Shown: positions 1 to 64,000 of the stretch, one piece after another
Position numbering within the stretch: position 1 is the first letter of the stretch
Layout: every line of letters begins with the position of its first letter
Assembly (NCBI GenBank): GCA_963768175.1
Contig: CAVYGQ010000001.1
Coordinates: 840,717 to 904,716 of the forward strand
DNA from: Candidatus Doudnabacteria bacterium
GTDB taxonomy: Bacteria > Patescibacteriota > Doudnabacteria > UBA920
Length of the DNA stretch: 64,000 bases
Reading direction: 5' to 3'
Translations under genes and position numbers: made by a program
Notes under the pieces: generated by a model
What the model saw: only the letters and a program-made list of their open reading frames with translations
Told to the model about the DNA's origin: nothing
Database searches by the model: none

Positions 1-663
1 CTAGGTCTTTAGAGGATTTGTTAAAATAGGTTTCGCTGGCGGCTTCTACGCCATAGGCGTTTCTGCCATAGGGAATTTCATTTAAGTATAGCTGGAGGAT
101 TTGGCTTTTGGAAAAGTGCGCGTCTATGGCAATAGCTAAAATTACTTCGCGGATTTTTCTGTCTATAGATTTGTTGTCGGTTAAAATGGCATTTTTGACA
201 AACTGTTGGGTAATGGTGCTGCCGCCTTGGGCTTTGCGGCCGCTTAAGATATCGGTTAAAATGGCTCTGGCAGTGCCGGTTAAGGATACGCCACCTTCTT
301 TATAAAAACTTTTGTCTTCAATGGCAATGGTCGCTTCTTGGGCCAGGGGTGGAATTTGGTCCAAAGTAACGAGCGTGCGTTTGTATTCGCCGTGGATTTC
401 GTAAAGCAGGCTGCCGTCGCGTGCGTAAATTTTGGTGGACTGGGGAACGTTGCGGTCAAGCAGTTTATTCGGGTCGGGCAGATCTTTGGAATAATACAAA
501 AACATTACTGCAATCAGCACCACCCCCAGCGCCACCAGGCGGAAAGCCCAGGTGAAAAACCTTTTCCAGCCCGATTTAAAGCCGGAACTTTTTTTTATTT
601 TGCTTGGTTTCGGGAATTTCCCCGAAGTGCTGGGTTTGGGGGGTTGGTAGGAATATACACGCA
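1..663 (-). CDS. Class A penicillin-binding protein, N-terminal GT51 transglycosylase part (gene continues beyond window start)
   Basis: Not in the ORF track because there is no stop inside the window. My translation from ATG at 663 gives MRVYSYQPPKPS..., a TM helix FRLVALGVVLIAVMFLYY, then EDKSFYKEGG, GGSTITQQ and RKIRE, which are GT51 motifs. The + strand ORFs 108-305 and 338-673 are antisense artefacts. Confidence 0.85.
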
Positions 664-738
664 TGGTGTATAAATTATAGCTGTTTTTAAGGTTAAAGAA
701 AAATGCTATAATAAGAAGAAGAAATTAAGGTTACGCAA

Positions 739-1941
739 ATGGGCATCATTACGGATAGAAAAAGGATTGATGAAATATTAAACCGGGGCATAGTGGTTGA
801 GGTTTTGCCGTCCAAGGAAGAATTTGTAAAAAAATTACAGTCCGGTGAGCGCCTAAAAATTTATATCGGGGCCGACCCCACCTCAAACTCCTTGCATCTT
901 AGCCACGCGAAAAATTATATGCTCCTCGAGGAGCTGCGTCAGCTTGGGCACCAGGTGACAATTTTGTTTGGGGATTTTACCGCCCAAATAGGCGACCCCA
1001 CGGGTAAAAGCGCCGCGCGGCCCTTGCTTTCCGAAAAGGAAATAAAAAACAATGTTAAAGGCTGGCTGGCACAAATTAAATCGTTAATGGATTTTAAAAG
1101 TAAACAAAATCCTCCAAAAATTGCTTATAACGGCAAATGGCTTTCCAAATTAAGTTTAAAAGATGTAATCAAGCTGGCTGCGAATTTTACGGTTCAACAA
1201 ATGATAGAACGAGACATGTTTGAAAAGCGCTGGGACAGCAATGTTCCGATTTATTTGCACGAGTTTATTTATCCGTTAATGCAGGGTTATGACAGCGTCG
1301 CTTTGGATACGGATGTGGAGATGTGCGGTACGGATCAGACGTTTAATGCGCTCGCCGGGCGGCTGCTATTAAAAAGGTTGAAGGACAAAGAAAAGTTTGT
1401 GTTGATTGTTAATTTAATGGCTAACCCGAAAACCGGCCAGCTTATGTCCAAGAGCCAAGGTACCGGAGTATTTTTATCTTCTCCGCCGAATGAAATGTAT
1501 GGCGCCATTATGGCCCAACCGGATGAGATGATTGAAGTGTTATTTATTAATTGTACCAGAACCCCTTTGGCCGAAAAAAATATAGTTTTAGGGTTGGGGC
1601 CGAGGGACGCCAAGGCCAAAGTCGCGTTTGAGATTGTAAAAAAGTTTTATGGCGAGAAAAGGGCCGTTTTAGCCCAGGAGGCGTTCGTGTCCCAGTTTAG
1701 CAAAGGCGAGCTGCCCAAAGAAATTCCGACAAAAAAAATTAACCCAGGTTCTTATCAGATTTCGCAACTTATTGTTATGGTTGGTTTGGCAGCAAGCCGA
1801 TCTGAAGCCAGACGACTTATGGAGCAGGGAGGCGTTCAATTGTCCGGCCAAGTTGAAAAATTTGATGATACTTTACTGGTCAAAGGCGGTGACAATTTAC
1901 TGTTACAGGTAGGAAAAAGAAAATTTATCAGGATTATCTGA
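739..1941 (+). CDS. tyrS: Tyrosyl-tRNA synthetase
   Basis: 400 aa. HIGH-like motif (SLHLSH), KMSKS-like motif (LMSKSQG), and a C-terminal S4 domain (SRSEARRLMEQGGVQLSG). Confidence 0.9.
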   Translation: MGIITDRKRIDEILNRGIVVEVLPSKEEFVKKLQSGERLKIYIGADPTSNSLHLSHAKNYMLLEELRQLGHQVTILFGDFTAQIGDPTGKSAARPLLSEKEIKNNVKGWLAQIKSLMDFKSKQNPPKIAYNGKWLSKLSLKDVIKLAANFTVQQMIERDMFEKRWDSNVPIYLHEFIYPLMQGYDSVALDTDVEMCGTDQTFNALAGRLLLKRLKDKEKFVLIVNLMANPKTGQLMSKSQGTGVFLSSPPNEMYGAIMAQPDEMIEVLFINCTRTPLAEKNIVLGLGPRDAKAKVAFEIVKKFYGEKRAVLAQEAFVSQFSKGELPKEIPTKKINPGSYQISQLIVMVGLAASRSEARRLMEQGGVQLSGQVEKFDDTLLVKGGDNLLLQVGKRKFIRII

Positions 1942-1944
1942 AGC

Positions 1945-1973
1945 AAAACCCCTCCAGTTTGGAGGGGTTTTGC
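1945..1973. terminator. Bidirectional rho-independent terminator hairpin
   Basis: CCCCTCC agttt GGAGGGG, flanked by an A-run upstream and a T-run downstream, directly after the tyrS stop. Confidence 0.6.
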
Positions 1974-2319
1974 TTTACGTGTTATATTCTGGCGTAGTCC
2001 GCAGTTTTACAGAGTATCGCCTGGAACTTCACCGTCTTTATCTTCATCCTTGTCGTCATCTAAAGGGGTGGCAACTACGCCGCCATCGGTTAAAGTGTCG
2101 TCTTCGTCGTCAAAAAACATATTATTTTACCCCGCGCCAATTAAGTAAAGTATTGAATTTAACCAATGCAATTTTTTTAATTGGTGATCACCATTTTCCC
2201 AAAAATTAGTAAGGGAATTGGTGCGGGGTGAACTTAATGCTTAAAGCCTTAACTTTTTTGGCTTGCCGCAATTATACCAAGGGGCTTATGGCATTGCAAA
2301 CCCAGTTGTGCACAGCCGC

Positions 2320-2817
2320 TTACAAGCTATTGCGCAGGCTTTTTATAAAATAATGCCCGGCACATAGGGCGATAGCCAGAGCGTCCGCCGCGTCGTCGGG
2401 CCTAGGGGCTGATTTTAATTTAAAAGTCTTTTGGATGATATATTGCACTTGTTTTTTTTCCGCTTTGCCGTAACCGCAAATAAAACTTTTTACTTGTAGC
2501 GGAGTAAATTCCAGAATCGGGAGATTTAGCGTCTGGCAAATTAGCAGCACTACTCCCCTGGCTTGCGAAACGGTCATTACGGTTTTTTGGTTGGTGGTAA
2601 AAAAAAGCTTTTCCACACCTACGGCGTCCGGTTTATATTTTTTTATCAGCTTTTTTAAATCATCAGCCAAAATTTTTAACCGCTTGGCATCGCCCAAAGT
2701 TTTTTTTGTTGTAATAACCCCAAAATCAACCAAAGTAAAATCATTGGATTTTTTTGAGGACTGGATTATTCCAAATCCGGTGGTGGCGGTTCCGGGGTCA
2801 ATTCCGAGTATGGTCAT
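2320..2817 (-). CDS. ruvC: Holliday junction resolvase RuvC
   Basis: 165 aa. MTILGIDPGTATTGFGII N-terminus and a C-terminal DAADALAIA motif. Confidence 0.9.
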   Translation of the reverse strand: MTILGIDPGTATTGFGIIQSSKKSNDFTLVDFGVITTKKTLGDAKRLKILADDLKKLIKKYKPDAVGVEKLFFTTNQKTVMTVSQARGVVLLICQTLNLPILEFTPLQVKSFICGYGKAEKKQVQYIIQKTFKLKSAPRPDDAADALAIALCAGHYFIKSLRNSL

Positions 2818-2884
2818 GTTAACATATTATCATTTTAGCATTCTAACAATTGAAAAATGTTAGTATGTTAAAATGTTTAAATGA

Positions 2885-3601
2885 TCAGAGGTTTGCTGAC
2901 GTGTGCACCGCTATTACGTCTTCGTCATTTTCCAGCTCCTGAAACAGCGCGTCAACTTTCAGTTTTTGCTCTTCGGTTAGGTCCGTGCCTTGGGAGCTTT
3001 CTTTAATAATCTCCGCTTGGGCGATTTTGGCGCCGGCCTTTTCCAGGACTTGTTTGATTTTGTTCAAATCCGTGGGCTTGGTGTAAACTTCCAAACCTTC
3101 TTCTGACTCGCGTACATCATCGGCCCCCGCATCTATAGCCGCCAATTCAATATCAGATATTTCTGCATCGCGTTCTACCAAAATTTGTCCCTTGGTGGAA
3201 AATTGCCACGCCACGCTCCCTTGTGCCCCTAAGTTGCCGCTGTGTTTGGAGAACACATGTTTGATGTCATTGGTTGTCCTGTTGGGATTATCGGTTGCCG
3301 CTTCCACCAAAAATGCCGTGCCAAATGGCCCGTAGCCTTCATAAACCACTTCTTTTACTGCGCCGGCCCCTTCGCCAAGCGCGTTTTTGATTGCCCTGTC
3401 TATATTATCATTCGGCATGCCTTGTGCTTTGGCGGAATCCACGACGCTCTTTAATTTAAAATTCGCTTCTGGGTTTCCACCCCCGCCTTCCTTAACGGCA
3501 ATGGAAATTTTTTTGGAAAATTTGGAAAACAGCAGTCCTTTTTTTTGGTCAAGGGCTCCCTTAGTTCTTTTGATTTGCGACCATTTACTGTGACCGGACA
3601 T
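2885..3601 (-). CDS. yebC: YebC/PmpR family DNA-binding regulator
   Basis: 238 aa. MSGHSKWSQIKRTKGALDQKKG is the hallmark N-terminus of this family. Confidence 0.9.
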   Translation of the reverse strand: MSGHSKWSQIKRTKGALDQKKGLLFSKFSKKISIAVKEGGGGNPEANFKLKSVVDSAKAQGMPNDNIDRAIKNALGEGAGAVKEVVYEGYGPFGTAFLVEAATDNPNRTTNDIKHVFSKHSGNLGAQGSVAWQFSTKGQILVERDAEISDIELAAIDAGADDVRESEEGLEVYTKPTDLNKIKQVLEKAGAKIAQAEIIKESSQGTDLTEEQKLKVDALFQELENDEDVIAVHTSANL

Positions 3602-3672
3602 AAATAAGTAATGTAGCGCGCCGATTTATCGGCAACTTGAGACAGCCCATAAATGGGCATGCTACGCTGAGA

Positions 3673-4458
3673 TTATTTAAATGACACTAATACCGTAAAT
3701 TCTCCTTTAATGGAAGGTTTTTCTTTTAAAACATCAGAAACCTGCATCGGCGTACCGCGGATAAACTCTTCGTGCATTTTGGTGATTTCGCGGGCAATGA
3801 CGATTTGCGATGACGGAAAGGCATTGGTAATATAGTTTAAGGTTTTTAAAATCCGTTCCGGGGATTCATAAAAAATTGCTGTGGCTTCGGCATCGGCCGC
3901 GCTCTGCAGCGCCGAAACGGTTTTTGCCGCGGTTTTTTGTAAAAAACCCAAAAACATAAATTTATCGGTCGGCAAACCGGAGGCTGAAAGCGCGGCAATG
4001 GCGGCATTGGCTCCCGGGATCGGGACAACGGCCACATTTTCTTTTATGCACTCGCGCACCAAGCGAAAACCAGGATCGGAAATCCCGGGTGTGCCCGCAT
4101 CGGTAATTAAACAGCCGTCTTGTTTGGCCAGCCGGCGCGCCAGCTCTTTTACAATTTGTTGTTCGTTAAATTCCGCGAACTGAATAATTGGTTTCGCTGA
4201 AATTGCGAGGAGTGCATCCCGCCCCGACTCGCCGTCTTCGGCGAGGCGGGCCGACGAAGCAATCCCGTCTTTGTTTGAGATTGCCGCGCCCTCAGATGCA
4301 TTCGGGCTCGCAATTTCTAGACGTTCAATGTATTGCAGCAGCCTCCTGCTATATCCTGGATTTTCCGCAATAACAAAACTGCACGATTTTAAAGTTTCAA
4401 TCGCGCGCAGGGTTATGTCCCCCAGATTTCCTATTGGAGTCGCAACGATATACAACAT
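3673..4458 (-). CDS. rsmI: 16S rRNA (cytidine1402-2'-O)-methyltransferase RsmI, carrying an in-frame palindromic insert
   Basis: MLYIVATPIGNLGDITLRAIETLK and TDAGTPGISDPG motifs. Extra segment ASPNASEGAAISNKDGIASSARLAEDGESGRDALLAIS is encoded by a palindromic element at 4199-4317. Confidence 0.85.
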   Translation of the reverse strand: MLYIVATPIGNLGDITLRAIETLKSCSFVIAENPGYSRRLLQYIERLEIASPNASEGAAISNKDGIASSARLAEDGESGRDALLAISAKPIIQFAEFNEQQIVKELARRLAKQDGCLITDAGTPGISDPGFRLVRECIKENVAVVPIPGANAAIAALSASGLPTDKFMFLGFLQKTAAKTVSALQSAADAEATAIFYESPERILKTLNYITNAFPSSQIVIAREITKMHEEFIRGTPMQVSDVLKEKPSIKGEFTVLVSFK

Positions 4459-4487
4459 TAGAATTTTAAATTTAAAATTTTATATCC

Positions 4488-4766
4488 CTACCAGTTTTTA
4501 TCCGGCGCTTCCAAACCAAAAGCCGCTTCTATAAAATCGTATTCCGCCTTAAGCTTGTCGCGGTATTCTTCCAGTTCGTTTTTTTGCTCGCCTTCGGCCT
4601 CGTACCATTCGTCATAGGAATTTTTTAATTCGTCATCAATCTCCTGCAGTCTCGCGTAGGCTTCGGCTTCTCCCTGCGGGCCCTGCTCCGCCCATTCCTC
4701 GTAGCTCATGCCGAGCGTCTTTTTGTATTTATCATCGTATAGGCTTTGTATGTCTTCTTGGTCCAT
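4488..4766 (-). CDS. Small acidic hypothetical protein (92 aa)
   Basis: Only the ORF and its Glu/Asp-rich helical-looking sequence. No recognisable family. Confidence 0.45.
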   Translation of the reverse strand: MDQEDIQSLYDDKYKKTLGMSYEEWAEQGPQGEAEAYARLQEIDDELKNSYDEWYEAEGEQKNELEEYRDKLKAEYDFIEAAFGLEAPDKNW

Positions 4767-4930
4767 AGAAAGTTATATGATACGGATATACGGATTAAAT
4801 ACTGATGATACGGATAATACAGATATCCATCAAGACGTTGCCTGACAGAATCCGTATTATCAGTTTCATCCGCATGTATCAGTATATCAGTATCTCCAAT
4901 TAGTTATTATCTCTACCTATTTTACTCTAA

Positions 4931-4996
4931 ATCTCCAAAAAAGAAAAACCCTCTATGTATTGCCAAGGCCGTCGGGCCTGTTTGGCAATAGAGGGT
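4931..4996 (-). terminator. Rho-independent terminator (minus strand)
   Basis: On the minus strand a long imperfect hairpin CCCTCTATTGCCAAAC..GTTGGCAATACATAGAGGG is followed by TTTTTCTTTTTT. Confidence 0.6.
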
Positions 4997-5212
4997 CTTT
5001 CCGAAAAGTCAAAAGAAGCTTTTTGTAAGCCGAAAGATTTACCTTGCGGCCCATCGCCTTATAAATAAAGGCGATATACATCCTGACGAATCAGGATTGG
5101 TTAAAAAACTTTTAGTTGTTTTTTATTTTGGTTTCTTCTGATGAAGAACTAACTTTTCTATACTAAGTATAGCAAATTTTTAGGCAGTTGTCTAGGGCCC
5201 TGACCCGGCATT

Positions 5213-6199
5213 TTATAGCCTGCTAACTATTTTTGCCACGTTTCCATACATAATGCCGTAAATTTCATCATCCGTTAGTCCTGCTATTTCCGAGAGCTGT
5301 TCCGCAATAACCGACAGTTTTCCAATCTCATCAAACTCTTCAAAGAGATGTTGGGCGTCAAGCCCGCCGAAATCGGTCCCGATTGCCGAATATTCTGTTG
5401 AACCGGTTATATCACCGGCTTGTTTGTATGTTTCTATATAATTTTTGAAAGTTGGGAAAAAAGGATTTGCTGGCGTGAACCCGACCACTCCGCCGCGCTT
5501 GGCGATTTCTTTAAGTAATTCGGGAGTGATTAACCGCTGTTTTTCCGAACCCAGGCCGGTGTGGGTGGTGACAATTTTATTATAGTTTCGTACGCGCTCC
5601 AAAATATCGGCAGTAGTTTTGTGGTTGGCATGGGCGGTGTCTATTATCATTTTCAGCTCAACAAGCCGGTCAATTACTTTTTTTCCAAGGTCGGTCAAGC
5701 CCCTGTTTGGATCGCCTGACGAACCTCCGCCAAGCAGGTTGTCGTGGGAGTAGATTGGCCCAACTGACCTGACGCCGCGCGCATACAATTCGTCAGCTAT
5801 ATCGGGCGCAGTAACAATATCCCCGCCTTCTAAATGCAGGATGATTTGTTCTTGGCTGTAAGGCTGATTTTGCAAGCGTAAGTCTTGCGGTCGTGTAAGT
5901 ACTTTAAAGTCTTCGGTTGATTGGTAGTAATCGATCAACCTATTATATTCGTTGCGCACGCCTGCCAATACAACTTCATTTCCGGTTAAGGCGGCTTGTT
6001 TTATCTCCGTATTTGCCCGGCGGTAGATGGTGGCAAAATGCAAGTCTAGCAGTCTTAAGCCTTCGCGCGGCAATTGTTTGCCTCGTTCTTTGGCATGGGC
6101 AAGTTCGGGGTTGTTTAAAATTTGGCACAGCCAGGGATTGAGCCGGTCTTGGTGGAAATCCGCAGCGCGAAAATTTTTACCTTCCTTGGTGTTTAACAT
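5213..6199 (-). CDS. Membrane-dipeptidase family (peptidase M19-like) protein
   Basis: 328 aa. HLEGGD, VRSVGPIYSHDN, IDTAHANH and GTDFGG resemble M19 metal-ligand and signature motifs. Recognised by eye. Confidence 0.7.
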   Translation of the reverse strand: MLNTKEGKNFRAADFHQDRLNPWLCQILNNPELAHAKERGKQLPREGLRLLDLHFATIYRRANTEIKQAALTGNEVVLAGVRNEYNRLIDYYQSTEDFKVLTRPQDLRLQNQPYSQEQIILHLEGGDIVTAPDIADELYARGVRSVGPIYSHDNLLGGGSSGDPNRGLTDLGKKVIDRLVELKMIIDTAHANHKTTADILERVRNYNKIVTTHTGLGSEKQRLITPELLKEIAKRGGVVGFTPANPFFPTFKNYIETYKQAGDITGSTEYSAIGTDFGGLDAQHLFEEFDEIGKLSVIAEQLSEIAGLTDDEIYGIMYGNVAKIVSRL

Positions 6200-6202
6200 A
6201 AG

Positions 6203-7141
6203 CTATTTGCGGTTAAGGGATCTATAGAAACCTAAAAATAGATTATTTAAATTTTGGCCTTGGAATTTGGCGCTGGCAGTCGCCACGCTTGCCGCGCTAA
6301 AACCCGGGTGTACATCTACTTCTATGAGAAAAAGCTTGTTGCCTTTAATTAGAATATTGGATTGGGAAAAAGTGCGGCAACCAAGCGCTTGGTGGGCGAT
6401 TTTGCTAATCTGTTTGACTTTTTTGATAATTTTGGGATTTAAGTGTGCCGGGAATTCTTTTAAAATCGCAGCCTTTCCATCTTTGATTTTTTTGGAAAGT
6501 AGGTCGCCGAGGACGCCGACCGGATCAAAAATTTTTGGTTCCCGGTTTCCAACAACAAGGCATGTTATTTCATAAGTCTTATTTATGTACTGTTCGGCAA
6601 TCATAGCCGAAACAGTGCCAATGTGCTTGTTGACTATTTTAATGCAGTTTTTTTGGCTTTTTGCAATAAACAATCCTCGGCTGTCAGTGCCGGCAACGTC
6701 TTTAATAATACATGGATAACCAATTCTGCTGACAGCTTTTAGTATAGTAGCCCTGGAATTTGTCCATAAGACTTTATCAATAAAAATGTCTTTTGCTACA
6801 GGTAAATGGCATTGCCGGAAAAAGGTTTTGGATAAAAATTTATTGGTTCCCAGAAAGGTTGCCAACGGCCCGGAGCCAAAGTACGGGATATTATAAAGTT
6901 CCAAAAAAGATTCTATGTCCGCTTCATTGCCCCGGCCATAAGCATTTTTTAAGACCACGCCGACTTGTTTGCGTTTAAAATCCTTTAATAATTCATCTGC
7001 CCCGGTGCGGCCGAAGTCATAAGCCTTAATCCGGAAATTTTTTAACTCGCGCTTCAAATCCAAAAGCTGTCTTTGATTTGCTTGAGCTTGCCCGGGATTG
7101 CCGTAAATAACGACGCCTAATTTTATAAGTTTGTTTTTCAT
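6203..7141 (-). CDS. D-alanine--D-alanine ligase-like ATP-grasp protein (second, divergent paralog)
   Basis: 312 aa. AYGRGNEADIESFLELYNIPYFGSG matches the Ddl pattern HG..GEDG..Q..LE...PY.GS. ATP-grasp core YPCIIKDVAGTDSRGLFIA ... FLIEVDVHPGF. A canonical ddl is at 55654-56853. Confidence 0.7.
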   Translation of the reverse strand: MKNKLIKLGVVIYGNPGQAQANQRQLLDLKRELKNFRIKAYDFGRTGADELLKDFKRKQVGVVLKNAYGRGNEADIESFLELYNIPYFGSGPLATFLGTNKFLSKTFFRQCHLPVAKDIFIDKVLWTNSRATILKAVSRIGYPCIIKDVAGTDSRGLFIAKSQKNCIKIVNKHIGTVSAMIAEQYINKTYEITCLVVGNREPKIFDPVGVLGDLLSKKIKDGKAAILKEFPAHLNPKIIKKVKQISKIAHQALGCRTFSQSNILIKGNKLFLIEVDVHPGFSAASVATASAKFQGQNLNNLFLGFYRSLNRK

Positions 7142-8601
7142 AAATTGTTAAAGGTAATGCTGGCTAAATCGTTGAAATTTATGGTTTTCTCGAGTTTTTT
7201 TGCGGGCGGGATATATTTGGACGAGATATAGTCGTAAATATCGGCGGCGCCGGTTTTAAAGAAGTCGCCATATTTCATACTCACCGCCGCTTCAAGATAC
7301 TTTGGACTTAAAGGCCCGTCACAAAATATATCATGCGCGTATAAAGCCTTAAGCTGTCCGTCAAAGCGCCTGAAAAAAAGCGCCATACCGGCAACCAGCC
7401 CGGAGGTGTCAATGTTTTTAATAAGCGGGATTTCTTCCATAAAGGCGGAATGTTCAAGCGTTTTTAGCCATGCATTTTTAAACAGGCTTAAATAAATTGC
7501 GGACCCGTAGCCGGTTAGCGGACGCACGCCGGAGTAAAAATTTAACATTGAAAAAATCGAAAACAGGCTCGGGTAAATTTCTTTTTCCGCTAGCTTCTCC
7601 ATTATAGAACCCTTGTCCATATGGATTTTAAGATGTTCAAATCTGCTGTCGGCGGGAATCAGATATTCTCCTTGAAGGTACATGCGTAAAGAACGAGGCT
7701 GCCCGGGGTACTTTCTCCAGAAAAAGTGGGTGCCCTTTCCTTCTCTTTCCCGCCAGGTGATTATAATTCCTCGAAAGTTTTCCAGTATTTGATCCCGGAA
7801 AGGCTTATCAAAATAAGCGGCGGTTATAAAATTGTCTTCTTTTAACAGTTCAAGCAGACATTGGGTAGTAAGTTCTTCCTGGGTTATATAGAGCAAGTCC
7901 GGCAAAGTGGGGCGGGAGGCCTCGGGAAACAACAGTGGCCAGGTTTCTTTCACAATGACGGTAATTTGGTCGGCGTAGTCTTTGCATCTGTCAAAATTGA
8001 TTGATGAAATAAAGGTGTTAAAATCTTGTAAGAACTTTTGTTCTCCTTTAGTGAATTCATGCCATTGGTGGCTGATTTTAAGTCTGGCGACAAAATCAAA
8101 ATCTCTTTTTGTAATATAATAAGAGCAATGTTCCCGTTCGGCTACGCTAAAAAGGGGAACGTGCTTTCCATGCAGACAAAAGCCGCTTTTCCCGAAATAA
8201 TTATTGGGGGGCACATCGCCGCTGGAGACGACGATGGTGGCGTCCGCTTTTTCCTTTTGGAAAAATTTATTGACGCTGCTTATAACGTTGGCAGACAATA
8301 AAAACGGGTGGTTTAGTATCTGGTGATGGTCGGCAATATTGAAAGCAAGGGAATTTGCGAAGTTAATTTTTAATTTTTCTTTTGCATTGCCGCCGAACAA
8401 CCCTTCAAATTTACGGGTGATTTTATTTTTTAGCAGCTCCTGCCGTTTAAGGTGTAGAGCCGGAGTTTTAAAATTATATAGCCCGTCCGAAAACTCCCTG
8501 ATGCTTAATGGCATTTCAAAATATTCCCGGTAAAGCGGCGCATAACGGGTAATTTGGGAGATTATTTGGTCGCGCTCTTTTAAAATTTTAGCTATTTCCA
8601 T
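7138..8601 (-). CDS. Hypothetical protein, 487 aa, no family recognised
   Basis: Long uninterrupted ORF. Its stop overlaps the start of the ATP-grasp gene by 4 nt (ATGA), implying translational coupling. Confidence 0.7.
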   Translation of the reverse strand: MEIAKILKERDQIISQITRYAPLYREYFEMPLSIREFSDGLYNFKTPALHLKRQELLKNKITRKFEGLFGGNAKEKLKINFANSLAFNIADHHQILNHPFLLSANVISSVNKFFQKEKADATIVVSSGDVPPNNYFGKSGFCLHGKHVPLFSVAEREHCSYYITKRDFDFVARLKISHQWHEFTKGEQKFLQDFNTFISSINFDRCKDYADQITVIVKETWPLLFPEASRPTLPDLLYITQEELTTQCLLELLKEDNFITAAYFDKPFRDQILENFRGIIITWREREGKGTHFFWRKYPGQPRSLRMYLQGEYLIPADSRFEHLKIHMDKGSIMEKLAEKEIYPSLFSIFSMLNFYSGVRPLTGYGSAIYLSLFKNAWLKTLEHSAFMEEIPLIKNIDTSGLVAGMALFFRRFDGQLKALYAHDIFCDGPLSPKYLEAAVSMKYGDFFKTGAADIYDYISSKYIPPAKKLEKTINFNDLASITFNNL

Positions 8602-8681
8602 AGGTATTTAAACTTTACTCCAATTCAAAAAATCCCGCCAGAATACGGTAAAATGCCAAAATTGTGTTTTAAAGTAATATT

Positions 8682-9434
8682 TTATTTTGTTTCCGCCTTA
8701 TCCCACATATACCAAAACCATTTACGATAGCTGTCGGCCAAATCCTTACTGTGCAAAATAAAGAATACAACATTATCAGAAAGCCTAAATAGTTCCAGGC
8801 CGGTGTAGGTAACTACATAGTCGCCAAAGACATGAAAAATGGAATTTGTGGAATATTCTTTTGGCAGAAAACGATATTTTAAAAGTCCCGGCCAGGTTTT
8901 GGCAAAATCTGGCGCCTGGGTTTTGATTTCATGATCAAATAATTGGTGAAATTTAATTTTTTTCCTGGCGGCTTCTTTAAAAAACGCCTGCCTGCTGGCT
9001 TCCAGTTTCGGTTCAAACCAGCCGCCTTTGGCCCCTACAACAAAATTTTCCTCACCAACGCGCAAAACATCCCGCCAAAGATTTTTTTGCCCTTCCAAGC
9101 CCCGATAAATATAGGCTTCTTCCGGGGCAATGCGACGGGTGAATTTCTTTTTTAAATCAGGAAGTATTTTTCCTAGGCTGGTTTGTTTTTCCGCCAGTAA
9201 TTCCGTCAGCTTGTCTGGGTCAACTGCATTGTAGAGATTTTCCGAAGATGAAAAAATCTCAAAGACTAAGCCTTTGTCTATAAGCCGGGCAATGGCATCA
9301 TAGGCATTGCGGCGGTGAATTTTGGCACTAACAGCTATCTTGCTAATACCCGCTTCCCCTGTTTCCACAAGGGATTCGTAAATTTTGGCTTCATTTGGCG
9401 AAAGCCCTAAGCTTAGGAATAAATCTTGGTTCAT
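8682..9434 (-). CDS. TrmB-like winged-HTH transcriptional regulator (paralog 1)
   Basis: 250 aa. N-terminus LGLSPNEAKIYESLVETGEAGISKIAVSAKIHRRNAYDAIARLIDKGLV is typical of the TrmB HTH. Confidence 0.75.
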   Translation of the reverse strand: MNQDLFLSLGLSPNEAKIYESLVETGEAGISKIAVSAKIHRRNAYDAIARLIDKGLVFEIFSSSENLYNAVDPDKLTELLAEKQTSLGKILPDLKKKFTRRIAPEEAYIYRGLEGQKNLWRDVLRVGEENFVVGAKGGWFEPKLEASRQAFFKEAARKKIKFHQLFDHEIKTQAPDFAKTWPGLLKYRFLPKEYSTNSIFHVFGDYVVTYTGLELFRLSDNVVFFILHSKDLADSYRKWFWYMWDKAETK

Positions 9435-9570
9435 ATAATGTGGTGATGATTGCTACCATGTGGCGCTATTGGCCACTCAATATAGATAATATATGCTTAT
9501 CTGTCAACCGTCAACCCCGCCGCTCGCGAGCGGCGGGTCAAGAAACGGCTCTGATAGAAGGAGGAATACA

Positions 9571-9894
9571 ATGCTTGATCAAGAGTTGAAGAGTTCTGCG
9601 ATTGCCCAAAACCCTCTCTTGGAACCGATGCTCGGGCGGAGTTCGTATACCTGCACGATTTTCGTGATTGATCTCCTTGGGGGGAAATCGGATAACTTTA
9701 GGATTTCAGACGAAGTTCTGGAGCAAATTCGAAAGAGGGTGGAGGGGGCGGAGGATGCGACCTACTACATCATCCACTTCATCCCCAGAGACTTTGAAGT
9801 TAGTAGTCTTGAGGACTTGCCTGAGTCCGAGAAAAAGAAGGTTCGCGAAGCGCTTAACCAAGCACCCTTTCCTGTTTGTATCGTTTGGGTTTAG
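9571..9894 (+). CDS. Hypothetical protein (107 aa), GC-rich islet A
   Basis: ATG at 9571 is preceded by GAAGGAGG (9557-9564). The track ORF 9493-9894 is the same frame with a longer start. No family recognised. Confidence 0.55.
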   Translation: MLDQELKSSAIAQNPLLEPMLGRSSYTCTIFVIDLLGGKSDNFRISDEVLEQIRKRVEGAEDATYYIIHFIPRDFEVSSLEDLPESEKKKVREALNQAPFPVCIVWV

Positions 9895-9967
9895 GCTAAC
9901 TATCGTGTGAGGTCGCTAGTACGAGCGAAGCTTGGGCGAGCTAGTGGGAGATTAAGAAAGGGGTAAT

Positions 9968-10552
9968 ATGAAAGCGGTACTGTTTTTGGCCATTTGTCTC
10001 ACCATCCCCGCTTCGGCCCAGGACTGGCAGACGCGGGACAGCCTGCACGTGCAGGCGGACGTCAGCAAAAATTGGTTCGTCTCCGGCTGGTCGGTGACCA
10101 ACCTGCGGACCGAAACCCCCAACAACACCAACCTGTTCGCAGGCGCAGGCTACCGCGGCAAAAACTGGTGGCTGGAGGCCATAGTACAGCACCAGTGGAA
10201 CACTAAGGCTAACCAGTGGATGCTGGACTTCCGGTTCAACAAGCAGACCGAACGGTGGCGCTTGTATGCCGAGGTCTCGCCTTTTCTGATCAAGAAGGCC
10301 TTCTACGAGTACGTTATTGTAGAACGGCGGACTTGGAAAGGCTTCTCGTTCGGCGCGGAGACCGAGAACACGCACCAGATTGGGCCGGACATGATCGCAA
10401 TAGGCCCTAGGGTTAGTCGCAAGCTCGGCCGGTTTGCTGGCTTTGATGCATCGGCCGCTATTGCGGTTCGGCTTAGCCCTGTCGGTGGGCATACTGAACC
10501 GCGGTTGTCCCTGACGTTCAACCGCCGGCTTTATTTGAGAGACCGCAAGTAG
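9968..10552 (+). CDS. Secreted beta-rich (outer-membrane beta-barrel-like) hypothetical protein, GC-rich islet A
   Basis: 194 aa. Signal peptide MKAVLFLAICLTIPASA-QD. Alternating aromatic/polar strands (WFVSGWSVTNL, WWLEAIVQHQW, WMLDFRF, RLSLTFN). SD AAAGGGG lies upstream. The overlapping minus ORF 9941-10492 is judged a high-GC artefact. Confidence 0.6.
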   Translation: MKAVLFLAICLTIPASAQDWQTRDSLHVQADVSKNWFVSGWSVTNLRTETPNNTNLFAGAGYRGKNWWLEAIVQHQWNTKANQWMLDFRFNKQTERWRLYAEVSPFLIKKAFYEYVIVERRTWKGFSFGAETENTHQIGPDMIAIGPRVSRKLGRFAGFDASAAIAVRLSPVGGHTEPRLSLTFNRRLYLRDRK

Positions 10553-10572
10553 CGCGCGGTCTCTCTTTTTTA
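10537..10572 (+). terminator. Rho-independent terminator
   Basis: GAGAGACCGC aagtagcgc GCGGTCTCTC followed by TTTTTT. Confidence 0.7.
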
Positions 10573-10622
10573 TTTGTTTTTATGCTATAATAAGCAGTAT
10601 ATTATTAAAACAAAAAATTACT

Positions 10623-11357
10623 ATGCAAGATAAGTTTGGCGGAAAAGAACCAAAGTATTACGATATTTTTACTGGTTTGTTTGTGGCAATATTGCTGATT
10701 TCAGAAATTACCTCTACAAAAATTGTGTCTTTGGGGTTTATCCAAACAGCAGGCGCCGCGGTGCTGTTCCCTATCTCTTACATTTTTAGCGATATTTTAA
10801 CCGAAGTTTACGGCTACGCCAGAGCCAGGCGCGTCATGTGGATCGGCTTTGCGTCTTTGGTATTGCTTTCAGCAATCTTAATTATTGTCCAGTATCTGCC
10901 GCCGGCGCCCTCCTGGCACAACCAGGCCGCTTACGACGTGATTTTGGGTGTTGTGCCCAGAATTTCCTTTGCCAGCGTGATAGCTTATTGGGCCGGCGGT
11001 TTTGCCAACGATTTAGTCTTGGCCAAAATGAAGCTTTTGACCAAGGGCAAATATTTGTGGACGCGCACCGTGGGCTCCACCGTGGTTGGCCAGGCCGTGG
11101 ACACTTTTTTGTTCCTTAGCATCGCGTTTTATGGTACCTTGCCCAACGCGGTTATTTTACAAATTATCTTCAGCTTTTATTTGTTTAAGTGCGGTTATGA
11201 AGTCGTAGCCACCCCGATTACTTATTTTGTGGTCAATAAATTAAAAAAGGCCGAAGGCCTGGATGTGTTTGATTACCATACCAATTTCAACCCTTTCAAG
11301 TTCAAGGTTGAAAATTCGGTAGACCAAGGGGCATCCTTGGACCCGGAACAATCTTAG
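10623..11357 (+). CDS. yhhQ: Queuosine-precursor transporter (YhhQ/VUT, DUF165 family)
   Basis: 244 aa multi-TM protein. FPISYIFSDILTEVYGYARARRVMW is the conserved family motif. Confidence 0.8.
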   Translation: MQDKFGGKEPKYYDIFTGLFVAILLISEITSTKIVSLGFIQTAGAAVLFPISYIFSDILTEVYGYARARRVMWIGFASLVLLSAILIIVQYLPPAPSWHNQAAYDVILGVVPRISFASVIAYWAGGFANDLVLAKMKLLTKGKYLWTRTVGSTVVGQAVDTFLFLSIAFYGTLPNAVILQIIFSFYLFKCGYEVVATPITYFVVNKLKKAEGLDVFDYHTNFNPFKFKVENSVDQGASLDPEQS

Positions 11358-11377
11358 ACCAAGGATGCCCCTTGGTA

Positions 11378-12154
11378 CTATTGGTGTTTCAAAAACGGTT
11401 TTAATATTGGCGCGTATAAATCTTTTTTCGGCGGAATAACCAATTTGTGATATAAATCCTTTTTGGTAAACTTAACAAATTTCGCCCCTCTTAGCACCAC
11501 CACCGGCGTTTGCTCGCCGCCTTCGCCCATTATCAGCGCTCCCAAGTCCGCCAGCGTGTCCACCAAATTGCGCTGGGTGTATTTTAATTTGCGTTTAAAA
11601 ATATCTTTTTGTCCGCGGTAATCAAACAGTGGCTTTAACCCCCAAAAGCCGATGCTTACCCCTTGCGTTCCCCATCTTAGCGGCGTGGTGCGGCTGTCCA
11701 CGGCCACGGCCGCCAGTTTTTTTGTGCCAAATTTTGTTTGGTATCTTTTGACAATTTGTTTAAGTAATAAATTAACATTCTTCGGCCAAAGAATAAAATA
11801 ACCATTGCCGTTGCTTTCATCTATGCCGGCCGAAGGTATAAGCGTGTAGTCTTTAATGGTCAAAATAATTTCCGAATCGCCAATCATGTAAGCCGGCAAG
11901 CTAAAATCGGCTTCTTTTTTTACAAGCTGGTGTTTTTGGTTGTAGCGTGCCGATTTATCCGCCGTCGCTGAAGCTTTGGCGGACAAGTCGGCCTTCTCGA
12001 TTTTCACGCATCTGCCCTGATGAATCGCCAAAATCTTGGAAGCAATCAACAAAACATCGCCTTCTTTAAGCTTAGGCAGGCGTTTGTCCAGCTCTTGCAA
12101 AATGTCGTCCTTTGGCGGCAGGAACTTGCGGGTTTTTATGGGAATGAATTGCAT
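11378..12154 (-). CDS. CofE-like gamma-glutamyl ligase family protein (F420-0:gamma-glutamyl ligase / folate-type)
   Basis: 258 aa. MQFIPIKTRKFLPPKDDIL...GDVLLIASKILAIHQGR N-terminus resembles the CofE family. Contains an in-frame palindromic insert (SAKASATADKSARY). Confidence 0.6.
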   Translation of the reverse strand: MQFIPIKTRKFLPPKDDILQELDKRLPKLKEGDVLLIASKILAIHQGRCVKIEKADLSAKASATADKSARYNQKHQLVKKEADFSLPAYMIGDSEIILTIKDYTLIPSAGIDESNGNGYFILWPKNVNLLLKQIVKRYQTKFGTKKLAAVAVDSRTTPLRWGTQGVSIGFWGLKPLFDYRGQKDIFKRKLKYTQRNLVDTLADLGALIMGEGGEQTPVVVLRGAKFVKFTKKDLYHKLVIPPKKDLYAPILKPFLKHQ

Positions 12155-12254
12155 AGAAGTAGTGTATCAAAAAAAATAACCCCTGGTAAGGAGGGTTTGA
12201 CAAGATAAAGAGAACCATATAAAATGTTAATACTTAGTATTAATTTAAGTTATT

Positions 12255-12518
12255 ATGAGAAATACTTCCTTAGTCACCATATCTTTGCCGCCGGCCATGG
12301 TCAGGGAATCCGATAGTAGGGCAAAAAGCAGGCAGATGACCCGGTCGGAACTTGTCCGTGCGGCCTTGCGCGAGTATTTGGAGCGCTACGGCGCCAAAAG
12401 AATCGCCTGGGAAGAACAGGACACCCTGAAAGCCATTCGGTCCTATGGGCGGGCAAAAAAACAGGGAAAACTAAAAATTTTAAGGTCCGGCGATTTAGCA
12501 AAATGGGCAAGAGAATAA
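12255..12518 (+). CDS. Ribbon-helix-helix (CopG-like) antitoxin
   Basis: 87 aa. TISLPPAMVRESD...RSELVRAALREYL is an RHH pattern. Sits 4 nt upstream of a RelE-like ORF. Confidence 0.7.
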   Translation: MRNTSLVTISLPPAMVRESDSRAKSRQMTRSELVRAALREYLERYGAKRIAWEEQDTLKAIRSYGRAKKQGKLKILRSGDLAKWARE

Positions 12519-12522
12519 TCAA

Positions 12523-12789
12523 ATGAAAATCGCCAAAATCAATTATACCCCCTATTTCAAAAGGGCTTATAAAAGGTTGCCTTCGGAAATTAAAACGATT
12601 TTTTCGGAAAGAGAAAAAATGTTCCGTGAAAATTGTTTTGACCCGAAGCTCAAAACGCATAAGCTTTCAGGAAGGTTGGCGGGTTGTTGGTCGTTTTCCC
12701 TTGATTATTCTTACCGGGTCCTGTTTGTGTTTGTTAGTGGTGGCGGAGCGGACTTTTTAAACGTCGGCGATCATTCTATATATCAATAA
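12523..12789 (+). CDS. RelE/ParE-superfamily type II toxin
   Basis: 88 aa. FKRAYKRLP...KLKTHKLSG.L.G.WSFSL.YSYRVLF is typical of the RelE/YafQ-like family. Confidence 0.7.
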   Translation: MKIAKINYTPYFKRAYKRLPSEIKTIFSEREKMFRENCFDPKLKTHKLSGRLAGCWSFSLDYSYRVLFVFVSGGGADFLNVGDHSIYQ

Positions 12790-12795
12790 TTTTAT

Positions 12796-12872
12796 GGGCT
12801 AGTAGCTCAGCTGGTTAGAGCACGTCTCTTATAAGGACGGGGTCGATGGTCCGAATCCATCCTAGCCCACCA
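12796..12872 (+). tRNA. tRNA-Ile (anticodon UAU), CCA encoded
   Basis: Hand-folded cloverleaf: GGGCTAG/CTAGCCC acceptor, anticodon stem CGTCT/GGACG, loop CTTATAA. T loop is TCCGAAT (C at position 55). Confidence 0.85.
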
Positions 12873-12901
12873 TTGGGACTATATTATTAAATTGTAGAAA
12901 A

Positions 12902-13132
12902 ATGGCAAATAAACCAAAGCCGCTCGCAAAATGCACTAGGTGTGGAAAAAGTACAACAGACGTGCGTTTGGTGAACCAGAGATGCCCAATTGTTTATAAA
13001 AAGGGTGGTAGATGTAAGGGTGTATATAGAAGTTTTATAATGCCTGGAGATTGGAAAAAATGCCCAGATTGTTTAGGAGAGAATAGTGAATGTGAGACTT
13101 GCCACGGGGCAGGTTGGCTTTCAACCAGATAA
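12902..13132 (+). CDS. Small Cys-rich zinc-finger protein (76 aa)
   Basis: CTRCG, CPIV..C, CPDC and CETCHGAG, the last being a DnaJ-type CxxCxGxG knuckle. Confidence 0.55.
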   Translation: MANKPKPLAKCTRCGKSTTDVRLVNQRCPIVYKKGGRCKGVYRSFIMPGDWKKCPDCLGENSECETCHGAGWLSTR

Positions 13133-13162
13133 ATAGTAGAGCATCTTGGTACGTTTAAAAAA

Positions 13163-13188
13163 ACTCCGGCAGTTGCCGGGGTTTTTTC
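13163..13188. terminator. Bidirectional terminator between the zinc-finger gene and gyrA
   Basis: AAAAAACT CCGGC agtt GCCGG GGTTTTTTC. Confidence 0.65.
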
Positions 13189-13220
13189 TTTTCACTAAGC
13201 ACTTAGCACTAATCACTAAT

Positions 13221-15686
13221 TTAAATTATCGTCGCACTCGCCACTTTATCTCCCTCATCCAGCCTCATTACCCTTACGCCTTGGGTGGCGCGGCCTAATG
13301 TGGAAACTTTGTTCAGTGGCGTGCGGATGGTTTGGCCGGATTTGGAAATTATGACCAAGTCGTGCTCTTCACTGTTGTTTAAAATATGCATGCTGACAAT
13401 TTTCCCGGTCTTGGGCGTAACTTTTACGGTTTTAATGCCGCTGCCGCCGCGCTTTTGCACTTTATAATACGACGCTTCGGTTTTTTTACCCAAACCGTTT
13501 TCCGTAACCACCAGAACTTCCAGAGTTTTTACATCCACGCTTTTGCGGATAATATCCATGCTGATAATCTTGTCGTCTTTTTTCAGGCGCATGCCGGTAA
13601 CGCCGCTGGCGTTTCGGCCCATGGCCCGGACGTCCTTCTCGCTAAAGCGGATGGCTTGGCCGTTTTCCGTGGACAGCATAATTTGGTCTTCGCCACTGGA
13701 GGTTTCCACCCACTTTAATTCATCGGCGCCTTTTAGGGAAATAGCTATCATGCCGCTGCGCCGTACTTTACTGAATTCGTCGCGGCTGGTTTTTTTAATC
13801 AGTCCGTTTTTGGTGGCCATAACCAGGAATTTGGCGTTGTCTTTTTTGGAAAAAGTAAGCACGGCTTGCGAAGTCTCGCCGCTTTGCAGCTGCAGGAAAT
13901 TCACCAAAGCCTGGCCTTTGGAAACGCGCGTGCCCTCGGGTAGCTCGTAAACTTTGGTCTGGAATACCCGTCCTTTGTTGGTGAAAAAGAGAATATCGTC
14001 GTGGGTATTGGAAGAAATAAGCTTTTCCACCACGTCTTCTTCTTTTAAGGTTTGGCCGATCACGCCTTTGCCGCCGCGGCTTTGGGTTTTGTAGGTGTCC
14101 GGCGCCAGGCGCTTGACATAGCCGGATTTGGTAATGGTAATAATTACGTTACTTTCCGGAATCAGATCTTCGGCAGAGAAGCTTCCAATGGCATTTTTTA
14201 TTACTTGCGTCCGGCGTTCGTCGCCAAAGCGAGACTTCATATCTTCCACCTCACTTCTAATAATTCCCAAAATTTTCTTCTTGGATTGCAAAATACCTTC
14301 CAATTCTTCTATTAAATTCTTTTTTTCTTTTAATTCGTCGTCAATTTTTTTACGCTCCAGGCCGGCCAAAGTTTGCAGGCGCATTTCCAAAATCGCGTCC
14401 GCCTGGATGTCCGTGAGCTTGAATTTTTTGATTAAATTGACTTTGGCTTCTTCCTTGGTGGGTGATTTTTTGATGGTGTTTATAACCTCATCAATACGGT
14501 CCAGGGCTTTTTTTAAGCCTTCCAGAATGTGGGCGCGTTCTTTGGCCTTTTTGAGTTCAAATTCCGTGCGTTTGCGCACCACAATTTCGCGGTGCTGCAA
14601 ATATTTTTCCAGGACAGTTTTTAAATTCAGGACATGGGGCTCAATGCCGTCTACCAAAGCCAGCATGTTCATGTGGAAAGATTCCTGGAGTTGGGTGTAG
14701 GAAAACAGCTGGTTTAAAATTTTGTTGGGCAACCCGTCTTTTTTTATGTCTATGACAATGCGCACGCCGTCTTTGTCGCTTTCGTCGCGTACGTCGCGGA
14801 TGCCTTCTATTTTTTTATCGCGGACCAGTTCGGCAATTTTTTCAAGTAAGGTGGCTTTGTTCACGCGGTAAGGAATCTCGTGGACCAAAATTTGGTAAGC
14901 GCCGGATTTGCTTTCTGTAATTTCCGTTTTGGCGCGCATCACAATACTGCCTTTGCCCGTGGCATAGGCGTTCTTAATGGCCGCGATGTCGTAAATTATG
15001 CCGCCGGTGGGGAAGTCCGGTCCCTTAACAAATTCCATTAGGTCTTCGGTAGTGGCTTCCGGGTCGTCAATTAGTTTAACAATGGCATCGCAAATTTCGC
15101 CTAAGTTGTGGGGCGGGATGTCTGTGGCCATGCCTACGGCAATGCCGAGCGTACCGTTAAGCAACAGATTAGGCAGTTTGCCCGGCAAGACCACTGGCTC
15201 TTTGCGTGTGGCGTCATAGTTGTCGCGCCAGTCCACGGTTTCTTTATCCAAGTCTACCAACAATTCTTCGGCCAAAGCGGACATGCGGGCTTCGGTGTAA
15301 CGCATGGCCGCGGCGCCGTCGCCGTCCATGGAGCCAAAGTTCCCCTGTCCGTCTATTAGCGGATAGCGCATGGCAAACAGCTGGGCCATATGGACCATGG
15401 AGTCGTAAACCGCAATATCGCCGTGGGGATGGTACTTGCCCAACACGTCTCCGACTACGGCCGCGGATTTGCGGAATTTGACGTTGTGGCGCAGTCCCAG
15501 TTCGTGCATCACGTATAAAATGCGCCTGTGCACGGGCTTTAAGCCGTCGCGGACATCCGGCAGGGCGCGGCTGACAATTACGCTCATGGCGTAATCCAAA
15601 TACGATTCCTGCATTTCCGTCTGGATGTCGCGCTGCTTGATTTCCCCGATGTCGGTGCTAAGTTCTGCTTTGGAATCTTTAGGCAT
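13221..15686 (-). CDS. gyrA: DNA gyrase subunit A
   Basis: [27 protein letters not shown], followed by C-terminal beta-pinwheel repeats. The ATG at 15686 (MPKDSK) is preferred over the TTG at 15701 used by the ORF track. Confidence 0.95.
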
Positions 15687-15760
15687 AAAGGTAATGAACA
15701 AAAATTAAAAAAATGACACAAATGAGCAAAAATGAACTGTGGTAATTTCCGTCATTTTTA

Positions 15761-15967
15761 TTATTTTTTATTGTAGCTCTCTTTTATATTATGAATCCCT
15801 TGGCCAATGGTTTGGAACAACGACATATTTTTGGCCACGTTCTTCTGGAACCTTGTGCTTACAACCCAAACCAAAATTAAAATTACCACAACAGTAACTG
15901 AAACAATCCACATTATCTTAATTTTCGTGTGTTGGGGCTGGTTTTGGATTTTTTGAATTATATTCAT
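15761..15967 (-). CDS. Small membrane protein (68 aa), hypothetical
   Basis: ORF with one hydrophobic helix (IMWIVSVTVVVILILVWVV). Confidence 0.4.
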   Translation of the reverse strand: MNIIQKIQNQPQHTKIKIMWIVSVTVVVILILVWVVSTRFQKNVAKNMSLFQTIGQGIHNIKESYNKK

Positions 15968-16056
15968 AATTTTCTACTAAATACTAAAATGGGCTAAATA
16001 CGAAACTTTGGATATCCGTTGTTTAGTATTTTGCTCCTTTTCGTATTTAGTAGAGG

Positions 16057-16683
16057 TTATCTTAATGGTTCCAAAACAACCACTTTTGTCCCCTCTTCCG
16101 GCAAATCTTTTTTCTTGAGCGTCAGTTTGTCCATTTCTTCCTTTTTCCCGCCCATTTCTTTGATAAACTTGTCCAAAGACTCCAAATCCAAAATTAACTC
16201 TTTGGTTTTATAATGGCTGGGGATGACAATTTTCGGCTCAACTTCGTTAATGACTTTGCCGGCGGCTGATGCCGAAAGCACCGTGTTGCCGCCGACGGGC
16301 AGAATTAAAATATCTATATCGCCCAGCTCTTCCAGCTCGTTTTCCGTTAAATTAAATTCTTTAATGTGGGTAAGGTTCAGTATACGGATGTCCTCGCTCT
16401 CAATTAAAAAGATCGTAATGTATTTGTTTTCCTGCTTTAAGGGTATCCCGGTGACCGTTACGCCTTTTATGTCGTATTCGCCGGGATCGGTAATGTCAAA
16501 ATGCCCGCCGGAAATGCCGGAGACAGCCGAGTAAAGTTTGCTGTTTTTTTGGGCCAAAATTAAAATATCAGCCGCTCCCCTTGGCGGAGTCAGGCCGGAG
16601 TCTTTATTAAACGGGTCGGTTATAATGGTGGCTAATTTGGTGCTGATTTTAAACGAAGATAAACCAAAATACTGGATTTGCAT
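16057..16683 (-). CDS. MBL-fold metal-dependent hydrolase (UPF0173-like)
   Basis: From the internal ATG at 16683: MQIQYFGLSSFKISTKLATIITDPF...ADILILAQ...ILPVGG. The N-terminal extension in the track ORF looks non-coding. Confidence 0.7.
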   Translation of the reverse strand: MQIQYFGLSSFKISTKLATIITDPFNKDSGLTPPRGAADILILAQKNSKLYSAVSGISGGHFDITDPGEYDIKGVTVTGIPLKQENKYITIFLIESEDIRILNLTHIKEFNLTENELEELGDIDILILPVGGNTVLSASAAGKVINEVEPKIVIPSHYKTKELILDLESLDKFIKEMGGKKEEMDKLTLKKKDLPEEGTKVVVLEPLR

Positions 16684-16802
16684 ATAATGAATTGTATCAT
16701 TTTTTAGGCAAAAAGAAAAGGGCAAAATAAGGCAAAAACAGTCTTGACTTTTAAGAAAATTTGCCATATTCTTAACTGTTGGAGAATTGTTGAGGAGGCA
16801 CT

Positions 16803-17084
16803 ATGTACCTTGAAGTAGGGTTATTTGGCTTCGTTATCATAAAGGAGGGACCCTCTTCTTTTGCAGATATCGAAGTCGAGCTCGTGAGGCAAGAGCTGGT
16901 TGGTCGGGGGGTGATTTTTGACCTCACCGGCCAGCAGGCCGACCCGAGCGAGGTCAAGAAGATTGCCATGGCGCTGCGCGTGCCGTGGATTGTCGTCGGG
17001 AGTGGTGCCGACGGCCTGGAAGGCCACACTGCCCAGACCGTTGAGCAGGCGGAGGACCAGCTCATGAGAGGGTATGGGAGCTGA
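16803..17084 (+). CDS. Hypothetical protein (93 aa), GC-rich islet B
   Basis: ATG preceded by GAGGAGG. A GC-rich hairpin GGGGTTGG..CCAACCCC follows the stop. The antisense ORF 16772-17125 is judged less likely. Confidence 0.5.
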   Translation: MYLEVGLFGFVIIKEGPSSFADIEVELVRQELVGRGVIFDLTGQQADPSEVKKIAMALRVPWIVVGSGADGLEGHTAQTVEQAEDQLMRGYGS

Positions 17085-17129
17085 GACTTTCTCGACGGGG
17101 GTTGGTTGTGCTGTGCGCCGGCCAACCCC

Positions 17130-17157
17130 TTGATTTATATCTTAAAACTGCTATAAT
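17130..17157 (+). promoter_or_regulatory. Sigma70-like promoter upstream of rpsA
   Basis: TTGATT, 16-nt spacer, then TGC-TATAAT (extended -10). Confidence 0.45.
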
Positions 17158-17361
17158 CTTAATACTTATTTGGCGCAAAGCGCTACATTAAATAAAATCA
17201 TTGACCCCCAAATAAGTTTTATTTAAGCGCTTTTTAACAATTAACCAAATGCAATAAGGTTTGTAATTGGACAACGATTAGCCGTTGTTTTATTTTTGCT
17301 CCGACGGCAATTTTGTTTAATGTTACTTAATTTTATCTAATTTTGGTCAATTATAATTATT

Positions 17362-18588
17362 ATGTCAGAAGAAAAACAGCAAAATGTAATTCCGGCGGCC
17401 GCGGCTACGGCCCAAACCATGGGCGACTTGCTCGGTAGTGGGATTGAAATTAAAGTTTTAAAACAGGGTGATATGGTGGAAGGCACCCTGATTTCCGTAG
17501 GCAAGAACGAAGTCTACGTGGACTTGGAAGGCTATGGCGTAGGCGTAGTGCGCGGGCGCGAACTTTACGACGACGAAGCCACCCTTAGTGCGCTCAAACC
17601 CGGCGACAAAATTTTTGTTTCCGTGGTAGAGCCGGAAAATAAGGAAGGCATTTCGGAACTGTCTTTGCGTCAGGCCGGCCAAGAGCGGGTTTGGCAGACG
17701 CTTAAAGAAAAAATGGAAAACAAGGAAGTTTTGCGCACCAAAATTTTGGAAGCCAATAAGGGTGGGCTGATGGTGGAAATCAACAACGTTATGGGTTTTT
17801 TGCCGGTCTCCCAGCTGTCGCTTGAGCATTATCCGCGCGTGGAAGACGGCGATAAAAACCGGATTTTAGGCGTCCTGCAAAGTTACATTGGCCAGTTGTT
17901 TGACGTGCAGATTATTACTGCTGACTCCGCCGAGGAAAAATTAATCGTCAGCGAAAAAGCCGTATTTGAAAAAGAGATGGAAAATCGCCTGGGCCAGCTG
18001 AAAATCGGCATGGTGGTGGAAGGCGCGGTTACCGGCGTGGTGGATTTCGGCGCTTTTGTGAAGTTTGGCGAAATGGAAGGGCTGGTCCATATAAGTGAGC
18101 TTGCCTGGCAGAGAATCGAAAATCCTAAAGATATTGTAAAAGTCGGGCAAAAAGTAACGGCTAAAATTATTTCCATAGATAAGGGCCGCGTCTCTTTGTC
18201 CATTAAGCAGCTGCAGGAAGACCCGTGGCTGGAAGCGGTAAAGAAATATCAAATCGGCCAGACCGTAAAAGGCAAGGTTGCCAAAATTATGCCCTTTGGC
18301 GTGTTTGTGGAGCTGGATAAAGATATCCAAGGGTTAGCCCATGTTATGGAATTGTCCCACGAAGCCGTAAAAAATCCGGAAGATATTTTAAAGCCTGGCG
18401 AAGAAAAGGAATTTAAAATTATTTCCATTGAACCGGCCGAGCATCGTTTGGGACTTTCTTTAAAAGCTTTGCAGGAAGCGCCCAAGAAGATTGCAGAGCC
18501 GCTGGTTGAAACTCCGCCAGTCGCAGATTCAAAACAGCAAGAAGAACCGGAGAAAGAAAACGAAGTCGTCCCGGAAGAAGCTAAGTAA
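17362..18588 (+). CDS. rpsA: 30S ribosomal protein S1
   Basis: 408 aa with repeated S1 domains (GxxVxGxVxxxxxxGxFVxL patterns, four or more). Confidence 0.9.
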   Translation: MSEEKQQNVIPAAAATAQTMGDLLGSGIEIKVLKQGDMVEGTLISVGKNEVYVDLEGYGVGVVRGRELYDDEATLSALKPGDKIFVSVVEPENKEGISELSLRQAGQERVWQTLKEKMENKEVLRTKILEANKGGLMVEINNVMGFLPVSQLSLEHYPRVEDGDKNRILGVLQSYIGQLFDVQIITADSAEEKLIVSEKAVFEKEMENRLGQLKIGMVVEGAVTGVVDFGAFVKFGEMEGLVHISELAWQRIENPKDIVKVGQKVTAKIISIDKGRVSLSIKQLQEDPWLEAVKKYQIGQTVKGKVAKIMPFGVFVELDKDIQGLAHVMELSHEAVKNPEDILKPGEEKEFKIISIEPAEHRLGLSLKALQEAPKKIAEPLVETPPVADSKQQEEPEKENEVVPEEAK

Positions 18589-18600
18589 GTCTGTGAATTT

Positions 18601-18634
18601 AAAAACCCCGCTTCTCGCGAGAAGCGGGGTTTTC
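18601..18634. terminator. Bidirectional terminator
   Basis: AAAAA CCCCGCTTCTC gcga GAGAAGCGGGG TTTTCC. Confidence 0.7.
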
Positions 18635-18648
18635 CATATCAGGATAAA

Positions 18649-18882
18649 TTACATTCCGGCCGGTTTGTTCGGCATCATAGGAGACGATGACGAACACGAT
18701 TTACAGTTGGCTTTGTGGGTGAATAACTCGTAAAGAGCGCCGAGGCCTACGAGCACATAAACAATTCTGGCAAGCGTTTCGCCAAGGTAAGTTACGACAT
18801 TAACACCAAACAATCCGACTATCAGCCAGACCAGCCCTCCAATTATAACCAGTATCCAGGCAATCATGTGTAGAGCTTTCAT
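18649..18882 (-). CDS. DUF378-family small membrane protein
   Basis: MKALHMIAWILVIIGGLVWLIVGLFGVNVV...LVGLGALYEL. The ATG at 18882 lies 8 nt after AAGGGGG. The track ORF starts at GTG 18891. Confidence 0.7.
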   Translation of the reverse strand: MKALHMIAWILVIIGGLVWLIVGLFGVNVVTYLGETLARIVYVLVGLGALYELFTHKANCKSCSSSSPMMPNKPAGM

Positions 18883-19169
18883 GTTGTTCACCCCCTTTTT
18901 ATCCGTCTTTGGAGATTTGGTTCAAAGGACGGAGCTTTTGTTTCTTTAAGTTTTAATTTCCGCAAAGACCTGCGCGGATAACCCTTTAATGCCCCGATAC
19001 AGCCAAGGCTAAGAGTCACCTCTAGTATACTGTTTAAGCCAGAAATTGCAAATCGGTTATCCCCCAGAGAGGAAATGACAAAAATGAACAAAAATTAAAA
19101 AATGACAAAAGTTATTGCAGTAGTATTTTTGTCATTTTTATTATTTATTTAATTTTTGTCATTATCCCC

Positions 19170-20597
19170 TTACCATCCGAACATTTTTCCGACCTCTTCC
19201 GACGTTTCACGGCGCCGGGCGATTTTAATTTCCCCGTTTTGGGCAATTAGCTTGGCCGGGGAAGACAGCAGGCAGTGGTGCGAGGCCAGGGAGTCTTGGT
19301 AGGCTCCGGTATCTAAAAATGCGATAAACAGTTCGTCTACATCTCCAAGGCGCGGAAGCAGTATATAGCCGCCGCCGGAGGTGTATTTGTCGTCGCTGTC
19401 GCAGGAACTGCCGGCCAGCCAGACCTTCTCGAGTTTTTTGGTTGTCATATTGTTGACCGGAATTACGTGCCATTTTTGGTGGATGGCCCAAGTATCAATT
19501 AAGTCATTCATAAAGCTGCCATCTATAACGTACCATTTGTTGTTGCCTTTATTGGTCACGGTTTTTTCGGCCAAGATTTTGTAAATGGTAATTTGCGCCG
19601 GCGCCGCAACATACCTGCCCCATTCGGCAATTAGATTGGGATGTCGTATGCCCAGTTTTTCGCTGTGGTTTTTTGCCGTTTTTACTAAGGCATGAATTAA
19701 ACTTTTGGCCGAGTAAAAATGTTTTTTCTTTTCGTAAGGCACGCCCGCCCCGCCGCCAATATCCAAAGTATCCAGTCCCGGATTTTTTTCCTTCAGCTTG
19801 GCGTAAAGTTCCAGCGCGCGCTTAAGCGGTTTGGCCATGCCGTCAATTTTTTCTATCTGGCTGGAAATGTGGTAGTGCAAAACCGAGAGGTTGCGGACTT
19901 TCCCCAAATCCAAAAGTTCTTTTTCCGTAAAGCCGTAACGGTTAAATTTTTTATCCCAATGGCTGTTGACTTTAAGGTCTAAATTTACGCGCACGCCCAT
20001 CTCGCCTTTGAATTTGGACATGTGTTCCAGTTCCACATAATCTTCTATAATCGGGATAACAATTAACCCTTTGGCTTTTAGCTCGTCAATTAATTCAATA
20101 TATTTGGGGGTCTTGGGGCCGTTACAAATAACGCGGATTTTGGAATTAAATTTATCCTGCTCTATCATCCTTTTAACTAAAAACAGCTCATTAGCGCTTG
20201 CTACGTCCAGGTTGGCGCCTTCGGCTACCGCCGGCAAAACAATTTCCTTGTTTTGGTTGACCTTCATGGCGTAGTGGTAGTAAAATTTGCCGCGGTAGCC
20301 CAATACTTTAATGTAGGCGTTAAAGGTTTCAATAAGGTCGCGCACGCGGCTTTCAATAACGGTGGGAAAAACAATTTCCGTTGCCGTGCCGTATTTTTTT
20401 ACAATATCAAAAATATTGTATTGGAAGTTCCCCTCCCTTACAATCAACTCGCCGTCCGGAGAAATGTCGAACATCTGGGTGTTGTATTCTTCAATGCCCA
20501 AACGCCAGAATTTTTTAGAGTCATTCTTTTTTTTCTTTGCTCGAGCTGTTGGGGTCATACGTGCGATTAGGTTGGAAGAGGACTGTCCTCTGGCCAC
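19170..20597 (-). CDS. speA: PLP-dependent (fold type III) arginine decarboxylase-like enzyme
   Basis: 475 aa. YHYAMKVNQNKEIV carries the PLP lysine. Also DIGGGAGVPY and a C-terminal beta-barrel domain. Substrate is inferred from size and context only. Confidence 0.65.
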   Translation of the reverse strand: MARGQSSSNLIARMTPTARAKKKKNDSKKFWRLGIEEYNTQMFDISPDGELIVREGNFQYNIFDIVKKYGTATEIVFPTVIESRVRDLIETFNAYIKVLGYRGKFYYHYAMKVNQNKEIVLPAVAEGANLDVASANELFLVKRMIEQDKFNSKIRVICNGPKTPKYIELIDELKAKGLIVIPIIEDYVELEHMSKFKGEMGVRVNLDLKVNSHWDKKFNRYGFTEKELLDLGKVRNLSVLHYHISSQIEKIDGMAKPLKRALELYAKLKEKNPGLDTLDIGGGAGVPYEKKKHFYSAKSLIHALVKTAKNHSEKLGIRHPNLIAEWGRYVAAPAQITIYKILAEKTVTNKGNNKWYVIDGSFMNDLIDTWAIHQKWHVIPVNNMTTKKLEKVWLAGSSCDSDDKYTSGGGYILLPRLGDVDELFIAFLDTGAYQDSLASHHCLLSSPAKLIAQNGEIKIARRRETSEEVGKMFGW

Positions 20598-20688
20598 AAT
20601 TAATATCGTTTAATAAATAATAGCTTGGTATTTATAGATCATTTTCTAAAATTATCAGTCTCTGCCAGAGGACAGTCCTCGTCATCAA

Positions 20689-21867
20689 TTATTGGTTAAT
20701 GTGTACTACCTTGGCCACCGGGAAGCCATTAAAGTCGGTGGCCGAGGCTAAAGTATAGGCGCCAATGTTTTCCGCGTAAAGCAAATCGTCAATCTGTAAA
20801 TCCTCCGGCAGTTCGTCTGCCAAGGAAATCGTATCAAACGCATCGCAGGTCGGACCGAAAGTTGCGCAAACTTTCAAATCGCCGTCCTTAAAAGAATGAA
20901 GCGGGTAATGCTGGTGGTCGTAAACCTGGCCGGAGAAAGTATGGTACACGCCGTCATCTAGATAATAACAGGTCTTGCCATCACGGATAGATTTGCCGAT
21001 AATTTTGGTAATCAAAGTGCAGGCCGTGGCAACCATAAATCGTCCGGGTTCGGCAATAACTTGAATATTGTCTTTTCCAAACAAGCGCTTTATTTCCGAA
21101 TTCAGTTTTTTGGCAAGTATGGTAAAAGATTTGGCGTCAGAGTCGTATTTTACCGGAAAGCCGCCGCCGATGTCCAAAACCTTTTTTCTCTTTTTCTCTT
21201 TGTCTAGAAAACCGATTTCAAACCCGCGCAGTTGCGCTTCTTTAAAAATTGAAGAGCAGATTTGCAAGGCTTGAATGTAATTGTCAAAATTATTGCATTG
21301 GCTGCCGACGTGGAAACTGATGCCTTCCACGCCTAGACCTAAATTAATGGCTTCCGCAATCAAATCCACCGCTTCGCCCGGATGCGCGCCGAATTTGGAA
21401 GACAGCTCTACCATGCTTCCGGTATTGGGGACGCGTATTCTTAATATTAAACCGACATCGGGGGCATGCTGTTTGATTTTTTTCAGCTCCTCTATGTTGT
21501 CAAAGGTTACCAAAATTTTATAAGGGTTAAGTTTGGTCAAAACTTTAGCCGGCTTAATGGTATTGGCATAGATTATTTTGTCCCAAATAAAATCCTGTCG
21601 CTCTTTTTCCGGCCAGTCTTCAATGTGCTTATAAACCAATTTGAATTCAAAAATGGAGGCCACGTCAAAGCTTGAGCCCATATTGAACATGGTCTTGATA
21701 ATCTCCGGATTGGAGTTGGCTTTAACTGCGAAATATAGTTGCACGTCCGGCAGTTTTTCTCTAAATTCTTTAAAATTTTGCTTTAAGATTTCGTGGTCAA
21801 CCACGAACAACGGGGTACCATTTTTAGCTGCCAATTCTAGCAAAAGTTTTTTGCGTTCTTGGGTCAT
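20689..21867 (-). CDS. Ornithine/lysine/DAP decarboxylase family (fold type III PLP) enzyme
   Basis: 392 aa. LYFAVKANSNPEIIKTM, DIGGGFPVKY and EPGRFMVA motifs. Confidence 0.75.
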   Translation of the reverse strand: MTQERKKLLLELAAKNGTPLFVVDHEILKQNFKEFREKLPDVQLYFAVKANSNPEIIKTMFNMGSSFDVASIFEFKLVYKHIEDWPEKERQDFIWDKIIYANTIKPAKVLTKLNPYKILVTFDNIEELKKIKQHAPDVGLILRIRVPNTGSMVELSSKFGAHPGEAVDLIAEAINLGLGVEGISFHVGSQCNNFDNYIQALQICSSIFKEAQLRGFEIGFLDKEKKRKKVLDIGGGFPVKYDSDAKSFTILAKKLNSEIKRLFGKDNIQVIAEPGRFMVATACTLITKIIGKSIRDGKTCYYLDDGVYHTFSGQVYDHQHYPLHSFKDGDLKVCATFGPTCDAFDTISLADELPEDLQIDDLLYAENIGAYTLASATDFNGFPVAKVVHINQ

Positions 21868-21904
21868 TAGAAAGTTAATAACACTTTTAATTATTCACGC
21901 TTTC

Positions 21905-22459
21905 TTAGAGTATCTGATGATTTTTTGACAAACTTAAACCATGCGATAACAACCAGGCCTCAACCTCTTTAGCTATTTTTTCGCTCATCCAATAACCCCT
22001 GGAAAGAGCAGCAATATCGGTTTTGGTAAGATCTTCAATAGTTTGAATGTTTGATCGTTTTGCCGTGGTATAAAAAGAGTTCGTGGCTCTAGTTCTTGAA
22101 AGCTTAATTATTGTCACTGGTTGTTTTAACAATTCTTGCTTAATATGTATCTCATTTTCTGCTATACGTTCTGCTTCCTTGTCTAATAAAGGTTTAAGTT
22201 TCCTAATCTCCGGATTAGTTTTTTCGTTTCGAGAAAGATCGCGAATAGGTTTTTCAATTTCAGCCATGGTTTCAGCTGTAATTGGATCTTCCACTTGGTT
22301 TATTCTTCTCTCTATTTCTTCGGAGCGGCGTTGAGTATTTTCAGGATTCACGAAATACCCTTTCTTATTATCATTCCCGCGAAAGCGGAAATTAGATTCC
22401 CGATCAGCTTTGGAATGACATAATGATAATAAATTATGGAATAAACCTAAAATTCTCAA
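21905..22459 (-). CDS. Hypothetical protein with RpoA C-terminal-domain-like helix-hairpin-helix
   Basis: C-terminus IKLSRTRATNSFYTTAKRSNIQTIEDLTKTDIAALSRG...IAKEVEAWLLSHGLSL resembles the alpha-CTD HhH. The start is uncertain. The annotated start overlaps the hss stop by 26 nt, and an internal ATG at 22267 is possible. Confidence 0.45.
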   Translation of the reverse strand: MRILGLFHNLLSLCHSKADRESNFRFRGNDNKKGYFVNPENTQRRSEEIERRINQVEDPITAETMAEIEKPIRDLSRNEKTNPEIRKLKPLLDKEAERIAENEIHIKQELLKQPVTIIKLSRTRATNSFYTTAKRSNIQTIEDLTKTDIAALSRGYWMSEKIAKEVEAWLLSHGLSLSKNHQIL

Positions 22460-23924
22460 ACTGCCAAACGTCCGCGGCCGGTTTGCTGGCCGGGTTTTCT
22501 TTGAAGTAGATTTTACGATTCTTTAGGGGCGTCCAGTCAGACGGCGTGGAAATAAAGTCGCCGAGATAAGGTTTTGCAATATCCAGCACAAAATCGTGCG
22601 GCAAGTCGTCAGGCAGGCAAATACCTTTTTTCGGATTTTCAAACATCCATAGTACGGCGGCAATTACGCCTAGCGCGACCTGTAAAGTGGTGGCATTTTG
22701 GCCAGGTGCCAGCCTCCGGGCTTCCTGTATGCTTAAATCGCTCCCTGTCCACCAAGAATTATACCGATGCCCCATCAGTAGCGCGCCTAAAATGTCCGCC
22801 CCGGAAGTAATCTCATCTTCCAAAATTCTTATCTTGGACTGCATTTCGTAATTCCTGCCGCGAAGTTCGCATAAAGAAGATAGTGTTTCGTGGCACGGCA
22901 TATACGCGTAATGCACTGTCGGGCGGTAAACTGCCCTATCTCCATCCCAAACTGTTAACCTGTCGGATAACCCAAATGCTTCGCCGTGGCGAATGACCAT
23001 GCCCACAATTTCTTCGTTGGGAATCCATGACCTTACCCAGGTATTAATTCCCATTTGGGAGAGCATAATCTGATTTTTTGGCCCGTAAGGCGGAATATTA
23101 GCCAAGTCCGGTAGCCTTTGTTCGTGTGTGCCCCAACCCATCTCGGCCGGCGCGGTTCCTTCTTCCCGCAAGCCTTCCACGCTCCAGGTTCCTACAAATT
23201 CATCAACTTCTTTTGGGCGATTGGTAATTTGCGTGTCGCGCTCGCTGCAGTGGATTACTTTGATTCCCAATTTTTGTCCGAGCAAATTGAATTTGAGGTT
23301 TTTAATATAATTTTCCAGTTCTTCCCTGTCTTTGCCAGCCACTTTTTTATCTGCGATTGTTTTATTGCCGATATCAATCAATCCTTGTTTGACAAAATGG
23401 GAGATCAAACCGGGGTTTGCGCCATGGTCCACGACTGCCGTAGTGGCGTCTTTCCAGTCTTTGGACATGTCGTGCAGTTTCATTTGGCGCCAGTAAAGCG
23501 ATTTTTCAAATGGGCTGTCAGTAAATAATCCCTTAATGGAATCCCAGATTTCAACCGAAGTATTTACATACAAAACATTATGGTCGTGGCACCAGCCGAT
23601 AATATCATTAGCACCAATATTCCATGCCAAATCTATAATCAGGCCGCCCTTGTCTGTGTATTTGGCCAACTCCGGGCCTAGGTTTTCCGGCGTAATCCTG
23701 TTGCGTACAAATTTGATGCCCTTGTCCGTGAATTTTTTTAAAGCCGCTGCTTTGTCTTCAAAATCCATTACCGTGACGTTTTTTGGGTCAACCTCAATTT
23801 TTTCCAGCAGAATCGGCAGGGTGCACTGCGACACCGCGCCATAACCGATAATCAAAATTTTGCGGTCAAACTTTTTTTTTCCGCCGGAGGCGGATCCGCC
23901 TTTAGCGGACATACGTTTTTCCAT
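22434..23924 (-). CDS. hss: Homospermidine synthase-like (saccharopine dehydrogenase family) enzyme
   Basis: 496 aa. KILIIGYGAVSQCTLPILLEKI resembles the bacterial HSS Rossmann N-terminus. The N-terminus carries the AKGGSASGG palindromic insert. Confidence 0.7.
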   Translation of the reverse strand: MEKRMSAKGGSASGGKKKFDRKILIIGYGAVSQCTLPILLEKIEVDPKNVTVMDFEDKAAALKKFTDKGIKFVRNRITPENLGPELAKYTDKGGLIIDLAWNIGANDIIGWCHDHNVLYVNTSVEIWDSIKGLFTDSPFEKSLYWRQMKLHDMSKDWKDATTAVVDHGANPGLISHFVKQGLIDIGNKTIADKKVAGKDREELENYIKNLKFNLLGQKLGIKVIHCSERDTQITNRPKEVDEFVGTWSVEGLREEGTAPAEMGWGTHEQRLPDLANIPPYGPKNQIMLSQMGINTWVRSWIPNEEIVGMVIRHGEAFGLSDRLTVWDGDRAVYRPTVHYAYMPCHETLSSLCELRGRNYEMQSKIRILEDEITSGADILGALLMGHRYNSWWTGSDLSIQEARRLAPGQNATTLQVALGVIAAVLWMFENPKKGICLPDDLPHDFVLDIAKPYLGDFISTPSDWTPLKNRKIYFKENPASKPAADVWQFENFRFIP

Positions 23925-24085
23925 ATTAAACTTAGATTTAGGGGTAAAAAATAAAAAGACAAACCCTTTTTGAGAATTTGCCTATAATGAACTAAGCCAT
24001 TGGATTGACTTGCAGGTTTCAGATGCGTTAGCCGTGCGAATGTCTTTTCTGTTCACCTCTCTATAAAATATTAAATATTACACCT

Positions 24086-24114
24086 AATTTAACATCTGCA
24101 GCCGGGTTTGTCAA
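24086..24114 (-). promoter_or_regulatory. Sigma70-like promoter for hss (minus strand)
   Basis: On the minus strand: TTGACA, 17 nt, TAAATT. This implies a 5' UTR of about 150 nt. Confidence 0.4.
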
Positions 24115-24167
24115 ATCTTGATTTAAAAGCCGATTTCAAGTAAAATAAAAAAGCTATTTACTGATTT

Positions 24168-24244
24168 GGCGCAGTGGTGAAGTAGTCCAACACGGCGGTC
24201 TGCAAAACCGCTATCCATGGGTGCAAATCCCATCTGCGCCTCCA
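24168..24244 (+). tRNA. tRNA-Cys (GCA), CCA encoded
   Basis: Acceptor GGCGCAG/CTGCGCC, anticodon stem GCGGT/ACCGC, loop CTGCAAA. T arm is ATGGG TGCAAAT CCCAT (G at position 55). Confidence 0.8.
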
Positions 24245-24388
24245 CTTCTTCGCTAAAGCTACGAAGTGCGAGCAACTTAGTTGGTATGCTCATTTTAATA
24301 GTTAACTGTAAATTTTAGAAGCGAAGAAGTGCCCTACGTAGCCTTGGCGAAGTAGGGCAGAAAACGGCTATATTCGGTGTCCTTATGT

Positions 24389-24473
24389 GCCCGGGTGGCG
24401 TAATTGGCAGCCGCGCTTGACTTAAGATCAAGTGCCGAAAGGCGTGCGGGTTCGAGTCCCGCCCTGGGCACCA
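24389..24473 (+). tRNA. tRNA-Leu (UAA), CCA encoded
   Basis: Acceptor GCCCGGG/CCTGGGC, anticodon arm CTTGA CTTAAGA TCAAG, long variable arm, T arm GCGGG TTCGAGT CCCGC. Confidence 0.9.
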
Positions 24474-24483
24474 CGAACAAATT

Positions 24484-24511
24484 AAAACCCTCCCTGTGCA
24501 GGGAGGGTTTT
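24484..24511. terminator. Bidirectional terminator
   Basis: AAAA CCCTCCCTG tgc AGGGAGGG TTTTA. Confidence 0.7.
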
Positions 24512-24518
24512 ATGGTTA

Positions 24519-25205
24519 TTATTGCGCGATTGTCGCCAATTCCCGGTCAGATTGTTGGGTAATGGCGCTGGCCCTGGCTATTTCTGTCCTTTCCATGTTG
24601 GAGAAGTTTTCAAGCTCTTGGAGCTGGGCAAACATTTTTTTGGAGCCGACTTTCCAGTTATAGCTATAAGGCTGGACATAAACGCCATCCATTTTATCCA
24701 AGGTCCAACCATTATAACGGGTTGCCAACACGCTGCTCATATCATCAATCCACTCGCTATAGTTATTATATTTTTTTAGGTATTCCTGACCTCCGATGCC
24801 GCTGCAGTTATAGTAATAACTGTGAGCACACATGTTGCTTTCCACAAAACTTATAGCTACAACGGTTTTCCAGTTATCGTGACTGAGTAGTTGGCTGGCA
24901 AAACCTTGGAGAGGCGAATTATTATCTTGCAGGAAAGCCTGCAAGTTAACCGTTAAAGGGTCTGTAGTCTGGATATCGTTTAAAGTTATGGAATTTTGGC
25001 TGATATTTTGTTTTGGAGCGGAACCAAGCAAACTTGGGTCCGAGATGTTGATTTCAAAAACTTGAGCTGTTGATTGCCCTGAAGCCTGTAGCGCGGCGGC
25101 TGATGCTAACTGCGGTTGTAACAACGGGGTTAGCAAGACCAAAGCAATAATGCCGACAAAAGAGCTTTGATCTATGGCAGACTTGAGAGTTAAAAGAGCT
25201 TTCAT
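24519..25205 (-). CDS. Secreted/anchored hypothetical protein (228 aa)
   Basis: N-terminal hydrophobic segment FVGIIALVLLTPLL..ASA. No family recognised. Confidence 0.6.
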   Translation of the reverse strand: MKALLTLKSAIDQSSFVGIIALVLLTPLLQPQLASAAALQASGQSTAQVFEINISDPSLLGSAPKQNISQNSITLNDIQTTDPLTVNLQAFLQDNNSPLQGFASQLLSHDNWKTVVAISFVESNMCAHSYYYNCSGIGGQEYLKKYNNYSEWIDDMSSVLATRYNGWTLDKMDGVYVQPYSYNWKVGSKKMFAQLQELENFSNMERTEIARASAITQQSDRELATIAQ

Positions 25206-25616
25206 TCTTTAAATCAAACTCCTTTCTCCCCTGTCCCGATTCGCCATCTGGCGGACTATCGAGAAAGTACATTATGTTAAAGTGCGACTGTTGGACCCGT
25301 TCCTGTCCGCCAGTTGGCGGATTAAGGAACGTCAGCCGTCCCGCCAAAGCCTAGAAGGCCTTTTTGGGATACACGCTTACTTTTACCCTGTTAAATGCCG
25401 TTTTACGGCTTCTGCCTAAAAGGAAGAAATTTAACTGGGTAAACAAAAAAGTGCTAAAAAGCACCTTTACTATTTAATTATACTCTTTAAGGAGACCTTT
25501 TTCAAGGTCTTTTAGCCATTTTATCGCTCAAATAAGACAAAAAACATTATATTACTGGCAAAATAGGCAATAAAAAACCCCTTGTTTAAAAGAGATTTTT
25601 TATAAAAATTTTAGTT

Positions 25617-26510
25617 TTAAGGCCTGGTCGCCTTGCAATATTTATAAACCTGATAGCCGTAAACGGTAACTAAAGGGGTCCAAACAAGCGAAAAAATATT
25701 GCCTATCCACGAAAGATTATTATATTTTATGCCTGTTAGTGAGCCAAAAATTGCTAAAATAATCATCAAACCAATATAAATGCCAAAAGTTATAATACCA
25801 ACATAAAACAGCTTGCCAAAAATTTGGCTGATTCTTCCTTTTACGTAATATTTGCTTCTTTTTAGCGCGGCGGTGTTGTTTAGGCCTTCTTCTATGACTA
25901 TATATGGCGACTGGCTGAACCATAAAGCAAAAATTATGCCCGGTATTATAAATAAAATCATCCCTCCTAATACCGCCAAGCCGTTAAGCAGGCCGGTAAA
26001 AAAGAATGGGTTTATTTTAGGGCGAGACCTTTTAAAAGACTCTTTCCAGCCAATACCTTCCGTTTGGTCTTTTATGGCGTATAGCTGTGCCACGGTCGCC
26101 CAAACATAAAGATAAATAAAGAAGATAACGGCGATCGCGGCTAAAATTATTCCAACAATGGCCAAGACCTGGATACTGCCGGGGCTTTGTTTAAGAAGTC
26201 CTCCCGTGATGGCGGCTATTAGGGCTCCCAAAAGTATAAATAGCAAGTAACATGTTGCGGGTATTAATATAATAGTGATTAAGGTTTTAAAACGGTTTTT
26301 GTAAATTGCCCAAGACTCCTTTAGGATTTGTTTGGATTTGGGGAGTTCGGCGGCAACCGGCAAGGGTGCGCCGGAAGTCATACCGGCAAAAGCCTGTTCC
26401 ACATCTTGCGCTCGCCAGCCCTTAGCAAGCAAGGCCGTGGTAATTTCTTCTTTATTTTTGCCGGTTTGCGTTTGTTGTTTTATATAATCCAAGAGTTGTT
26501 GGGTAACCAT
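25617..26510 (-). CDS. Polytopic membrane protein (297 aa), hypothetical
   Basis: Soluble N-terminal helix bundle (LLDYIKQQTQTGKNKEEITTALLAKGWRAQDVEQAF), then about six hydrophobic helices. Confidence 0.65.
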   Translation of the reverse strand: MVTQQLLDYIKQQTQTGKNKEEITTALLAKGWRAQDVEQAFAGMTSGAPLPVAAELPKSKQILKESWAIYKNRFKTLITIILIPATCYLLFILLGALIAAITGGLLKQSPGSIQVLAIVGIILAAIAVIFFIYLYVWATVAQLYAIKDQTEGIGWKESFKRSRPKINPFFFTGLLNGLAVLGGMILFIIPGIIFALWFSQSPYIVIEEGLNNTAALKRSKYYVKGRISQIFGKLFYVGIITFGIYIGLMIILAIFGSLTGIKYNNLSWIGNIFSLVWTPLVTVYGYQVYKYCKATRP

Positions 26511-26621
26511 AGGTTTTTGTTTGATTATTTATTCTACTTATAGTTTAACCTAGAATCTAATAAACGCAAATTTAAAAGTCTGATGCTAACAAAAAACACC
26601 ATCTTACAATGATGTCTTTTG

Positions 26622-26695
26622 TGGAGCGGCTAACGGGAATCGGACCCGTCCCCCAACCTTGGCAAGGTCGCGTACTACCACTATACTATAGCCGC
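26622..26695 (-). tRNA. tRNA-Gly (GCC), CCA encoded
   Basis: Minus strand: GCGGCTA..TAGCCGC acceptor, anticodon arm CGACC TTGCCAA GGTTG. T arm is ACGGG TCCGATT CCCGT (C at position 55). Confidence 0.85.
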
Positions 26696-26720
26696 GTAAA
26701 ATTATTATATCAGATTTTTT

Positions 26721-26796
26721 TGGTGCCGGGCCCCAGAGTTCGAACTGGGCACGCCTGCCTCTTCAGGGCAGCGCTCTACCGATGAGCTAGCCCGGC
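26721..26796 (-). tRNA. tRNA-Phe (GAA), CCA encoded, atypical T arm
   Basis: Minus strand: GCCGGGC/GCCCGGC acceptor, anticodon arm CTGCC CTGAAGA GGCAG. The T arm CCCAG TTCGAACT CTGGG needs an 8-nt loop or a bulged stem. Confidence 0.75.
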
Positions 26797-26938
26797 GTAA
26801 TAAATTTGTACTGTTTCTTAACTCGTCGTCTAACTCCTCGCTCGAGACACTCGCCTCGCTTTAACGTTCGTGGTTGCTTGAGGCCGTTCTACGGCCGAAA
26901 CCACGAGCGAGCTTTGACGTTAGTCAAAACGAGTTGAG

Positions 26939-27013
26939 TGGTGGGCAATGTAGGGATTGAACCTACGACCCCTTCCGTGTAAAGGAAGTGCTCTACCACT
27001 GAGCTAATTGCCC
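26939..27013 (-). tRNA. tRNA-Val (UAC), CCA encoded
   Basis: Minus strand: GGGCAAT/ATTGCCC acceptor, anticodon arm CTTCC TTTACAC GGAAG, T arm GTAGG TTCAATC CCTAC. Confidence 0.9.
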
Positions 27014-27061
27014 CTTAAGTTTGAATATTGTATCAAGATTCGGCCGTTTTGGCAAGAGAAC

Positions 27062-27364
27062 TTAAATAAATTTTGGCCCCAACCTTAAGATATTTTCAAA
27101 ATTGTCTTCCGGAGCTATTTTGTTTTTCTTTTTTTGGCCGCACTTTTGGCATTGGTGGACTAAAATGTAATCGCCGGATTTTATTTCTACAGCTACGGGC
27201 TTCATCATCCCCCCACAGGCTTCGGCGCGATCCCCCGGATTAACATCTATATGTTTGCTCCACAGGCAATTCGGGCAGTGGTTGGTATAACCCGTGCCTT
27301 TTATCTTTGCGCCGCAATGCTCGCAGACAAAATCTTCAATTGTCCTGGTGAATTTTTTGGACAT
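27062..27364 (-). CDS. RNHCP domain-containing protein
   Basis: 100 aa. FVCEHCG...GYTNHCPNCLWSKHID is the RNHCP signature. Confidence 0.75.
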   Translation of the reverse strand: MSKKFTRTIEDFVCEHCGAKIKGTGYTNHCPNCLWSKHIDVNPGDRAEACGGMMKPVAVEIKSGDYILVHQCQKCGQKKKNKIAPEDNFENILRLGPKFI

Positions 27365-27496
27365 AATAGGCTAATTATAGCTTAAAATAAATCAAGGGGC
27401 ACGTCATCAATCCTTTCGGACGAATCAGTGTCCCCTTGGGTTGTTTTGGCCTTTTAGCGGTTCCTCCTCGTGCCGCTTTTAAGCCGGTGGTGTTGT

Positions 27497-28132
27497 TCAG
27501 GCCGTTGGGAACAAGTAGGCCAAGATCTCATCGTGGGTAGCTTGGCCAATCTTCCCTGCCGACAGGTATAGTCCTAGCAGTTCTGATATCCGCCAAGCTA
27601 CGTAGCCTTTATAGTTCGCATTGGCGAGCTCGGCCATGCCGCCCTGCTCCCGGTCCACGAGCATGAAGATACCCGCGACATGGAGACGTTCGGCTTCTAA
27701 CACCTTAATGGACGCCAGTTTGGAATCCGCTTTGGTGATCAGGTCATCGAAGAGAGCCACGCGCTGGCCAGGCTGGTAAGCGCCGTCAATGTTGGCGCCA
27801 GAGCCGTGTGTCTTCATCTCTCGTGGAGTGATCATTGGTATCGTGGTAAAACTGGAGATTAGCGTAACCAGCGGAGTGGCGGCGGTCGGTACGTCGGCAA
27901 CCAAGTCACAGGTCACGCCTTCCATCATTTCTGTTAGGAGCCATGCGGTGTCCACCAGCAGCGTTGGAAACGAGCGGAGCAGGCGGAAGTTCAGGTAGAA
28001 TGGTGAGAGCGGGGCGTCGGGGTTTTTTTCGTGTAACTTGAGACGAAACCCTTTGCCTTGAGGCGACCTGGACTTGTCCAGGAAGATGCCGGCGTCAAAC
28101 CACGCCAGCGCGAGAGTTTCTTTGTCGATCAT
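27497..28132 (-). CDS. Orotate phosphoribosyltransferase-like PRTase, GC-rich islet C (second copy)
   Basis: From ATG 28132: MIDKETLALAWFDAGIFL...KLHEKNPDAPLSPFYLNFR...VALFDDLITKADS (PRPP-binding motif). The track ORF start at 28222 overlaps the upstream gene and is rejected. Confidence 0.7.
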   Translation of the reverse strand: MIDKETLALAWFDAGIFLDKSRSPQGKGFRLKLHEKNPDAPLSPFYLNFRLLRSFPTLLVDTAWLLTEMMEGVTCDLVADVPTAATPLVTLISSFTTIPMITPREMKTHGSGANIDGAYQPGQRVALFDDLITKADSKLASIKVLEAERLHVAGIFMLVDREQGGMAELANANYKGYVAWRISELLGLYLSAGKIGQATHDEILAYLFPTA

Positions 28133-28136
28133 GGTG

Positions 28137-28937
28137 TTAGTCCTGGCAGGCCTCGATGATGTTGTCGATGATGAGCTCCACCGCCGCCAGAGGATCCTGG
28201 GCGGCAGTAATGTCGCGGCCAACTACAATGCCGTTAGCGCCGCCGCTGATGGAGTTTCCTGGCGTTGCCACTGCCTTCTGCTCTTGCTTTGCGGAGCCAG
28301 GCAGTCGGACGCCAGGGGTGTAAATCAGGAAGTCCGGCCCGCAGGCTTCGCGGATAGCGGCGACTTCCAAAGGTGAGGCGATGACACCGTCGCAGCCGCA
28401 TTCCTGGGCCAGCTTGGCGTATCGAACAACGAGCTTGAGCCGATATGGCTCCTCGACCCCTTCTGGTTTCAGGCCAAGATCCACCAGGTCTTCCTCGCCG
28501 AGGGTGGTCAAGAGAGTTACGGCCAGCAGGAGAGGCTTGCGTTGCAGGTCGAGCTTAGCGGCGGTGGTGTCGATGGCTTCGCGGGCGGCTTTCATAGCCG
28601 CCTTGCCGGCAAAGGCGTGCATGTTGAACATAAGCGGTCGGAGACGGGTCAGGGCTGTTGCCGCGCCCTTGACCGTATTGCCTATATCGGCGAGTTTGCA
28701 GTCCATGAAGTCGGTGCCGACAAGCTCGCCAAACAGGTCCCGCAGGTCCTCGAGCGCCGTAAGCGCATCATCGTAGTCGGCGGTCACCAGAGTGGTAAAC
28801 ACCGAAAGTATGAACTCAAAGCCGATCTTGAACCCGCGCACCTTGCCTTTCAGCATGGTGACGAGCCCTGTGGCTTTGATCACATTGTCTACATCCAAGG
28901 CCACGATAATCCGTGACCCCGCGTCTTTTCGAGTCAT
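28137..28937 (-). CDS. Orotidine-5'-phosphate decarboxylase-like protein, GC-rich islet C (second copy)
   Basis: 266 aa. RIIVALDV, FKIGFEF and DCKLADIGNTV are OMPdecase family motifs. Confidence 0.75.
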   Translation of the reverse strand: MTRKDAGSRIIVALDVDNVIKATGLVTMLKGKVRGFKIGFEFILSVFTTLVTADYDDALTALEDLRDLFGELVGTDFMDCKLADIGNTVKGAATALTRLRPLMFNMHAFAGKAAMKAAREAIDTTAAKLDLQRKPLLLAVTLLTTLGEEDLVDLGLKPEGVEEPYRLKLVVRYAKLAQECGCDGVIASPLEVAAIREACGPDFLIYTPGVRLPGSAKQEQKAVATPGNSISGGANGIVVGRDITAAQDPLAAVELIIDNIIEACQD

Positions 28938-29113
28938 TGTCTAGTCCTTTCACGTGAAATGAAAAGAAGACCCCACTATACAGCTAATTGGGCCTCCTTT
29001 TGCTTGTGGACGGAGTATACCAAAAGGAAAGCTTAAAATCAAGGCTTTTTTAATGGTGAATTTTCCAAAAATTTGATATGATAAAAGCAGCCCAAAATTA
29101 AAAATTATCAAAA

Positions 29114-30004
29114 ATGAGCTCCGCATCCAAGGTAACCTTAGTGTCCCCGAATTTTTCCGATATCTTTACCCCAAATATTGAAATTGGCCAGTTTCCGGAC
29201 GGTGACAGCCACGTGCGCATCCCATTGATTGCGGAGTGCAAAGATGCCGATGTAGTGGTTTTTCACAGGCTTTACCCCAACCAGAACAGCTTACTGGTGA
29301 GCCTGCTTTTTATTTTGGACTCATTAAAAGAAGTTGGAGCAAAACATATAAGCGTGGTAGCGCCGTATTTGCCGTATTCCCGCCAGGATAAAAAAAAGCT
29401 CAACGGCGAAGTGGCAAGCGCGTACGTGGTTTGCAACATGCTTGCCCGGGCCGGCTGCGGCAAGCTGGTGGCGTTTGACTGCCATTTTTTAAATAATGAA
29501 GGTCCGGCGGAGTTTAACGGTTTGAAAATTCAAAACATATCCATGGGCAAGGCTTTGGTGGAGTACGCCAAGACAGCCGCGTTTTTGGGCGAGGACTGCG
29601 AGGTGATTTCGCCGGATATGGGCGCAAACTATTTGGTTAAAGACCTTGGGGGCAAGTCTTATAAAAAATCCAGGAAAGAATATGACGGTGAAAAAATTAA
29701 TTATCGCGACGTGGAAACCATGGACGGCGACTTTGACGTTAAGGGGAAAAACGTCTTGCTTTTGGACGATATGATAAGCACTGGCGCCACCATGCTCCGG
29801 GCTTTGGAAAAATTAACGGCTAGTGGAGCAAAGAAAATCTGCTGCGCCGCCACCCATGGGTTGTTCTTATACAATTGCGTGGATAAAATCAAAAAGTTTA
29901 CGGATTGTGTTTATTCCACGGATACGATTATTAACGACAACGCCAAAGTTTCCATCAAAGAAAAGTTGGCGGACATTGGTAGCAACCAGCCGACGTTATT
30001 TTAA
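29114..30004 (+). CDS. prs: Ribose-phosphate pyrophosphokinase
   Basis: 296 aa. FPDGDSHVRI, APYLPYSRQDKK and VLLLDDMISTGATM motifs. Confidence 0.85.
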   Translation: MSSASKVTLVSPNFSDIFTPNIEIGQFPDGDSHVRIPLIAECKDADVVVFHRLYPNQNSLLVSLLFILDSLKEVGAKHISVVAPYLPYSRQDKKKLNGEVASAYVVCNMLARAGCGKLVAFDCHFLNNEGPAEFNGLKIQNISMGKALVEYAKTAAFLGEDCEVISPDMGANYLVKDLGGKSYKKSRKEYDGEKINYRDVETMDGDFDVKGKNVLLLDDMISTGATMLRALEKLTASGAKKICCAATHGLFLYNCVDKIKKFTDCVYSTDTIINDNAKVSIKEKLADIGSNQPTLF

Positions 30005-30020
30005 ACCTATCGGCCAAATT

Positions 30021-30647
30021 ATGGAAAATATTCTGGATATCTTAAAAAAATCCGGGGCGATACTAGACGGCCATTTTGTTTTGACGTCCGGCAAGCACGC
30101 CAACGCTTATTTGAATAAAGACGCGCTTTATCCGCACATTCAAGATACCTCGGATGTCTGCAGGATGTTTGCCGAAAAAGTAAAAAATTTGGATATTGAT
30201 ACGGTTGTCGGCCCGGCTTTGGGGGGAATTATCCTTTCCACTTGGACGGCGCATCACCTTTCTAAATTTAAGGGCAAAGAGGTATTTGGCGTTTATACGC
30301 AAAAAGCCGCTGACGGCAGCATGCAATTTGCCAGGGGCTACGATAAATTTGTTGCCGGTAAAAAGGTTTTGGTGGTTGAGGACTTAACTTCTACCGGCGG
30401 GAGCGCGAAAAAAGTCGTGGATGCCGTAAAGGCCATTGGCGGCATGGTGGTTGGGGTTTGCGTTATGGTTAACCGCAATCCCAAAGAGGTGACCGCGGAT
30501 TATTTTGGCGTGCCGTTTTTTCCGCTCGGTACTTTTGAAGTTGAGGCTCATGAGCAAGTCGATTGTCCCATGTGCAAAGCCGGTGTACCGATAAATACAG
30601 AAGTCGGGCATGGGAAAGAGTATTTGGAAGCTAAAGGGTTGTTATAA
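30021..30647 (+). CDS. pyrE: Orotate phosphoribosyltransferase (native low-GC copy)
   Basis: ATG at 30021: MENILDILKKSGAILDGHFVLTSGKHANAYLNK ... VLVVEDLTSTGGS. The track ORF 29823 start overlaps prs. Confidence 0.85.
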   Translation: MENILDILKKSGAILDGHFVLTSGKHANAYLNKDALYPHIQDTSDVCRMFAEKVKNLDIDTVVGPALGGIILSTWTAHHLSKFKGKEVFGVYTQKAADGSMQFARGYDKFVAGKKVLVVEDLTSTGGSAKKVVDAVKAIGGMVVGVCVMVNRNPKEVTADYFGVPFFPLGTFEVEAHEQVDCPMCKAGVPINTEVGHGKEYLEAKGLL

Positions 30648-30659
30648 TTTTGCAACTTT

Positions 30660-31358
30660 ATGCTGACGGAAACAAAAGTTATCTTATCGGCCGATGGTTA
30701 CGATAAAGAGGGATTGCTTGGACTTGTGGAAAAAATCGGCAAGAAAGTTTATTGTGTGAAAATCCATAATTTGTATGACCGGTATGGGCCGCAAATTGTA
30801 AATGATTTGCGCAGAGCAGGGGCGCGAAAAGTTTGGGTGGACGTAAAATTACACGATATCCCCAATACGGTTAAATTGAGGGCGCGAGCCTTAGCCGAAT
30901 CCGGCTGTGAGATTATTACGGTGCACGCTTCGGGCGGTATGGAGATGATGCGGGCGGCCAAAGAAGGTTTTAATAAAGGCAAGGTTTTTGCCGTAACAGC
31001 GCTGACCTCCCTGAACAACGAGGCTATTAAGATTATTTATGGCGCCCAAGATGCCAAAGAATTGGTCATGCGTTTGGCGCTTTTGGTTAAAATGTCGGGG
31101 GTGGACGGTTTGGTATGTTCTCCGCAAGAAGTCCCGGCATTGCGCGCAGTTCCCGATTATAATGATTTAGAGCTGGTTGTACCGGGCATCCGCTCGGCAG
31201 GGGTCGGTGTGGATGACCAAAAGCGTTTTGATACCCCTTCAAATGCCTTAAGAGCCGGAGCGAATTTTTTAGTAATCGGCAGGCAAATAACTAAAGCCCC
31301 CAATCCGGTGGAGGCCGTAGATGCGTTGGAGTCTGAAATTGCGCAAGCCGTAAAATAA
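30660..31358 (+). CDS. pyrF: Orotidine-5'-phosphate decarboxylase (native low-GC copy)
   Basis: 232 aa. VILSADG, CVKIHNLY, DVKLHDIPNTV and ITVHASGG motifs. Confidence 0.85.
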   Translation: MLTETKVILSADGYDKEGLLGLVEKIGKKVYCVKIHNLYDRYGPQIVNDLRRAGARKVWVDVKLHDIPNTVKLRARALAESGCEIITVHASGGMEMMRAAKEGFNKGKVFAVTALTSLNNEAIKIIYGAQDAKELVMRLALLVKMSGVDGLVCSPQEVPALRAVPDYNDLELVVPGIRSAGVGVDDQKRFDTPSNALRAGANFLVIGRQITKAPNPVEAVDALESEIAQAVK

Positions 31359-31364
31359 TGGTAA

Positions 31365-32435
31365 ATGTATAAATTATTTAGGCCGTTAATCTTTAAAGCT
31401 TCGTCCGATCCCGAAGACATACACAGGGTGGTGATGGGGCTTTTGCATATGGTTGGCAGCATTAGTCCACTTGGCTGGGCGGAGCGGCGGGTTTTTGATT
31501 TTGCCGACAAAAGGCTGGCACAAAACCTTTTTGGTTTGAATTTTAAAAATCCGGTCGGTCTGGCTGGAGGTTTTGATAAGCATGGGGAAGCCATTTTAGG
31601 CTTGGCCAATGTAGGTTTTGGGTTTTTGGAAATCGGCACGGTCACACGTTTTGGTCAGCCGGGCAACCCCAGGCCGCGCATTTTTAGATTACAAAAAGAT
31701 GAAGCCTTAATTAACCGTATGGGTTTTAACAACGAAGGCGCGGATTTTTTGGCAAGCAAATTGTCAAAAACAAAAAAATTAACAATTCCGCTGGGCATTA
31801 ATTTGGGTAAGTCTAAAGTTACCGAACTGGCCAATGCGGCGGAAGATTATTTGTATTCCTTTTCCAAACTTTACGATTATGGCGATTATTTTGTGGTTAA
31901 TATTAGCTCGCCCAATACCTCGGGGCTGCGGCAGTTGCACGAAAAAAGTTTTTTGGTTGATATTTTGTCGGGTTTGAACGGTTACAGATTAAGGCAGCCG
32001 GTAATAAAACCGGTCTTGGTAAAAACCGTTGTGGACTTGTCTTTGGAGGCAATTGACGAGGCATTGGAAGTTTGCAAAAACCAAAATGTTGACGGTATAA
32101 TTATTAGCAACACTTCAATTGGTAGGGATGGCTTCAAAATTAAAACCGATGAAACAGGAGGTTTAAGCGGCAAGCCGATAAGACAGAAATCTACTGATTA
32201 TATAAAATATATTCATCGGCAGGCTCCAGGCCTTCCAATTGTAGGTGTTGGTGGAATTTTTAGTGCGGAAGATGCTTACGAAAAAATTAAAGCGGGAGCA
32301 TCGCTTGCCCAAATTTATACCGGATTGATTTACGAAGGCCCGGGAGTGGTAAAAAAAATAAACCAGGGTTTGGTAAAATTGCTTGAGCGCGACGGGTTTA
32401 AAAATATTGGTGAAGCGGTTGGGAAAGGAAACTAA
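31365..32435 (+). CDS. pyrD: Dihydroorotate dehydrogenase (quinone), class 2
   Basis: 356 aa. GLNFKNPVGLAGGFDK, GFGFLEIGTVT..GQPGNPRPRIFRL and IVGVGGI motifs. Confidence 0.9.
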   Translation: MYKLFRPLIFKASSDPEDIHRVVMGLLHMVGSISPLGWAERRVFDFADKRLAQNLFGLNFKNPVGLAGGFDKHGEAILGLANVGFGFLEIGTVTRFGQPGNPRPRIFRLQKDEALINRMGFNNEGADFLASKLSKTKKLTIPLGINLGKSKVTELANAAEDYLYSFSKLYDYGDYFVVNISSPNTSGLRQLHEKSFLVDILSGLNGYRLRQPVIKPVLVKTVVDLSLEAIDEALEVCKNQNVDGIIISNTSIGRDGFKIKTDETGGLSGKPIRQKSTDYIKYIHRQAPGLPIVGVGGIFSAEDAYEKIKAGASLAQIYTGLIYEGPGVVKKINQGLVKLLERDGFKNIGEAVGKGN

Positions 32436-32440
32436 AGGAC

Positions 32441-32550
32441 GACGTCATTCCGAGCGCCTGCAATATCGCGCGAGGAATCTCTTATTGGCAGTTCGTTATT
32501 TAAGAGATCCTTCACCCTTCGGATGCACTCGGGGTTCAGGATGACGCCGC
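32441..32550. repeat. Palindromic MITE/RPE-like element, intergenic copy 1
   Basis: GACGTCATTCCGAG...GAGGAATCTC...AGAGATCCTTCACCCTTCGGATGCACTCGGGGTTCAGGATGACGCC. Terminal inverted repeats GTCAT..ATGAC. Same family as 43990-44075, 54178-54277 and 57344-57451. Confidence 0.8.
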
Positions 32551-32569
32551 TAATTTGGATGTTTGAGCC

Positions 32570-32598
32570 TTGAAAAATGTCAGTACTTGGGGTATAAT
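32570..32598 (+). promoter_or_regulatory. Near-consensus sigma70 promoter for tRNA-Leu(GAG)
   Basis: TTGAAA, 17 nt, TATAAT, ending 20 nt upstream of the tRNA 5' end. Confidence 0.6.
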
Positions 32599-32618
32599 CT
32601 ATAGGCAAATTTGATAAT

Positions 32619-32705
32619 GCCCAGGTGGTGGAACTGGTATACACGTAGGCTTGAGGTGCTTATGGGAGCAATCCCGTGCGGGTTCGAGTCCCGCCCTGGG
32701 CACCA
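32619..32705 (+). tRNA. tRNA-Leu (GAG), CCA encoded
   Basis: Acceptor GCCCAGG/CCTGGGC, anticodon arm TAGGC TTGAGGT GCTTA, long variable arm, T arm GCGGG TTCGAGT CCCGC. ORFs 32580-32879(-) and 32611-32850(+) overlap it and are spurious. Confidence 0.9.
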
Positions 32706-32846
32706 GACAGGAAAAGTCAAAGAGTTTCGGTTCGCCTCGCTTCGCTCGGCGACTAATTTGTATTCAATTTTGGGGGTAAAAACGAATTCGCGATTTCGCA
32801 TTTTGGGAGAAGAAAATTTTTTAATCATCTGGAAAAAGGAAAAAAC

Positions 32847-33239
32847 TTGAATATGAATTTTCCAAGCAGAATATTCCATAGGGTCGTTGCAATGCTGTAT
32901 GTGTTCGGCGTTGTTCTCCTTACATCCAGAGTACTTATCGGGTTTGAGCCGAGCTTGATACCGAGAATAGTTGATGTGATTATTTTAATTGGCGCTCTTT
33001 ATGGAGGAATTGGTTATCTAAAGTTCTGGAAAAATATTGATTTTCCAAGAACAATCACAAAGGTACTCTACGCCATTATCACTTTTCATCTTCTTGGATC
33101 TGTTATTATACATGCTTTTGTTATCGCCATTCCCAACAATAAAATCTTAGATATATTTCCTGTCTGGTATAGTTATATTATGGCTCCGATAATGGCTTTA
33201 TTTGCTTACTATAGCTGGAATGTGAGATTTAAAAAATGA
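32847..33239 (+). CDS. Membrane protein (130 aa), hypothetical
   Basis: Four hydrophobic helices. No family recognised. Confidence 0.55.
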   Translation: MNMNFPSRIFHRVVAMLYVFGVVLLTSRVLIGFEPSLIPRIVDVIILIGALYGGIGYLKFWKNIDFPRTITKVLYAIITFHLLGSVIIHAFVIAIPNNKILDIFPVWYSYIMAPIMALFAYYSWNVRFKK

Positions 33240-33476
33240 TCATAATTTGCCGCCAAAGAAAAACTTGAAATTGTTATCGGCGCGGCTCCGCCGCCTTTCC
33301 GGATTTTCGCGGGGGGGGATTTTCCGGGAAAATGCGTTCGGACTAATTCAAGAATACTGCACCAATTTAAAATTTCAAATATCAAATTACAAATTTCAAA
33401 CGAATGTCCAATGACAGAATTTTGGAATTTAATAATTAGGATTTTATTTGACATTTGAAATTGGAAATTTGGAATT

Positions 33477-34058
33477 ATGCTCAATATCCCCGTAATTTTA
33501 GGTTCGGTGCGCGAGGGCCGCAAGAGCGAGGCGCCAGCTAAATATATAGTGGAAAAAATCAAAACCGCCGGATACCAAACCCAGCTGGTTGATTTTAAAG
33601 AGCTGCCTTTGCCGTTTTATGACGCTAAGGCTGTGCCGGTGGTATATTTTAAATCGCAATATCCCAATGCCAATGCCCAAAAGTGGAGCCAGATTGCCCG
33701 GGCGGCGGACGCTTTTGTTATTGTTTCTCCGGAATACAATCACGGTTACTCGGCGGTTTTAAAAAATGCGCTGGATTGGGGCTATTTGGAGTTTGAGAAA
33801 AAACCGTTTGGTTTGGTCGGGGTTTCTAATGGAACGGTCGGAGGGGCGCGGATGATTGAAAGCCTGCGTCTGGTGGTTGCGAATTTTGGTGCGGTGACTA
33901 CGCAGGAAACCATTATGATCGGCCCGGTACAAAGCTACTTTGCCGATGACGGGGAAATGATAAATCCCGAACTGGACAAAAGAATCGACGGCCTGCTAAA
34001 AAGTTTAACCTGGTGGGCCGAGGCTTTGAAAGATCACAGATACGCAGATAAAAAATAA
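33477..34058 (+). CDS. NADPH-dependent FMN reductase family protein
   Basis: 193 aa. ILGSVREGRKS...FVIVSPEYNHGYSAVLKNALDW is the typical motif. Confidence 0.8.
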   Translation: MLNIPVILGSVREGRKSEAPAKYIVEKIKTAGYQTQLVDFKELPLPFYDAKAVPVVYFKSQYPNANAQKWSQIARAADAFVIVSPEYNHGYSAVLKNALDWGYLEFEKKPFGLVGVSNGTVGGARMIESLRLVVANFGAVTTQETIMIGPVQSYFADDGEMINPELDKRIDGLLKSLTWWAEALKDHRYADKK

Positions 34059-34134
34059 TAACACAGATTTAAAAACACCTGGCAATCCAGGTGTTTTATT
34101 AGTCTAATTTGCCCCCTATCTGTGTATTTGTGAT

Positions 34135-35085
34135 CTAAACCACTTTCCACTTCCCTTGCTCATCTTTCATCAGCTTTCCGGCTACGGAAAATCCGGCCGC
34201 TAGTTTATGCCCGCCGCCGCCAAAAATATGGGCGATTTTGGAAACATCTATATTTTTAAAAGTATCCGAGCGCAGGCTTCCCTTTATTACCCCGCCGTCC
34301 TGGCGCAAAAACATGGCGAACTTGGCTTCGGGCATGGTATTTAAGGTCTCGGTAAACCCTTCAAAGGCGGCCTGCGGCAAACTTGTGAATTCCGCCAAAT
34401 CTTTTTCCGTCATTACGGAATAAATGATCTTATTTTTTTTGTCGTAGTAGGAATTTTCCATAGCTTTGCCCCAGGCTTTTAAAATTTGAGGCGATTTGTT
34501 TTTGTAGGTTTCCCGGATAATTTTATGGCTCTGCGCGCCTTTGCGCAAAAGCAGTCCGGCGGTTTTTAGTGTGGAGCTTTGGGTGTTTGAGTGCATAAAA
34601 CCACCCGTGTCGGTAATAATTCCTGTGAGCAGACAAGTGGCAATGTCTTTGGTAATTGGCCAGTTATTAAAGTTAAAAAAGTCATAAACCAGTTCCGCCA
34701 CCGAAGATTTTTTTGCATCCACCACATTGACATGGCCAAAGCCCGTATTGTCGGGATGGTGGTCTATATTTAATATTGGGATATCCAATTCCATAATTTT
34801 TGGGCTGCCACAGCGGGTTTTTTCCGAGCAGCCAAAAGTAATCACAAGATCAAAGTTATTATTTTCAATATCATCGACAATTTTTTCCGCACCGGGCAAG
34901 AAGCTTAAATTCGGCGGCACTCCTTTTTTAACGGCGTAAGTTACCTGCTTGCCCATTTTTTCCAGTTGTTGCCCCATAGCCAAAAGCGCGCCCCCGTCAT
35001 CGCCGTCCATGCGCTCGTGCATGGTTAGGATAATACGCTTTGATTGATCAATTAAGTTTTTTGCTTTTGTAAATTCTTGCTCCAT
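34135..35085 (-). CDS. nrnA: DHH/DHHA1 phosphoesterase (NrnA-like oligoribonuclease / pAp phosphatase)
   Basis: 316 aa. HERMDGDDGGA, NIDHHPDN and C-terminal GGGHKLAAGF (DHHA1). Confidence 0.8.
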   Translation of the reverse strand: MEQEFTKAKNLIDQSKRIILTMHERMDGDDGGALLAMGQQLEKMGKQVTYAVKKGVPPNLSFLPGAEKIVDDIENNNFDLVITFGCSEKTRCGSPKIMELDIPILNIDHHPDNTGFGHVNVVDAKKSSVAELVYDFFNFNNWPITKDIATCLLTGIITDTGGFMHSNTQSSTLKTAGLLLRKGAQSHKIIRETYKNKSPQILKAWGKAMENSYYDKKNKIIYSVMTEKDLAEFTSLPQAAFEGFTETLNTMPEAKFAMFLRQDGGVIKGSLRSDTFKNIDVSKIAHIFGGGGHKLAAGFSVAGKLMKDEQGKWKVV

Positions 35086-35205
35086 AATACCGTTAATGCA
35101 AAATTTTCAATTTTTAATTTTCAGTTTTCAAACAATTTTTAATTATCCAATTTTAAAATTAAGTTATTGAAAATTGTTTAGAAATTAGAAATTGAGAATT
35201 ATAAA

Positions 35206-35691
35206 TTATTTTTCCTCGTGTATTTTACGTATAACTTCGTCTATATGCTGCACATATCTCGGGCTAGTGTCTAGATGGAAGCTTATTCGGGGAATGACTT
35301 TGGTGGCAAAGTGCTTGTTAACTTCGCCCTGGAGGTCGTAAATGTTTTTTCCCAAAAATGTTAAGATTTTATAGTCCAAAGATAGAGCAGTCTGAGATTT
35401 TTTATCAGCCTGCGACAAACTTTTTTTCCCTCTCCCTTCTTGCCCGCCGTAGCCTTGGCGAAGGCGGGTGGGAGAGGGTGCCCCAAGCCCGTCTTGGGGC
35501 GGGTGAGGGTCTGGGTTAAAAATAGAAATCCAAATTTTGGCGTACTTCATATCTTTGCTGGTTTCCACTTTGGTTATGGTCACCAGGCCTTTTTGCCAAT
35601 CCAAAAATTTATGCAAAACCGGCCCCAATTCGTGCTGGATTAAGGAGTTTACCTTAGCTATGCGGTTGGTGTCTTTTTTTACCGGCTTCAT
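35206..35691 (-). CDS. rbfA: Ribosome-binding factor A with a roughly 45-aa in-frame palindromic insert
   Basis: RIAKVNSLIQHELGPVL...ITKVETSKDMKYAKIWIS ... FHLD...HIDEVI are RbfA motifs. The inserted PDPHPPQDGLGAPSPTRLRQGYGGQEGRGKK is encoded by hairpins at 35428-35499. Confidence 0.8.
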   Translation of the reverse strand: MKPVKKDTNRIAKVNSLIQHELGPVLHKFLDWQKGLVTITKVETSKDMKYAKIWISIFNPDPHPPQDGLGAPSPTRLRQGYGGQEGRGKKSLSQADKKSQTALSLDYKILTFLGKNIYDLQGEVNKHFATKVIPRISFHLDTSPRYVQHIDEVIRKIHEEK

Positions 35692-35750
35692 AAATTTAAG
35701 TTAGCTGAGTATTGTATATCTTTTATTGCCTTTTAGCAAGAGTGTAAAGT

Positions 35751-36482
35751 TTATATGGTATTCCAAAAATGGTTGAGAATTATGCTTACGGTTTCATATA
35801 TATCGGCGCTTTCAACCACCAGCCCCAGCGAGCTGTCCCCTTCCTGGGTAATAAAAGCCACTTTTCCGTTATAGGCAAACATTTCATTTTTAAACGGAAA
35901 ATTTTGGGCTGGTATTAACTTGGTTTGCCTTAAAGCGAATTTGTCTTTTGATTGTAAATCTTGATAAAAGGGAATATCAGGGGCGATTATTTTTACAAAA
36001 TTTCCTTTTTTTACCCTTCTTTCCACGTATTCTTCGCCCCAATAGTCTCGGATTTTTTCATCAGGCAGTTTTGTGGAAAGTACCTCTATATAGTTGGCAT
36101 GCTTGGATAAAATATCTTCATAAATTTCCTTAATGCCCTCAAGCCCTTGATATATCCTGACTGATGGTTTTTTGCCGGCATGGCTCTGGATAGCCAAAAG
36201 CTGTCCCATGATGTTATCTAAGGCATTCTCTTTTTGTTTAATCAATGGAAAAATATTCTGTGGGTCTTCCACGATGTATATTTTGCGTTTGCCTTTCAAA
36301 ATAGTTTTAATCAATCCTTTTTCTTTTAAGCTGTCTACGAGTTCATAAACCGTGGCGCGTTTTAATTTGGCATTATTAACCAGTTCCTGCATAGTCGCGG
36401 GACCGGTTTGCAGGCCGGCCAAGTAAAGAGCGGACTCTTTTTCGCTTAGTCCGATTTTTTGCAGGTTTTGTTCTAAATTCAT
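35751..36482 (-). CDS. TrmB-like winged-HTH transcriptional regulator (paralog 2)
   Basis: 243 aa. IGLSEKESALYLAGLQTGPATMQELVNNAKLKRATVYELVDSLKEKGLI. Confidence 0.75.
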   Translation of the reverse strand: MNLEQNLQKIGLSEKESALYLAGLQTGPATMQELVNNAKLKRATVYELVDSLKEKGLIKTILKGKRKIYIVEDPQNIFPLIKQKENALDNIMGQLLAIQSHAGKKPSVRIYQGLEGIKEIYEDILSKHANYIEVLSTKLPDEKIRDYWGEEYVERRVKKGNFVKIIAPDIPFYQDLQSKDKFALRQTKLIPAQNFPFKNEMFAYNGKVAFITQEGDSSLGLVVESADIYETVSIILNHFWNTI

Positions 36483-36632
36483 AAAGTATCGGTAAAACCG
36501 ACGATATTTTAATTACAATATAACCTTATTTTAAAGGATATTTTTAATATTGTCAATAATATATATCAAGATTATTGATATATTTAACAAATTAGTGTAT
36601 AGTGTTTGGTCAACCTTAAGGAGGGTTGGGTT

Positions 36633-37277
36633 ATGAGAATATTAGTCGTTGACGACGAGCCCATCAATTTGCTCGCCGCGCAGCAGACTTTGGTTGGGCA
36701 CGAGTTAGTGCTCGTTGACGGTTACGATAAGGCAACGGTACTTTTGGAGCCGGCCGCATACGAAGAAGAGATCACAAAACTCCAGGGAGGGGAAGGCCAC
36801 CGCATTAGCTACCGGCAAGTGCAAGAGATGTTACGCAAGTCTACCAAAGTGTTTGATGCCGTCTTAACTGACCTGCTCATGCCCCCAGGCAAGAGGGGGC
36901 AATCACCGCGGTCTCGCGAAACGTTCCAGAACCTCCCATTTCCTTCGGGGGTGATGCTCGCCCTGCACGCGATCCGGCAAGGCGCAAAGTATGTCGCTGT
37001 GTTCACAAGCGGGATCAACCATCACCACAATCCCGCGGTCTGGATGATGGAGCCGCTCAGGTGGGGCTGGAACGCTACGCCGCAGAAGTTCTTGGTCAAC
37101 GGAGCCATTTTGGGATTCTTTGATGAGTGCGATGGCGGTCGCGTCCCTGTAGATGGCACTGTGTGTCAGGAATGCAATGGCAAAGGTTGCCTAACATATT
37201 GTCATGAAACTGGCAAGCTTTTTGCCAAGAACTGGGGAAGGGTTCTTGAGGAGCTCATCAAGCACCACAACAGCTAG
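36633..37277 (+). CDS. Stand-alone receiver (CheY-like)-related protein with C-terminal zinc knuckle, GC-rich islet D
   Basis: ATG 36633 follows TAAGGAGGG. MRILVVDDEP ... FDAVLTDLLMP ... VAVFTSG follows the REC beta1/beta3/beta4 pattern. C-terminal CQECNGKGC..C. Homologous by eye to 40433-40876. Confidence 0.65.
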   Translation: MRILVVDDEPINLLAAQQTLVGHELVLVDGYDKATVLLEPAAYEEEITKLQGGEGHRISYRQVQEMLRKSTKVFDAVLTDLLMPPGKRGQSPRSRETFQNLPFPSGVMLALHAIRQGAKYVAVFTSGINHHHNPAVWMMEPLRWGWNATPQKFLVNGAILGFFDECDGGRVPVDGTVCQECNGKGCLTYCHETGKLFAKNWGRVLEELIKHHNS

Positions 37278-37286
37278 GGAGTTTCG

Positions 37287-37328
37287 TACCGGACGCGAAT
37301 GCACTTTTTGCGCCCGGTTTTCTTTTGG
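37287..37328 (+). terminator. Rho-independent terminator after the receiver-like gene
   Basis: ACCGGaCGC gaatgcacttttt GCGcCCGGT followed by TTTCTTTT. Confidence 0.55.
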
Positions 37329-37396
37329 CCAAAAATAAACCCCCTTATGGGGGTTCGGCGTTATCTCAGCGTCGCTATCAGCGATTGATCAGCGGT

Positions 37397-39331
37397 TTAT
37401 AACGTCTTCTGTTTTATCTTTTCCTCAAAACTCTCCAAGACATCCCCGACTAAAATTTTAATCGGGGTTTTTATTTTCATGCCGAATTCTTCGCCGGAGT
37501 TTACCGACTTAGATATAACTTTGCTTTGCTGGAGCTCCTCAATTTCTCCGCGGCCTAGCTCGGTATCGGCTCGCCAAACGTTAATGTGGCTGGTCTTTTT
37601 TAACAAGCCTTCTTCCACGCGGCCGCCAACAATCATTTGGCCTTTTTCCGTCATAAAAATTGCTAGAACTTTAGCCTTGCCTAAAACGTGTTTTTCCAGC
37701 TCAGGCGTAAACATCTTTATAACCGCCGAAGTAATATCTTCCAAAAGTTCGTAAATGACGTCGTAGGTATCTATAATAACCTTTTTTTGCTTGGCTAAAT
37801 TAATGGCTTTGGGGTTTACTTTGGTGCGAAAGCCGACAATTACGGCTTTGGAGCTGCCGGCGAGCAAAACATCGGACTCGTTAATTTCCCCCACGCCTTC
37901 GCTTAAGATGTTAATTTTAACCTCATCATTTTTTAATTTGGCCACGCTCTGTTTAATGGCTTCCAGCGAGCCGGCTACGTCGGTTTTTAAAATCAAATTT
38001 AAAGTTTTATTTTCCAAATTCCCCACAATGGCTTGTTTGCTGGAAAGTTTGTGGCTGTGGTTTTTGCGCTGGACCAAAACGGCAATAGCCTTGGCTTCGT
38101 CCAAAGTCGCGGTGGTCTGCAAAATGTCGCCGGCCTGCGGAACTTCCGAAAGCCCGGAAATTTGCGCGGCCGTGGAAGGCGTGGCTTCTTTAAGCTTGCG
38201 GCCGGTCTCGTCTTCCAGGCTCCTGACCCTGCCAAACGCGGCGCCCGCGGCAAAAATATCGCCAACCCTTAGCGTGCCGTTTTGCACCATAACCGTGGCC
38301 GTGGCCCCTTTGCCCTGGGTGATTTTGCTTTCTATAATTGTGCCCACCATTTTGCCGTGCGGGTTGGCGCGCAAATTTTCCATTTCCGCCGTCAGTAAAA
38401 TCATTTCTAAAAGCTGGTCTATGCCCTTGTTTTGTTTGGCGGAAATTTCGCAGGCAATGACCTTGCCTCCCCATTCTTCGGTAAGCACCCCTTGACCGGC
38501 CAGCTCTTGCTTAACCCTGGTAACGTTGGCTTCGGGCTTATCTATTTTGTTTATGGCCACAATCATGGGCGTGTTGGTGAATTTGGCGCGATTGATGACT
38601 TCCAAAGTCTGCGGCCTGACGCCGTCGTCCGCTGCCACAACCAACACGATAATGTCCGTTACGTTGGCACCGCGCGAACGCATCTCAGAAAAAGCTTCGT
38701 GGCCAGGAGTGTCCAAAAAAGTTATCCATTTGTCGTTTTTCTTTACTTTGTAGGCGCCAATATGCTGGGTAATGCCGCCGCTTTCGCCTTCGGCCACTTT
38801 GGTTTTACGGATGGTATCCAAGAGTGTGGTTTTGCCGTGGTCAACGTGTCCCATAATGGCAACTATGGGCGGGCGCGGTTTTAGGTTTTCTTCTTTTTCA
38901 GCTTTTAAGACTTCGTTTAAAAACCCTAAGCCGTATTCCGCTACGCTCTGGTCAGCTTCTGTCTCTACCTCAAAACCTAAATCCTGGGCCACAATGCTGG
39001 CGGTATCAAAATCTATTTCCTCGTTAATGGAAGCCATGACCCCGTTGTTTATCAGCACGGTAATAACTTTGGTTACCGGCAATTTTAACAGTAAGGCAAA
39101 ATCGCGGACTTTAATGAACGAAGGCAATTTAACTTTTATTGGCGTAATAGGAAGGCTGGTCGAAGATCCTGAGCGATTAGTCGAGGGACCAAAAGCTTCC
39201 AGCAGTTTTCGCGCTACGTAATTGTCTACCTTGTTGGCTTTGGGCGAAATGAAATAGCCTTTCTCCTTGGCCTTAAGGCGAACGTCTTGTATGGACATAT
39301 TCAGTTGTGAGGAGAGAGATGAGAGGTTCAT
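37397..39331 (-). CDS. infB: Translation initiation factor IF-2
   Basis: 644 aa. [20 protein letters not shown] and NKID GTPase motifs plus C-terminal IF-2 domains. Confidence 0.95.
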
Positions 39332-39417
39332 GTTTTATTCCTCTCCTTTTTAAGGAGAGGCTAGGTGAGGTTATTTTGCGTTTAACTTATTGATTATACT
39401 CATAAATCTTAATAAAA

Positions 39418-40174
39418 TCAAGACATTTTAGCGCTTGGACTTGCGTCCCAAATTGTCTCAAACAACTTAATTTCTCCAGCCACGATATCCGGGCTTTCAA
39501 TAATTACCGTTACCAATTCTTTTTTGGAACTGAAGATTGCCACTTTATTTCCGTAAATTAGTTTTGAACTGTTATATAAATGGTTTTCCGGCAAATATTT
39601 TACTTCCCTTAGAAGTTCGGCGTGATTGGCTGTTAAAAAAGATTCCGGCATCTGGGATTTAAAATATAAAGCTTTAAAGTTTATACGTTTTTTCAATCTG
39701 GTTGGGATATAGTAGTTTAAATCCCAGATCCTCGCCGATGACTTTATGGATTTCGCTAATTGAGCCAATGTGCCTGACGGTGGAATTGAAAGTTTTGAGG
39801 GAATCCTCCGAGGCAATAAAGTATCCTTCTTTGCCTTCGTAGTAAGTAATCTGCGGTTTCAGATCTGGTTTTTGCGCCAGACTGTTTAATTGCGGCAAGA
39901 TACTTTTTAAGTCGTCTAATTCTTTTTCTGTTTTAGATGCCAAAATATGCGGCGGTGTGGCCACAAATTTTAACCCGCTCCGCATTTTAAAACTGCCCAT
40001 TAAACCCTTTTTCTCCAAAGCCTGGAAAATTACATAAGCCGAAGTTCGTTTTAGTTGCGCTTCCAGCGCCAATTCCGACATCCCCGCCTCACCAAGTTTA
40101 AGCGATGCCAAATACAAAGCCACTTCGCCGTCTTCCAGCCCTAATTCTTTAAGAGTTTGTTTAATGTCTTGCAT
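39418..40174 (-). pseudogene. TrmB-like regulator (paralog 3) split by a frameshift
   Basis: ORF 39674-40174 holds the HTH (LGLEDGEVALYLASLKLGEAGMSELA..KRTSAYVIFQALEKKGLM). ORF 39418-39816 continues the family C-terminal domain in another frame (WDLNYYIPTRLKKRINFKALY.. compare WGEEYVERRVKKGNFVKII in paralog 2). The frames switch near 39723-39733. This could be a sequencing error. Confidence 0.65.
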
Positions 40175-40432
40175 ATTAAATACAAATAAATTGATGCCTG
40201 AGCTTGTCGAAGGCTCAATTTATTTGTCCCTTCGACTTTGCTCAGGGGACAAATAAATTTAAATTTGACGTTTTTTACGTCAACAGTATATCAAATCTAA
40301 TAAAAATAAGCAAATAAAGGCAAAATATATAATAAATTATGCCACAATTATTGACGTTATGTCAATTTTGATGTATTGTTATCGGTCAAAACAAAAACAC
40401 CTGACGAGGTTAACAACGCAAAGGAGGTAGTT

Positions 40433-40876
40433 ATGAATATTTTGGTTGTAGAAGACGATCCGAAGCATATGAAGGAGGCTGTTGAGGTCATTCAAGCCGC
40501 CGGACACGAAGTGATACAGGCAACTGATATGTATAGAGCCAGGGAGTATCTCTACGATGACCGCCCCGACGGAGTAATTACTGACCTTTTTATTCCGGAT
40601 GGTGCGGGAGGAGTAAATGAAGATGCGGATCAGCCGCGAGGCCTAGGAATTGTCTTAATGGCGCAGCAGGAAGGCATTCCTTGCATCATCTGCACCGCAG
40701 GATATCACCACGGATCCAAGTACAACTGGATCTGCGGACTCGGGCGGAGGTTGCACTGGCCACCGATGGTAGATCAGCTTCAGGATCGGCACAACTACGA
40801 GGTGGAAAGCCAGTCGAAAGACTGGCAAGAAGCGCTCGACACCCTGGTCAAGATCATAGTGGCCAAGGGATATTAA
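40433..40876 (+). CDS. Stand-alone receiver (CheY-like)-related protein, GC-rich islet E
   Basis: ATG 40433 follows AAAGGAGG. MNILVVEDDP ... PDGVITDLFIP ... CIICTAGYHH. Confidence 0.6.
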   Translation: MNILVVEDDPKHMKEAVEVIQAAGHEVIQATDMYRAREYLYDDRPDGVITDLFIPDGAGGVNEDADQPRGLGIVLMAQQEGIPCIICTAGYHHGSKYNWICGLGRRLHWPPMVDQLQDRHNYEVESQSKDWQEALDTLVKIIVAKGY

Positions 40877-40995
40877 CAGCCAATGTGTTCAAAAACCGGC
40901 GGTTGTTCGGCGTTAGGAGGCGCGCGAACTACTGACCGGTTTTGTTTTGGCAGAATTGTTTACTTGCTAAACTCACGGCCGTGAGTTTAGCAAGT

Positions 40996-41322
40996 TTAGG
41001 TATTTGCTCTGGCCAAAGTCGCAAATTGCAAAAAGTATTTATTTAAACCTTCCGGGTTTTGCGGTTTATCGGATAGCTCCAGGCAGGCGTTTTCCCGCAG
41101 GCGGCATAGCTCTTTTAGTCTTGGCCCGCGCCAACGGGGATCGTTTATGGTTAAATCCGTCAATTCAAGCATTCTATCAAAGGCTTTTTGGAAATAAGCG
41201 GGCTGGTTTTTTTGTTTCCATCTTAAAGCCCGTCCGAACTCACTGCCTATGTTGCCAAGCTGTTCTTCAAGCGACATTTTTTGCCATTTTTGTTTTATCT
41301 CAGGACCATGGATGTATCCCAT
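40996..41322 (-). CDS. Hypothetical helical protein (108 aa)
   Basis: ORF only. No family recognised. Confidence 0.5.
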   Translation of the reverse strand: MGYIHGPEIKQKWQKMSLEEQLGNIGSEFGRALRWKQKNQPAYFQKAFDRMLELTDLTINDPRWRGPRLKELCRLRENACLELSDKPQNPEGLNKYFLQFATLARANT

Positions 41323-41423
41323 AAATTTATTTTAGGTTATCTGCGTTCTAGATCCCGGATATTTTTTGTGGCTTGTGATAATCATCAGCACAAAAAATTC
41401 CGGGATGGAACACTAAGGGGTAT

Positions 41424-42266
41424 TTAGAATGTACGGTTTTTTCCCACAATCATCTTCAGCCTCTGAGGGATTATTTCCACGGTGCTGGGGAATTTGGCAA
41501 CAACGCGGCCGAGCATGGTCAAATTGGTGCCGCGCGGCTCCAAAAATTCAATTTTTTTGCATTTAATGACTGTGGTATTGGGCACCTTTTCCAGACAGCC
41601 TTCTGAAATAATGTTGCGGTATTTTAAAACCTGCATTTTATTAAGGTGCTCCATTATGAGCAGATCTAAATTGCCGTCCGTGGGGTTGGCGATTTTTTCG
41701 CTTTGGCAGGAAGTGGAACGGATGTTGGCCACCAGTCCGCCGAGCCCGTTTATGGTCACGTTGTAAGAATCATCCACCCGGATGGTAAAGCCTTTTGCCT
41801 CCGAAGAAAGCAGCTTCAGGCTTTGCCACAAAGAGGCGGTTTTGATGTTGTGGGACATTACGCCAAATTCCAGAAAGCTGATAAAATAATTGCCGGAAAT
41901 TTTGGCCAGGTCAATTTTTTCTATGCGCCTGGCGGCAATGGTTTTTACGCCCAAAAAGACGTTTTCAATGCCTAAAATTTTTGCCAAATTTGAATTTTCA
42001 TCAAACGGGATAAAACCCAAAGTAAAATCCCGCCCCTTAAGCGCCGCCAGCATTAAGTTAAAGGTATCGTCACTGCCGCAGGCCACCAAAGTATTGGTGC
42101 CTCTTTGGCTGGCCGTATCCACCAAATCCTGCACGCTGCGCAAGGGAGTTACCCTTGAAGCCTCGCCGGAAACTTTAAATTCGGCCAAAAGCCCGGAAAG
42201 CTCGGTCTGGAGCTTCTCAAATTTTTCCATGGGCAAATTGTGCTGGTCGAGGATATAGTAGTGCAC
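41424..42266 (-). CDS. Diacylglycerol/lipid kinase catalytic-domain (YegS/BmrU-like) protein
   Basis: 280 aa. LVACGSDDTFNLML sits at the position of the GGDGT motif, within overall DAGK_cat-like topology. Confidence 0.65.
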   Translation of the reverse strand: MHYYILDQHNLPMEKFEKLQTELSGLLAEFKVSGEASRVTPLRSVQDLVDTASQRGTNTLVACGSDDTFNLMLAALKGRDFTLGFIPFDENSNLAKILGIENVFLGVKTIAARRIEKIDLAKISGNYFISFLEFGVMSHNIKTASLWQSLKLLSSEAKGFTIRVDDSYNVTINGLGGLVANIRSTSCQSEKIANPTDGNLDLLIMEHLNKMQVLKYRNIISEGCLEKVPNTTVIKCKKIEFLEPRGTNLTMLGRVVAKFPSTVEIIPQRLKMIVGKNRTF

Positions 42267-42369
42267 AAAAGAAATGACAAAAATTAAAAAAATAATAAAA
42301 ATGACAAAAATAAATGGGCCTATAATTTTTGCTCATTTATGCCAATTTTGTCATTTTTGCTCATTACCT

Positions 42370-42788
42370 TTACTCTTCTGGTTCAATAAGGGGTTCGGCT
42401 TTTTCCACGGGAGTTTTCTTGCCGCTGCCCCCGCTTACTCCGTTGCCGCCCATAACGCACTTGCCGGAAAATTGGGCACCGTCTTCCACCCTAAAAACCG
42501 TGCAGACAATATCCCCTAAAACTTTTGCCGTACTCTGTAATATCAAATGCCCGGATATTTTTAAGTTACCCTGTATTTCCCCGCCGACCACGGCATTGCC
42601 CGCCAAAATGTCTGCCGCAATTTTGGCCCCGGGACAACAAATACGCTCTGGCTAGTTTTGACTTTGCCGCTTACCTGGCCTTCTATTTTTATGTTGCCTT
42701 CGCTGTTTAAATCTCCTTGAATTTTAACGCTGGGGCCGACTACGGTTTCGGCCGGGCTGTTTAGGTTCTCGTCTAAGGTTTTGTCCAT
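42370..42788 (-). pseudogene. Bactofilin-like protein split by a frameshift
   Basis: ORF 42561-42788 (..VKIQGDLNSEGNIKIEGQVSGKVKTSQSVFV) and ORF 42370-42606 (AGNAVVGGEIQGNLKISGHLILQSTAKVLGDIVCTVFRVEDGAQFSGKCVM) together give a bactofilin beta-helix repeat. The frames switch at the CCCCGGG run near 42627-42633. Confidence 0.65.
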
Positions 42789-42984
42789 AAATGTCTTTTT
42801 CCGCCGGGTTTCCCGGCTTAATTAATGGTTGGGTCCGGTATTTGTTTAGGTTTTAATATAAATTTGAAGCATTAAATCCGAAATTCGAAACAAATTCTAA
42901 TATCTAAATTGTAAATTCAAAATCCTGGATGTGCCCGTTTAAATATTAAGTATTTGAATTTGTGAATTGTTTCGGATTTCGATA

Positions 42985-43455
42985 TTAGGATTTCAAATTT
43001 GCCTTTTCTACTGCCTGTTGCTCTTCATCGGTCAGTTTAATCTCACATTTCCCCTGGTCTATTTTTTTGGTGTAAATCCTGTTTTGCTCGCGTCCATACA
43101 TGGAGGTAATAATTATTCCGGTATTGTGTTCATCCAATAAAGCCAAAGAAAAACTAAAATTCCCGCCGCCATCGTTAAACGGATTAAAACGTACAAGCCC
43201 CACTTTCTGAACGGCAAAAGTAACCTTAGTTTTTAGTTCATTTAATTCCTGCATCAAAGCCGTTTCCTGCTCCCGGCTGTTCTGTAATTCTTGCTTTAAG
43301 GAGTAAATCACACTTTCTAAACTTAGAGCTTTTCCACCCGCGAAAAAAGCCTTTTTTAGCTTATTAATAGAAATTATTTGCCAGGTGCAGTATCCGGCTA
43401 AAATCAGGGCCAAGCCGGCCAAAATTAAGGTGATTGTAGGTAGCTGTGTTATCAT
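42985..43455 (-). CDS. DUF4446-family protein
   Basis: 156 aa. N-terminal TM helix, coiled coil, then VGLVRFNPFNDGGGNFSFSLALLD, which is typical of DUF4446. Confidence 0.7.
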   Translation of the reverse strand: MITQLPTITLILAGLALILAGYCTWQIISINKLKKAFFAGGKALSLESVIYSLKQELQNSREQETALMQELNELKTKVTFAVQKVGLVRFNPFNDGGGNFSFSLALLDEHNTGIIITSMYGREQNRIYTKKIDQGKCEIKLTDEEQQAVEKANLKS

Positions 43456-43586
43456 ATCTAAGCTATTGTAGCACTAGTTATGGCTTGCGTTCAAATGATA
43501 AATTGTATCATTATCCTTTATCTTTTATCCTTGACAACCTTCGCTTGGTAAAGGATAATGGATAAAAGATTAAAGATAAATTTATT

Positions 43587-43793
43587 ATGTCCAAAAAGCA
43601 CAAAAGAAGCGATTACCAAATACCCCAGCAAGCCGGTATTTCCCATGCCGCGGAATACCGCATTATTAAGTTTGATTTGGTAAAAGTGGTAATTTTAAAC
43701 CTTGTTTATTTAGCGGTTATTTTGTCGTTGTATTTTGGCAACCAGCATACGCATTTTTTGGATAACTGGTTTGCGAAACTTCTCCATTTCTAG
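43587..43793 (+). CDS. Small membrane protein (68 aa), hypothetical
   Basis: ORF with one hydrophobic helix. Followed by the hairpin AACAACGGGCATCATTGG..CCAATGGTGCCCGTTGTT. Confidence 0.4.
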   Translation: MSKKHKRSDYQIPQQAGISHAAEYRIIKFDLVKVVILNLVYLAVILSLYFGNQHTHFLDNWFAKLLHF

Positions 43794-43989
43794 TTTATCT
43801 TTGAACAACGGGCATCATTGGTCTTAGAAATATTTCAATCCAATGGTGCCCGTTGTTACCTTTTGTTATAGACGCCCCATAATGGGCGGGTTTTGTCATA
43901 TATGATATAAAGTGGATAATTTTGGTTGACCAAAGGGCAAAAATTTGCTAAAATTGTAATACATATATCACATACGATAGTTTCCCTTT

Positions 43990-44075
43990 GGCGTCATCCT
44001 GAGCGTAGCGAAGGATCTCATTAAAGAAAGAGATTCTTCACCCTTCGGATGCTACTTCAGGTTCAGAATGACGCC
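43990..44075. repeat. Palindromic MITE/RPE-like element, intergenic copy 2
   Basis: GGCGTCATCCTGAGCGTAGCGAAGGATCTC...AGAGATTCTTCACCCTTCGGATGCTACTTCAGGTTCAGAATGACGCC. Confidence 0.8.
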
Positions 44076-44094
44076 TTAGGAAAGAAAATATTAT

Positions 44095-45648
44095 ATGCAA
44101 AACCTTATAAAGGATCAGCAGAAAATCGGCCAGTTTATAGCCGAAGTCCGTGAGCTTAAAGGCTTTACCCAAAGCCAGTTTGCCAAAAGCTTAAAAACCA
44201 GCCAGTCAGCCGTAGCCAGGATGGAAAGCGGCCAGCAAAACTTAACTACAGAGATGCTGGCTAAGATTAGCGCAGTTTTGAACCATGAAATTATTACGTT
44301 GGCCGACAAGTCGGTAAATTTTAAAATAGAAGGCGGGCGGAAACTTTCGGGAAGGGTCGCGGTTAATACTTCCAAGAATGCCGCGGTGGCGCTGTTGTGC
44401 GCTTCTTTGCTTAATGAAGGTAAAACTATTTTTAAGAATGTGCCTAAAATAGAGGAAGTCTACCGGGTAATTGAAGTTTTGGTCAGTCTTGGCGTCTCGG
44501 TAAAATGGCAGGGCGCGGATGTGGAAATTTTGCCGGGCAAAAAAATTACCATAAATAAAATAGACAAAGAAGCCGCGGTTAAAACCAGAAGCGTTCTTAT
44601 GCTGCTTGGGCCTTTGGCTCATATTCTTCCCGCTTTTAACCTGCCTTTGGCCGGCGGCTGCAAACTGGGCGAACGGACCGTGAGGCCGCATTTGTTTGCT
44701 TTGGAAAAGCTTGGAGTTAAAATTCAGACCCATCATGACCATTACGCCGTAAGCTCGGCTAAAGCTCCCGCCAAAGGCGGATCCGCCTCCGGCGGAAAAA
44801 CCGCGGAGGTAGTGCTTTACGAAATGGGTGACACAGTGACGGAAAACACGCTTATGGCCGCGGCAAAAATAAACGGCGTGACCACCATCAAGCTGGCCTC
44901 TTCCAATTACATGGTGCAGGATTTATGTCATTTTTTGCAAAGTTTGGGCGTAAAAATTGAAGGCGTGGGTACCTCCACCTTAAAAGTGCATGGCAAACCG
45001 CACATTAACCAGCGTGTGGTCTTTTATTTAAGCGAAGACCCCATAGAAGCCATGCTGTTTTTGTCTTTGGCTGTCACCACAAATTCTTCCATAACCGTTG
45101 AGCGCTGCCCCATAGACTTTTTGGAGCTGGAACTGTTGAAATTGGAAAAGATGGGGTTTAAGTACCGGATTATTAAGCGTTATAAAAGCCATAACGGTAT
45201 TACCAATTTGGCAGATATTAAGACTTTCCCGTCTAAATTAATCGCGCTGGAAGAAAAAATCCACCCGTTGACGTCCTCGGCCGGAATTAATATAGATAAC
45301 CTGCCGTTTTTTGTGCCCATTGCCACCCAGGCCAAAGGCACCACGCTGATTCACGACTGGGTTTACGAAAATCGCGCTATTTACTATTTGGAATTAAATA
45401 AGCTGCGGGCCAATATAATTTTGGCCGACGCCCACCGCGTTTACATAGACGGCCCGACCGAACTTAAAGCAGGCGAAGTCATTTGTCCCCCTGCCCTGCG
45501 CCCGGCCGCGATAATTCTAATTGCGATGTTAGCCGCCAAAGGCACCTCTATTCTCCGCAACGTTTATTCCATAAACCGCGGCTATGAGAATTTGGTGCAG
45601 CGATTACAGAAGCTCGGAGCCAAGATCGAAATGATACATGGCATGTAA
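44095..45648 (+). CDS. murA: UDP-N-acetylglucosamine 1-carboxyvinyltransferase with N-terminal XRE-type HTH domain
   Basis: 517 aa. Residues 1-70, IGQFIAEVRELKGFTQSQFAKSLKTSQSAVARMESGQQNLTTEMLAKISAVL, form a Cro/C1 HTH. The rest is MurA (KLSGRVAVNTSKNAAVALLCASLL, LAGGCKLGERTVRPH with the active-site Cys retained). In-frame AKGGSASGG insert. Confidence 0.85.
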   Translation: MQNLIKDQQKIGQFIAEVRELKGFTQSQFAKSLKTSQSAVARMESGQQNLTTEMLAKISAVLNHEIITLADKSVNFKIEGGRKLSGRVAVNTSKNAAVALLCASLLNEGKTIFKNVPKIEEVYRVIEVLVSLGVSVKWQGADVEILPGKKITINKIDKEAAVKTRSVLMLLGPLAHILPAFNLPLAGGCKLGERTVRPHLFALEKLGVKIQTHHDHYAVSSAKAPAKGGSASGGKTAEVVLYEMGDTVTENTLMAAAKINGVTTIKLASSNYMVQDLCHFLQSLGVKIEGVGTSTLKVHGKPHINQRVVFYLSEDPIEAMLFLSLAVTTNSSITVERCPIDFLELELLKLEKMGFKYRIIKRYKSHNGITNLADIKTFPSKLIALEEKIHPLTSSAGINIDNLPFFVPIATQAKGTTLIHDWVYENRAIYYLELNKLRANIILADAHRVYIDGPTELKAGEVICPPALRPAAIILIAMLAAKGTSILRNVYSINRGYENLVQRLQKLGAKIEMIHGM

Positions 45649-45652
45649 ATTT

Positions 45653-45683
45653 AAGCCCAGGCAAATTGGCAGGGCTTTTTTGT
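45653..45683 (+). terminator. Rho-independent terminator after murA
   Basis: AGCCC aggcaaattggca GGGCT followed by TTTTTTG. Confidence 0.5.
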
Positions 45684-45713
45684 TTTGTGCTAAAATAAAG
45701 ATATAAAAGCGCC

Positions 45714-48209
45714 ATGGCGGAAACAAACAACAATTTGGGTTTATCATCAGCCGAAGCCGCTAGCAGATTAAGGCAGTACGGCTATAACGAAATTGCGGAA
45801 AGCAAAAGGCTATCCGGGCTTTTGGCTTTTTTGTTAAGGTTCCGCAATCCGCTGGTGCTGATTTTGGTCTTTGCGGCTACGATATCAGCTGTAACCGGGG
45901 ATCCCGTCAGTGCGCTGATTATCATCAGTATTGTACTGCTGTCCGTTATCTTAGATTTTTTTAATACCTACAAATCCCAAAAAGCCGCGGAAGAGCTGAT
46001 AGAAAAAGTGGAAATTACAGCCGAGGTATTGAGAGGCGGCATAGTGACTCCCCTGCCGCTGCGCTTGATTGTGCCCGGAGACGTGGTGGAACTTGAGGCC
46101 GGAGACGTAATTCCCGCAGACGGCAAAATTTTAAGCGCCAAAGATTTATTTTTGAACGAATCTTCGCTAACCGGCGAATCTTTTCCCGCGGAAAAGCAGG
46201 AAGGCTTGCCTATTTTTTTGGGAACCAACGTGGTTACCGGCACTGGCCGGATGCTGGTGGAAGTTACGGGTAAAAAAACCAAGTTCAGCAAAATCGCGGA
46301 AAGTCTGGAAGCGCCGGAAAGGCCTACGGATTTTGACCGCAGCATAAAAGATTTTAGCTACTTAATTATGAAGATAACTTTTGTCTTGGTTATCTTTATT
46401 TTTTTGGTTAACGCCATACTCAAAGGCAGCACTTATATTTTGGAGTTGTTTTTGTTTGCCGCGGCCTTGGCCGTGGGCTTGACGCCGGAGCTTTTGCCCA
46501 TGATTATTACGCTTAATTTATCCAAGGGCTCTTTGGCCATGTCCAAGCACGGCGTAATTGTAAAAAAACTATCGGCCATCCAAAACTTTGGCGCTATGGA
46601 TGTATTGTGCACCGATAAAACCGGCACGTTGACGGAAGACAGGATTGAACTGGTCAAGTACGTGGACGCCGAGGGCAAGCCGGATGAAAACATTTTTAAG
46701 TACGCTTACCTTTCCAGCAGTTTCCGCAGCGGCTTTAAGAATCCGCTGGATGTGGCTGTAAAAAATTTCAAGATGTTTGATATTGGCGGCAAATCCGCCT
46801 TCGCTGAAGCTTCGGCGGATGACTCGCTATCAAATATATTAATGGGAGTCAAAAAAATAGACGAAATCCCCTTTGATTACCGGCGCAAGCGCGATTCCAT
46901 TATCGTGAAAACTTCTCAAGGCTATGAGCTTATTTCCAAAGGCGCGCCTGAAGAAATGTTTGAGACCTGCAGTTTTTATAGCCAGATGGGTAAAAAACTC
47001 ACCCCTACTATAGCCAAAAAATTGGAAAAAGAATATCAGGCTTTAAGTGCCGACGGCTTTAGGGTTTTGGCTGTGGCCTGCAAGACGCTTCCGGAAAAAA
47101 CGGCATACGAAAAAGAAGACGAAAGGGATTTGGTTATATTGGGCTTTATTGCTTTTTTGGATCCGCCCAAAAAGAGCGTGACCGAAACCCTGCGGACTTT
47201 GGAAAATTATGGCATCGCCATAAAAGTTATTACCGGCGATAACGAAATTATTACCAAAAAAATCGCTCAGGAAATTAATTTGCCCGTTTTGGGCAGTTTG
47301 ACCGGGGCAGAGATAGAAAAATTGACCGATCGGCAGCTAGCAATAGATGCGGAGAAAACTACAGTTTTTGCGCGCGTTACGCCGGAACAAAAAAAGCGCA
47401 TTATTTTGGCTTTGCAAAAAAATAAACACGTAGTCGGGTTTATGGGCGATGGTATAAATGACGCGCCGTCGCTTAAGACCGCGGACGTGGGCATTTCGGT
47501 TAACAACGCGGTGGACGTGGCCAAGGAATCGGCCGATTTAATTTTATTGCACAAGAGTTTAAAGGAGCTGGCTTTAGGCGTTATCCAGGGCCGCAAAACT
47601 TTTGCCAATACTTTAAAGTATTTAATGATGGGTTTGAGCTCAAATTTCGGCAATATGTTTTCCATGGCCGGAGCATCCATGTTTTTTCCGTTTTTGCCCA
47701 TGCTGCCGGCCCAGATTTTGCTAAATAATCTGCTGTATGACGGCTCGCAGTTTGTCATTCCGCTGGACAATGTGGATGAGCAGGACATTGCCAGGCCACG
47801 GCAAATGAAGATCCATTTTTTGCGCAGATTTATGGTGGTTTTTGGCATTTTAAGTTCGGTGTTTGATTTTGTGACGTTTTTAGTGTTAACTTTTGTCTTC
47901 CATTATACCAACCACTACTTCCAGACCGGCTGGTTTATTACCTCTTTTGCCACGCAAATTTTAGTGGTATTTGTTATCCGCACCAAGCAGGTGCCGTTTT
48001 TCAAAAGCAAGCCGGCTAAGTCCTTAGTTATTTCCGTGTTTAGTTTTTTGGCTTTAGCCCTGCTTTTGGCCTTAGGCCCGATAAAAAATATCTTCGGCTT
48101 TGCCCCGCTTTCGCTGGCCATGGTTTTAAGCGCTTTCCTTATTACCCTGCTCTATTTAATCTGTATTGAGTTCGCCAAAAGCAAATTTTACCAATATGTT
48201 TCGGAATAA
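45714..48209 (+). CDS. mgtA: Magnesium-translocating P-type ATPase
   Basis: 831 aa. CTDKTGTLT, MGDGINDAPSLKTADVGISV, and an MgtA-like N-terminus (GLSSAEAASRLRQYGYNE). Confidence 0.85.
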   Translation: MAETNNNLGLSSAEAASRLRQYGYNEIAESKRLSGLLAFLLRFRNPLVLILVFAATISAVTGDPVSALIIISIVLLSVILDFFNTYKSQKAAEELIEKVEITAEVLRGGIVTPLPLRLIVPGDVVELEAGDVIPADGKILSAKDLFLNESSLTGESFPAEKQEGLPIFLGTNVVTGTGRMLVEVTGKKTKFSKIAESLEAPERPTDFDRSIKDFSYLIMKITFVLVIFIFLVNAILKGSTYILELFLFAAALAVGLTPELLPMIITLNLSKGSLAMSKHGVIVKKLSAIQNFGAMDVLCTDKTGTLTEDRIELVKYVDAEGKPDENIFKYAYLSSSFRSGFKNPLDVAVKNFKMFDIGGKSAFAEASADDSLSNILMGVKKIDEIPFDYRRKRDSIIVKTSQGYELISKGAPEEMFETCSFYSQMGKKLTPTIAKKLEKEYQALSADGFRVLAVACKTLPEKTAYEKEDERDLVILGFIAFLDPPKKSVTETLRTLENYGIAIKVITGDNEIITKKIAQEINLPVLGSLTGAEIEKLTDRQLAIDAEKTTVFARVTPEQKKRIILALQKNKHVVGFMGDGINDAPSLKTADVGISVNNAVDVAKESADLILLHKSLKELALGVIQGRKTFANTLKYLMMGLSSNFGNMFSMAGASMFFPFLPMLPAQILLNNLLYDGSQFVIPLDNVDEQDIARPRQMKIHFLRRFMVVFGILSSVFDFVTFLVLTFVFHYTNHYFQTGWFITSFATQILVVFVIRTKQVPFFKSKPAKSLVISVFSFLALALLLALGPIKNIFGFAPLSLAMVLSAFLITLLYLICIEFAKSKFYQYVSE

Positions 48210-48284
48210 ACTTTAACTCATTCTCTAGTGCTTATTCGTGCGAATTAGCACTCGCTCGATAAAAAACAAGCCCTGCGATGAGGC

Positions 48285-48524
48285 TTATTTTTTTATCAGT
48301 TTTAACTTTTTTATCCGTGGCCACTTTTTTATTTCCGCCTCGCGCTTAAGCGCCTTGCCCCAGCTCTTGAATTTTTCATGGTAAACAATTTTTCCGCCGC
48401 CGTGGGCGATTACATATTTGGAACCTTTACCGGAATTGTGTTTTTGCTCCCGCTTTTTTAAATCCTTGGCGCTGCCGGAATATAGCGTGCCGTCTTTGCA
48501 TTTTAGGATGTAGAAATAGAACAT
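48285..48524 (-). CDS. GIY-YIG nuclease superfamily protein (UPF0213-like)
   Basis: 79 aa. FYFYILKCKDGTLYSGSAKDLKKREQKHNSG. Confidence 0.75.
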   Translation of the reverse strand: MFYFYILKCKDGTLYSGSAKDLKKREQKHNSGKGSKYVIAHGGGKIVYHEKFKSWGKALKREAEIKKWPRIKKLKLIKK

Positions 48525-48570
48525 GTCTTTACTTAAGTTCGGATTATAGCTAAAATTATAGAGATTTACT

Positions 48571-48771
48571 GGGCCTATAGTAAAGTGGTATTACGCGGCA
48601 TTTTCACCCCGTCACTAAATTGCATACAATACAAATGCTGGGCCTATGGTCCAGTGGTAAGACACGGCATTCGCATTGCCGGGACGCGAGTTCGATTCTC
48701 GCTAGGTCCACCAGCGTTTAGTGACGGGGCGAGTTGCTGAGGCGGGAGTTCGATTCTCCCTGGGTCCACCA
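48571..48771 (+). tRNA. Interrupted tRNA gene: 5' part 48571-48606 and 3' part 48734-48771 (Ala-type acceptor G3:U70/A73, anticodon UUC if joined at 37/38), 127-nt insert
   Basis: Hand fold: GGGCCTA TA GTAA AGTGGTA TTAC G CGGCA TTTTCA | insert | T TGCTG AGGC GGGAG TTCGATT CTCCC TGGGTCC A CCA. All four stems pair. The insert starts and ends with a perfect 13-bp helix CCCCGTCACTAAA/TTTAGTGACGGGG. Confidence 0.5.
48640..48713 (+). tRNA. tRNA-Ala (CGC), CCA encoded, nested inside the insert of the interrupted tRNA
   Basis: GGGCCTA/TAGGTCC acceptor with G3:U70, anticodon arm CGGCA TTCGCAT TGCCG, T arm GCGAG TTCGATT CTCGC. Confidence 0.9.
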
Positions 48772-48944
48772 TTTGACTTCGTTTCAGCAAGTTGAAACTT
48801 CGCTTATGGTTTTCGACCATATTACCGACGAATGTTTATACTTAGATAAAGTCGAATGTCTTGAGCGAGCGAAGCGAGTCGAAAGGCACTCACTCTCGTG
48901 GCCTTCGGCCAAATAATTCCCCCGATAAGGGGTTTTATCGTCTT

Positions 48945-49415
48945 ATGTTAAAAATTGAAATAATCGCTTTAGGAAAATTCAAGGAAAAGGCTTACAGGGA
49001 TCTGGAAGCCGAGTTTTTAAAGCGCTTGTCCCCCTTTGCCAAAATTAAAGTTATTGAACTGCCGGAAATCGGTTACGGCAAGAACCAGGATTTGGGAAAA
49101 ATTAAACAGCAGGAAGCGGAAAAAATAGTTAAACAATTGCCGGACGGCGGGGTAATAATTTTGCTGGAAGAAAAGGGAACATTGCGCAATTCCAAGGATT
49201 TTGCCGGTTTTTTAGAGCGGGTTGGCGGCTTGGGCAAAAAATTGGTTTTTGTCATCGGCAGCGGTATTGGTCTGCACGAATCAATCCGCCAATACAGCAA
49301 CTACACCATTTCCCTGTCCCCTCTTACTTTCCCGCACAATATGGCCAGGATCATTCTTGAGGAGCAGATATACAGAGCGTGTACCATTTTGTCCGGGAAA
49401 GACTATCATAAGTAG
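48945..49415 (+). CDS. rlmH: 23S rRNA (pseudouridine1915-N3)-methyltransferase RlmH
   Basis: ATG 48945: MLKIEIIALGKFKEKAYRDLEAEFLKRL...FVIGSGIGLHESI...SLSPLTFPHNMARIILEEQIYRA. The track ORF start 48861 runs through repeat sequence. Confidence 0.85.
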   Translation: MLKIEIIALGKFKEKAYRDLEAEFLKRLSPFAKIKVIELPEIGYGKNQDLGKIKQQEAEKIVKQLPDGGVIILLEEKGTLRNSKDFAGFLERVGGLGKKLVFVIGSGIGLHESIRQYSNYTISLSPLTFPHNMARIILEEQIYRACTILSGKDYHK

Positions 49416-49509
49416 ATTTAAGATTAAAGATTTAGGTTTTAAGACTTCCCTCACCCGAGGGATTTTTTGAATCCGCGGCGATCAATGCCAAAAATATCCA
49501 AAGTAAAAG

Positions 49510-50805
49510 TTAAGTCTGGTCAAGAGTGTAAAAGTAGTGGTCAAATTGCATCAAAATTAGAAAAGTTACAAAAATAGTAACAAGAAGTAAGCTATAAGTA
49601 GTAAGTTTTTGTTTTAAAAGTTTATAAAGGTGTGAGAAAAATATCCAAACCAAAATTAACATTGCCGGGATGCCCATTTCCGCGGCGGCGATAATAAAAT
49701 AGTTGTGCGGCGGTTGTTTGTCCCACGGGGCTAGTGTTTTACCAGAGATGGTGTCCATCTCAAGCAGGCTCTCCCCTAGCCCAACTCCAAAAATTGGATT
49801 TTTTACTGCCATTTTTATGCCGGTAACATCGTAAAATTTTCTTGCTATAGTGGATTGGTCGAAAAAGGTCGCTCGGGTAATGAGAAAAGGCTTAAAAAGA
49901 ATAAACGAGGCTATAAGCGAAGCAACAAGAATAATTATGGCTGACGCTATCCTTCGAATGCCGGTCTCGGTATGATGCCAAAGAAGAAAACCAAAGAAAA
50001 TAACCAATCCGGCGGCTAGAGCAAGGAATGCTCCACGTGAAAAGGTAACTGTAAGCCCAAGAATATCAATGAATAGCAGAATTGAGTATAAAACCCTAGA
50101 TTTTTTAGTAATTAGGTTGGTTAATAAGTAAATAGTAATTAGAATCCCCGCCACCAGGAAGGCAGAAAATGGGTTTGGGTGAGGAAAGGTGCCATATCCG
50201 CGTATATAGGCTGTTCCACCTGAAACAATTTTTGCCACCCCAAGGATGCTTGGAGCCAAATGCGACTCCCCTAGTTTGTAAAGTCCGATTGAAGATTGCT
50301 TGGCAAATTGAATTAGAGCAAGGATGGATTCCAAGCCACAGAGCCAGGCAAAAAGCTTTAAAAACAAGTTTTTTATGGCATTTTGCTCAAATAGTAAGCT
50401 AAATGTTCCATATGCAACAATTAATTCTAGCCATTTTATCAATAAATAAGCATTAAGCCTTATATTTAAGCTAAAATGTATAAAAAATATAACAAAAATG
50501 GCTAAAATAAGCCATTTTAACGATTTTGCCACGTGGTAGAAATTTACACCACGTGGTGGAAAAACGGTCAAAGCAGTAAAAAATATCAATATGTCGCTTA
50601 AATATAAGGAAAAAGAAGTAAAATCCGAATAATCGCCGATTAAATAAGCTTCTTTTGTCAGAAAAACATGGCGGACAGGGAAAAAGATGCTAAAAATCGC
50701 TAAAATAAACAGCAAAACGAGGATTTTGTAATAATTTTGACTATTTTTAAGATTTATGATATAATTATGCATAATAAATAATTTTGCCAGGACAATGGTG
50801 CCCAT
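49510..50805 (-). CDS. O-antigen ligase/polymerase (Wzy_C) family membrane protein
   Basis: 431 aa with 10 or more TM helices. TFSRGAFLALAAGLVIFF sits in the position of the Wzy_C motif. The start is ambiguous (alternative ATG at 50772). Confidence 0.65.
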   Translation of the reverse strand: MGTIVLAKLFIMHNYIINLKNSQNYYKILVLLFILAIFSIFFPVRHVFLTKEAYLIGDYSDFTSFSLYLSDILIFFTALTVFPPRGVNFYHVAKSLKWLILAIFVIFFIHFSLNIRLNAYLLIKWLELIVAYGTFSLLFEQNAIKNLFLKLFAWLCGLESILALIQFAKQSSIGLYKLGESHLAPSILGVAKIVSGGTAYIRGYGTFPHPNPFSAFLVAGILITIYLLTNLITKKSRVLYSILLFIDILGLTVTFSRGAFLALAAGLVIFFGFLLWHHTETGIRRIASAIIILVASLIASFILFKPFLITRATFFDQSTIARKFYDVTGIKMAVKNPIFGVGLGESLLEMDTISGKTLAPWDKQPPHNYFIIAAAEMGIPAMLILVWIFFSHLYKLLKQKLTTYSLLLVTIFVTFLILMQFDHYFYTLDQT

Positions 50806-50888
50806 TGTAAAATACGCTTATCTCTTTAACCATTCTAGCACAGCGGGTTTTTGTGTTATAATTTTTGAGTCCTGATGCTAAATTTTAT

Positions 50889-50963
50889 CTCCTCGTAGCT
50901 CAACGGATAGAGCAGCGGCGTCCTAAGCCGTTGATGTTGGTTCAATTCCAGCCGAGGAGACCA
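50889..50963 (+). tRNA. tRNA-Arg (CCU), CCA encoded
   Basis: Acceptor CTCCTCG/CGAGGAG, anticodon arm GCGGC GTCCTAA GCCGT, T arm GTTGG TTCAATT CCAGC. Confidence 0.85.
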
Positions 50964-50988
50964 AAATAATCTATGTTATAATAAAACC

Positions 50989-51357
50989 ATGATTGACCCG
51001 GATTTAAAAAGCCAATTAGATCAAGTTAACGCAAATCTGATTGTTATCAAAAATCGAAAGAGTGGGGGAGTCTGGCGTGCTTTTTTTAACGGCGTGTTTG
51101 GGGCCCTTGGTTATGTGGTCGGTTTGGCAATCGTTGTACTCATTTTGGGCTGGTTTTTGCAAAAAAACGGCTTGCTGGGTGCATTTGAGACGCAGCTAAA
51201 GAATTTTACAGACTTAATTGACTCCGCTAAAAATTTAATTCCCAGCAATCAAAGCACCTCAACCTCAAAGACCATCCAACAGAACGGGGGAACGCCAACT
51301 ATGGTAACCTTGCCGAACGGCCAGCAAATAAAGGTAAATTTGCCTCAGGGGTACTGA
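50989..51357 (+). CDS. Membrane-anchored hypothetical protein (122 aa)
   Basis: One TM helix (FFNGVFGALGYVVGLAIVVLILGWFL). The stop lies immediately upstream of a CCCCG..CGGGG hairpin. Confidence 0.5.
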   Translation: MIDPDLKSQLDQVNANLIVIKNRKSGGVWRAFFNGVFGALGYVVGLAIVVLILGWFLQKNGLLGAFETQLKNFTDLIDSAKNLIPSNQSTSTSKTIQQNGGTPTMVTLPNGQQIKVNLPQGY

Positions 51358-51511
51358 CCCCGTTAGAAGTCCAGCATATATCTTTTTAGCGGGTACTTTT
51401 AAGGTGTCCGACTTCTAACGGGGTTGATAAAATAAGCTAAATCTAATAAAATATCTAAGCAACATTTTGTTGATCGTTTAAGGTTTGCCCTACGTAGCCT
51501 TGGCGAAGTAA

Positions 51512-51585
51512 GGGCCTGTAGTATAATGGTAATACGGATCCATGGCATGGATTAGTCGGGGGTCCGATTCCCCCCAGGTCCACCA
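51512..51585 (+). tRNA. tRNA-Ala (GGC), CCA encoded
   Basis: GGGCCTG/CAGGTCC acceptor with G3:U70, anticodon arm GATCC ATGGCAT GGATT. T arm is GGGGG TCCGATT CCCCC (C at position 55). Confidence 0.85.
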
Positions 51586-51727
51586 CTCGACTCGCTTTGA
51601 CTAAAAGTCAAAGCTCGCTCGTGGCCTTCGGCCAAATCGAAGCGAGTTGACTGTCCCGAACGAAGTTGAGGGGCAAAAGTAACTCTCGTTGCGAGGGTTA
51701 TTTTTGTAAGGTATAATTAACCAGATT

Positions 51728-51801
51728 CGGGATGTAGTATACCGGTAGTACACACGCTTCGGGTGCGTGGAGACTGGGTTCGATTCCCAGCATCCCGACC
51801 A
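51728..51801 (+). tRNA. tRNA-Pro (CGG), CCA encoded
   Basis: CGGGATG/CATCCCG acceptor, anticodon arm CACGC TTCGGGT GCGTG, T arm CTGGG TTCGATT CCCAG. Confidence 0.9.
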
Positions 51802-51949
51802 GAGATAAAGCCCCAGTAAAATCTGGGGTTTTATCTTAGGTAAAGCAATGGTATGATATAGGTATGAACCCCGTTAGAAATTTATTCTTTCGGGAAACTT
51901 AGAGTAAATTGTTGAACATATCAAATATCTATTGTTTTATTGTTATTCC

Positions 51950-52783
51950 ATGGCTATTTCTAACGGGGTGAATAAGCAGGTTGTTATAAACAATCTTTTG
52001 ATTAGTTACAGCGAGGTACAAAGCGGCGGCGCTCAAACGCTGTTGTTTTTGCATGGCTGGCGGAGCCAAAAGGAAGTTTGGCTGCCGGTAATCCAAAAGT
52101 TGTCGGTCATAAACAGTCAGTTATCAATTTACGCAATAGATTTGCCTGGATTTGGCGGGTCGCAAGCTCCAACCACCCCGCCCCGTCAGACGGGCCACCC
52201 CTCCTTAAATAAGGAGGGGAATACTGCAGGATGGACGGTGGGGGATTATGTGAATATTGTTGCGGAATTTATTGGGAAATTAGAATTAAAAAATGTCATC
52301 GTTGTTGGCCATTCTTTTGGCGGCAGGGTGGCTATAAAATTAGCTTCGGTAAATCCGAAATTGGTAAATAAAGTGGTGTTGGTGGATAGCGCTGGATTTG
52401 CTATGGAAGCATCAAAGAAAAAATTGGCGGCCTTAGCCGCAAAAATTGTTAAACCGGTTTTTAAGCCCAAAGTCATGCAGGGACTACGCAAAAAAATTTA
52501 TCAGACAATCGGCGCGGAAGATTACGTAGCCATCCCGGAACTGCAAAAAACTTTTGTGAACGTTACGAACGAGGATTTGTCGGATGACATGAAAAAAATA
52601 CAGGCACCTACTCTTATAATTTTCGGGGAAAACGATAAAGAAACGCCGGCAACTTACGGCGAGTTAATGAAGTTTTTAATCCCAAAATCCAAATGCTTAA
52701 TTTTGAAAGGCACTGGGCACTTTAGTTTTTTGGAAAGGCCGGAGGAATTTGTAAAAATATTAAGTGATTTTATTCTATCTTAA
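51950..52783 (+). CDS. Alpha/beta hydrolase fold protein
   Basis: ATG 51950. LLFLHGW and the nucleophile elbow VVGHSFGG. In-frame hairpin insert encoding PPRQTGHPSLNKEGNT (CCCCTCCTT aaat AAGGAGGGG near 52198-52219). Confidence 0.75.
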   Translation: MAISNGVNKQVVINNLLISYSEVQSGGAQTLLFLHGWRSQKEVWLPVIQKLSVINSQLSIYAIDLPGFGGSQAPTTPPRQTGHPSLNKEGNTAGWTVGDYVNIVAEFIGKLELKNVIVVGHSFGGRVAIKLASVNPKLVNKVVLVDSAGFAMEASKKKLAALAAKIVKPVFKPKVMQGLRKKIYQTIGAEDYVAIPELQKTFVNVTNEDLSDDMKKIQAPTLIIFGENDKETPATYGELMKFLIPKSKCLILKGTGHFSFLERPEEFVKILSDFILS

Positions 52784-52819
52784 CTATCTCTAATTCGCGC
52801 GAATAGGAGAACACTTAAA

Positions 52820-54403
52820 ATGGACTTGTTTGTTCCAAAATTTATCCAATACCAATTATACCTGCTCCAGCTGGAAAATTATGAGCTGGGAAGGTATTGG
52901 AAATTGCTTATAAAAAAGGGAGTTTTCCCTAAAAAAAGCCAACCTTTGCGCAAAGAGCTGGTCTGGACCGCTAAAGCTCGGGCGTTAATGCTTATGGCTG
53001 TGGCCCTGCATGGTTTGGTGGTCGTTTTGGTTGGGCTTATGGTTTTAACTTTAAAGCCGGGCATAGATAACTTTTTTACCACAATAATTTTGGCGGTATT
53101 AATTTTGTTGCCGTTTTATTTTGTTTTTTTCAGTCTGGCTTTGTTAATCCTTAAGCCTTTGGACACTCTGGTAAAACAAAGCCTTGTGGCTAAAGCCAAA
53201 ACCAAGCTGGCTGGATTGCCTGATGTCAAGATAATCGGCGTTGCCGGCAGTTACGGCAAAACTACAATGAAGGAAGTGTTGAGGGCAGTGCTAAGTGCTA
53301 AGTTCAAAGTGCTAAGTACGCCGGAGAGCATAAACACGCCGGTGGGGATTGCCAGATGGATTATAAATAAAATAACGGACGAAACCCAAATTCTGATTGT
53401 AGAAATGGGGGAGCATTATGAGAAAGACGTTAAAGAAATTTGCGATATAGCAAAACCCGACATCGCGGTGGTTACCGGCATTAACGAATCCCACTTGGAG
53501 CGGATGAAAAAAATGGATACGGTTATTGCCACAATTTTTGAAATCGTGAGTAACGCCCAGCCCGGCGCGGCTATTGTGCTAAACGGCGATGATCGCAGGG
53601 TTATGGAGAATTATAAAAAATTTGTCTGGCCAGACCATCGGCTGGAATTTTTTACAAAAAATCCCGGCAGTGAAAAGTGTAAAGTGAAAAGTGCAAAGTT
53701 TAACACAGACAAGCTGTGTTGGAATTTAGAGATTGATGATCTTGGCTCGGTAGAACTGGATTTACTTGGGGAATACGCGTTGGGCGACGTTGACGCGGCC
53801 GTGAAAATTGCCAAAAGTTTGGGTATGAGCAATGAGCAAATTATCGCGGGGATCAAAAATATCAAGCCCGTGGAGCACAGGCTCCAGCCGATAAAGTCTG
53901 CCACGAATGTTTTGGTAATAGACGACAGTTACAACGGCAATTCCGACGGAGTAGTGGAAGCCATAAAAGTTTTGTCGCGCTTTTCCGCCAAAGGCGGATC
54001 CGCCTCCGGCGGAGAAGGCCGCCGGAAGATTTATATCACTCCCGGGCTGGTGGAAATAGGCAAAAGTTCCGCCGATATTCATCGCAGTATTGGCAAACAG
54101 CTGGCGGACGTTGCGGATGTGGTTATTTTGATAAAAAATAGCGCGACGGGGTTTATTGAAGAGGGAATCCTCTTAGGGCGTCATTCTGACCCTGAGCGGA
54201 GCGAAGGGGAAGAATCTCAAACTAAGGATAAAGAGATCCTTCGTCCCTCGGATGCACTCGGGGCTCAGGATGACGCCGCTGGTAAGAGACCAAGAATTAT
54301 CTGGTTTAATTCCGCCTTGGAAGCGTACGCGGGGCTAAAAGACATTTTAAAACCCGGGGATGTAATTTTGTTTCAGAACGATTGGGGAGACCAGTATTTG
54401 TAA
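52820..54403 (+). CDS. murF: Mur ligase, MurF-like (UDP-MurNAc-tripeptide--D-Ala-D-Ala ligase) with N-terminal membrane segment and in-frame repeat inserts
   Basis: 527 aa. GVAGSYGKTTMKE P-loop and VIDDSYNGN. The first 115 aa or so contain 3 hydrophobic helices. Inserts at 53985-54012 (AKGGSASGG) and 54178-54277 (RPE-like). Confidence 0.8.
   Translation: MDLFVPKFIQYQLYLLQLENYELGRYWKLLIKKGVFPKKSQPLRKELVWTAKARALMLMAVALHGLVVVLVGLMVLTLKPGIDNFFTTIILAVLILLPFYFVFFSLALLILKPLDTLVKQSLVAKAKTKLAGLPDVKIIGVAGSYGKTTMKEVLRAVLSAKFKVLSTPESINTPVGIARWIINKITDETQILIVEMGEHYEKDVKEICDIAKPDIAVVTGINESHLERMKKMDTVIATIFEIVSNAQPGAAIVLNGDDRRVMENYKKFVWPDHRLEFFTKNPGSEKCKVKSAKFNTDKLCWNLEIDDLGSVELDLLGEYALGDVDAAVKIAKSLGMSNEQIIAGIKNIKPVEHRLQPIKSATNVLVIDDSYNGNSDGVVEAIKVLSRFSAKGGSASGGEGRRKIYITPGLVEIGKSSADIHRSIGKQLADVADVVILIKNSATGFIEEGILLGRHSDPERSEGEESQTKDKEILRPSDALGAQDDAAGKRPRIIWFNSALEAYAGLKDILKPGDVILFQNDWGDQYL
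54178..54277. repeat. Palindromic MITE/RPE-like element, in-frame inside murF (copy 3)
   Basis: GGCGTCATTCTGACCCTGAGCGGAGCGAAGGGGAAGAATCTCAAAC...AGAGATCCTTCGTCCCTCGGATGCACTCGGGGCTCAGGATGACGCC. Translated as GRHSDPERSEGEESQTKDKEILRPSDALGAQDDAA. Confidence 0.8.
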
Positions 54404-54442
54404 TGACAAAAATTAAAAAAATGACATAATTGACAAAAATTC

Positions 54443-55588
54443 ATGGGGACAATCGGAAAAATTTTTAATAAGATAGTATCACCAAAAATTAACTATCAAC
54501 CGCTTATAGAAGTGAGGATTTTTAAAGATGCCTTGCTGCATAATTTACACGTTTTCCAAGAAAAATATCCGAGCCTTGAGTTTGCCCCAGTGATAAAAAG
54601 CAACGCTTACGGACACGGTATGGTACAGGTGGCAAAAATTTTTGACAGCAAACCCAAAGCTTTTTTTATGGTGGACTCATTTTATGAGGCTTTGGTGTTA
54701 AGGCGCGCCGGAATTAAATCTAAAATTTTAATGCTGGGTTTTAACCGGATTGAGCAATTGATTAACCCCAAATTAAAAAATTGTTCCTCGGCGATTATTG
54801 ATTTCTCCACTTTGCAGGAAGTGGTGGCAAAATTAAAAAAGCCGGCGATCTTTCATCTCAAGATTGATACGGGTATGCACCGGCAGGGACTGTGGGGGGA
54901 AGAAGTAAATAAGGCAATTGCGTTAATCAAGTCTAACCCAAACTTTAATTTGGAGGGCTTATGCAGCCATTTGGCGGATGCCGACGGGGCTGGGCAGGAT
55001 TTTACCAAACAGCAGATTAGACTGTGGAATCAAGTCGTGGAAAAATTCAAACAAAACTTTCCCTCCATTAAATATTTCCATTTAGCCAATACCGCCGGGA
55101 CTTTTTATACCAACGAAATTACGGCCAACGTGGCGCGCATCGGCATCGGGCTGTATGGGTTAAATAATTCACAGTTTGAAAAGTTGGACTTAAAACCGGC
55201 TTTGGAAATGGCCTCTATTGTCACTTCCGTAAAAACTATTCCGGCTGGGGAGAAAATCGGTTACAATATAACTTATGAGGCGCCGAAAGAAACAAAAATC
55301 GCCACCGTACCGGCGGGATTCAACGAAGGCGTGGACCGCAGGCTTTCAAATAAAGGATTTTACCAAATTAAGGGGCAAAACTGTCCTTTGCGGGGCAAGG
55401 TGAGCATGAACATAAGCAGCGTGGAAGTAACCAGTGTCCCTGGAGTTAAAGTGGGGGATGAGGTGGTAATTATAAGCCGAAATCCGAGCGATAAAAATTC
55501 GGTGGAAAATATTGCCAAAATGTGCGACACGGTACATTACGAAATTCTGGTTCATATACCTTCTATATTAAGAAGAATAATAGTGTAG
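54443..55588 (+). CDS. alr: Alanine racemase
   Basis: 381 aa. PVIKSNAYGHG carries the PLP lysine, with the typical C-terminal beta domain. Confidence 0.9.
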   Translation: MGTIGKIFNKIVSPKINYQPLIEVRIFKDALLHNLHVFQEKYPSLEFAPVIKSNAYGHGMVQVAKIFDSKPKAFFMVDSFYEALVLRRAGIKSKILMLGFNRIEQLINPKLKNCSSAIIDFSTLQEVVAKLKKPAIFHLKIDTGMHRQGLWGEEVNKAIALIKSNPNFNLEGLCSHLADADGAGQDFTKQQIRLWNQVVEKFKQNFPSIKYFHLANTAGTFYTNEITANVARIGIGLYGLNNSQFEKLDLKPALEMASIVTSVKTIPAGEKIGYNITYEAPKETKIATVPAGFNEGVDRRLSNKGFYQIKGQNCPLRGKVSMNISSVEVTSVPGVKVGDEVVIISRNPSDKNSVENIAKMCDTVHYEILVHIPSILRRIIV

Positions 55589-55653
55589 CGCGCCGATTTA
55601 TCGGCATCCTAAGATAGCCCATAAATGGGCACGCTACAGATGGAAAAAATTTT

Positions 55654-56853
55654 ATGAAAAAAAACATTGGCGTATTTTTTGGCTCGGGCTCTACAGAACA
55701 CGATATTTCGATAATTACGGCCCAGCTGATTATTGCCGGGCTAAAAGGTTTGGAATACCCGGTAACCCCCGTCTATATTACCAAGCAGGGCAAATGGATG
55801 CTCGGGGAAGAGCTGGGGAACTTGAAATTTTTTATTGACCCGAGTAAAAAAGTTGAAGACGAAAAAAAATATTACGAATATTATTTGGATATGCAAGAGT
55901 TGGTGGGGAAGATGGTGTTTAAGCGTAAGGGATTTTTGGGCAAATCTATTGTCATCGATGTGGCTTTTCCGGCCTTACACGGCGCTTTCGGCGAAGACGG
56001 AACCATTCAGGGGGTGTTCGAGATGCTCGGTGTGCCTTACGTGGGCTGCGGCGTGCCGGCCTCGGCCATTGCCATGGACAAGGCTCTGACCAAGATAATT
56101 ATGAAGGACGCGGGCGTGCCGACCACTAAATTTGCTTTTTTCTATAAACAGGATTGGGAAAATAGCAAGCCGCAAATTATAAATCAAATTAATCAGCTCA
56201 AGTGGCCGGTGTTTGTAAAACCGGTACATTTGGGCTCTTCCATCGGCATCGGCAAAGTAAAGGCGGGGGATATTAAAGATTTGGAAAATAAGATTGAAGT
56301 TGCGCTACATTATGACGAAAAAGTTTTGGTGGAAGAAAGCGTGGAAAATTTAATGGATGTGACATGCTGTATAATCGGCAACAACCAGCTGCGCGCCTCG
56401 TTGCTTCAGGAGTCGGTGTTTAGCAGCGAACTGTTTGATTTTGAAAACAAGTATATTTCCGGCGGCGGCAGCCAGACCGGCAAAGCCGTCAATAATTTGA
56501 TTATTCCCGCCAGACTGGACGAGGCCACCACCAAAGCAATTCAGGATTGCGCCATAAAAGTTTATAAAGCTTTGGGCTGTTTTGGCATCGCCAGGGTGGA
56601 TTTTTTATACAACAAGCAAACCAAAGAATTTTTTGCCAATGAAGTTAATCCTTTACCGGGTACGCTTTATCACCATTTGTGGAAAGCCAGCGGTTTGGAA
56701 TTAGGCCAACTTTTGCAGCAGCTGATAAAATTTGCGGAAGAAAAATACGAACAAAAACGCGAAATTACTTTTACCTTTGAATCTAGCGTGTTAAAACAGT
56801 TAAGTAGCGTTAAGTTAAAATCAAAAAAGTTAGATAGTGGTGTTTCATCATAA
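55654..56853 (+). CDS. ddl: D-alanine--D-alanine ligase
   Basis: 399 aa. FPALHGAFGEDGTIQGVFEMLGVPYVGCG, with the ATP-grasp core ..ARVDFLY..EVNPLPG. Confidence 0.9.
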   Translation: MKKNIGVFFGSGSTEHDISIITAQLIIAGLKGLEYPVTPVYITKQGKWMLGEELGNLKFFIDPSKKVEDEKKYYEYYLDMQELVGKMVFKRKGFLGKSIVIDVAFPALHGAFGEDGTIQGVFEMLGVPYVGCGVPASAIAMDKALTKIIMKDAGVPTTKFAFFYKQDWENSKPQIINQINQLKWPVFVKPVHLGSSIGIGKVKAGDIKDLENKIEVALHYDEKVLVEESVENLMDVTCCIIGNNQLRASLLQESVFSSELFDFENKYISGGGSQTGKAVNNLIIPARLDEATTKAIQDCAIKVYKALGCFGIARVDFLYNKQTKEFFANEVNPLPGTLYHHLWKASGLELGQLLQQLIKFAEEKYEQKREITFTFESSVLKQLSSVKLKSKKLDSGVSS

Positions 56854-57010
56854 TAATGACGATTTTATGAGGAAATATGATTTGCCCCGCCAGACAAGGG
56901 TATTTTGTCTTGTTTCATTTAAGCTAGTTGGCAATAAACTTAGTAATAAGCCGGTAATTTTGTCTGACGGGGTGAAACCCTCCCACTACGTGGTGGGTTT
57001 GATATAAAAC

Positions 57011-57739
57011 ATGACTTTTAGATACGAAAACCAAAAGTACAAACAAGGCTATAGCCATGTTATCGGCTGTGATGAAGTGGGTAAGGGCAGTTTGGCCGGG
57101 CCGGTGGTCGCGGTGGCAATAATATTGGATTTAAGATGTAAGATTAAAGATTTAAGCGAAGTCAGGGATAGTAAAATGTTGTCTCAAGAACAGAGGGAAA
57201 AACTTCAACCATTGATAAAGCAACATTGCCTGGCTTGGGGGATAGGCGTAGTCGATGAAAAAACTATAGACAAAATAAATATTCACCGCGCAACCTTGGC
57301 CGCGATGAAACTGGCTGTGGGAAATTTGTTGGCCTCTTTCTCCGGCGTCATTCTGAGGCCAAAGTGCTACTCCGAGGCTGAAGAATCTCAAACCGGGAAG
57401 AGATCCTTCGCCCGCACTGATAACTCCAGGGAACGGGCCCAGGATGACGCCGCTAAAGGAGTTTTGGTAGCCATAGACGGCAAGTTTATTATCCCCGATT
57501 TGAATTTGGAACAGGAAGCCGTAGTAGGAGGCGACAATAAAATTCTTTCCGTTGCTGCTGCCTCCATTGTTGCCAAAGTTTACCGCGATGATTTGATGCG
57601 CAAGCTTCATCGTCAATATCCGGTTTACAATTTTGCCCGGCACAAAGGCTACGGCACTTTGTTTCATCGAACAATGATTAAACAAAATGGTCTGTCGCCA
57701 ATACATCGCAGAAGTTTTTGCAAAAACCTATCAATTTAA
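57011..57739 (+). CDS. rnhB: Ribonuclease HII with in-frame repeat insert
   Basis: VIGCDEVGKGSLAGPVV, LAAMKLAV, IDGK, GGDNKILSVAAASIVAKVYRD and HKGYG motifs. A 36-codon insert lies at 57344-57451. Confidence 0.85.
   Translation: MTFRYENQKYKQGYSHVIGCDEVGKGSLAGPVVAVAIILDLRCKIKDLSEVRDSKMLSQEQREKLQPLIKQHCLAWGIGVVDEKTIDKINIHRATLAAMKLAVGNLLASFSGVILRPKCYSEAEESQTGKRSFARTDNSRERAQDDAAKGVLVAIDGKFIIPDLNLEQEAVVGGDNKILSVAAASIVAKVYRDDLMRKLHRQYPVYNFARHKGYGTLFHRTMIKQNGLSPIHRRSFCKNLSI
57344..57451. repeat. Palindromic MITE/RPE-like element, in-frame inside rnhB (copy 4)
   Basis: GGCGTCATTCTGAGGCC...GCTGAAGAATCTCAAACC..AGAGATCCTTCGCCC...CCCAGGATGACGCC. Translated as GVILRPKCYSEAEESQTGKRSFARTDNSRERAQDDAA. Confidence 0.8.
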
Positions 57740-57844
57740 TCCACAAGGGGCATCCTTGTGCTGCACAAGGATGCCCCTTGTATTGATTGGAAGCCGCTGA
57801 CAAACAGCGGTTTTTGTTTTATAATAAGCTAAGTAGCCACTTAT

Positions 57845-57936
<92 letters not shown>

Positions 57937-57963
57937 AATTAGAAAAATTAGATTAAAATTTTT

Positions 57964-59286
57964 ATGAAAAAATATTACGGTGAGCAAACGCAAAAAGCCA
58001 TCAGAAATTTTCCTTTCCACGTTTACCGCGTGCACAGCGAATTTATTATGGCTCTGGCCATGATAAAGCGCTCTGCCGCTATTGCCAATTGCGAAGCGGG
58101 TAATTTTAGCCAGAGCATTAAAGGCGCGATTGTAAAAGCTTGTGATGAAATTTTAGCCGGCAAAATGCTCGACCAGTTCCCGTTAAGGGCCCTGCAGGGC
58201 GGAGCAGGCACTTCCATTAATATGAACGTGAATGAGGTAGTAGCTGCCCGGGCCACGGAAATATTGGAAAAGCAGGGCAAGAAAATCGTGGTTCATCCGA
58301 ACGATCATGTAAATTGCAGTATGTCTACAAATGACGCTAACCCCTCGGCCATTAAAATCGCCTCCATTTTTTTAGCCCGTGACTTGCAAAAGACCACGGC
58401 AATTTTGGCTAACGCCTTGGAAGCCAAAGCCAGGGCGTATAAAAACATTATTAAGCTTGGGCGCACTCATTTGCAGGACGCAGTGCCAACAACTCTGGGC
58501 GCGGTCTTTGCTTCTTATGCTGGCATTGTCCGTTGGCATCAGGAAAAAATAAACCGGGTTATCTCCTATATGCAGGAGCTAAATTTAGGAGGCACGGTTT
58601 TGGGTAATAGCATTAATGCCAGTCCAAAATATATTAAAGTAGTATATCGTGAGCTAAATAAACTTACTAAACAGAATTTTCACCCGGCAAAAAATTTAAT
58701 GTCCCAGACTTCCAGCCAGACCGACTTTTTGGCCATTTCTCAGGCAGTTACGGCCCTGTGCGTGGATTTATCCAAAATAGCCAATGATTTAAGGCTACTC
58801 TCCAGTGGGCCGCGCGGCGGCATCGGCGAAATTACCTTGTTGGAACTGCAAAAAGGCTCTTCTATTATGCCCGGAAAAGTGAACCCGGTATTGCCGGAAA
58901 CCGTAAACCAACTTTATTTTTTAATTTCTGGTAACAATTTAACCATTGAACATGCCGCCGCCGCCGCGCAATTTGAACTGGGCGTGATGTTTCCGATTAT
59001 CGCCGACCGCTTGCTTCAAAGCTTAAAATTGACTTCAGAAGTGATTGAACAGTTTGTGAAGGTATGCATTAATAAGATTAAAGCCAATCCTAAGCGTTGC
59101 AAGGAGCTTTTAGAAAAATCCACGGCTTACGCCACGCTATTTAGCCCCAAACTTGGTTACGACGCCACGGCAGAGCTTGTCAAAGAATCGGTTAAAAGCG
59201 GCAAAACTATCCGCGAACTGGTTTTGGGGAAAAAGCTAATGGCTAACAAAGAGTTTGAGGCGGTGGTGAAATCTTTTAGACCGTAA
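57964..59286 (+). CDS. aspA: Aspartate ammonia-lyase / class II fumarase family lyase
   Basis: 440 aa. GSSIMPGKVNP signature. The N-terminus YYGEQTQKAIRNFPF is aspartase-like. The aspartase versus fumarase assignment is uncertain. Confidence 0.7.
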   Translation: MKKYYGEQTQKAIRNFPFHVYRVHSEFIMALAMIKRSAAIANCEAGNFSQSIKGAIVKACDEILAGKMLDQFPLRALQGGAGTSINMNVNEVVAARATEILEKQGKKIVVHPNDHVNCSMSTNDANPSAIKIASIFLARDLQKTTAILANALEAKARAYKNIIKLGRTHLQDAVPTTLGAVFASYAGIVRWHQEKINRVISYMQELNLGGTVLGNSINASPKYIKVVYRELNKLTKQNFHPAKNLMSQTSSQTDFLAISQAVTALCVDLSKIANDLRLLSSGPRGGIGEITLLELQKGSSIMPGKVNPVLPETVNQLYFLISGNNLTIEHAAAAAQFELGVMFPIIADRLLQSLKLTSEVIEQFVKVCINKIKANPKRCKELLEKSTAYATLFSPKLGYDATAELVKESVKSGKTIRELVLGKKLMANKEFEAVVKSFRP

Positions 59287-59399
59287 TTTCAGGCCCCTCC
59301 CCTTAGAATAAGGGGAGGCAGGGAGGGGATATTATTCGAGGATAAATATCATCCTCTAACCCCCTCTTATGAATAAGAGGGGGTAACTCGTATCTATTT

Positions 59400-60044
59400 A
59401 TGTACATAGACCTCTCCCACATTTTTAATAACAACATGCCAGTTTACCCCGGCGATCCAGAGCCGGAGCTGGTTAAAATTGCCTCTGTGGGAAAAGACGG
59501 TTTTGCAAACCACCAGCTTAAAACCACCATGCATGTGGGCACGCATATGGATGCGCCGGCGCATATGATTCAAGATGGAAAATATTTGTCCGATTATCCG
59601 GCGGGGAAATTTTTTGGTCGTGGTGTTATAATCGACGCCCGTGGAAAGCCGTTGGCCGATGCCAATTTGTTGGCAAGTCACGAAATCCAGGCCGGCGATA
59701 TAGTAATAGTTAATTTTGGATGGGCACAAAATTTTGGCAGGGATGAATATTATAAAAAATATCCCGAACTGACCGAAGCTTTTGCAAAAAAATTAATTGA
59801 TCTTGGCGTTTCCATCGTGGGCACGGATACCCCAAGTCCGGATCGCCCGCCTTACAATGCCCATAAAATTTTACTTTCACATGATATCTTAATTATCGAA
59901 AACCTTACAAACCTGGAAGCCCTTATCGGCAAAACAAACTTTGAAATTATTGCTCTCCCAGCTAAATTTGCAGCCGAGGCCGCGCCTTGCAGAGTTGTGG
60001 TAAAGCTACTTGCTAAAACCGCGGCCGCGGTTTTAGCAAGTTAA
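59400..60044 (+). CDS. Cyclase family protein (kynurenine formamidase-like)
   Basis: 214 aa. MPVYPGDPEP and HVGTHMDAPAH motifs. The last 11 aa (LLAKTAAAVLAS) are encoded by a perfect hairpin repeat. Confidence 0.75.
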   Translation: MYIDLSHIFNNNMPVYPGDPEPELVKIASVGKDGFANHQLKTTMHVGTHMDAPAHMIQDGKYLSDYPAGKFFGRGVIIDARGKPLADANLLASHEIQAGDIVIVNFGWAQNFGRDEYYKKYPELTEAFAKKLIDLGVSIVGTDTPSPDRPPYNAHKILLSHDILIIENLTNLEALIGKTNFEIIALPAKFAAEAAPCRVVVKLLAKTAAAVLAS

Positions 60045-60072
60045 TCTAATCTTTGCAACTTTTTAATTCCAA

Positions 60073-61164
60073 ATGAATAAGAAGATCCTCATTTTTTATA
60101 CTTCTGTAGGTCTGGGGCATAAAAGCATTGCCGAGAATATCGGTTTTTATTTGGAACAGGCCGGTTACGAGGTTAAACTCACCGATATTGGCAAAGTGCA
60201 AAAGGGGAAGTTTGAACATATTGTGGTCGGTGTCCACCAATTTATCAACCGCAATCTCCCATTTGTCTGGGGCTGGCTATATCGGTGGGGGTATTATCCG
60301 ACTTTGCCATTTCGAACCTTTATTGCCGGGTTTAATTATAAATCGGCCAAAAATTATATAGATGAGTTTAAGCCCGATCTGATTATTAGCACTCAAACCA
60401 CCGCCTCGGCCGTGGTTGCTTACTTAAAAAAGCAAAAATTATACAATGGCAAGTTTGGCATAGCGTTTTCGGATTTCCATTTGCACAAGTATTGGCTATA
60501 CCATCAAGCCGATTTTTATTTGGCCAACACCGAGGAGCAAAAAAAGCAAATGGTAGAGCTTGGCACATCAGAAAATATAATTTATGTCTGCGGCATTACC
60601 CTAAAACCGCAAATAAAGATTGCTCTATTATCAGTAAAACAAAAACTTGGCATCCAGCCTACAGAAAAGGTGGTTTTGGTCGGCACCGGATCTTTGGGCT
60701 TGGGTTTTAAGGAAAAAGATTTGGAAGAACTGTCAAAATTGCAGAGCACAAAAATAATTTTTGTCTGTGGGAAGAACGCGGAGCTTTATCAAAAAATTAA
60801 AAAATTAAATTATCCAAATATTTTACCCTTAGGTTTTTATCAGCCCATGGACGAGCTTTACGCCATTGCCGATATTTTTGTGGGCAAGCCCGGGGGCTTG
60901 AGCACGGCGGAATCTTTAAGGTGGGATTTGCCTTTGGCGGTTTGTTACACTTTGCCCGGACAGGAAGAAGAAAACCTTAAATATTTAAATAAACGCAAGT
61001 TGGTTATTGCAAAACCAAAGCATCTTATTTCGGCGGTCAGCGGGGAACTTGAGACCGGAGAGTTTAGAGAATCGTTAAAACACAATCCCGAGAAACTTAA
61101 AATGTTTCAGGAAGGCGAGGCGCCGGTTTTGGCTGTAAAAACAGTTTTAGAGGGTTCTATTTGA
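60073..61164 (+). CDS. MGDG synthase-like glycosyltransferase (GT28 family, UgtP-like)
   Basis: 363 aa. KILIFYTSVGLGHKSIAENI N-terminus and FVGKPGGLSTAESL C-terminal motif. Confidence 0.7.
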   Translation: MNKKILIFYTSVGLGHKSIAENIGFYLEQAGYEVKLTDIGKVQKGKFEHIVVGVHQFINRNLPFVWGWLYRWGYYPTLPFRTFIAGFNYKSAKNYIDEFKPDLIISTQTTASAVVAYLKKQKLYNGKFGIAFSDFHLHKYWLYHQADFYLANTEEQKKQMVELGTSENIIYVCGITLKPQIKIALLSVKQKLGIQPTEKVVLVGTGSLGLGFKEKDLEELSKLQSTKIIFVCGKNAELYQKIKKLNYPNILPLGFYQPMDELYAIADIFVGKPGGLSTAESLRWDLPLAVCYTLPGQEEENLKYLNKRKLVIAKPKHLISAVSGELETGEFRESLKHNPEKLKMFQEGEAPVLAVKTVLEGSI

Positions 61165-61303
61165 AGAGTGTTGCACGGGGGTTTGGCATACATCTTAAAG
61201 TTTGATTGGCCGGGTTTGACGTAATTTTAGTGATAGTTTATTATGAAGGTAATCAGAGGGAAAAGTTTGACAAGATTTTGAAAATTATATTAAGCAAAAA
61301 TTT

Positions 61304-61900
61304 ATGGCAAAGAAAGAAAAAACATCGTTTTTTGGCAAGATAATGGGGGGAAACGTTACAGAGGACACGGTTGTGACGCAGCCTGTTTCACAAACGCAGG
61401 AAGAAGATCTGGCTGAAGAACTCGCGCCGGATGATGACAATATAGTGGAGGAACGGGAAATGGTCATAGAGGAAGACTTGGTAGAGCCAGCTGTGCCGGC
61501 AGAGAAGGCCGCGGGGCAACAGGAGGCAGGTCAAGCCAAAGAAGGCAACGAGGAATGGCTTAACGACTTTGAGGGCCAGCTGAACATAGATATGTATCAG
61601 ACCAAGGACAATGTTATTATTAAGTCCACCATTGCCGGAGTCCGCCCCGAAGACATAGATATTACCGTGGCTAACGATATGGTAACCATAAGGGGCGCGC
61701 GCAAAAAAGACGAGAATATCCCGCAGGACGATTATTTTTACCAGGAATGCTACTGGGGCAATTTTTCCCGCTCGGTCATTATTCCCGTGGACATTGAAAG
61801 CGAAAGCATTGAAGCCGACCTAAAAGATGGTATTCTGACAGTGATTATACCAAAGGCGGCTAAGGCGAAGACAAAGAAAGTAAAAGTAAAAGGTTTATAG
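61304..61900 (+). CDS. Hsp20/alpha-crystallin family small heat-shock protein with acidic N-terminal extension
   Basis: 198 aa. DMYQTKDNVIIKSTIAGVRPEDIDITV...GILTVIIPK is the alpha-crystallin domain. Confidence 0.85.
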   Translation: MAKKEKTSFFGKIMGGNVTEDTVVTQPVSQTQEEDLAEELAPDDDNIVEEREMVIEEDLVEPAVPAEKAAGQQEAGQAKEGNEEWLNDFEGQLNIDMYQTKDNVIIKSTIAGVRPEDIDITVANDMVTIRGARKKDENIPQDDYFYQECYWGNFSRSVIIPVDIESESIEADLKDGILTVIIPKAAKAKTKKVKVKGL

Positions 61901-61935
61901 TGCTTAGTGCTTAGTGCTTAGTGCTTAGTGCTTAG
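61898..61935 (+). repeat. Heptamer tandem array (TGCTTAG x5) starting at the hsp20 stop codon
   Basis: TAG TGCTTAG TGCTTAG TGCTTAG TGCTTAG TGCTTAG. TAG recurs every 7 nt and therefore in all three frames. Confidence 0.9.
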
Positions 61936-61989
61936 AGAGTAGTGAATCCGCCTTCGCTAAAGCTACGGCGGACAAGTAGGATAAAACAC

Positions 61990-62235
61990 ATGAAAATTGT
62001 CAGAAATATTTATCAATACACCGCGGTATTTGAACCTGACAAAAAACGGGGCGGATTTACCGTGACCATTCCTTTTTTGCCAGGGTGTATTTCCGAAGGC
62101 GATACTTTTGAACAAGCTACCTTAAACATTCAGGAAGCCGCTGAGCTTTATCTTGAAGTAATGAAAAAGAAGAGAACAAAAATCTTGCGGGAAGAAAAAG
62201 GCGTGGTTGTGGCGCCCATTCAAGTTAGAGCTTAA
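61990..62235 (+). CDS. hicB: HicB-family antitoxin (UPF0150)
   Basis: ATG 61990: YTAVFEPDKKRGGFTVTIPFLPGCISEGDTFEQATLNIQEAAELYLE. Confidence 0.75.
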   Translation: MKIVRNIYQYTAVFEPDKKRGGFTVTIPFLPGCISEGDTFEQATLNIQEAAELYLEVMKKKRTKILREEKGVVVAPIQVRA

Positions 62236-62236
62236 T

Positions 62237-62455
62237 ATGCCAAAATTACCCGTTCTTACACCCAGAGTGGTTTGCAAGGCTTTGGAAAGAGCGGGTTTTG
62301 TTTTGGTTCGGCAAAAAGGCAGCCATAAAATGTATTTAAAAGATAGTTTAGGAGTAACCGTCCCGTATCACAACAAGGATTTAAAACCAAAAACTCTAAA
62401 ACACATTATTCAGGCATCCGGAATGGACTTGGTTGAGTTTATGGATTTGCTGTAA
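62237..62455 (+). CDS. hicA: HicA-family mRNA interferase toxin
   Basis: ATG 62237: LTPRVVCKALERAGFVLVRQKGSHKMYLKD...VPYHNKDLKPKTLKHIIQ. Confidence 0.8.
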   Translation: MPKLPVLTPRVVCKALERAGFVLVRQKGSHKMYLKDSLGVTVPYHNKDLKPKTLKHIIQASGMDLVEFMDLL

Positions 62456-62504
62456 AAGTTATTTAACAATTCCGCTCCCAAAAGGCGCGGGATTTTGAAT
62501 ACAA

Positions 62505-62545
62505 AAAGAAAAGGCAAGTCGCGACGGCCTGCCTTCAATACTGGA
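62505..62545 (-). terminator. Rho-independent terminator (minus strand)
   Basis: Minus strand: AAGGCAG gccgtcgcgac TTGCCTT followed by TTCTTTTTG. Confidence 0.55.
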
Positions 62546-62619
62546 GAGATGTCGCTCTTCCGGGCGCTTTGCGTTGGTACCCCGCAAAGCGGGTTTGTGA
62601 TGTGACGCCCAATTTCCAT

Positions 62620-62883
62620 TCAGATGGACGGCAAGTCTTTCCTTTTTTGGAACTCTTGATAAGAGATTTTTTCGCCGTTGGGCAAAAGGACGTGGGTTAT
62701 TGGTTGATTCCAAACAAGCTTCCGCCGATGGTCAAAAACAAGATACTCACAACTCAATTTACCAGAGCCTTTGCAAAAGCCGCACGCTTTTGCTACCGTG
62801 TCGCCTGGGTCAACTGGCCCCCAAAGTCCTGTCATACAGCAGTGGTGGCATCCGGTTATTATGAGTTTAGTTTTTATTTTCAT
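62620..62883 (-). CDS. Small zinc-finger protein (87 aa), islet F
   Basis: From ATG 62883, 1 nt after the upstream stop: GCHHCC..., CGFCKGSGK (CxxCxGxG knuckle). The longer track start 62922 overlaps the upstream gene. Confidence 0.5.
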   Translation of the reverse strand: MKIKTKLIITGCHHCCMTGLWGPVDPGDTVAKACGFCKGSGKLSCEYLVFDHRRKLVWNQPITHVLLPNGEKISYQEFQKRKDLPSI

Positions 62884-62884
62884 T

Positions 62885-63130
62885 CTACTTATCCCCGAGT
62901 TTTTCAAGAAGGTCAAGGACACCCCCGTAAAGCAGGTACCAAACGGAGAAAACCTTCAGCCCAATTGCTCCAAGCATAGCCGCACTGACTAACAACACTT
63001 TGCCGATAGTTCCTCCGAACACTAAGGCAAGAACAACGAGAAACAGAGCGGCGATGAAAAGGGATAGCGAGATTTTTCCGCAAACCCGTTTTTCCCTCTC
63101 AAAACTCAGTTCTTTGTCCGTATCCATCAT
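62885..63130 (-). CDS. Small membrane protein (81 aa), islet F
   Basis: ATG preceded by AAGGAGG. Two hydrophobic helices. Confidence 0.55.
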   Translation of the reverse strand: MMDTDKELSFEREKRVCGKISLSLFIAALFLVVLALVFGGTIGKVLLVSAAMLGAIGLKVFSVWYLLYGGVLDLLEKLGDK

Positions 63131-63285
63131 AGTTTCCTCCTTGGGGATTGAGCTTTATAATCGTCAAAAAATGAAAAATAGTCAATAAAAATCGACTATT
63201 TATTTAGTGGATATAAATTTTATTAGTAAACATTGATTAAATATGTTATATTTTTGTTGTCAGAAAGCAATGACAAATATTGTTT

Positions 63286-64000
63286 ATGGAAGAAGAATTG
63301 CAAAAATTAGGCTTAAGTGAGCACGAAGCCAAAATATATTTGGCGGCTTTGAGTTTGGGTCCTTCATCGGCGGCCCAAATATCGACGCAGACTAGTATAA
63401 AGCGGCCCACTGTTTATTTGGCTTTGGACAGTTTAATTAAGCAAGGATTAGTTTTAGAAAATTTTGCCGGGAAAAAGAGGTTGTTTGAGGCTGAGAAGCC
63501 TCAAAAGTTAGAAAAGCTGACCAAACGAATGAGGCGGCAAGTTATTGATGCGGAAATTTTGTTAGAAAGCGTATTGCCGGGACTAATTAAACTTCCTAAA
63601 CAATACTCACAAGAGCCGAAAGTAAGTTTTTATTCAGGAGAAGAAGGTTTAAAAAATATTGCGCTTGAAATTTCAGCTTGCTCATCTTCCTGGTATGCTT
63701 TTGGCTCCGGCGCAAAAATATTGGAAAAACTTGCAAAATTCAAAAGGATGGACATACTTTACGATTCTTGGGATATACGCAGTAGCCCGAGCAGGCCGAA
63801 AATTTATATAATTACAGACGCAGGAGTTTTTTCTTTGGGAAAAGAATGGGAAAAAAACAAAACTCCCTGGCGGGAAGTAAAGATTTTACCCGGGATCATT
63901 GGTGTCGGCTCCGGACTTATTATTTATGAAGATAAAGTGGCAGTATTGAGTCTTGAAAATAAACCTTTTGTTGCGGTAATTAAGAGCAAAGAGGTTGTGG
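63286..64000 (+). CDS. TrmB-like winged-HTH transcriptional regulator (paralog 4), 3' end beyond window
   Basis: My translation: MEEELQKLGLSEHEAKIYLAALSLGPSSAAQISTQTSIKRPTVYLALDSLIKQGLV..., open to the window end. Confidence 0.75.
   Translation, partial: MEEELQKLGLSEHEAKIYLAALSLGPSSAAQISTQTSIKRPTVYLALDSLIKQGLVLENFAGKKRLFEAEKPQKLEKLTKRMRRQVIDAEILLESVLPGLIKLPKQYSQEPKVSFYSGEEGLKNIALEISACSSSWYAFGSGAKILEKLAKFKRMDILYDSWDIRSSPSRPKIYIITDAGVFSLGKEWEKNKTPWREVKILPGIIGVGSGLIIYEDKVAVLSLENKPFVAVIKSKEVV

Follow-up and report, generated by a model that had tools for sequence, protein, structure and literature searches.

Rickettsia palindromic elements (RPEs), reportedly described by Ogata and colleagues in 2000, are said to sit in frame in housekeeping genes, where they encode extra surface segments. 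The classic in-frame element of 100 to 150 nt, RPE-1, belongs to a different sequence family from the CGTC elements that are the subject of this work. Two other elements of R. conorii, RPE-6 and RPE-4, were assigned as CGTC-1 and CGTC-4 to the superfamily of CGTC-tagged REPs, of which intragenic copies are known (Di Nocera et al. 2013, BMC Genomics 14:522, PMC3733652). A published CGTC unit has an unpaired CGTC tag (variants TGTC and CCTC), a stem of 8 to 9 bp that starts A-T, T-A, a loop of 4 to 5 nt, and a 3-nt tail with the consensus CCA; the units mostly form head-to-head dimers with outward tags, often heterodimers, and lie mainly close to ORF 3' ends (PMC3733652). Besides Proteobacteria, a few phyla were reported to have such repeats, the candidate phyla radiation (CPR)/Patescibacteria and Acidobacteriota not being among them (PMC3733652). 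Short repeats of two further kinds are comparable, namely, the GTAG doublets of the REPIN-RAYT system (Bertels and Rainey 2011) and MITEs inside genes, such as Correia elements, Coxiella MITEs, and enterobacterial small mobile sequences (PMC10969869, PMC5896051, PMC2229807).

The window, by which we mean the whole 64-kb stretch of DNA analyzed here, contains four palindromic elements of 86 to 110 nt each (Table 1). We consider it likely that they are head-to-head dimers of CGTC-tagged REP units that have dispersed and are tolerated where they do little harm. If so, palindromic repeats of this known class, selfish or semi-domesticated, also occur in the CPR.

Architecture of the four elements and their units

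Table 1. Positions of the CGTC-tagged dimers, their units, their host genes, and separate GTAG-type repeats in the window
Feature	Positions	Strand	Basis or remark
CGTC-tagged REP head-to-head dimer, intergenic	32441..32550	+	sequence, unit calls
32441 copy, left unit	32443-32479		ATTCC/GGAAT subtype
32441 copy, right unit	32506-32546	-	ATCCT/AGGAT subtype
CGTC-tagged REP head-to-head dimer, intergenic	43990..44075	+	sequence, unit calls
43990 copy, left unit	43992-44017		minimal form CGTC-ATCCTGAGCG-TAG-CGAAGGAT-C
43990 copy, right unit	44032-44073	-	ATTCT/AGAAT subtype
murF (UDP-MurNAc-pentapeptide synthetase), host gene	52820..54403	+	Pfam Mur_ligase_M, Mur_ligase_C; PDB MurF matches; homologs
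CGTC-tagged REP head-to-head dimer, in frame in murF	54177..54277	+	sequence, ORF, unit calls
murF copy, left unit	54179-54216	+	
murF copy, right unit	54235-54275	-	
rnhB (RNase HII), host gene	57011..57739	+	Pfam RNase_HII; PDB matches; homologs
CGTC-tagged REP head-to-head dimer, in frame in rnhB	57344..57451	+	sequence, ORF, unit calls
rnhB copy, left unit	57346-57387	+	
rnhB copy, right unit	57402-57449	-	apical part degenerate
GTAG-type repeat, separate from CGTC elements	3609-3665		window
GTAG-type repeat, separate from CGTC elements	55581-55637		window

When the window was searched for the terminus GRCGTCATYCYGAS and at most 2 mismatches were allowed, 10 matches were found compared with 1.8 expected; none of 100 shuffles reached 10. 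Eight of the 10 matches form four correctly spaced inverted pairs, and the core blocks GAAG(A/G)ATCTC and GAGAT(C/T)CTTC are present in all four copies. An earlier, sequence-only reading of this DNA had claimed four copies with these common termini and core blocks, two of them intergenic and two inside genes without a stop. All four were found, with the murF copy starting at 54177 and not at 54178; the two intergenic copies lie outside long ORFs, and the genic copies contain no stop and leave their host ORFs intact.

Both intergenic copies are probably at transcribed positions. The first one, whose left end is degenerate (GACGTCATTCCGAG) and of a sister subtype, starts 6 nt past the stop of the ORF at 31365-32435 and lies upstream of a promoter-like site (32570-32598) of a tRNA gene. 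The second one lies between a promoter-like site (43926-43954) and the ATG at 44095 of the ORF at 44095-45648, ends 19 nt 5' of this ATG, and is probably part of a 5' untranslated region.

All eight units of the four dimers begin with CGTC. Their order is an unpaired 5' CGTC tag, AT-YCT, GA, an apical hairpin of variable length, GA, AGR-AT, and a CTC tail; in every unit, the tag (CGTC or TGTC) is followed by a stem starting A,T, and GGCGTC is unpaired in seven of the eight predicted unit folds. The CPR stem comprises 5 Watson-Crick pairs, G.A and A.G, and at least 2 G-C pairs, that is, 9 positions of which 2 are non-canonical. The unit at 43992-44017 has a loop of 3 nt (5 nt with the closing pair open), and the other seven units of the window have apical insertions of 10 to 25 nt. 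The 3-nt tail is CTC in CPR, CTG or CTC in Terriglobia, and CCA only in copies from Sphingomonas.

The elements share with the CGTC superfamily the unpaired terminal CGTC/TGTC tag, the A,T-first stem, and the short unpaired tail. They are likewise mostly head-to-head dimers with outward tags, including heterodimers of two stem variants, and they occur near ORF ends, some in frame inside genes, with no linked transposase gene in the 64-kb window. They differ in the stem, which in CPR has 5 Watson-Crick pairs and a tandem G.A instead of a perfect 8 to 9 bp, in the loop, which is often a nested hairpin of 10 to 25 nt, and in the tail, which is CTC and not CCA. In their loops, the elements depart from the published form as a new family would, with the architecture unchanged.

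Isolated units as DNA have predicted folding energies of -2 to -8 kcal/mol and z-scores of about 0 and are no stabler than shuffled sequences. Hence, we dropped folding energy as an argument for the unit hairpin and base it on covariation. In 75% of 224 units, compared with 30% expected, the triplet after CGTCAT (CCT, TCT, TGC, or TCC) has its exact complement immediately in front of ATC, and pairing in the 5-bp stem is backed by four compensated variants. Among the 60 dimers in which all four blocks were recognized, the left-outer and left-inner states agree in 59, as do the right-inner and right-outer states (59), and 40 have outer arms T.G or C.A, which makes them T-type/C-type heterodimers. 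Part of this covariation could stem from the descent of units from a few master copies.

The tags point outward in all four window copies and in all copies fetched with the dimer pattern. Because the two units face each other in this way, the whole element can fold as a single long hairpin. The predicted RNA folds of whole elements are long hairpins, whose energies range from -38 to -53 kcal/mol and whose z-scores range from -2.4 to -6.4 (32441 copy, -38.4 kcal/mol, z -2.35; 43990 copy, -37.9 kcal/mol, z -5.74; murF copy, -52.9 kcal/mol, z -6.39; rnhB copy, -45.7 kcal/mol, z -4.62). An inverted doublet of tagged hairpins that is foldable as one hairpin is also the form of the REPINs, whose copies are similarly dispersed and diverged, none identical, and without target duplication; the elements described here have a CGTC tag instead of GTAG, and no RAYT flanked by CGTC units was found.

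Inverted termini, a length of about 100 nt, and multiple dispersed copies within and between genes would also suit ordinary MITEs derived from an IS with a DDE transposase, and genic bacterial MITEs include occasional in-frame copies with possible effects on transcripts. We nevertheless regard this origin as highly improbable. Cut-and-paste transposition would leave a target-site duplication, and no direct repeat of at least 3 nt flanks any of 49 CPR copies. No IS with GGCGTCATYCTGA termini was seen, either in the window or among about 100 loci that were fetched, and the 2013 survey of CGTC repeats reported no transposase association (PMC3733652). Moreover, the arms consist of tagged units that pair with themselves and covary internally, a build that is typical of REPs but not of the ends of an IS.

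The assignment to CGTC-tagged dimers agrees with the claim of the sequence-only reading that this is an RPE-like family that inserts in frame into loops, since the CGTC tag and the head-to-head dimer are those of the superfamily that includes RPE-4 and RPE-6. Like the RPEs, it is a palindromic repeat in frame in protein genes at fold-compatible positions, and it differs in the host phylum. The link to RPE-4 and RPE-6 runs through the assignment by Di Nocera et al. and through back-translated peptides. The peptides of the R. conorii dimers (SFLRKQES...DSRFRGND) would back-translate to ends of the CGTCATTCC...GGAATGACG type, which resemble the ATTCC subtype at 32441 and in RNase HII relatives (...SRLRGNDK). 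Rfam at gathering thresholds gave only tRNAs in the window and no family matching the elements, and when the murF copy was scanned permissively, the sole matches were microRNA-precursor hairpins far below threshold.

In-frame copies in murF and rnhB

The murF copy encodes about GRHSDPERSEGEESQTKDKEILRPSDALGAQDDAA (predicted insert peptides EESQTK / EILRPSDALGAQDDAAGK) and the rnhB copy encodes GVILRPKCYSEAEESQTGKRSFARTDNSRERAQDDAA. Neither segment is universal among orthologs. The murF copy has orthologs in the related loci L002 and L003 and is absent from the syntenic relative L004, and about 45 of 79 MurF relatives have no long insert at its site. The rnhB insert is missing from L003, L002 and L004 carry TGTC-starting sister families in its place, and 31 of 93 RNase HII relatives lack a long insert at the site; several of these 31 have a short single-unit GTAG-tagged palindrome there. 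Because relatives without the inserts exist, the segments are insertions and not ancestral linkers.

In the predicted structures, both genic inserts lie in a loop that connects a helix to a strand. Compared with Thermotoga maritima RNase HII, the enzyme has about 38 extra residues that have no counterpart there, and its PDB matches fall into two stretches split around the insert. AlphaFold places the insert between the helix at residues 91 to 109 and the strand at 151 to 156, with a pLDDT below 50 at residues 120 to 138 and 140 to 142; in MurF, it predicts a loop at residues 457 to 491 with a pLDDT of about 50. The loop positions proposed from the sequence thus agree with the T. maritima alignment and the low-confidence loops of the models.

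The sequence-only reading took both host genes as essential, which for rnhB is an assumption, and had the two genic copies in one orientation and one reading frame. The orientation stands, and the frame is the same only at EESQT and QDDAA; it differs at the left terminus (GRHSD versus GVILR) and at the second core (KEILR versus KRSF), and internal indels restore the frame of each copy. In three genomes, the murF ORF is open through the element despite indels of 2, 4, and 7 nt. We infer from these compensating indels, which maintain the frame, that the genic copies are translated into disordered, hydrophilic loops of about 33 to 38 residues.

Three other readings of the segments have only a very slim chance of being right: ancestral linkers, stretches lost on the way to the mature protein in the manner of an intron, an intein, or bypassing, and assembly artefacts. 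The closest relatives, with proteins 65 to 75% identical, do have the same family at the same site, which taken by itself might suggest an inherited linker. However, the genic copies share nucleotide identity with intergenic copies of the same genome, and many relatives besides L004 and L003 lack the segments. A segment that is excised would have no need of compensating indels that keep its total length in frame, and we found no intron or intein features and no Rfam match. As for artefacts, no frameshift was seen: a separately assembled Logan contig encodes an identical RNase HII, and the same protein comes from several MAGs. The ancestral and artefact variants are already contradicted; these are the two outcomes that the sequence-only reading had named as able to refute it.

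The four core blocks of the murF copy are invariant in three genomes (54 of 54 columns), and the flanks are identical in 71 of 150 and 89 of 126 columns. Across these genomes, translation of the left block gives GRHSD, GVILR, or RRHSE; with invariant blocks and a varying frame, conservation is at the level of the nucleotides and not of the peptide. Such constraint could mean that the elements are functional nucleic acid modules selected at each site, with the peptide as a by-product, for example, an RNA hairpin that stabilizes or cleaves mRNA or pauses ribosomes, or a DNA sequence recognized by a conserved protein of the host. Consistent with selection are the difference between the murF blocks and their coding flanks (47 to 71%), the probably transcribed positions of both intergenic copies, and the strong RNA folds of whole elements, as is the 13-nt terminus that, identical and together with an inner block, is common to CPR, Acidobacteriota, Alphaproteobacteria, and Bacteroidota. 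We consider selected modules unlikely, because many orthologs do well without the insert or with another family at the site, copy number and position vary between relatives, and the elements match no Rfam family. Gene conversion or the sequence needs of a mobilizing enzyme could equally conserve the blocks.

A second, unrelated palindrome of 30 nt is present in murF at 53981-54016. A 30-nt palindrome occurs at the identical MurF codon in four scattered lineages.

Spread among genomes and the question of a mobilizing enzyme

The termini of the window's repeats were also found in Saccharibacteria, Acidobacteriota, Sphingomonas, and Hymenobacter, and the CGTC unit is near-identical across at least four phyla. 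The Sphingomonas copies fetched with these termini are canonical CGTC units with an 8-bp stem, a 5-nt loop, and a CCA tail. About 14 of about 50 sampled CPR copies lie inside genes, a fraction that appears high for the superfamily. In other CPR genomes, in-frame copies are present in ten further host proteins; in CarA, LeuRS, and a glycosyltransferase, they lie between Pfam domains, and further hosts are MnmA (at an identical site in two genomes), Lgt, YchF, a UvrD-type helicase, and Wzy_C. In CPR, these repeats appear to have commonly supplied housekeeping proteins with extra loops, such as MurF, RNase HII, MnmA, LeuRS, CarA, Lgt, YchF, and the UvrD-type helicase. This affects annotation and structure prediction in CPR, because odd low-complexity inserts there are repeat-derived and not lineage-specific domains.

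Dispersed copies probably persist at sites of low harm, namely, in transcribed intergenic DNA beside gene ends and, within genes, in surface loops or interdomain linkers, where only copies that keep the frame and contain no stop survive. On the model of GTAG REPs and RAYT tyrosine transposases, the spread would involve a trans-acting enzyme that recognizes the tagged hairpin on single-stranded DNA. No enzyme acting on CGTC repeats was identified here or in the literature. A tblastn search with nine RAYT/TIRYT proteins gave no match within the 64-kb window, and because the window is a small part of the genome of about 949 kb, this absence is weak evidence. We rejected a RAYT as the mobilizer of the CGTC repeats: there is none in the window, and in the CPR locus L051, the repeats that flank and interrupt the one RAYT-like ORF are all of the GTAG type. 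Signs of recent transposition were likewise absent; six genomes contained no identical or near-identical pairs of copies, with a maximum identity of about 0.9 within a genome.

The RNase HII loop of the relatives holds CGTC dimers, two TGTC families, a GTAG monomer, and at least one further family; in a rough tree, close relatives that carry different ones are intermingled. Because one loop holds several families and the MurF codon mentioned above is shared by four lineages, REP-type palindromes of CPR may replace each other at fixed genic landing pads, as opposed to landing at random and being filtered; we put this forward as a tentative proposal. If true, the landing pads, together with the near-identity of the unit over at least four phyla, would point to a widely conserved enzyme that recognizes the tagged hairpin and copies or converts it in a site-specific manner, and phylogenetic profiling would have its best chance of finding it in the very small genomes of CPR. 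The elements also bear on how CGTC repeats, which have no known transposase, spread and stay uniform across phyla.

A profile of five insert peptides had only 9 matches among 1.84 billion representatives, because a profile of 40 positions is too information-poor at that database size, and a 68-amino-acid two-frame insert consensus produced no scorable candidates in a word-indexed database. Literature searches with the terminus strings returned unrelated primers only, and keyword searches on in-frame palindromes in CPR returned nothing specific. The dimer pattern had no exact match in IMG/VR. Single units were present in 61 viral contigs, compared with a rough chance estimate of about 3.

The element and its family

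The four elements lie in the window where the sequence-only reading had placed them (see table). The shared terminus, with up to two mismatches allowed, has 10 matches in the window (1.8 expected; 0 of 100 shuffles reach 10), and 8 of these 10 matches are the inverted ends of the four elements, which are 86 to 110 nt long. When aligned, the elements are invariant at their termini and in two inner blocks and vary in the stretches between. Folded as RNA, whole elements form long hairpins (−38 to −53 kcal/mol) that are more stable than almost all shuffles.

Repeats and neighboring features in the window, related loci, and other genomes of the candidate phyla radiation (CPR)
Feature	Position	Host or context	Remarks
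Element	32441-32550	outside long ORFs	begins 6 nt past stop of ORF 31365-32435, ahead of predicted tRNA promoter
Element	43990-44075	outside long ORFs	between promoter-like site and start codon at 44095
Element	54177-54277	Mur ligase gene murF, 52820-54403	stop-free; ORF listing and Pfam
Element	57344-57451	RNase HII gene rnhB, 57011-57739	stop-free; ORF listing and Pfam
Element, in frame, other CPR genomes	L002 6766-6862; L003 4347-4434	Wzy_C	
Element, in frame, other CPR genomes		MnmA	identical site in two genomes
Element, in frame, other CPR genomes		Lgt	
Element, in frame, other CPR genomes		LeuRS	between catalytic and editing domains
Element, in frame, other CPR genomes		glycosyltransferase	between its two domains
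Element, in frame, other CPR genomes		YchF	
Element, in frame, other CPR genomes		UvrD-type helicase	
Element, in frame, other CPR genomes		CarA	between its two domains
CCGCCAAAGGCGGATCCGCCTCCGGCGG double palindrome, 30-33 nt	23876-23912	ORF 22434-23981 (minus strand)	
CCGCCAAAGGCGGATCCGCCTCCGGCGG double palindrome	44768-44800	ORF 44080-45648	
CCGCCAAAGGCGGATCCGCCTCCGGCGG double palindrome	53981-54016	murF	
GTAG-tagged head-head dimer	3609-3665; 55581-55637		partial copy at 11941-11962
GC-rich palindrome	52170-52225	alpha/beta hydrolase ORF 51932-52783	in frame
ATCCGCC..GCTGAAGC..GGCGGA	11957-11991; 46793-46827; 61946-61980		46793 copy in frame in 2.5-kb ORF 45699-48209
CCCTACGTAGCCTTGGCGAAGTAGGG palindrome	24330-24357; 35441-35468; 51486-51513		two copies adjoin tRNA genes
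AT-rich GATTTAAGATGTAAGATTAAAGATTTAAG	57128-57156; 43561-43589; 49415-49443	first copy in rnhB	
RAYT-like ORF	L051 599-1123	Saccharibacteria MAG	
LAGLIDADG-family ORF	L003 15054-16058; L004 15284-16288	directly downstream of rnhB	free-standing

A search for both termini at the right spacing, with one genome per species, matched at least 105 loci in Saccharibacteria, Doudnabacteria and other Patescibacteria, in many Terriglobia and other Acidobacteriota, and in at least seven cultured Sphingomonas species, Hymenobacter and Bradyrhizobium. The Sphingomonas copies read CGTC-ATCCTGAA-CTCGT-TTCAGGAT-CCA at each end. This matches exactly the published unit of the CGTC-tagged palindromic repeats (REPs), an unpaired CGTC tag, an 8- to 9-bp stem beginning A,T, a 4- to 5-nt loop and a CCA tail, usually paired into head-head dimers whose tags face outward (Di Nocera et al. 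2013, PMC3733652). The window copies share this layout but differ in the unit, which consists of CGTC, ATYCT, GA, a variable apical hairpin, GA, AGRAT and CTC. Within the known CGTC-tagged REP superfamily, the element forms a new variant family, here in a CPR genome that resembles Doudnabacteria, judging by the names that homologs bear and by L075. Members of this superfamily have been found in frame within genes and have no associated transposase gene, and RPE-6 and RPE-4 of Rickettsia conorii are CGTC-1 and CGTC-4, respectively (Di Nocera et al. 2013, PMC3733652). The proposed likeness to Rickettsia palindromic elements is thus supported and sharpened, as the superfamily includes two of them.

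For the variable triplet after CGTCAT (CCT, TCT, TGC or TCC), the exact complement stands before ATC in 75% of 224 units (single tagged hairpins) from the window and the fetched loci, against 30% if the two were independent. In the 60 dimers with all four blocks readable, the outer and inner blocks of one half agree in 59 on each side, and the outer arms are T.G or C.A in 40; hence, the conserved pairing lies within each unit, as REPs predict. Most CPR dimers are heterodimers of the two stem variants, a T-type and a C-type unit. Under DNA parameters, isolated units are no more stable than shuffled sequence, and the linkage of blocks could partly come from descent from a few master copies; that four variants are compensated in different ways speaks for real pairing.

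The Rickettsia work had already shown in-frame palindromes in housekeeping genes, and intragenic CGTC repeats have been on record since 2013, so the kind of element is not new. The searchable literature seems not to report CGTC REPs in CPR bacteria and Acidobacteriota, a G.A-containing unit whose apical hairpins are nested, in-frame copies at this density in CPR proteins, or the multi-family hot spots.

Insertion and reading of the genic copies

Comparison with orthologs identifies the murF and rnhB segments as insertions and not ancestral linkers. The alignment of Thermotoga maritima RNase HII covers residues 8-111 and 150-237 of the window protein and skips the roughly 38 residues between them. 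In T. maritima MurF, an 11-residue stretch of the window MurF (GGSASGGEGRR) is missing as well; this stretch is a second palindrome, unrelated to the CGTC element. Three syntenic loci fetched from related genomes (L002, L003 and L004) all have the gene order hydrolase-murF-alr-ddl-rnhB-fumarase. The murF site carries the element in the window, L002 and L003 and is free of it in L004. At the rnhB site, the window has the same CGTC element as murF, L002 a sister family with the ends TGTCATTGCGAG...CTCGCAATGACA, L004 a third family (TGTCATTCCGAG...GGGATGACA) and L003 only a short GTAG-tagged palindrome. About 45 of 79 MurF relatives have no insert at the site; 31 of 93 RNase HII relatives have no long insert (several of them with a short GTAG-tagged palindrome), and the inserts of the rest belong to at least four recognisable repeat families. 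An identical RNase HII is encoded by a separately assembled contig. With orthologs that lack the insert and an identical protein from a separate assembly, the segments are not universal in orthologs, no sequencing frameshift is seen in the genic copies, and the in-frame insertion claimed by the sequence-only reading stands.

AlphaFold models are confident for both host proteins (pLDDT 86.6 and 89.8), inserts excepted. The RNase HII insert (residues ~110-149) lies between helix 91-109 and strand 151-156, with pLDDT below 50 at residues 120-138 and 140-142, and the invariant Asp156 sits on the strand just past it. In MurF, the insert (residues 457-491) lies between helix 443-456 and strand 492-496, and residues 391-398 of the model correspond to the second palindrome, unrelated to the CGTC element.

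In every element terminus, one of the three frames contains a TGA, so that only two can be used at each end (GVIL or RHSE on the left, QDDA or RMTP on the right). The two genic copies had been described as sharing orientation and frame. They do share orientation; the frame is common only at EESQT and QDDAA and differs at the left terminus (GRHSD versus GVILR) and in the second inner block (KEILR versus KRSF). In the three orthologous murF copies, indels of 2, 4 and 7 nt compensate each other and the ORF stays open, as would be expected if the segment is translated and would be needless if it is excised. The four core blocks of these copies are identical at 54 of 54 columns, against 71 of 150 and 89 of 126 invariant columns in the coding flanks, and translation of the left block uses two different frames; hence, the conservation is at the nucleotide level.

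In the O-antigen-ligase-like Wzy_C genes of L002 and L003, a dimer occupies one orthologous site, empty in L004. Its T-type and C-type units are swapped between the two genes relative to the coding strand, which suggests in-place inversion or independent insertion.

Possible turnover and mode of spread

When the insert is masked, a rough neighbor-joining tree of RNase HII places close relatives with different repeat families in the loop side by side. P0001, with the window's CGTC family, stands beside P0004 (ATTGC family), and P0003 beside P0017 and P0015 (ATTCC family), while deeper-branching sequences have no insert. This pattern could have arisen through several independent insertions into the one loop that tolerates them or through the replacement of one repeat by another, and the tree is too weak to choose between the two. 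A similar case is Xanthomonas recB, with different REPs at about one site (Di Nocera et al. 2013, PMC3733652).

Direct repeats of at least 3 nt border none of 49 CPR copies (from the window and loci L002-L109). In these copies the palindrome runs one base past the ends given here (Y...R), and, whatever the element's orientation, left flanks are T/C-rich (G, ~6%) and right flanks A/G-rich (C, ~6%), which could mean that certain targets are preferred or that the palindrome weakly continues outward. A tblastn search with nine RAYT/TIRYT proteins (tyrosine transposases of GTAG-type REPs) from the 2013 supplement found no match in the window. The only RAYT-like tyrosine transposase ORF among the fetched CPR loci, in L051, matches the RAYTs of P. 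fluorescens and O. terrae (E-value of ~1e−7). It has a GTAG-tagged hairpin ahead of it, is flanked by GTAG-tagged and not CGTC repeats, and contains a GTAG REP dimer in frame within its own coding sequence (PVGAVTNRPRNRADDIRPYN). No sampled genome contains identical copies of the element. In IMG/VR, the full dimer has no exact-pattern match, and single CGTC units (CGTCATYCTGAG..GAAGRATCT) occur on 61 viral contigs (L110-L170), against roughly 3 expected by a rough estimate. We favor a REPIN-like mechanism, in which a trans-acting enzyme, inferred like the act of movement itself, would recognize the tagged hairpin on single-stranded DNA, and harmful insertions would then be removed by purifying selection.

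Other repeats of the window

The CCGCCAAAGGCGGATCCGCCTCCGGCGG palindrome is always read as (S/P)AKGGSASGG. Four scattered lineages, and no others, have the 30-nt form (SAKGGSASGG), always at the identical position in MurF, the relatives with this 10-residue insert being P0128, P0170 and P0180 only; the model shows it as a low-confidence loop. The palindrome in the hydrolase ORF (CCCGTCAGACGGG plus CCCCTCCTTAAATAAGGAGGGG) encodes TTPPRQTGHPSLNKEGN, and other relatives have related TPP...GG(V)P peptides in the murF hot spot. The GATTTAAGATGTAAGATTAAAGATTTAAG copy in rnhB is read as LRCKIKDLS and lies at a second variable site of RNase HII, where relatives have other inserts, SAKGGSA among them; in L004, the murF hot spot holds a similar LKIKD motif.

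The two GTAG-tagged REP-like dimers (TGTAGCGCGCCGATTTATCGGC...GCCCATAAATGGGCAYGCTACA) are 89% identical to each other, and one lies in the alr-ddl spacer. They point to a GTAG REP family in the window genome as well, and perhaps to a RAYT elsewhere in it. Pfam detects no N-terminal Mur ligase domain in MurF of the window clade (residues 1-131, window 52820-53220), and MurF residues 51-131 are modeled as long, membrane-helix-like helices.

Follow-up and report, generated by a model that had tools for sequence, protein, structure and literature searches.

How do the genes for MurF, MurA and a homospermidine-synthase-like (HSS-like) protein come to share an almost identical run of 28 nucleotides, read in the same frame in all three, and is this run a linker made for the protein or a piece of DNA with a history of its own? 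The three genes lie in the window, by which we mean the whole 64-kb stretch of DNA analysed here, from a Candidatus Doudnabacteria genome (Table 1). Combining the comparisons described below, we suggest that the 28-mer is likely the core of a 30-bp dispersed double-hairpin repeat and that this repeat is selfish or neutral DNA rather than a designed linker. This grading applies to the explanation as a whole, in which the copying step is inferred.

Results

The shared sequence is a pair of abutting hairpins

An initial annotation made from the sequence alone had reported a 28-mer identical in murA and murF and with one substitution in hss, in each case read as (A)KGGSASGG. This held, and the unit could be extended to 30 nt. 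The 28-mer CCGCCAAAGGCGGATCCGCCTCCGGCGG occurs exactly at 44768-44795 (+) and 53985-54012 (+) and with one mismatch at 23881-23908 (-); 100 dinucleotide-preserving shuffles gave no match to it. Identity runs one base further at either side, and the true unit is therefore 30 nt long. The mismatch in the third copy, GCC>GCT (C>T), is a synonymous change in the first stem that replaces a G-C pair by a G-T pair. The three copies, each of them single, are 9-21 kb apart; their reading frames in the three host ORFs are FSAKGGSASGGE, APAKGGSASGGK and MSAKGGSASGGK, with the consensus peptide (S/P)AKGGSASGG.

The claim of a nested palindrome with two mini-hairpins held as well: the unit consists of two abutting 15-nt hairpins, TCCGCC AAA GGCGGA / TCCGCC TCC GGCGGA, of the general form TCCGCC-NNN-GGCGGA with a 6-bp stem and a 3-nt loop. 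What did not hold is a suggested link to BamHI-like (GGATCC) restriction-modification, which is unsupported: GGATCC is merely the junction between the two units (GGCGGA|TCCGCC), and no such gene is present among the 63 window ORFs scanned. With 70% G+C, vs ~44% across the window, the element has no stop in any frame and, read in its main frame from either strand, gives two Ser-Ala-x-Gly-Gly repeats.

Two folds are available to this sequence, twin hairpins as ssDNA (-12.8 kcal/mol, z = -3.5) and one long single hairpin as the minimum free energy fold of the RNA (-22.4 kcal/mol). Across the family of copies described below, compensated stem pairs number 19 under twin-hairpin pairing vs 1 under the long-hairpin alternative, and on this count the long hairpin is rejected as the maintained fold. 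Each 15-nt unit is kept as a hairpin, with compensated changes in the stem, while the loops change fast and can invert. The ends TCCGCC and GGCGGA are found in 231 exact copies, and the family contains ~50 loop combinations. The MurF orthologue variants SAKGG/SAGGG and SASGG/SAFGG correspond to reverse-complemented loops, and in the orthologous ddl copies of two loci, L247 and L122, 24/24 stem bases are identical and the loops are related by inversion of the whole element plus one change. G-T pairs account for 18 of the 48 one-sided stem changes; transitions alone are estimated to give about this share, and RNA-level selection for G-U wobble is unsupported.

Table 1. Positions in the window of the element copies, their parts and their host genes
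Feature	Position	Strand	Description
murF (UDP-MurNAc-tripeptide--D-Ala-D-Ala ligase)	52820..54403	+	Long ORF, Pfam Mur ligase; named MurF by database sources
Element copy 1	53984..54013	+	TCCGCCAAAGGCGGA|TCCGCCTCCGGCGGA in murF, read SAKGGSASGG, residues 389-398
Hairpin unit 1 of copy 1	53984..53998	+	6-bp stem TCCGCC/GGCGGA, loop AAA; ssDNA fold and covariation
Hairpin unit 2 of copy 1	53999..54013	+	Stem as unit 1, loop TCC; ssDNA fold and covariation
Left flank of copy 1	53981..53983	+	TTT (Phe codon), part of preferred site TTY|RAA
Right flank of copy 1	54014-54016	+	GAA
murA, with N-terminal HTH domain	44095..45648	+	Long ORF, Pfam HTH+EPSP_synthase/MurA; named MurA by database sources
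Element copy 2	44767..44796	+	CCCGCC...GGCGGA in murA, read PAKGGSASGG; first base C gives Pro
Saccharopine-dehydrogenase-family, HSS-like gene	22434..23924	-	Long ORF, Pfam
Element copy 3	23880..23909	-	In HSS-like gene immediately after ATG (23912-23910), read SAKGGSASGG

The element is a clean insertion between TY and RA

Relative to orthologues, the element is a clean 10-codon (30-nt) insertion. The ten residues are missing from 116 of 120 MurF orthologues, including the one at 75% identity, from MurA orthologues at 90% identity and from the homologues of known structure (MurF, PDB 3zl8; MurA, PDB 5ujs). HSS homologues have short N-termini that start 3-10 residues before the Rossmann motif, without the inserted segment. 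At the nucleotide level, the murF genes of L247 and L122 align with 94% identity and a single gap of exactly 30 nt, the empty sites read TTT|AAA in murF (locus L120) and CTG|AAG in murA (locus L245), and empty/filled pairs show a plain 30-nt insertion. In an AlphaFold2 model of MurF, residues 390-397 and 456-488 are the only ones with pLDDT below 50, and the model places the insert in a disordered surface loop. The HSS-like gene adjoins two Orn/Arg decarboxylase genes.

The flanks of the copies define the insertion site. Among 122 copies the preferred bases are T at -3 (75%), Y at -2 (78%), R at +2 (93%) and A at +3 (89%), and a logo of 233 copies gives TY at the left in 73% and RA at the right in 73%. 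The left and right preferences are independent of each other, and copies outside ORFs give the same figures. Direct flank repeats of 1-8 nt, i.e. target-site duplications, were found in 0/122 copies. The 30 bp enter as a single block between TY and RA (~TTY|RAA) without target duplication. Element-like 6-9-mers are no commoner in the 40 nt next to a copy than at a distance of 100-600 nt (241 copies), and therefore no longer homology guides insertion. On the same count we reject proto-site seeding, in which the element would be created locally de novo. This idea had been suggested by the murF and murA downstream flanks (CCGCCGGA and CCGCGGAGG), which are complementary to the element end.

The element is scattered over many phyla

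At least 119 genome loci contain the element, and a pattern with unconstrained loops matches at least 120 metagenome contigs. Both the copy numbers and the host range are minimum values, from scans whose sampling order is unknown. The hosts include CPR groups, Omnitrophota, Elusimicrobia, Ignavibacteria, Planctomycetota and others, in all >10 phyla, in which the element is scattered over hundreds of unrelated genes, AlaRS and DnaK among those beyond the Mur enzymes, as well as over non-coding DNA. Nearly all loci hold one copy, and the density is ~1 per 20 kb (3 in 64 kb of the window; 0-2 per 21-kb locus from relatives). Insertion sites differ between close relatives, as with the first murF site vs those in ddl, murA and hss. 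The MurF site is filled in four non-sister orthologues and the MurA site in two, a pattern explicable only by strong hot spots or by transfer through recombination, which the data do not tell apart.

Viral contigs, plasmids and E. coli are all but free of the element. IMG/VR, with 2.9 million viral contigs, contained zero exact and two loose matches, plasmids and E. coli had none, and cultured phages gave only partial matches at chance level; a phage or plasmid vector is rejected on these grounds. No longer element sharing the ends was found in 1.7 Mb of loci. At the gathering threshold, Rfam identified only tRNAs in the window and thus no known RNA family for the element. Full-text literature searches nowhere found the peptide or DNA motif named as a natural element; the strings matched only papers that, judged by titles and abstracts, deal with unrelated laboratory topics.

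An artefact of assembly, adapters or chimeras has to be considered, given that all matches come from MAGs or SAGs, that the element contains a BamHI site and that it resembles a synthetic GGS linker. This is all but excluded: the insertions are exactly 30 nt long, in frame and in essential genes; assemblies made independently in different studies, and one SAG, have the element at the same sites; diverged copies form a graded series with compensated stems; and orthologous copies differ in their loops.

Copies persist where they fall between codons

ORFs of >=120 aa contain 100 of 120 copies in one set and 96 of 123 in another. In these long ORFs, 83/100 and 79/96 copies are in phase 0 and read SAxGG-SAxGG, vs only 52% of the available TTY|RAA sites in the ORFs of the window (binomial P = 9e-10). 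Within genes, copies thus persist chiefly where they fall exactly between codons. The composition of the loops (TYN/NRA) is equal in phase-0 and remaining copies, and protein-level selection on the loop codons finds no clear support beyond avoidance of stops.

These data bear on the alternative that the shared peptide is a flexible Gly/Ser linker selected convergently at the protein level, without a common DNA origin. The peptide is indeed typical of flexible linkers and is placed in loops. Against this explanation, the identity is at the nucleotide level and includes synonymous positions, ~20% of copies are not in long ORFs at all and ~18% of the intragenic ones are in other frames, the hairpins covary, and the flank preference holds also for copies that are not in ORFs. 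We regard convergence as virtually ruled out.

No linked enzyme is found near the copies

By Pfam, none of the 63 window ORFs scanned is a transposase, restriction or modification gene, and those with a match all have housekeeping or ordinary cellular functions; the analysis covered no other part of the genome. All-against-all clustering of ORFs from the 8-20 kb around copies in ~240 neighbourhoods recovered no recurrent transposase-like family, only housekeeping families plus a small GIY-YIG family in five loci. A regular expression for GIY-YIG had no match in the window, a weak check that also missed the known GIY-YIG ORFs in L120-L122. No RAYT (Y1 transposase) gene was present among the 63 window ORFs or in the ~240 neighbourhoods; whole genomes were not covered.

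In one alternative, the element would be non-autonomous and moved in trans by an enzyme that recognises hairpins, similar to REP/REPIN-RAYT or IS200/IS605 systems, binding the two ssDNA hairpins and cutting and joining at their feet. In its favor, covariation supports a twin-hairpin ssDNA fold, target-site duplication is absent as for HUH/Y1 transposases, the element has sharp, constant ends and a stem sequence conserved over phyla, and its length falls among those of REPs (PMC3733652). Against it, (i) a GTAG or CGTC tag is absent, (ii) REPs are extragenic, but 75-80% of the copies here lie within genes, (iii) both flanks are independently constrained, whereas IS200/IS605-type targets are one-sided, (iv) neither a Y1 nor any other transposase lies in the window or the ~240 neighbourhoods, and (v) REP/RAYT pairs are lineage-specific, whereas the element occurs in >10 phyla. 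We consider this alternative unlikely.

Filled and empty alleles can be exchanged by recombination

In one pair of closely related genomes, a filled/empty difference lies inside a mosaic tract of ~300 nt that is 15-30% divergent vs ~1.5% elsewhere. Because the presence/absence difference sits in this tract, homologous recombination can carry a filled or an empty allele between lineages; this is shown for the one genome pair.

The same observation could be taken to support a DNA-level signal that does not transpose, i.e. an uptake or protein-binding palindrome whose filled alleles spread only by uptake and homologous recombination, as proposed for USS/DUS. Haemophilus USS show frame bias in coding DNA, and the frame bias found here is similar to that of uptake sequences. 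Copies are in conserved housekeeping genes and nearly absent from viral contigs and plasmids, and a 15-bp palindrome with a 3-bp spacer resembles a dimer binding site. On the other hand, the copies are 30-nt insertions and not products of point mutation, their density is far below the ~1 per kb of USS/DUS, and >10 phyla would require one common receptor specificity. Moreover, new sites differ among close relatives, and therefore new insertions must arise somehow. A pure DNA signal is in our judgment very unlikely.

Discussion

The initial annotation had argued that either a tiny element had spread or insertion was targeted, and this is supported by the orthologue comparison, the empty sites, the dispersal, the flank preference and the hairpin covariation; its exclusion of convergent linkers is supported by the nucleotide-level evidence. 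That the spread was recent holds only in part because the loops have diverged widely within the family.

As to how copies arise, we propose that a new copy is made from an existing one by template switching associated with replication or repair, in which the T-rich and A-rich flanks of 2-3 nt would serve as microhomology on entering and leaving. Template switching within the hairpins would afterwards homogenise the arms and flip the loops, and template switching between inverted-repeat arms is known to do both, homogenising the arms and inverting the spacer (PMC8604942, PMC8794818). A dedicated transposase would be unnecessary, which would agree with both the very wide range of hosts and the lack of a linked enzyme gene. 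Against this model, 2-3 nt of microhomology is very short for repeated ectopic switching, insertion is not guided by any longer homology, and the sharp constant ends and the one stem sequence across phyla could instead reflect sequence-specific recognition by a protein encoded elsewhere. The main alternative is accordingly a hairpin-specific enzyme that acts in trans from elsewhere in the genome. Granted that the element is real, we judge template switching marginally more doubtful than credible, and the copying is inferred, not observed.

A bolder reading is also possible. The 15-nt hairpin, usually paired as 30 bp, could be the smallest unit known in bacteria to propagate itself by insertion, spreading in essential genes of >10 phyla of uncultivated bacteria either without a dedicated enzyme, by template switching that the hairpins provoke and that uses 2-3 nt of microhomology, or by means of an unknown, horizontally shared hairpin-specific nuclease or recombinase with the palindromic target TTY|RAA. 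If so, conserved proteins would by either route have in the element a general source of new disordered loops.

Returning to the dispersed double-hairpin repeat as such, no smaller gene-invading repeat may so far have been described in bacteria. If our explanation is correct, 30 bp suffices for such a repeat across very distant bacteria, and essential enzymes (MurA, MurF, AlaRS, DnaK) have a route for acquiring disordered Gly/Ser loops. Being far smaller than RPEs, MITEs and REPINs, it would also reopen the question of transposase-free movement of palindromic micro-elements, which is unresolved for RPEs and mitochondrial GC clusters too. The family makes this question testable by its many filled/empty pairs, its clear TY|RA target and its structural signature of twin hairpins whose loops flip. 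Anyone annotating CPR and other MAGs or building trees from them should not take a shared SAKGGSASGG word for homology, and a hypervariable loop in a conserved protein can be the product of a repeat insertion. Finally, the element could help to trace recombination and gene flow among uncultivated lineages.

Among known repeat families, the nearest analogues of the element are the Rickettsia palindromic elements and the mitochondrial GC-cluster or double-hairpin elements. CRISPR repeats form regular arrays with unique spacers, whereas the copies here are single. MITEs are likewise small, non-autonomous dispersed repeats with inverted symmetry; however, they are ~50-500 bp long with IS-derived terminal inverted repeats and target-site duplications, whereas the element has 30 bp, no duplication and no parent IS that we could see. 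USS/DUS resemble it in being short, in their frequency in core genes, in their frame bias and in the spread of their alleles by recombination, but they are motifs ~10-30 nt long, originate by point mutation and are family-specific at ~1 per kb, whereas the element is inserted and crosses phyla at ~1 per 20 kb. REP/BIME/REPIN sequences (RAYT) are GC-rich imperfect palindromes of 20-40 nt that are often paired, form ssDNA hairpins and, like the element, lack target duplication; their extragenic position, lineage specificity and GTAG or CGTC tag (PMC3733652) are not shared by the element, and no RAYT gene was found in the stretches inspected.

Closer parallels exist in organelles. Mitochondrial GC clusters, the double-hairpin elements of Allomyces and the repetitive hairpin-forming elements of sponges are short GC-rich hairpins or double hairpins that are dispersed, sometimes within genes, in a more AT-rich genome; their units merge and shuffle, they are exchanged by homologous recombination of the flanks, and their mechanism is unknown (PMC4478555, PMC2800124). 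In contrast, the element resides in bacterial chromosomes, mostly within genes in phase 0, and has one stem sequence across phyla. Yeast GC42 has a putative AG target duplication (PMC4478555), whereas the element has none.

The Rickettsia palindromic elements (RPE) are ~100-150 bp long, encode peptides of 30-50 residues and are restricted to Rickettsia, in contrast to the 30 bp, 10 residues and >10 phyla of the element, which also differs in consisting of two 15-nt hairpins with a defined TY|RA site and has no sequence similarity to RPE. For neither is a transposase known, and both are palindromic repeats that lie in frame in unrelated housekeeping genes and are translated as an extra surface segment (PMC10969869).

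Insertion of the 30-nt element

The initial annotation had described a 28-mer in two exact copies and one with a single mismatch and had read it as a tiny spreading element or a targeted insertion; the copies and their coordinates were confirmed, and this main interpretation held, the finding being judged real. With <=3 mismatches allowed, the 28-mer had no matches in 100 dinucleotide-preserving shuffles. When the three window copies are aligned with their flanks, resemblance is lost no more than a few bases outside the motif. Long ORFs host 3/3 copies, which encode the peptides FSAKGGSASGGE, APAKGGSASGGK and MSAKGGSASGGK. A homospermidine-synthase-like (HSS-like) identity of the third host fits the two Orn/Arg decarboxylase genes that it adjoins. 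The window has ~44% G+C and 12 tRNAs, and the relatives of its MurF are named Candidatus Doudnabacteria.

Coordinates of the features (window positions unless another locus is named)
Feature	Locus	Position	Strand	Remark
28-mer CCGCCAAAGGCGGATCCGCCTCCGGCGG	murA	44768-44795	+	exact match
28-mer CCGCCAAAGGCGGATCCGCCTCCGGCGG	murF	53985-54012	+	exact match
28-mer CCGCCAAAGGCGGATCCGCCTCCGGCGG	HSS-like gene	23881-23908	-	one mismatch
MurF ORF	window	52820-54403	+	Mur ligase M and C domains; name from database sources
MurA ORF	window	44095-45648	+	HTH and EPSP_synthase; name from database sources
HSS-like ORF	window	22434-23924	-	saccharopine-dehydrogenase N and C domains
HTH_3 (XRE-type) DNA-binding domain	MurA N-terminus	44095-44300		fused to the enzyme
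tRNA-Ile, anticodon TAT	window	12796-12872		ARAGORN
Second palindromic insertion	murF	54171-54280		in frame; residues ~456-488
Further copies of its family	window	32502-32551; 44028-44077		both intergenic
ATCCGCC-TTCGCTGAAGCTTC-GGCGGA	window	11957-11990; 46793-46826; 61946-61979
57-nt repeat	window	3609-3665; 55581-55637		intergenic; 89% identical
TGCCCTAC-GTAGCCTTGGCGAA-GTAGGG	window	24330-24357; 35441-35468; 51486-51513		hairpin
GIY-YIG ORFs	L120	2181-2468		Doudnabacteria relatives
	L121	15636-15914
	L122	2413-2664
	L245	17167-17430
	L247	1524-1775; 6532-6816
(TCTCCC-NNN-GGGAGA)x2	L205	645; 1710; 4781; 7013		metagenome contig
Single CCCTCTCCC-AAA-GGGAGAGGG	L120; L122	9321; 13011		Doudnabacteria relatives
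Nested 30-mer	L001	1400-1429; 1808-1837		Elusimicrobia MAG

In an alignment of 120 MurF orthologues, the element stands out as a clean insertion of 10 residues following VLSRF that is missing from 116, the closest ones included (75% and 69% identity). With a slash marking the insertion point, the empty murF of a relative (L120) reads ...CGT TTT/AAA AAC CGC CGG..., and the filled window gene ...CGC TTT(30 nt)GAA GGC CGC CGG.... Similarly, exactly 10 residues are missing from MurA orthologues that share 90% identity, an empty site (L245) reading AAG CTG/AAG CCG. In the HSS-like gene the element directly follows ATG; its homologues, all at <=49% identity, start 3-10 residues ahead of the Rossmann motif. 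The solved structures of MurA (5ujs) and MurF (3zl8) are without the element segment, and in an AlphaFold2 model of the window MurF (mean pLDDT 84.9) just two segments fall below 50, namely the element (residues 390-397) and another, unrelated palindromic insert (residues 456-488). The sharpest pair is murF of two relatives, L247 and L122, which share 94% nucleotide identity and differ by a sole gap of exactly 30 nt, an element with the loops (AAA,TTT) at TTT/AAG. The 30 bp were inserted as a block.

Anatomy and folding

A further 120 occurrences were collected with a 23-nt core. Because T precedes the motif in 98% and A follows it in 99%, and because past these single bases the flanks are unrelated and similarity ends sharply, the unit is 30 nt long: TCCGCC-AAA-GGCGGA followed by TCCGCC-TCC-GGCGGA, i.e. 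two 15-nt hairpins, each with a 6-bp stem and a 3-nt loop, that span ten codons and are stop-free in 6/6 frames. GGATCC is merely the junction between the two units.

The element forms twin hairpins as single-stranded DNA (-12.8 kcal/mol, z = -3.5), and the minimum-energy fold of the RNA is a single long hairpin that contains an internal loop (-22.4 kcal/mol). Scored on the 48 copies that carry 1-4 stem mismatches, the twin-hairpin pairing yields 19 compensated, 18 G-T and 30 broken pairs, versus 1, 24 and 56, respectively, for the long hairpin, which is rejected as the maintained fold on its single compensated pair. Since covariation favors the twin pairing, it is the individual 15-nt hairpin that is maintained. 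Third positions of codons in one arm are paired with first positions of the partner codons, and pairing and phase-0 coding (the element lying exactly between codons) can jointly freeze the stem sequence. In the protein, the compensated variants found (PAxGG, STxGG) are conservative changes.

Target site and reading frame

Direct flank repeats were found in 0/122 copies, so that no target-site duplication is present. In the logo of these flanks, -3 is T (75%), -2 is Y (78%), +2 is R (93%) and +3 is A (89%); among 233 pooled copies, 73% have TY on the left and 73% RA on the right, and the two preferences are mutually independent. These frequencies are unchanged for copies outside long ORFs and, thus, the TY/RA preference is a property of the insertion process or of the copied unit and not of coding selection.

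In ORFs >=120 aa, 83/100 copies in one set and 79/96 in the other are in phase 0 and read SAxGG-SAxGG whichever strand codes. TTY/RAA sites in window ORFs lie in the element's phase in 52% and in phase 2 in 43% of cases, and the phase-0 excess over available sites is significant (binomial P = 9e-10). Equal use of all frames, one part of a refutation that the initial annotation had named, is not borne out. Given this excess, the readings PPKADPPPA and RRRRIRLWR are under-represented, as expected if such insertions are tolerated less well. The hosts are mainly conserved housekeeping genes (AlaRS, DnaK, IF-2, RpoD, TrmD, helicase, T9SS C-terminal domains), and several sites recur.

Family and distribution

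At least 119 genome stretches, all from metagenome-assembled or single-cell genomes, contain the exact 23-nt core. The hosts include many CPR groups, Omnitrophota, Elusimicrobia, Firestonebacteria, Ignavibacteria, Bacteroidota, Planctomycetota, Kiritimatiellae, Lentisphaerales, Chloroflexota, KSB1 (single-cell genome) and bins labelled Gammaproteobacteria. With fixed stems and free loops, at least 120 metagenome contigs match. The loops are highly variable, (AAA,TCC) accounting for merely 13/123, and whichever strand is read, the first is rich in purines (NRA) and the second in pyrimidines (TYN). Diverged copies carry 1, 2, 3 or 4 stem mismatches (25, 12, 5 and 6 copies, respectively), and single 15-nt units also occur. 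A second family, (TCTCCC-N3-GGGAGA)x2, indicates that the double-hairpin design is not tied to one stem sequence. The element is all but missing from 2.9 million viral contigs (no exact match, 2 with any loops), and neither 72,556 plasmids nor E. coli genomes contain it; cultured phages gave chance-level matches only.

Dynamics and recombination

Among MurF orthologues the element occupies two sites, in lineages that are not sisters and with variants whose loops are flipped (SAKGG/SAGGG and SASGG/SAFGG), and the nearest neighbors of every filled sequence are empty. The MurA site occupied in the window is also filled in L015 (75% identity), and >45 closer orthologues are empty. A ddl copy common to L247 and L122, missing from the window and L120, has 24 identical stem bases, and its loops, (AGA,TCC) versus (GAA,TCT), differ by whole-element inversion plus one substitution.

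A ~300-nt mosaic block (murF nt ~780-1080) encloses the filled/empty difference that separates L247 from L122; it is 15-30% divergent, the rest of murF being ~1.5% divergent; protein identity is 76% within the block versus 98% outside. This tract records homologous recombination between diverged Doudnabacteria lineages, and because the filled/empty difference lies in it, this one case shows that recombination can move either allele between lineages. Allele transfer by homologous recombination has been reported for yeast mitochondrial GC42 (PMC4478555).

Other repeats and neighboring features

The second murF insertion, unrelated to the 30-mer, has the sequence GTCATTCTGACC...GAGATCCTTCG...CTCAGGATGAC and reads HSDPERSEGEES...EILRPSDALGAQDD. 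Its loop is hypervariable among MurF orthologues, some of which carry no insert, and contains lineage-specific repeat-derived peptides, e.g. VIARSEATKQS..SLAMT and TTPSRQGGTPLLFQEG..GGVPRVAGGG. The repeat ATCCGCC-TTCGCTGAAGCTTC-GGCGGA has the TCCGCC/GGCGGA stem of the 30-mer around a 14-nt loop with AAGCTT and is possibly related to it; two copies are in frame, in an F420-ligase-like gene (SAKASATADKS) and a P-type ATPase (SAFAEASADDS). In the 57-nt repeat, an outer GTAGC...GCTAC stem encloses two inner hairpins, GCCGATTTATCGGC and GCCCATAAATGGGC, making another double-hairpin design, with a REP-like GTAG tag. The 35441 copy of the GTAGGG hairpin repeat, within an RbfA-like ORF, keeps its loop unchanged and has a stem in which all changes are compensated (CCCGCC/GGCGGG).

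In L001 the 30-mer is nested in another widespread palindromic repeat (GTCATTGCG / 30-mer / AGCGAAGCGAAGCAATCTC), twice and in opposite orientations, inside a 748-codon open frame; the stretch examined is largely stop-free repeats. Small stand-alone GIY-YIG nuclease ORFs (83-95 aa) lie near the murA/murF regions of Doudnabacteria relatives; their number and position vary among the loci fetched, no link to the element is established, and a Pfam scan of 63 ORFs found none in the window. The HTH_3-MurA fusion is kept in 120/120 orthologues retrieved. The TAT anticodon of the tRNA-Ile is uncommon in bacteria, in which AUA is usually read by a modified CAT tRNA.

Mechanism and relation to known elements

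Our data establish 30-bp block insertion without target duplication in a two-sided TY/RA context, maintenance of 15-nt hairpins, fast invertible loops, a phase-0 bias and one recombination-linked case. No transposase, RAYT or restriction-modification gene linked to the element was found in the window or in ~240 neighborhoods; a search of the genome for BamHI-like restriction-modification genes had been proposed as a check in the initial annotation. We favor copying from an existing element by replication- or repair-associated template switching, with a confidence that falls a little short of probable, the copying step being inferred; this model fits the absence of a target duplication, the two constrained flanks, the broad host range and the fact that no enzyme gene was found. 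Alternatively, a hairpin-specific enzyme encoded elsewhere could move the element. This main rival, weighed on the window and those neighborhoods rather than on whole genomes, is considered unlikely; its weaknesses are that the target is two-sided, the element is intragenic and the GTAG/CGTC tag is missing. Under template switching, the short T-rich and A-rich flanks would serve as microhomology on entry and exit, and switching within a hairpin would generate compensated stems and flipped loops; such intra-hairpin switching is documented to homogenize inverted-repeat arms and to invert spacers (PMC8604942, PMC8794818).

A search of the full-text literature found no paper on this motif as a natural element. 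In-frame palindromic selfish repeats are already known as a broader kind. The element is like Rickettsia palindromic elements in its in-frame insertion into housekeeping genes (PMC10969869) but differs from them in size and taxon, and it resembles mitochondrial GC clusters, double-hairpin elements and repetitive hairpin elements (PMC4478555, PMC2800124). It lacks the hallmarks of REP/REPIN sequences (tag, extragenic location), MITEs (target-site duplication, size), uptake sequences (density, taxon specificity) and CRISPR repeats (arrays). It belongs to a widespread, apparently undescribed family of gene-invading, in-frame 30-bp double-hairpin repeats, unusual in its tiny size, defined target and cross-phylum distribution.
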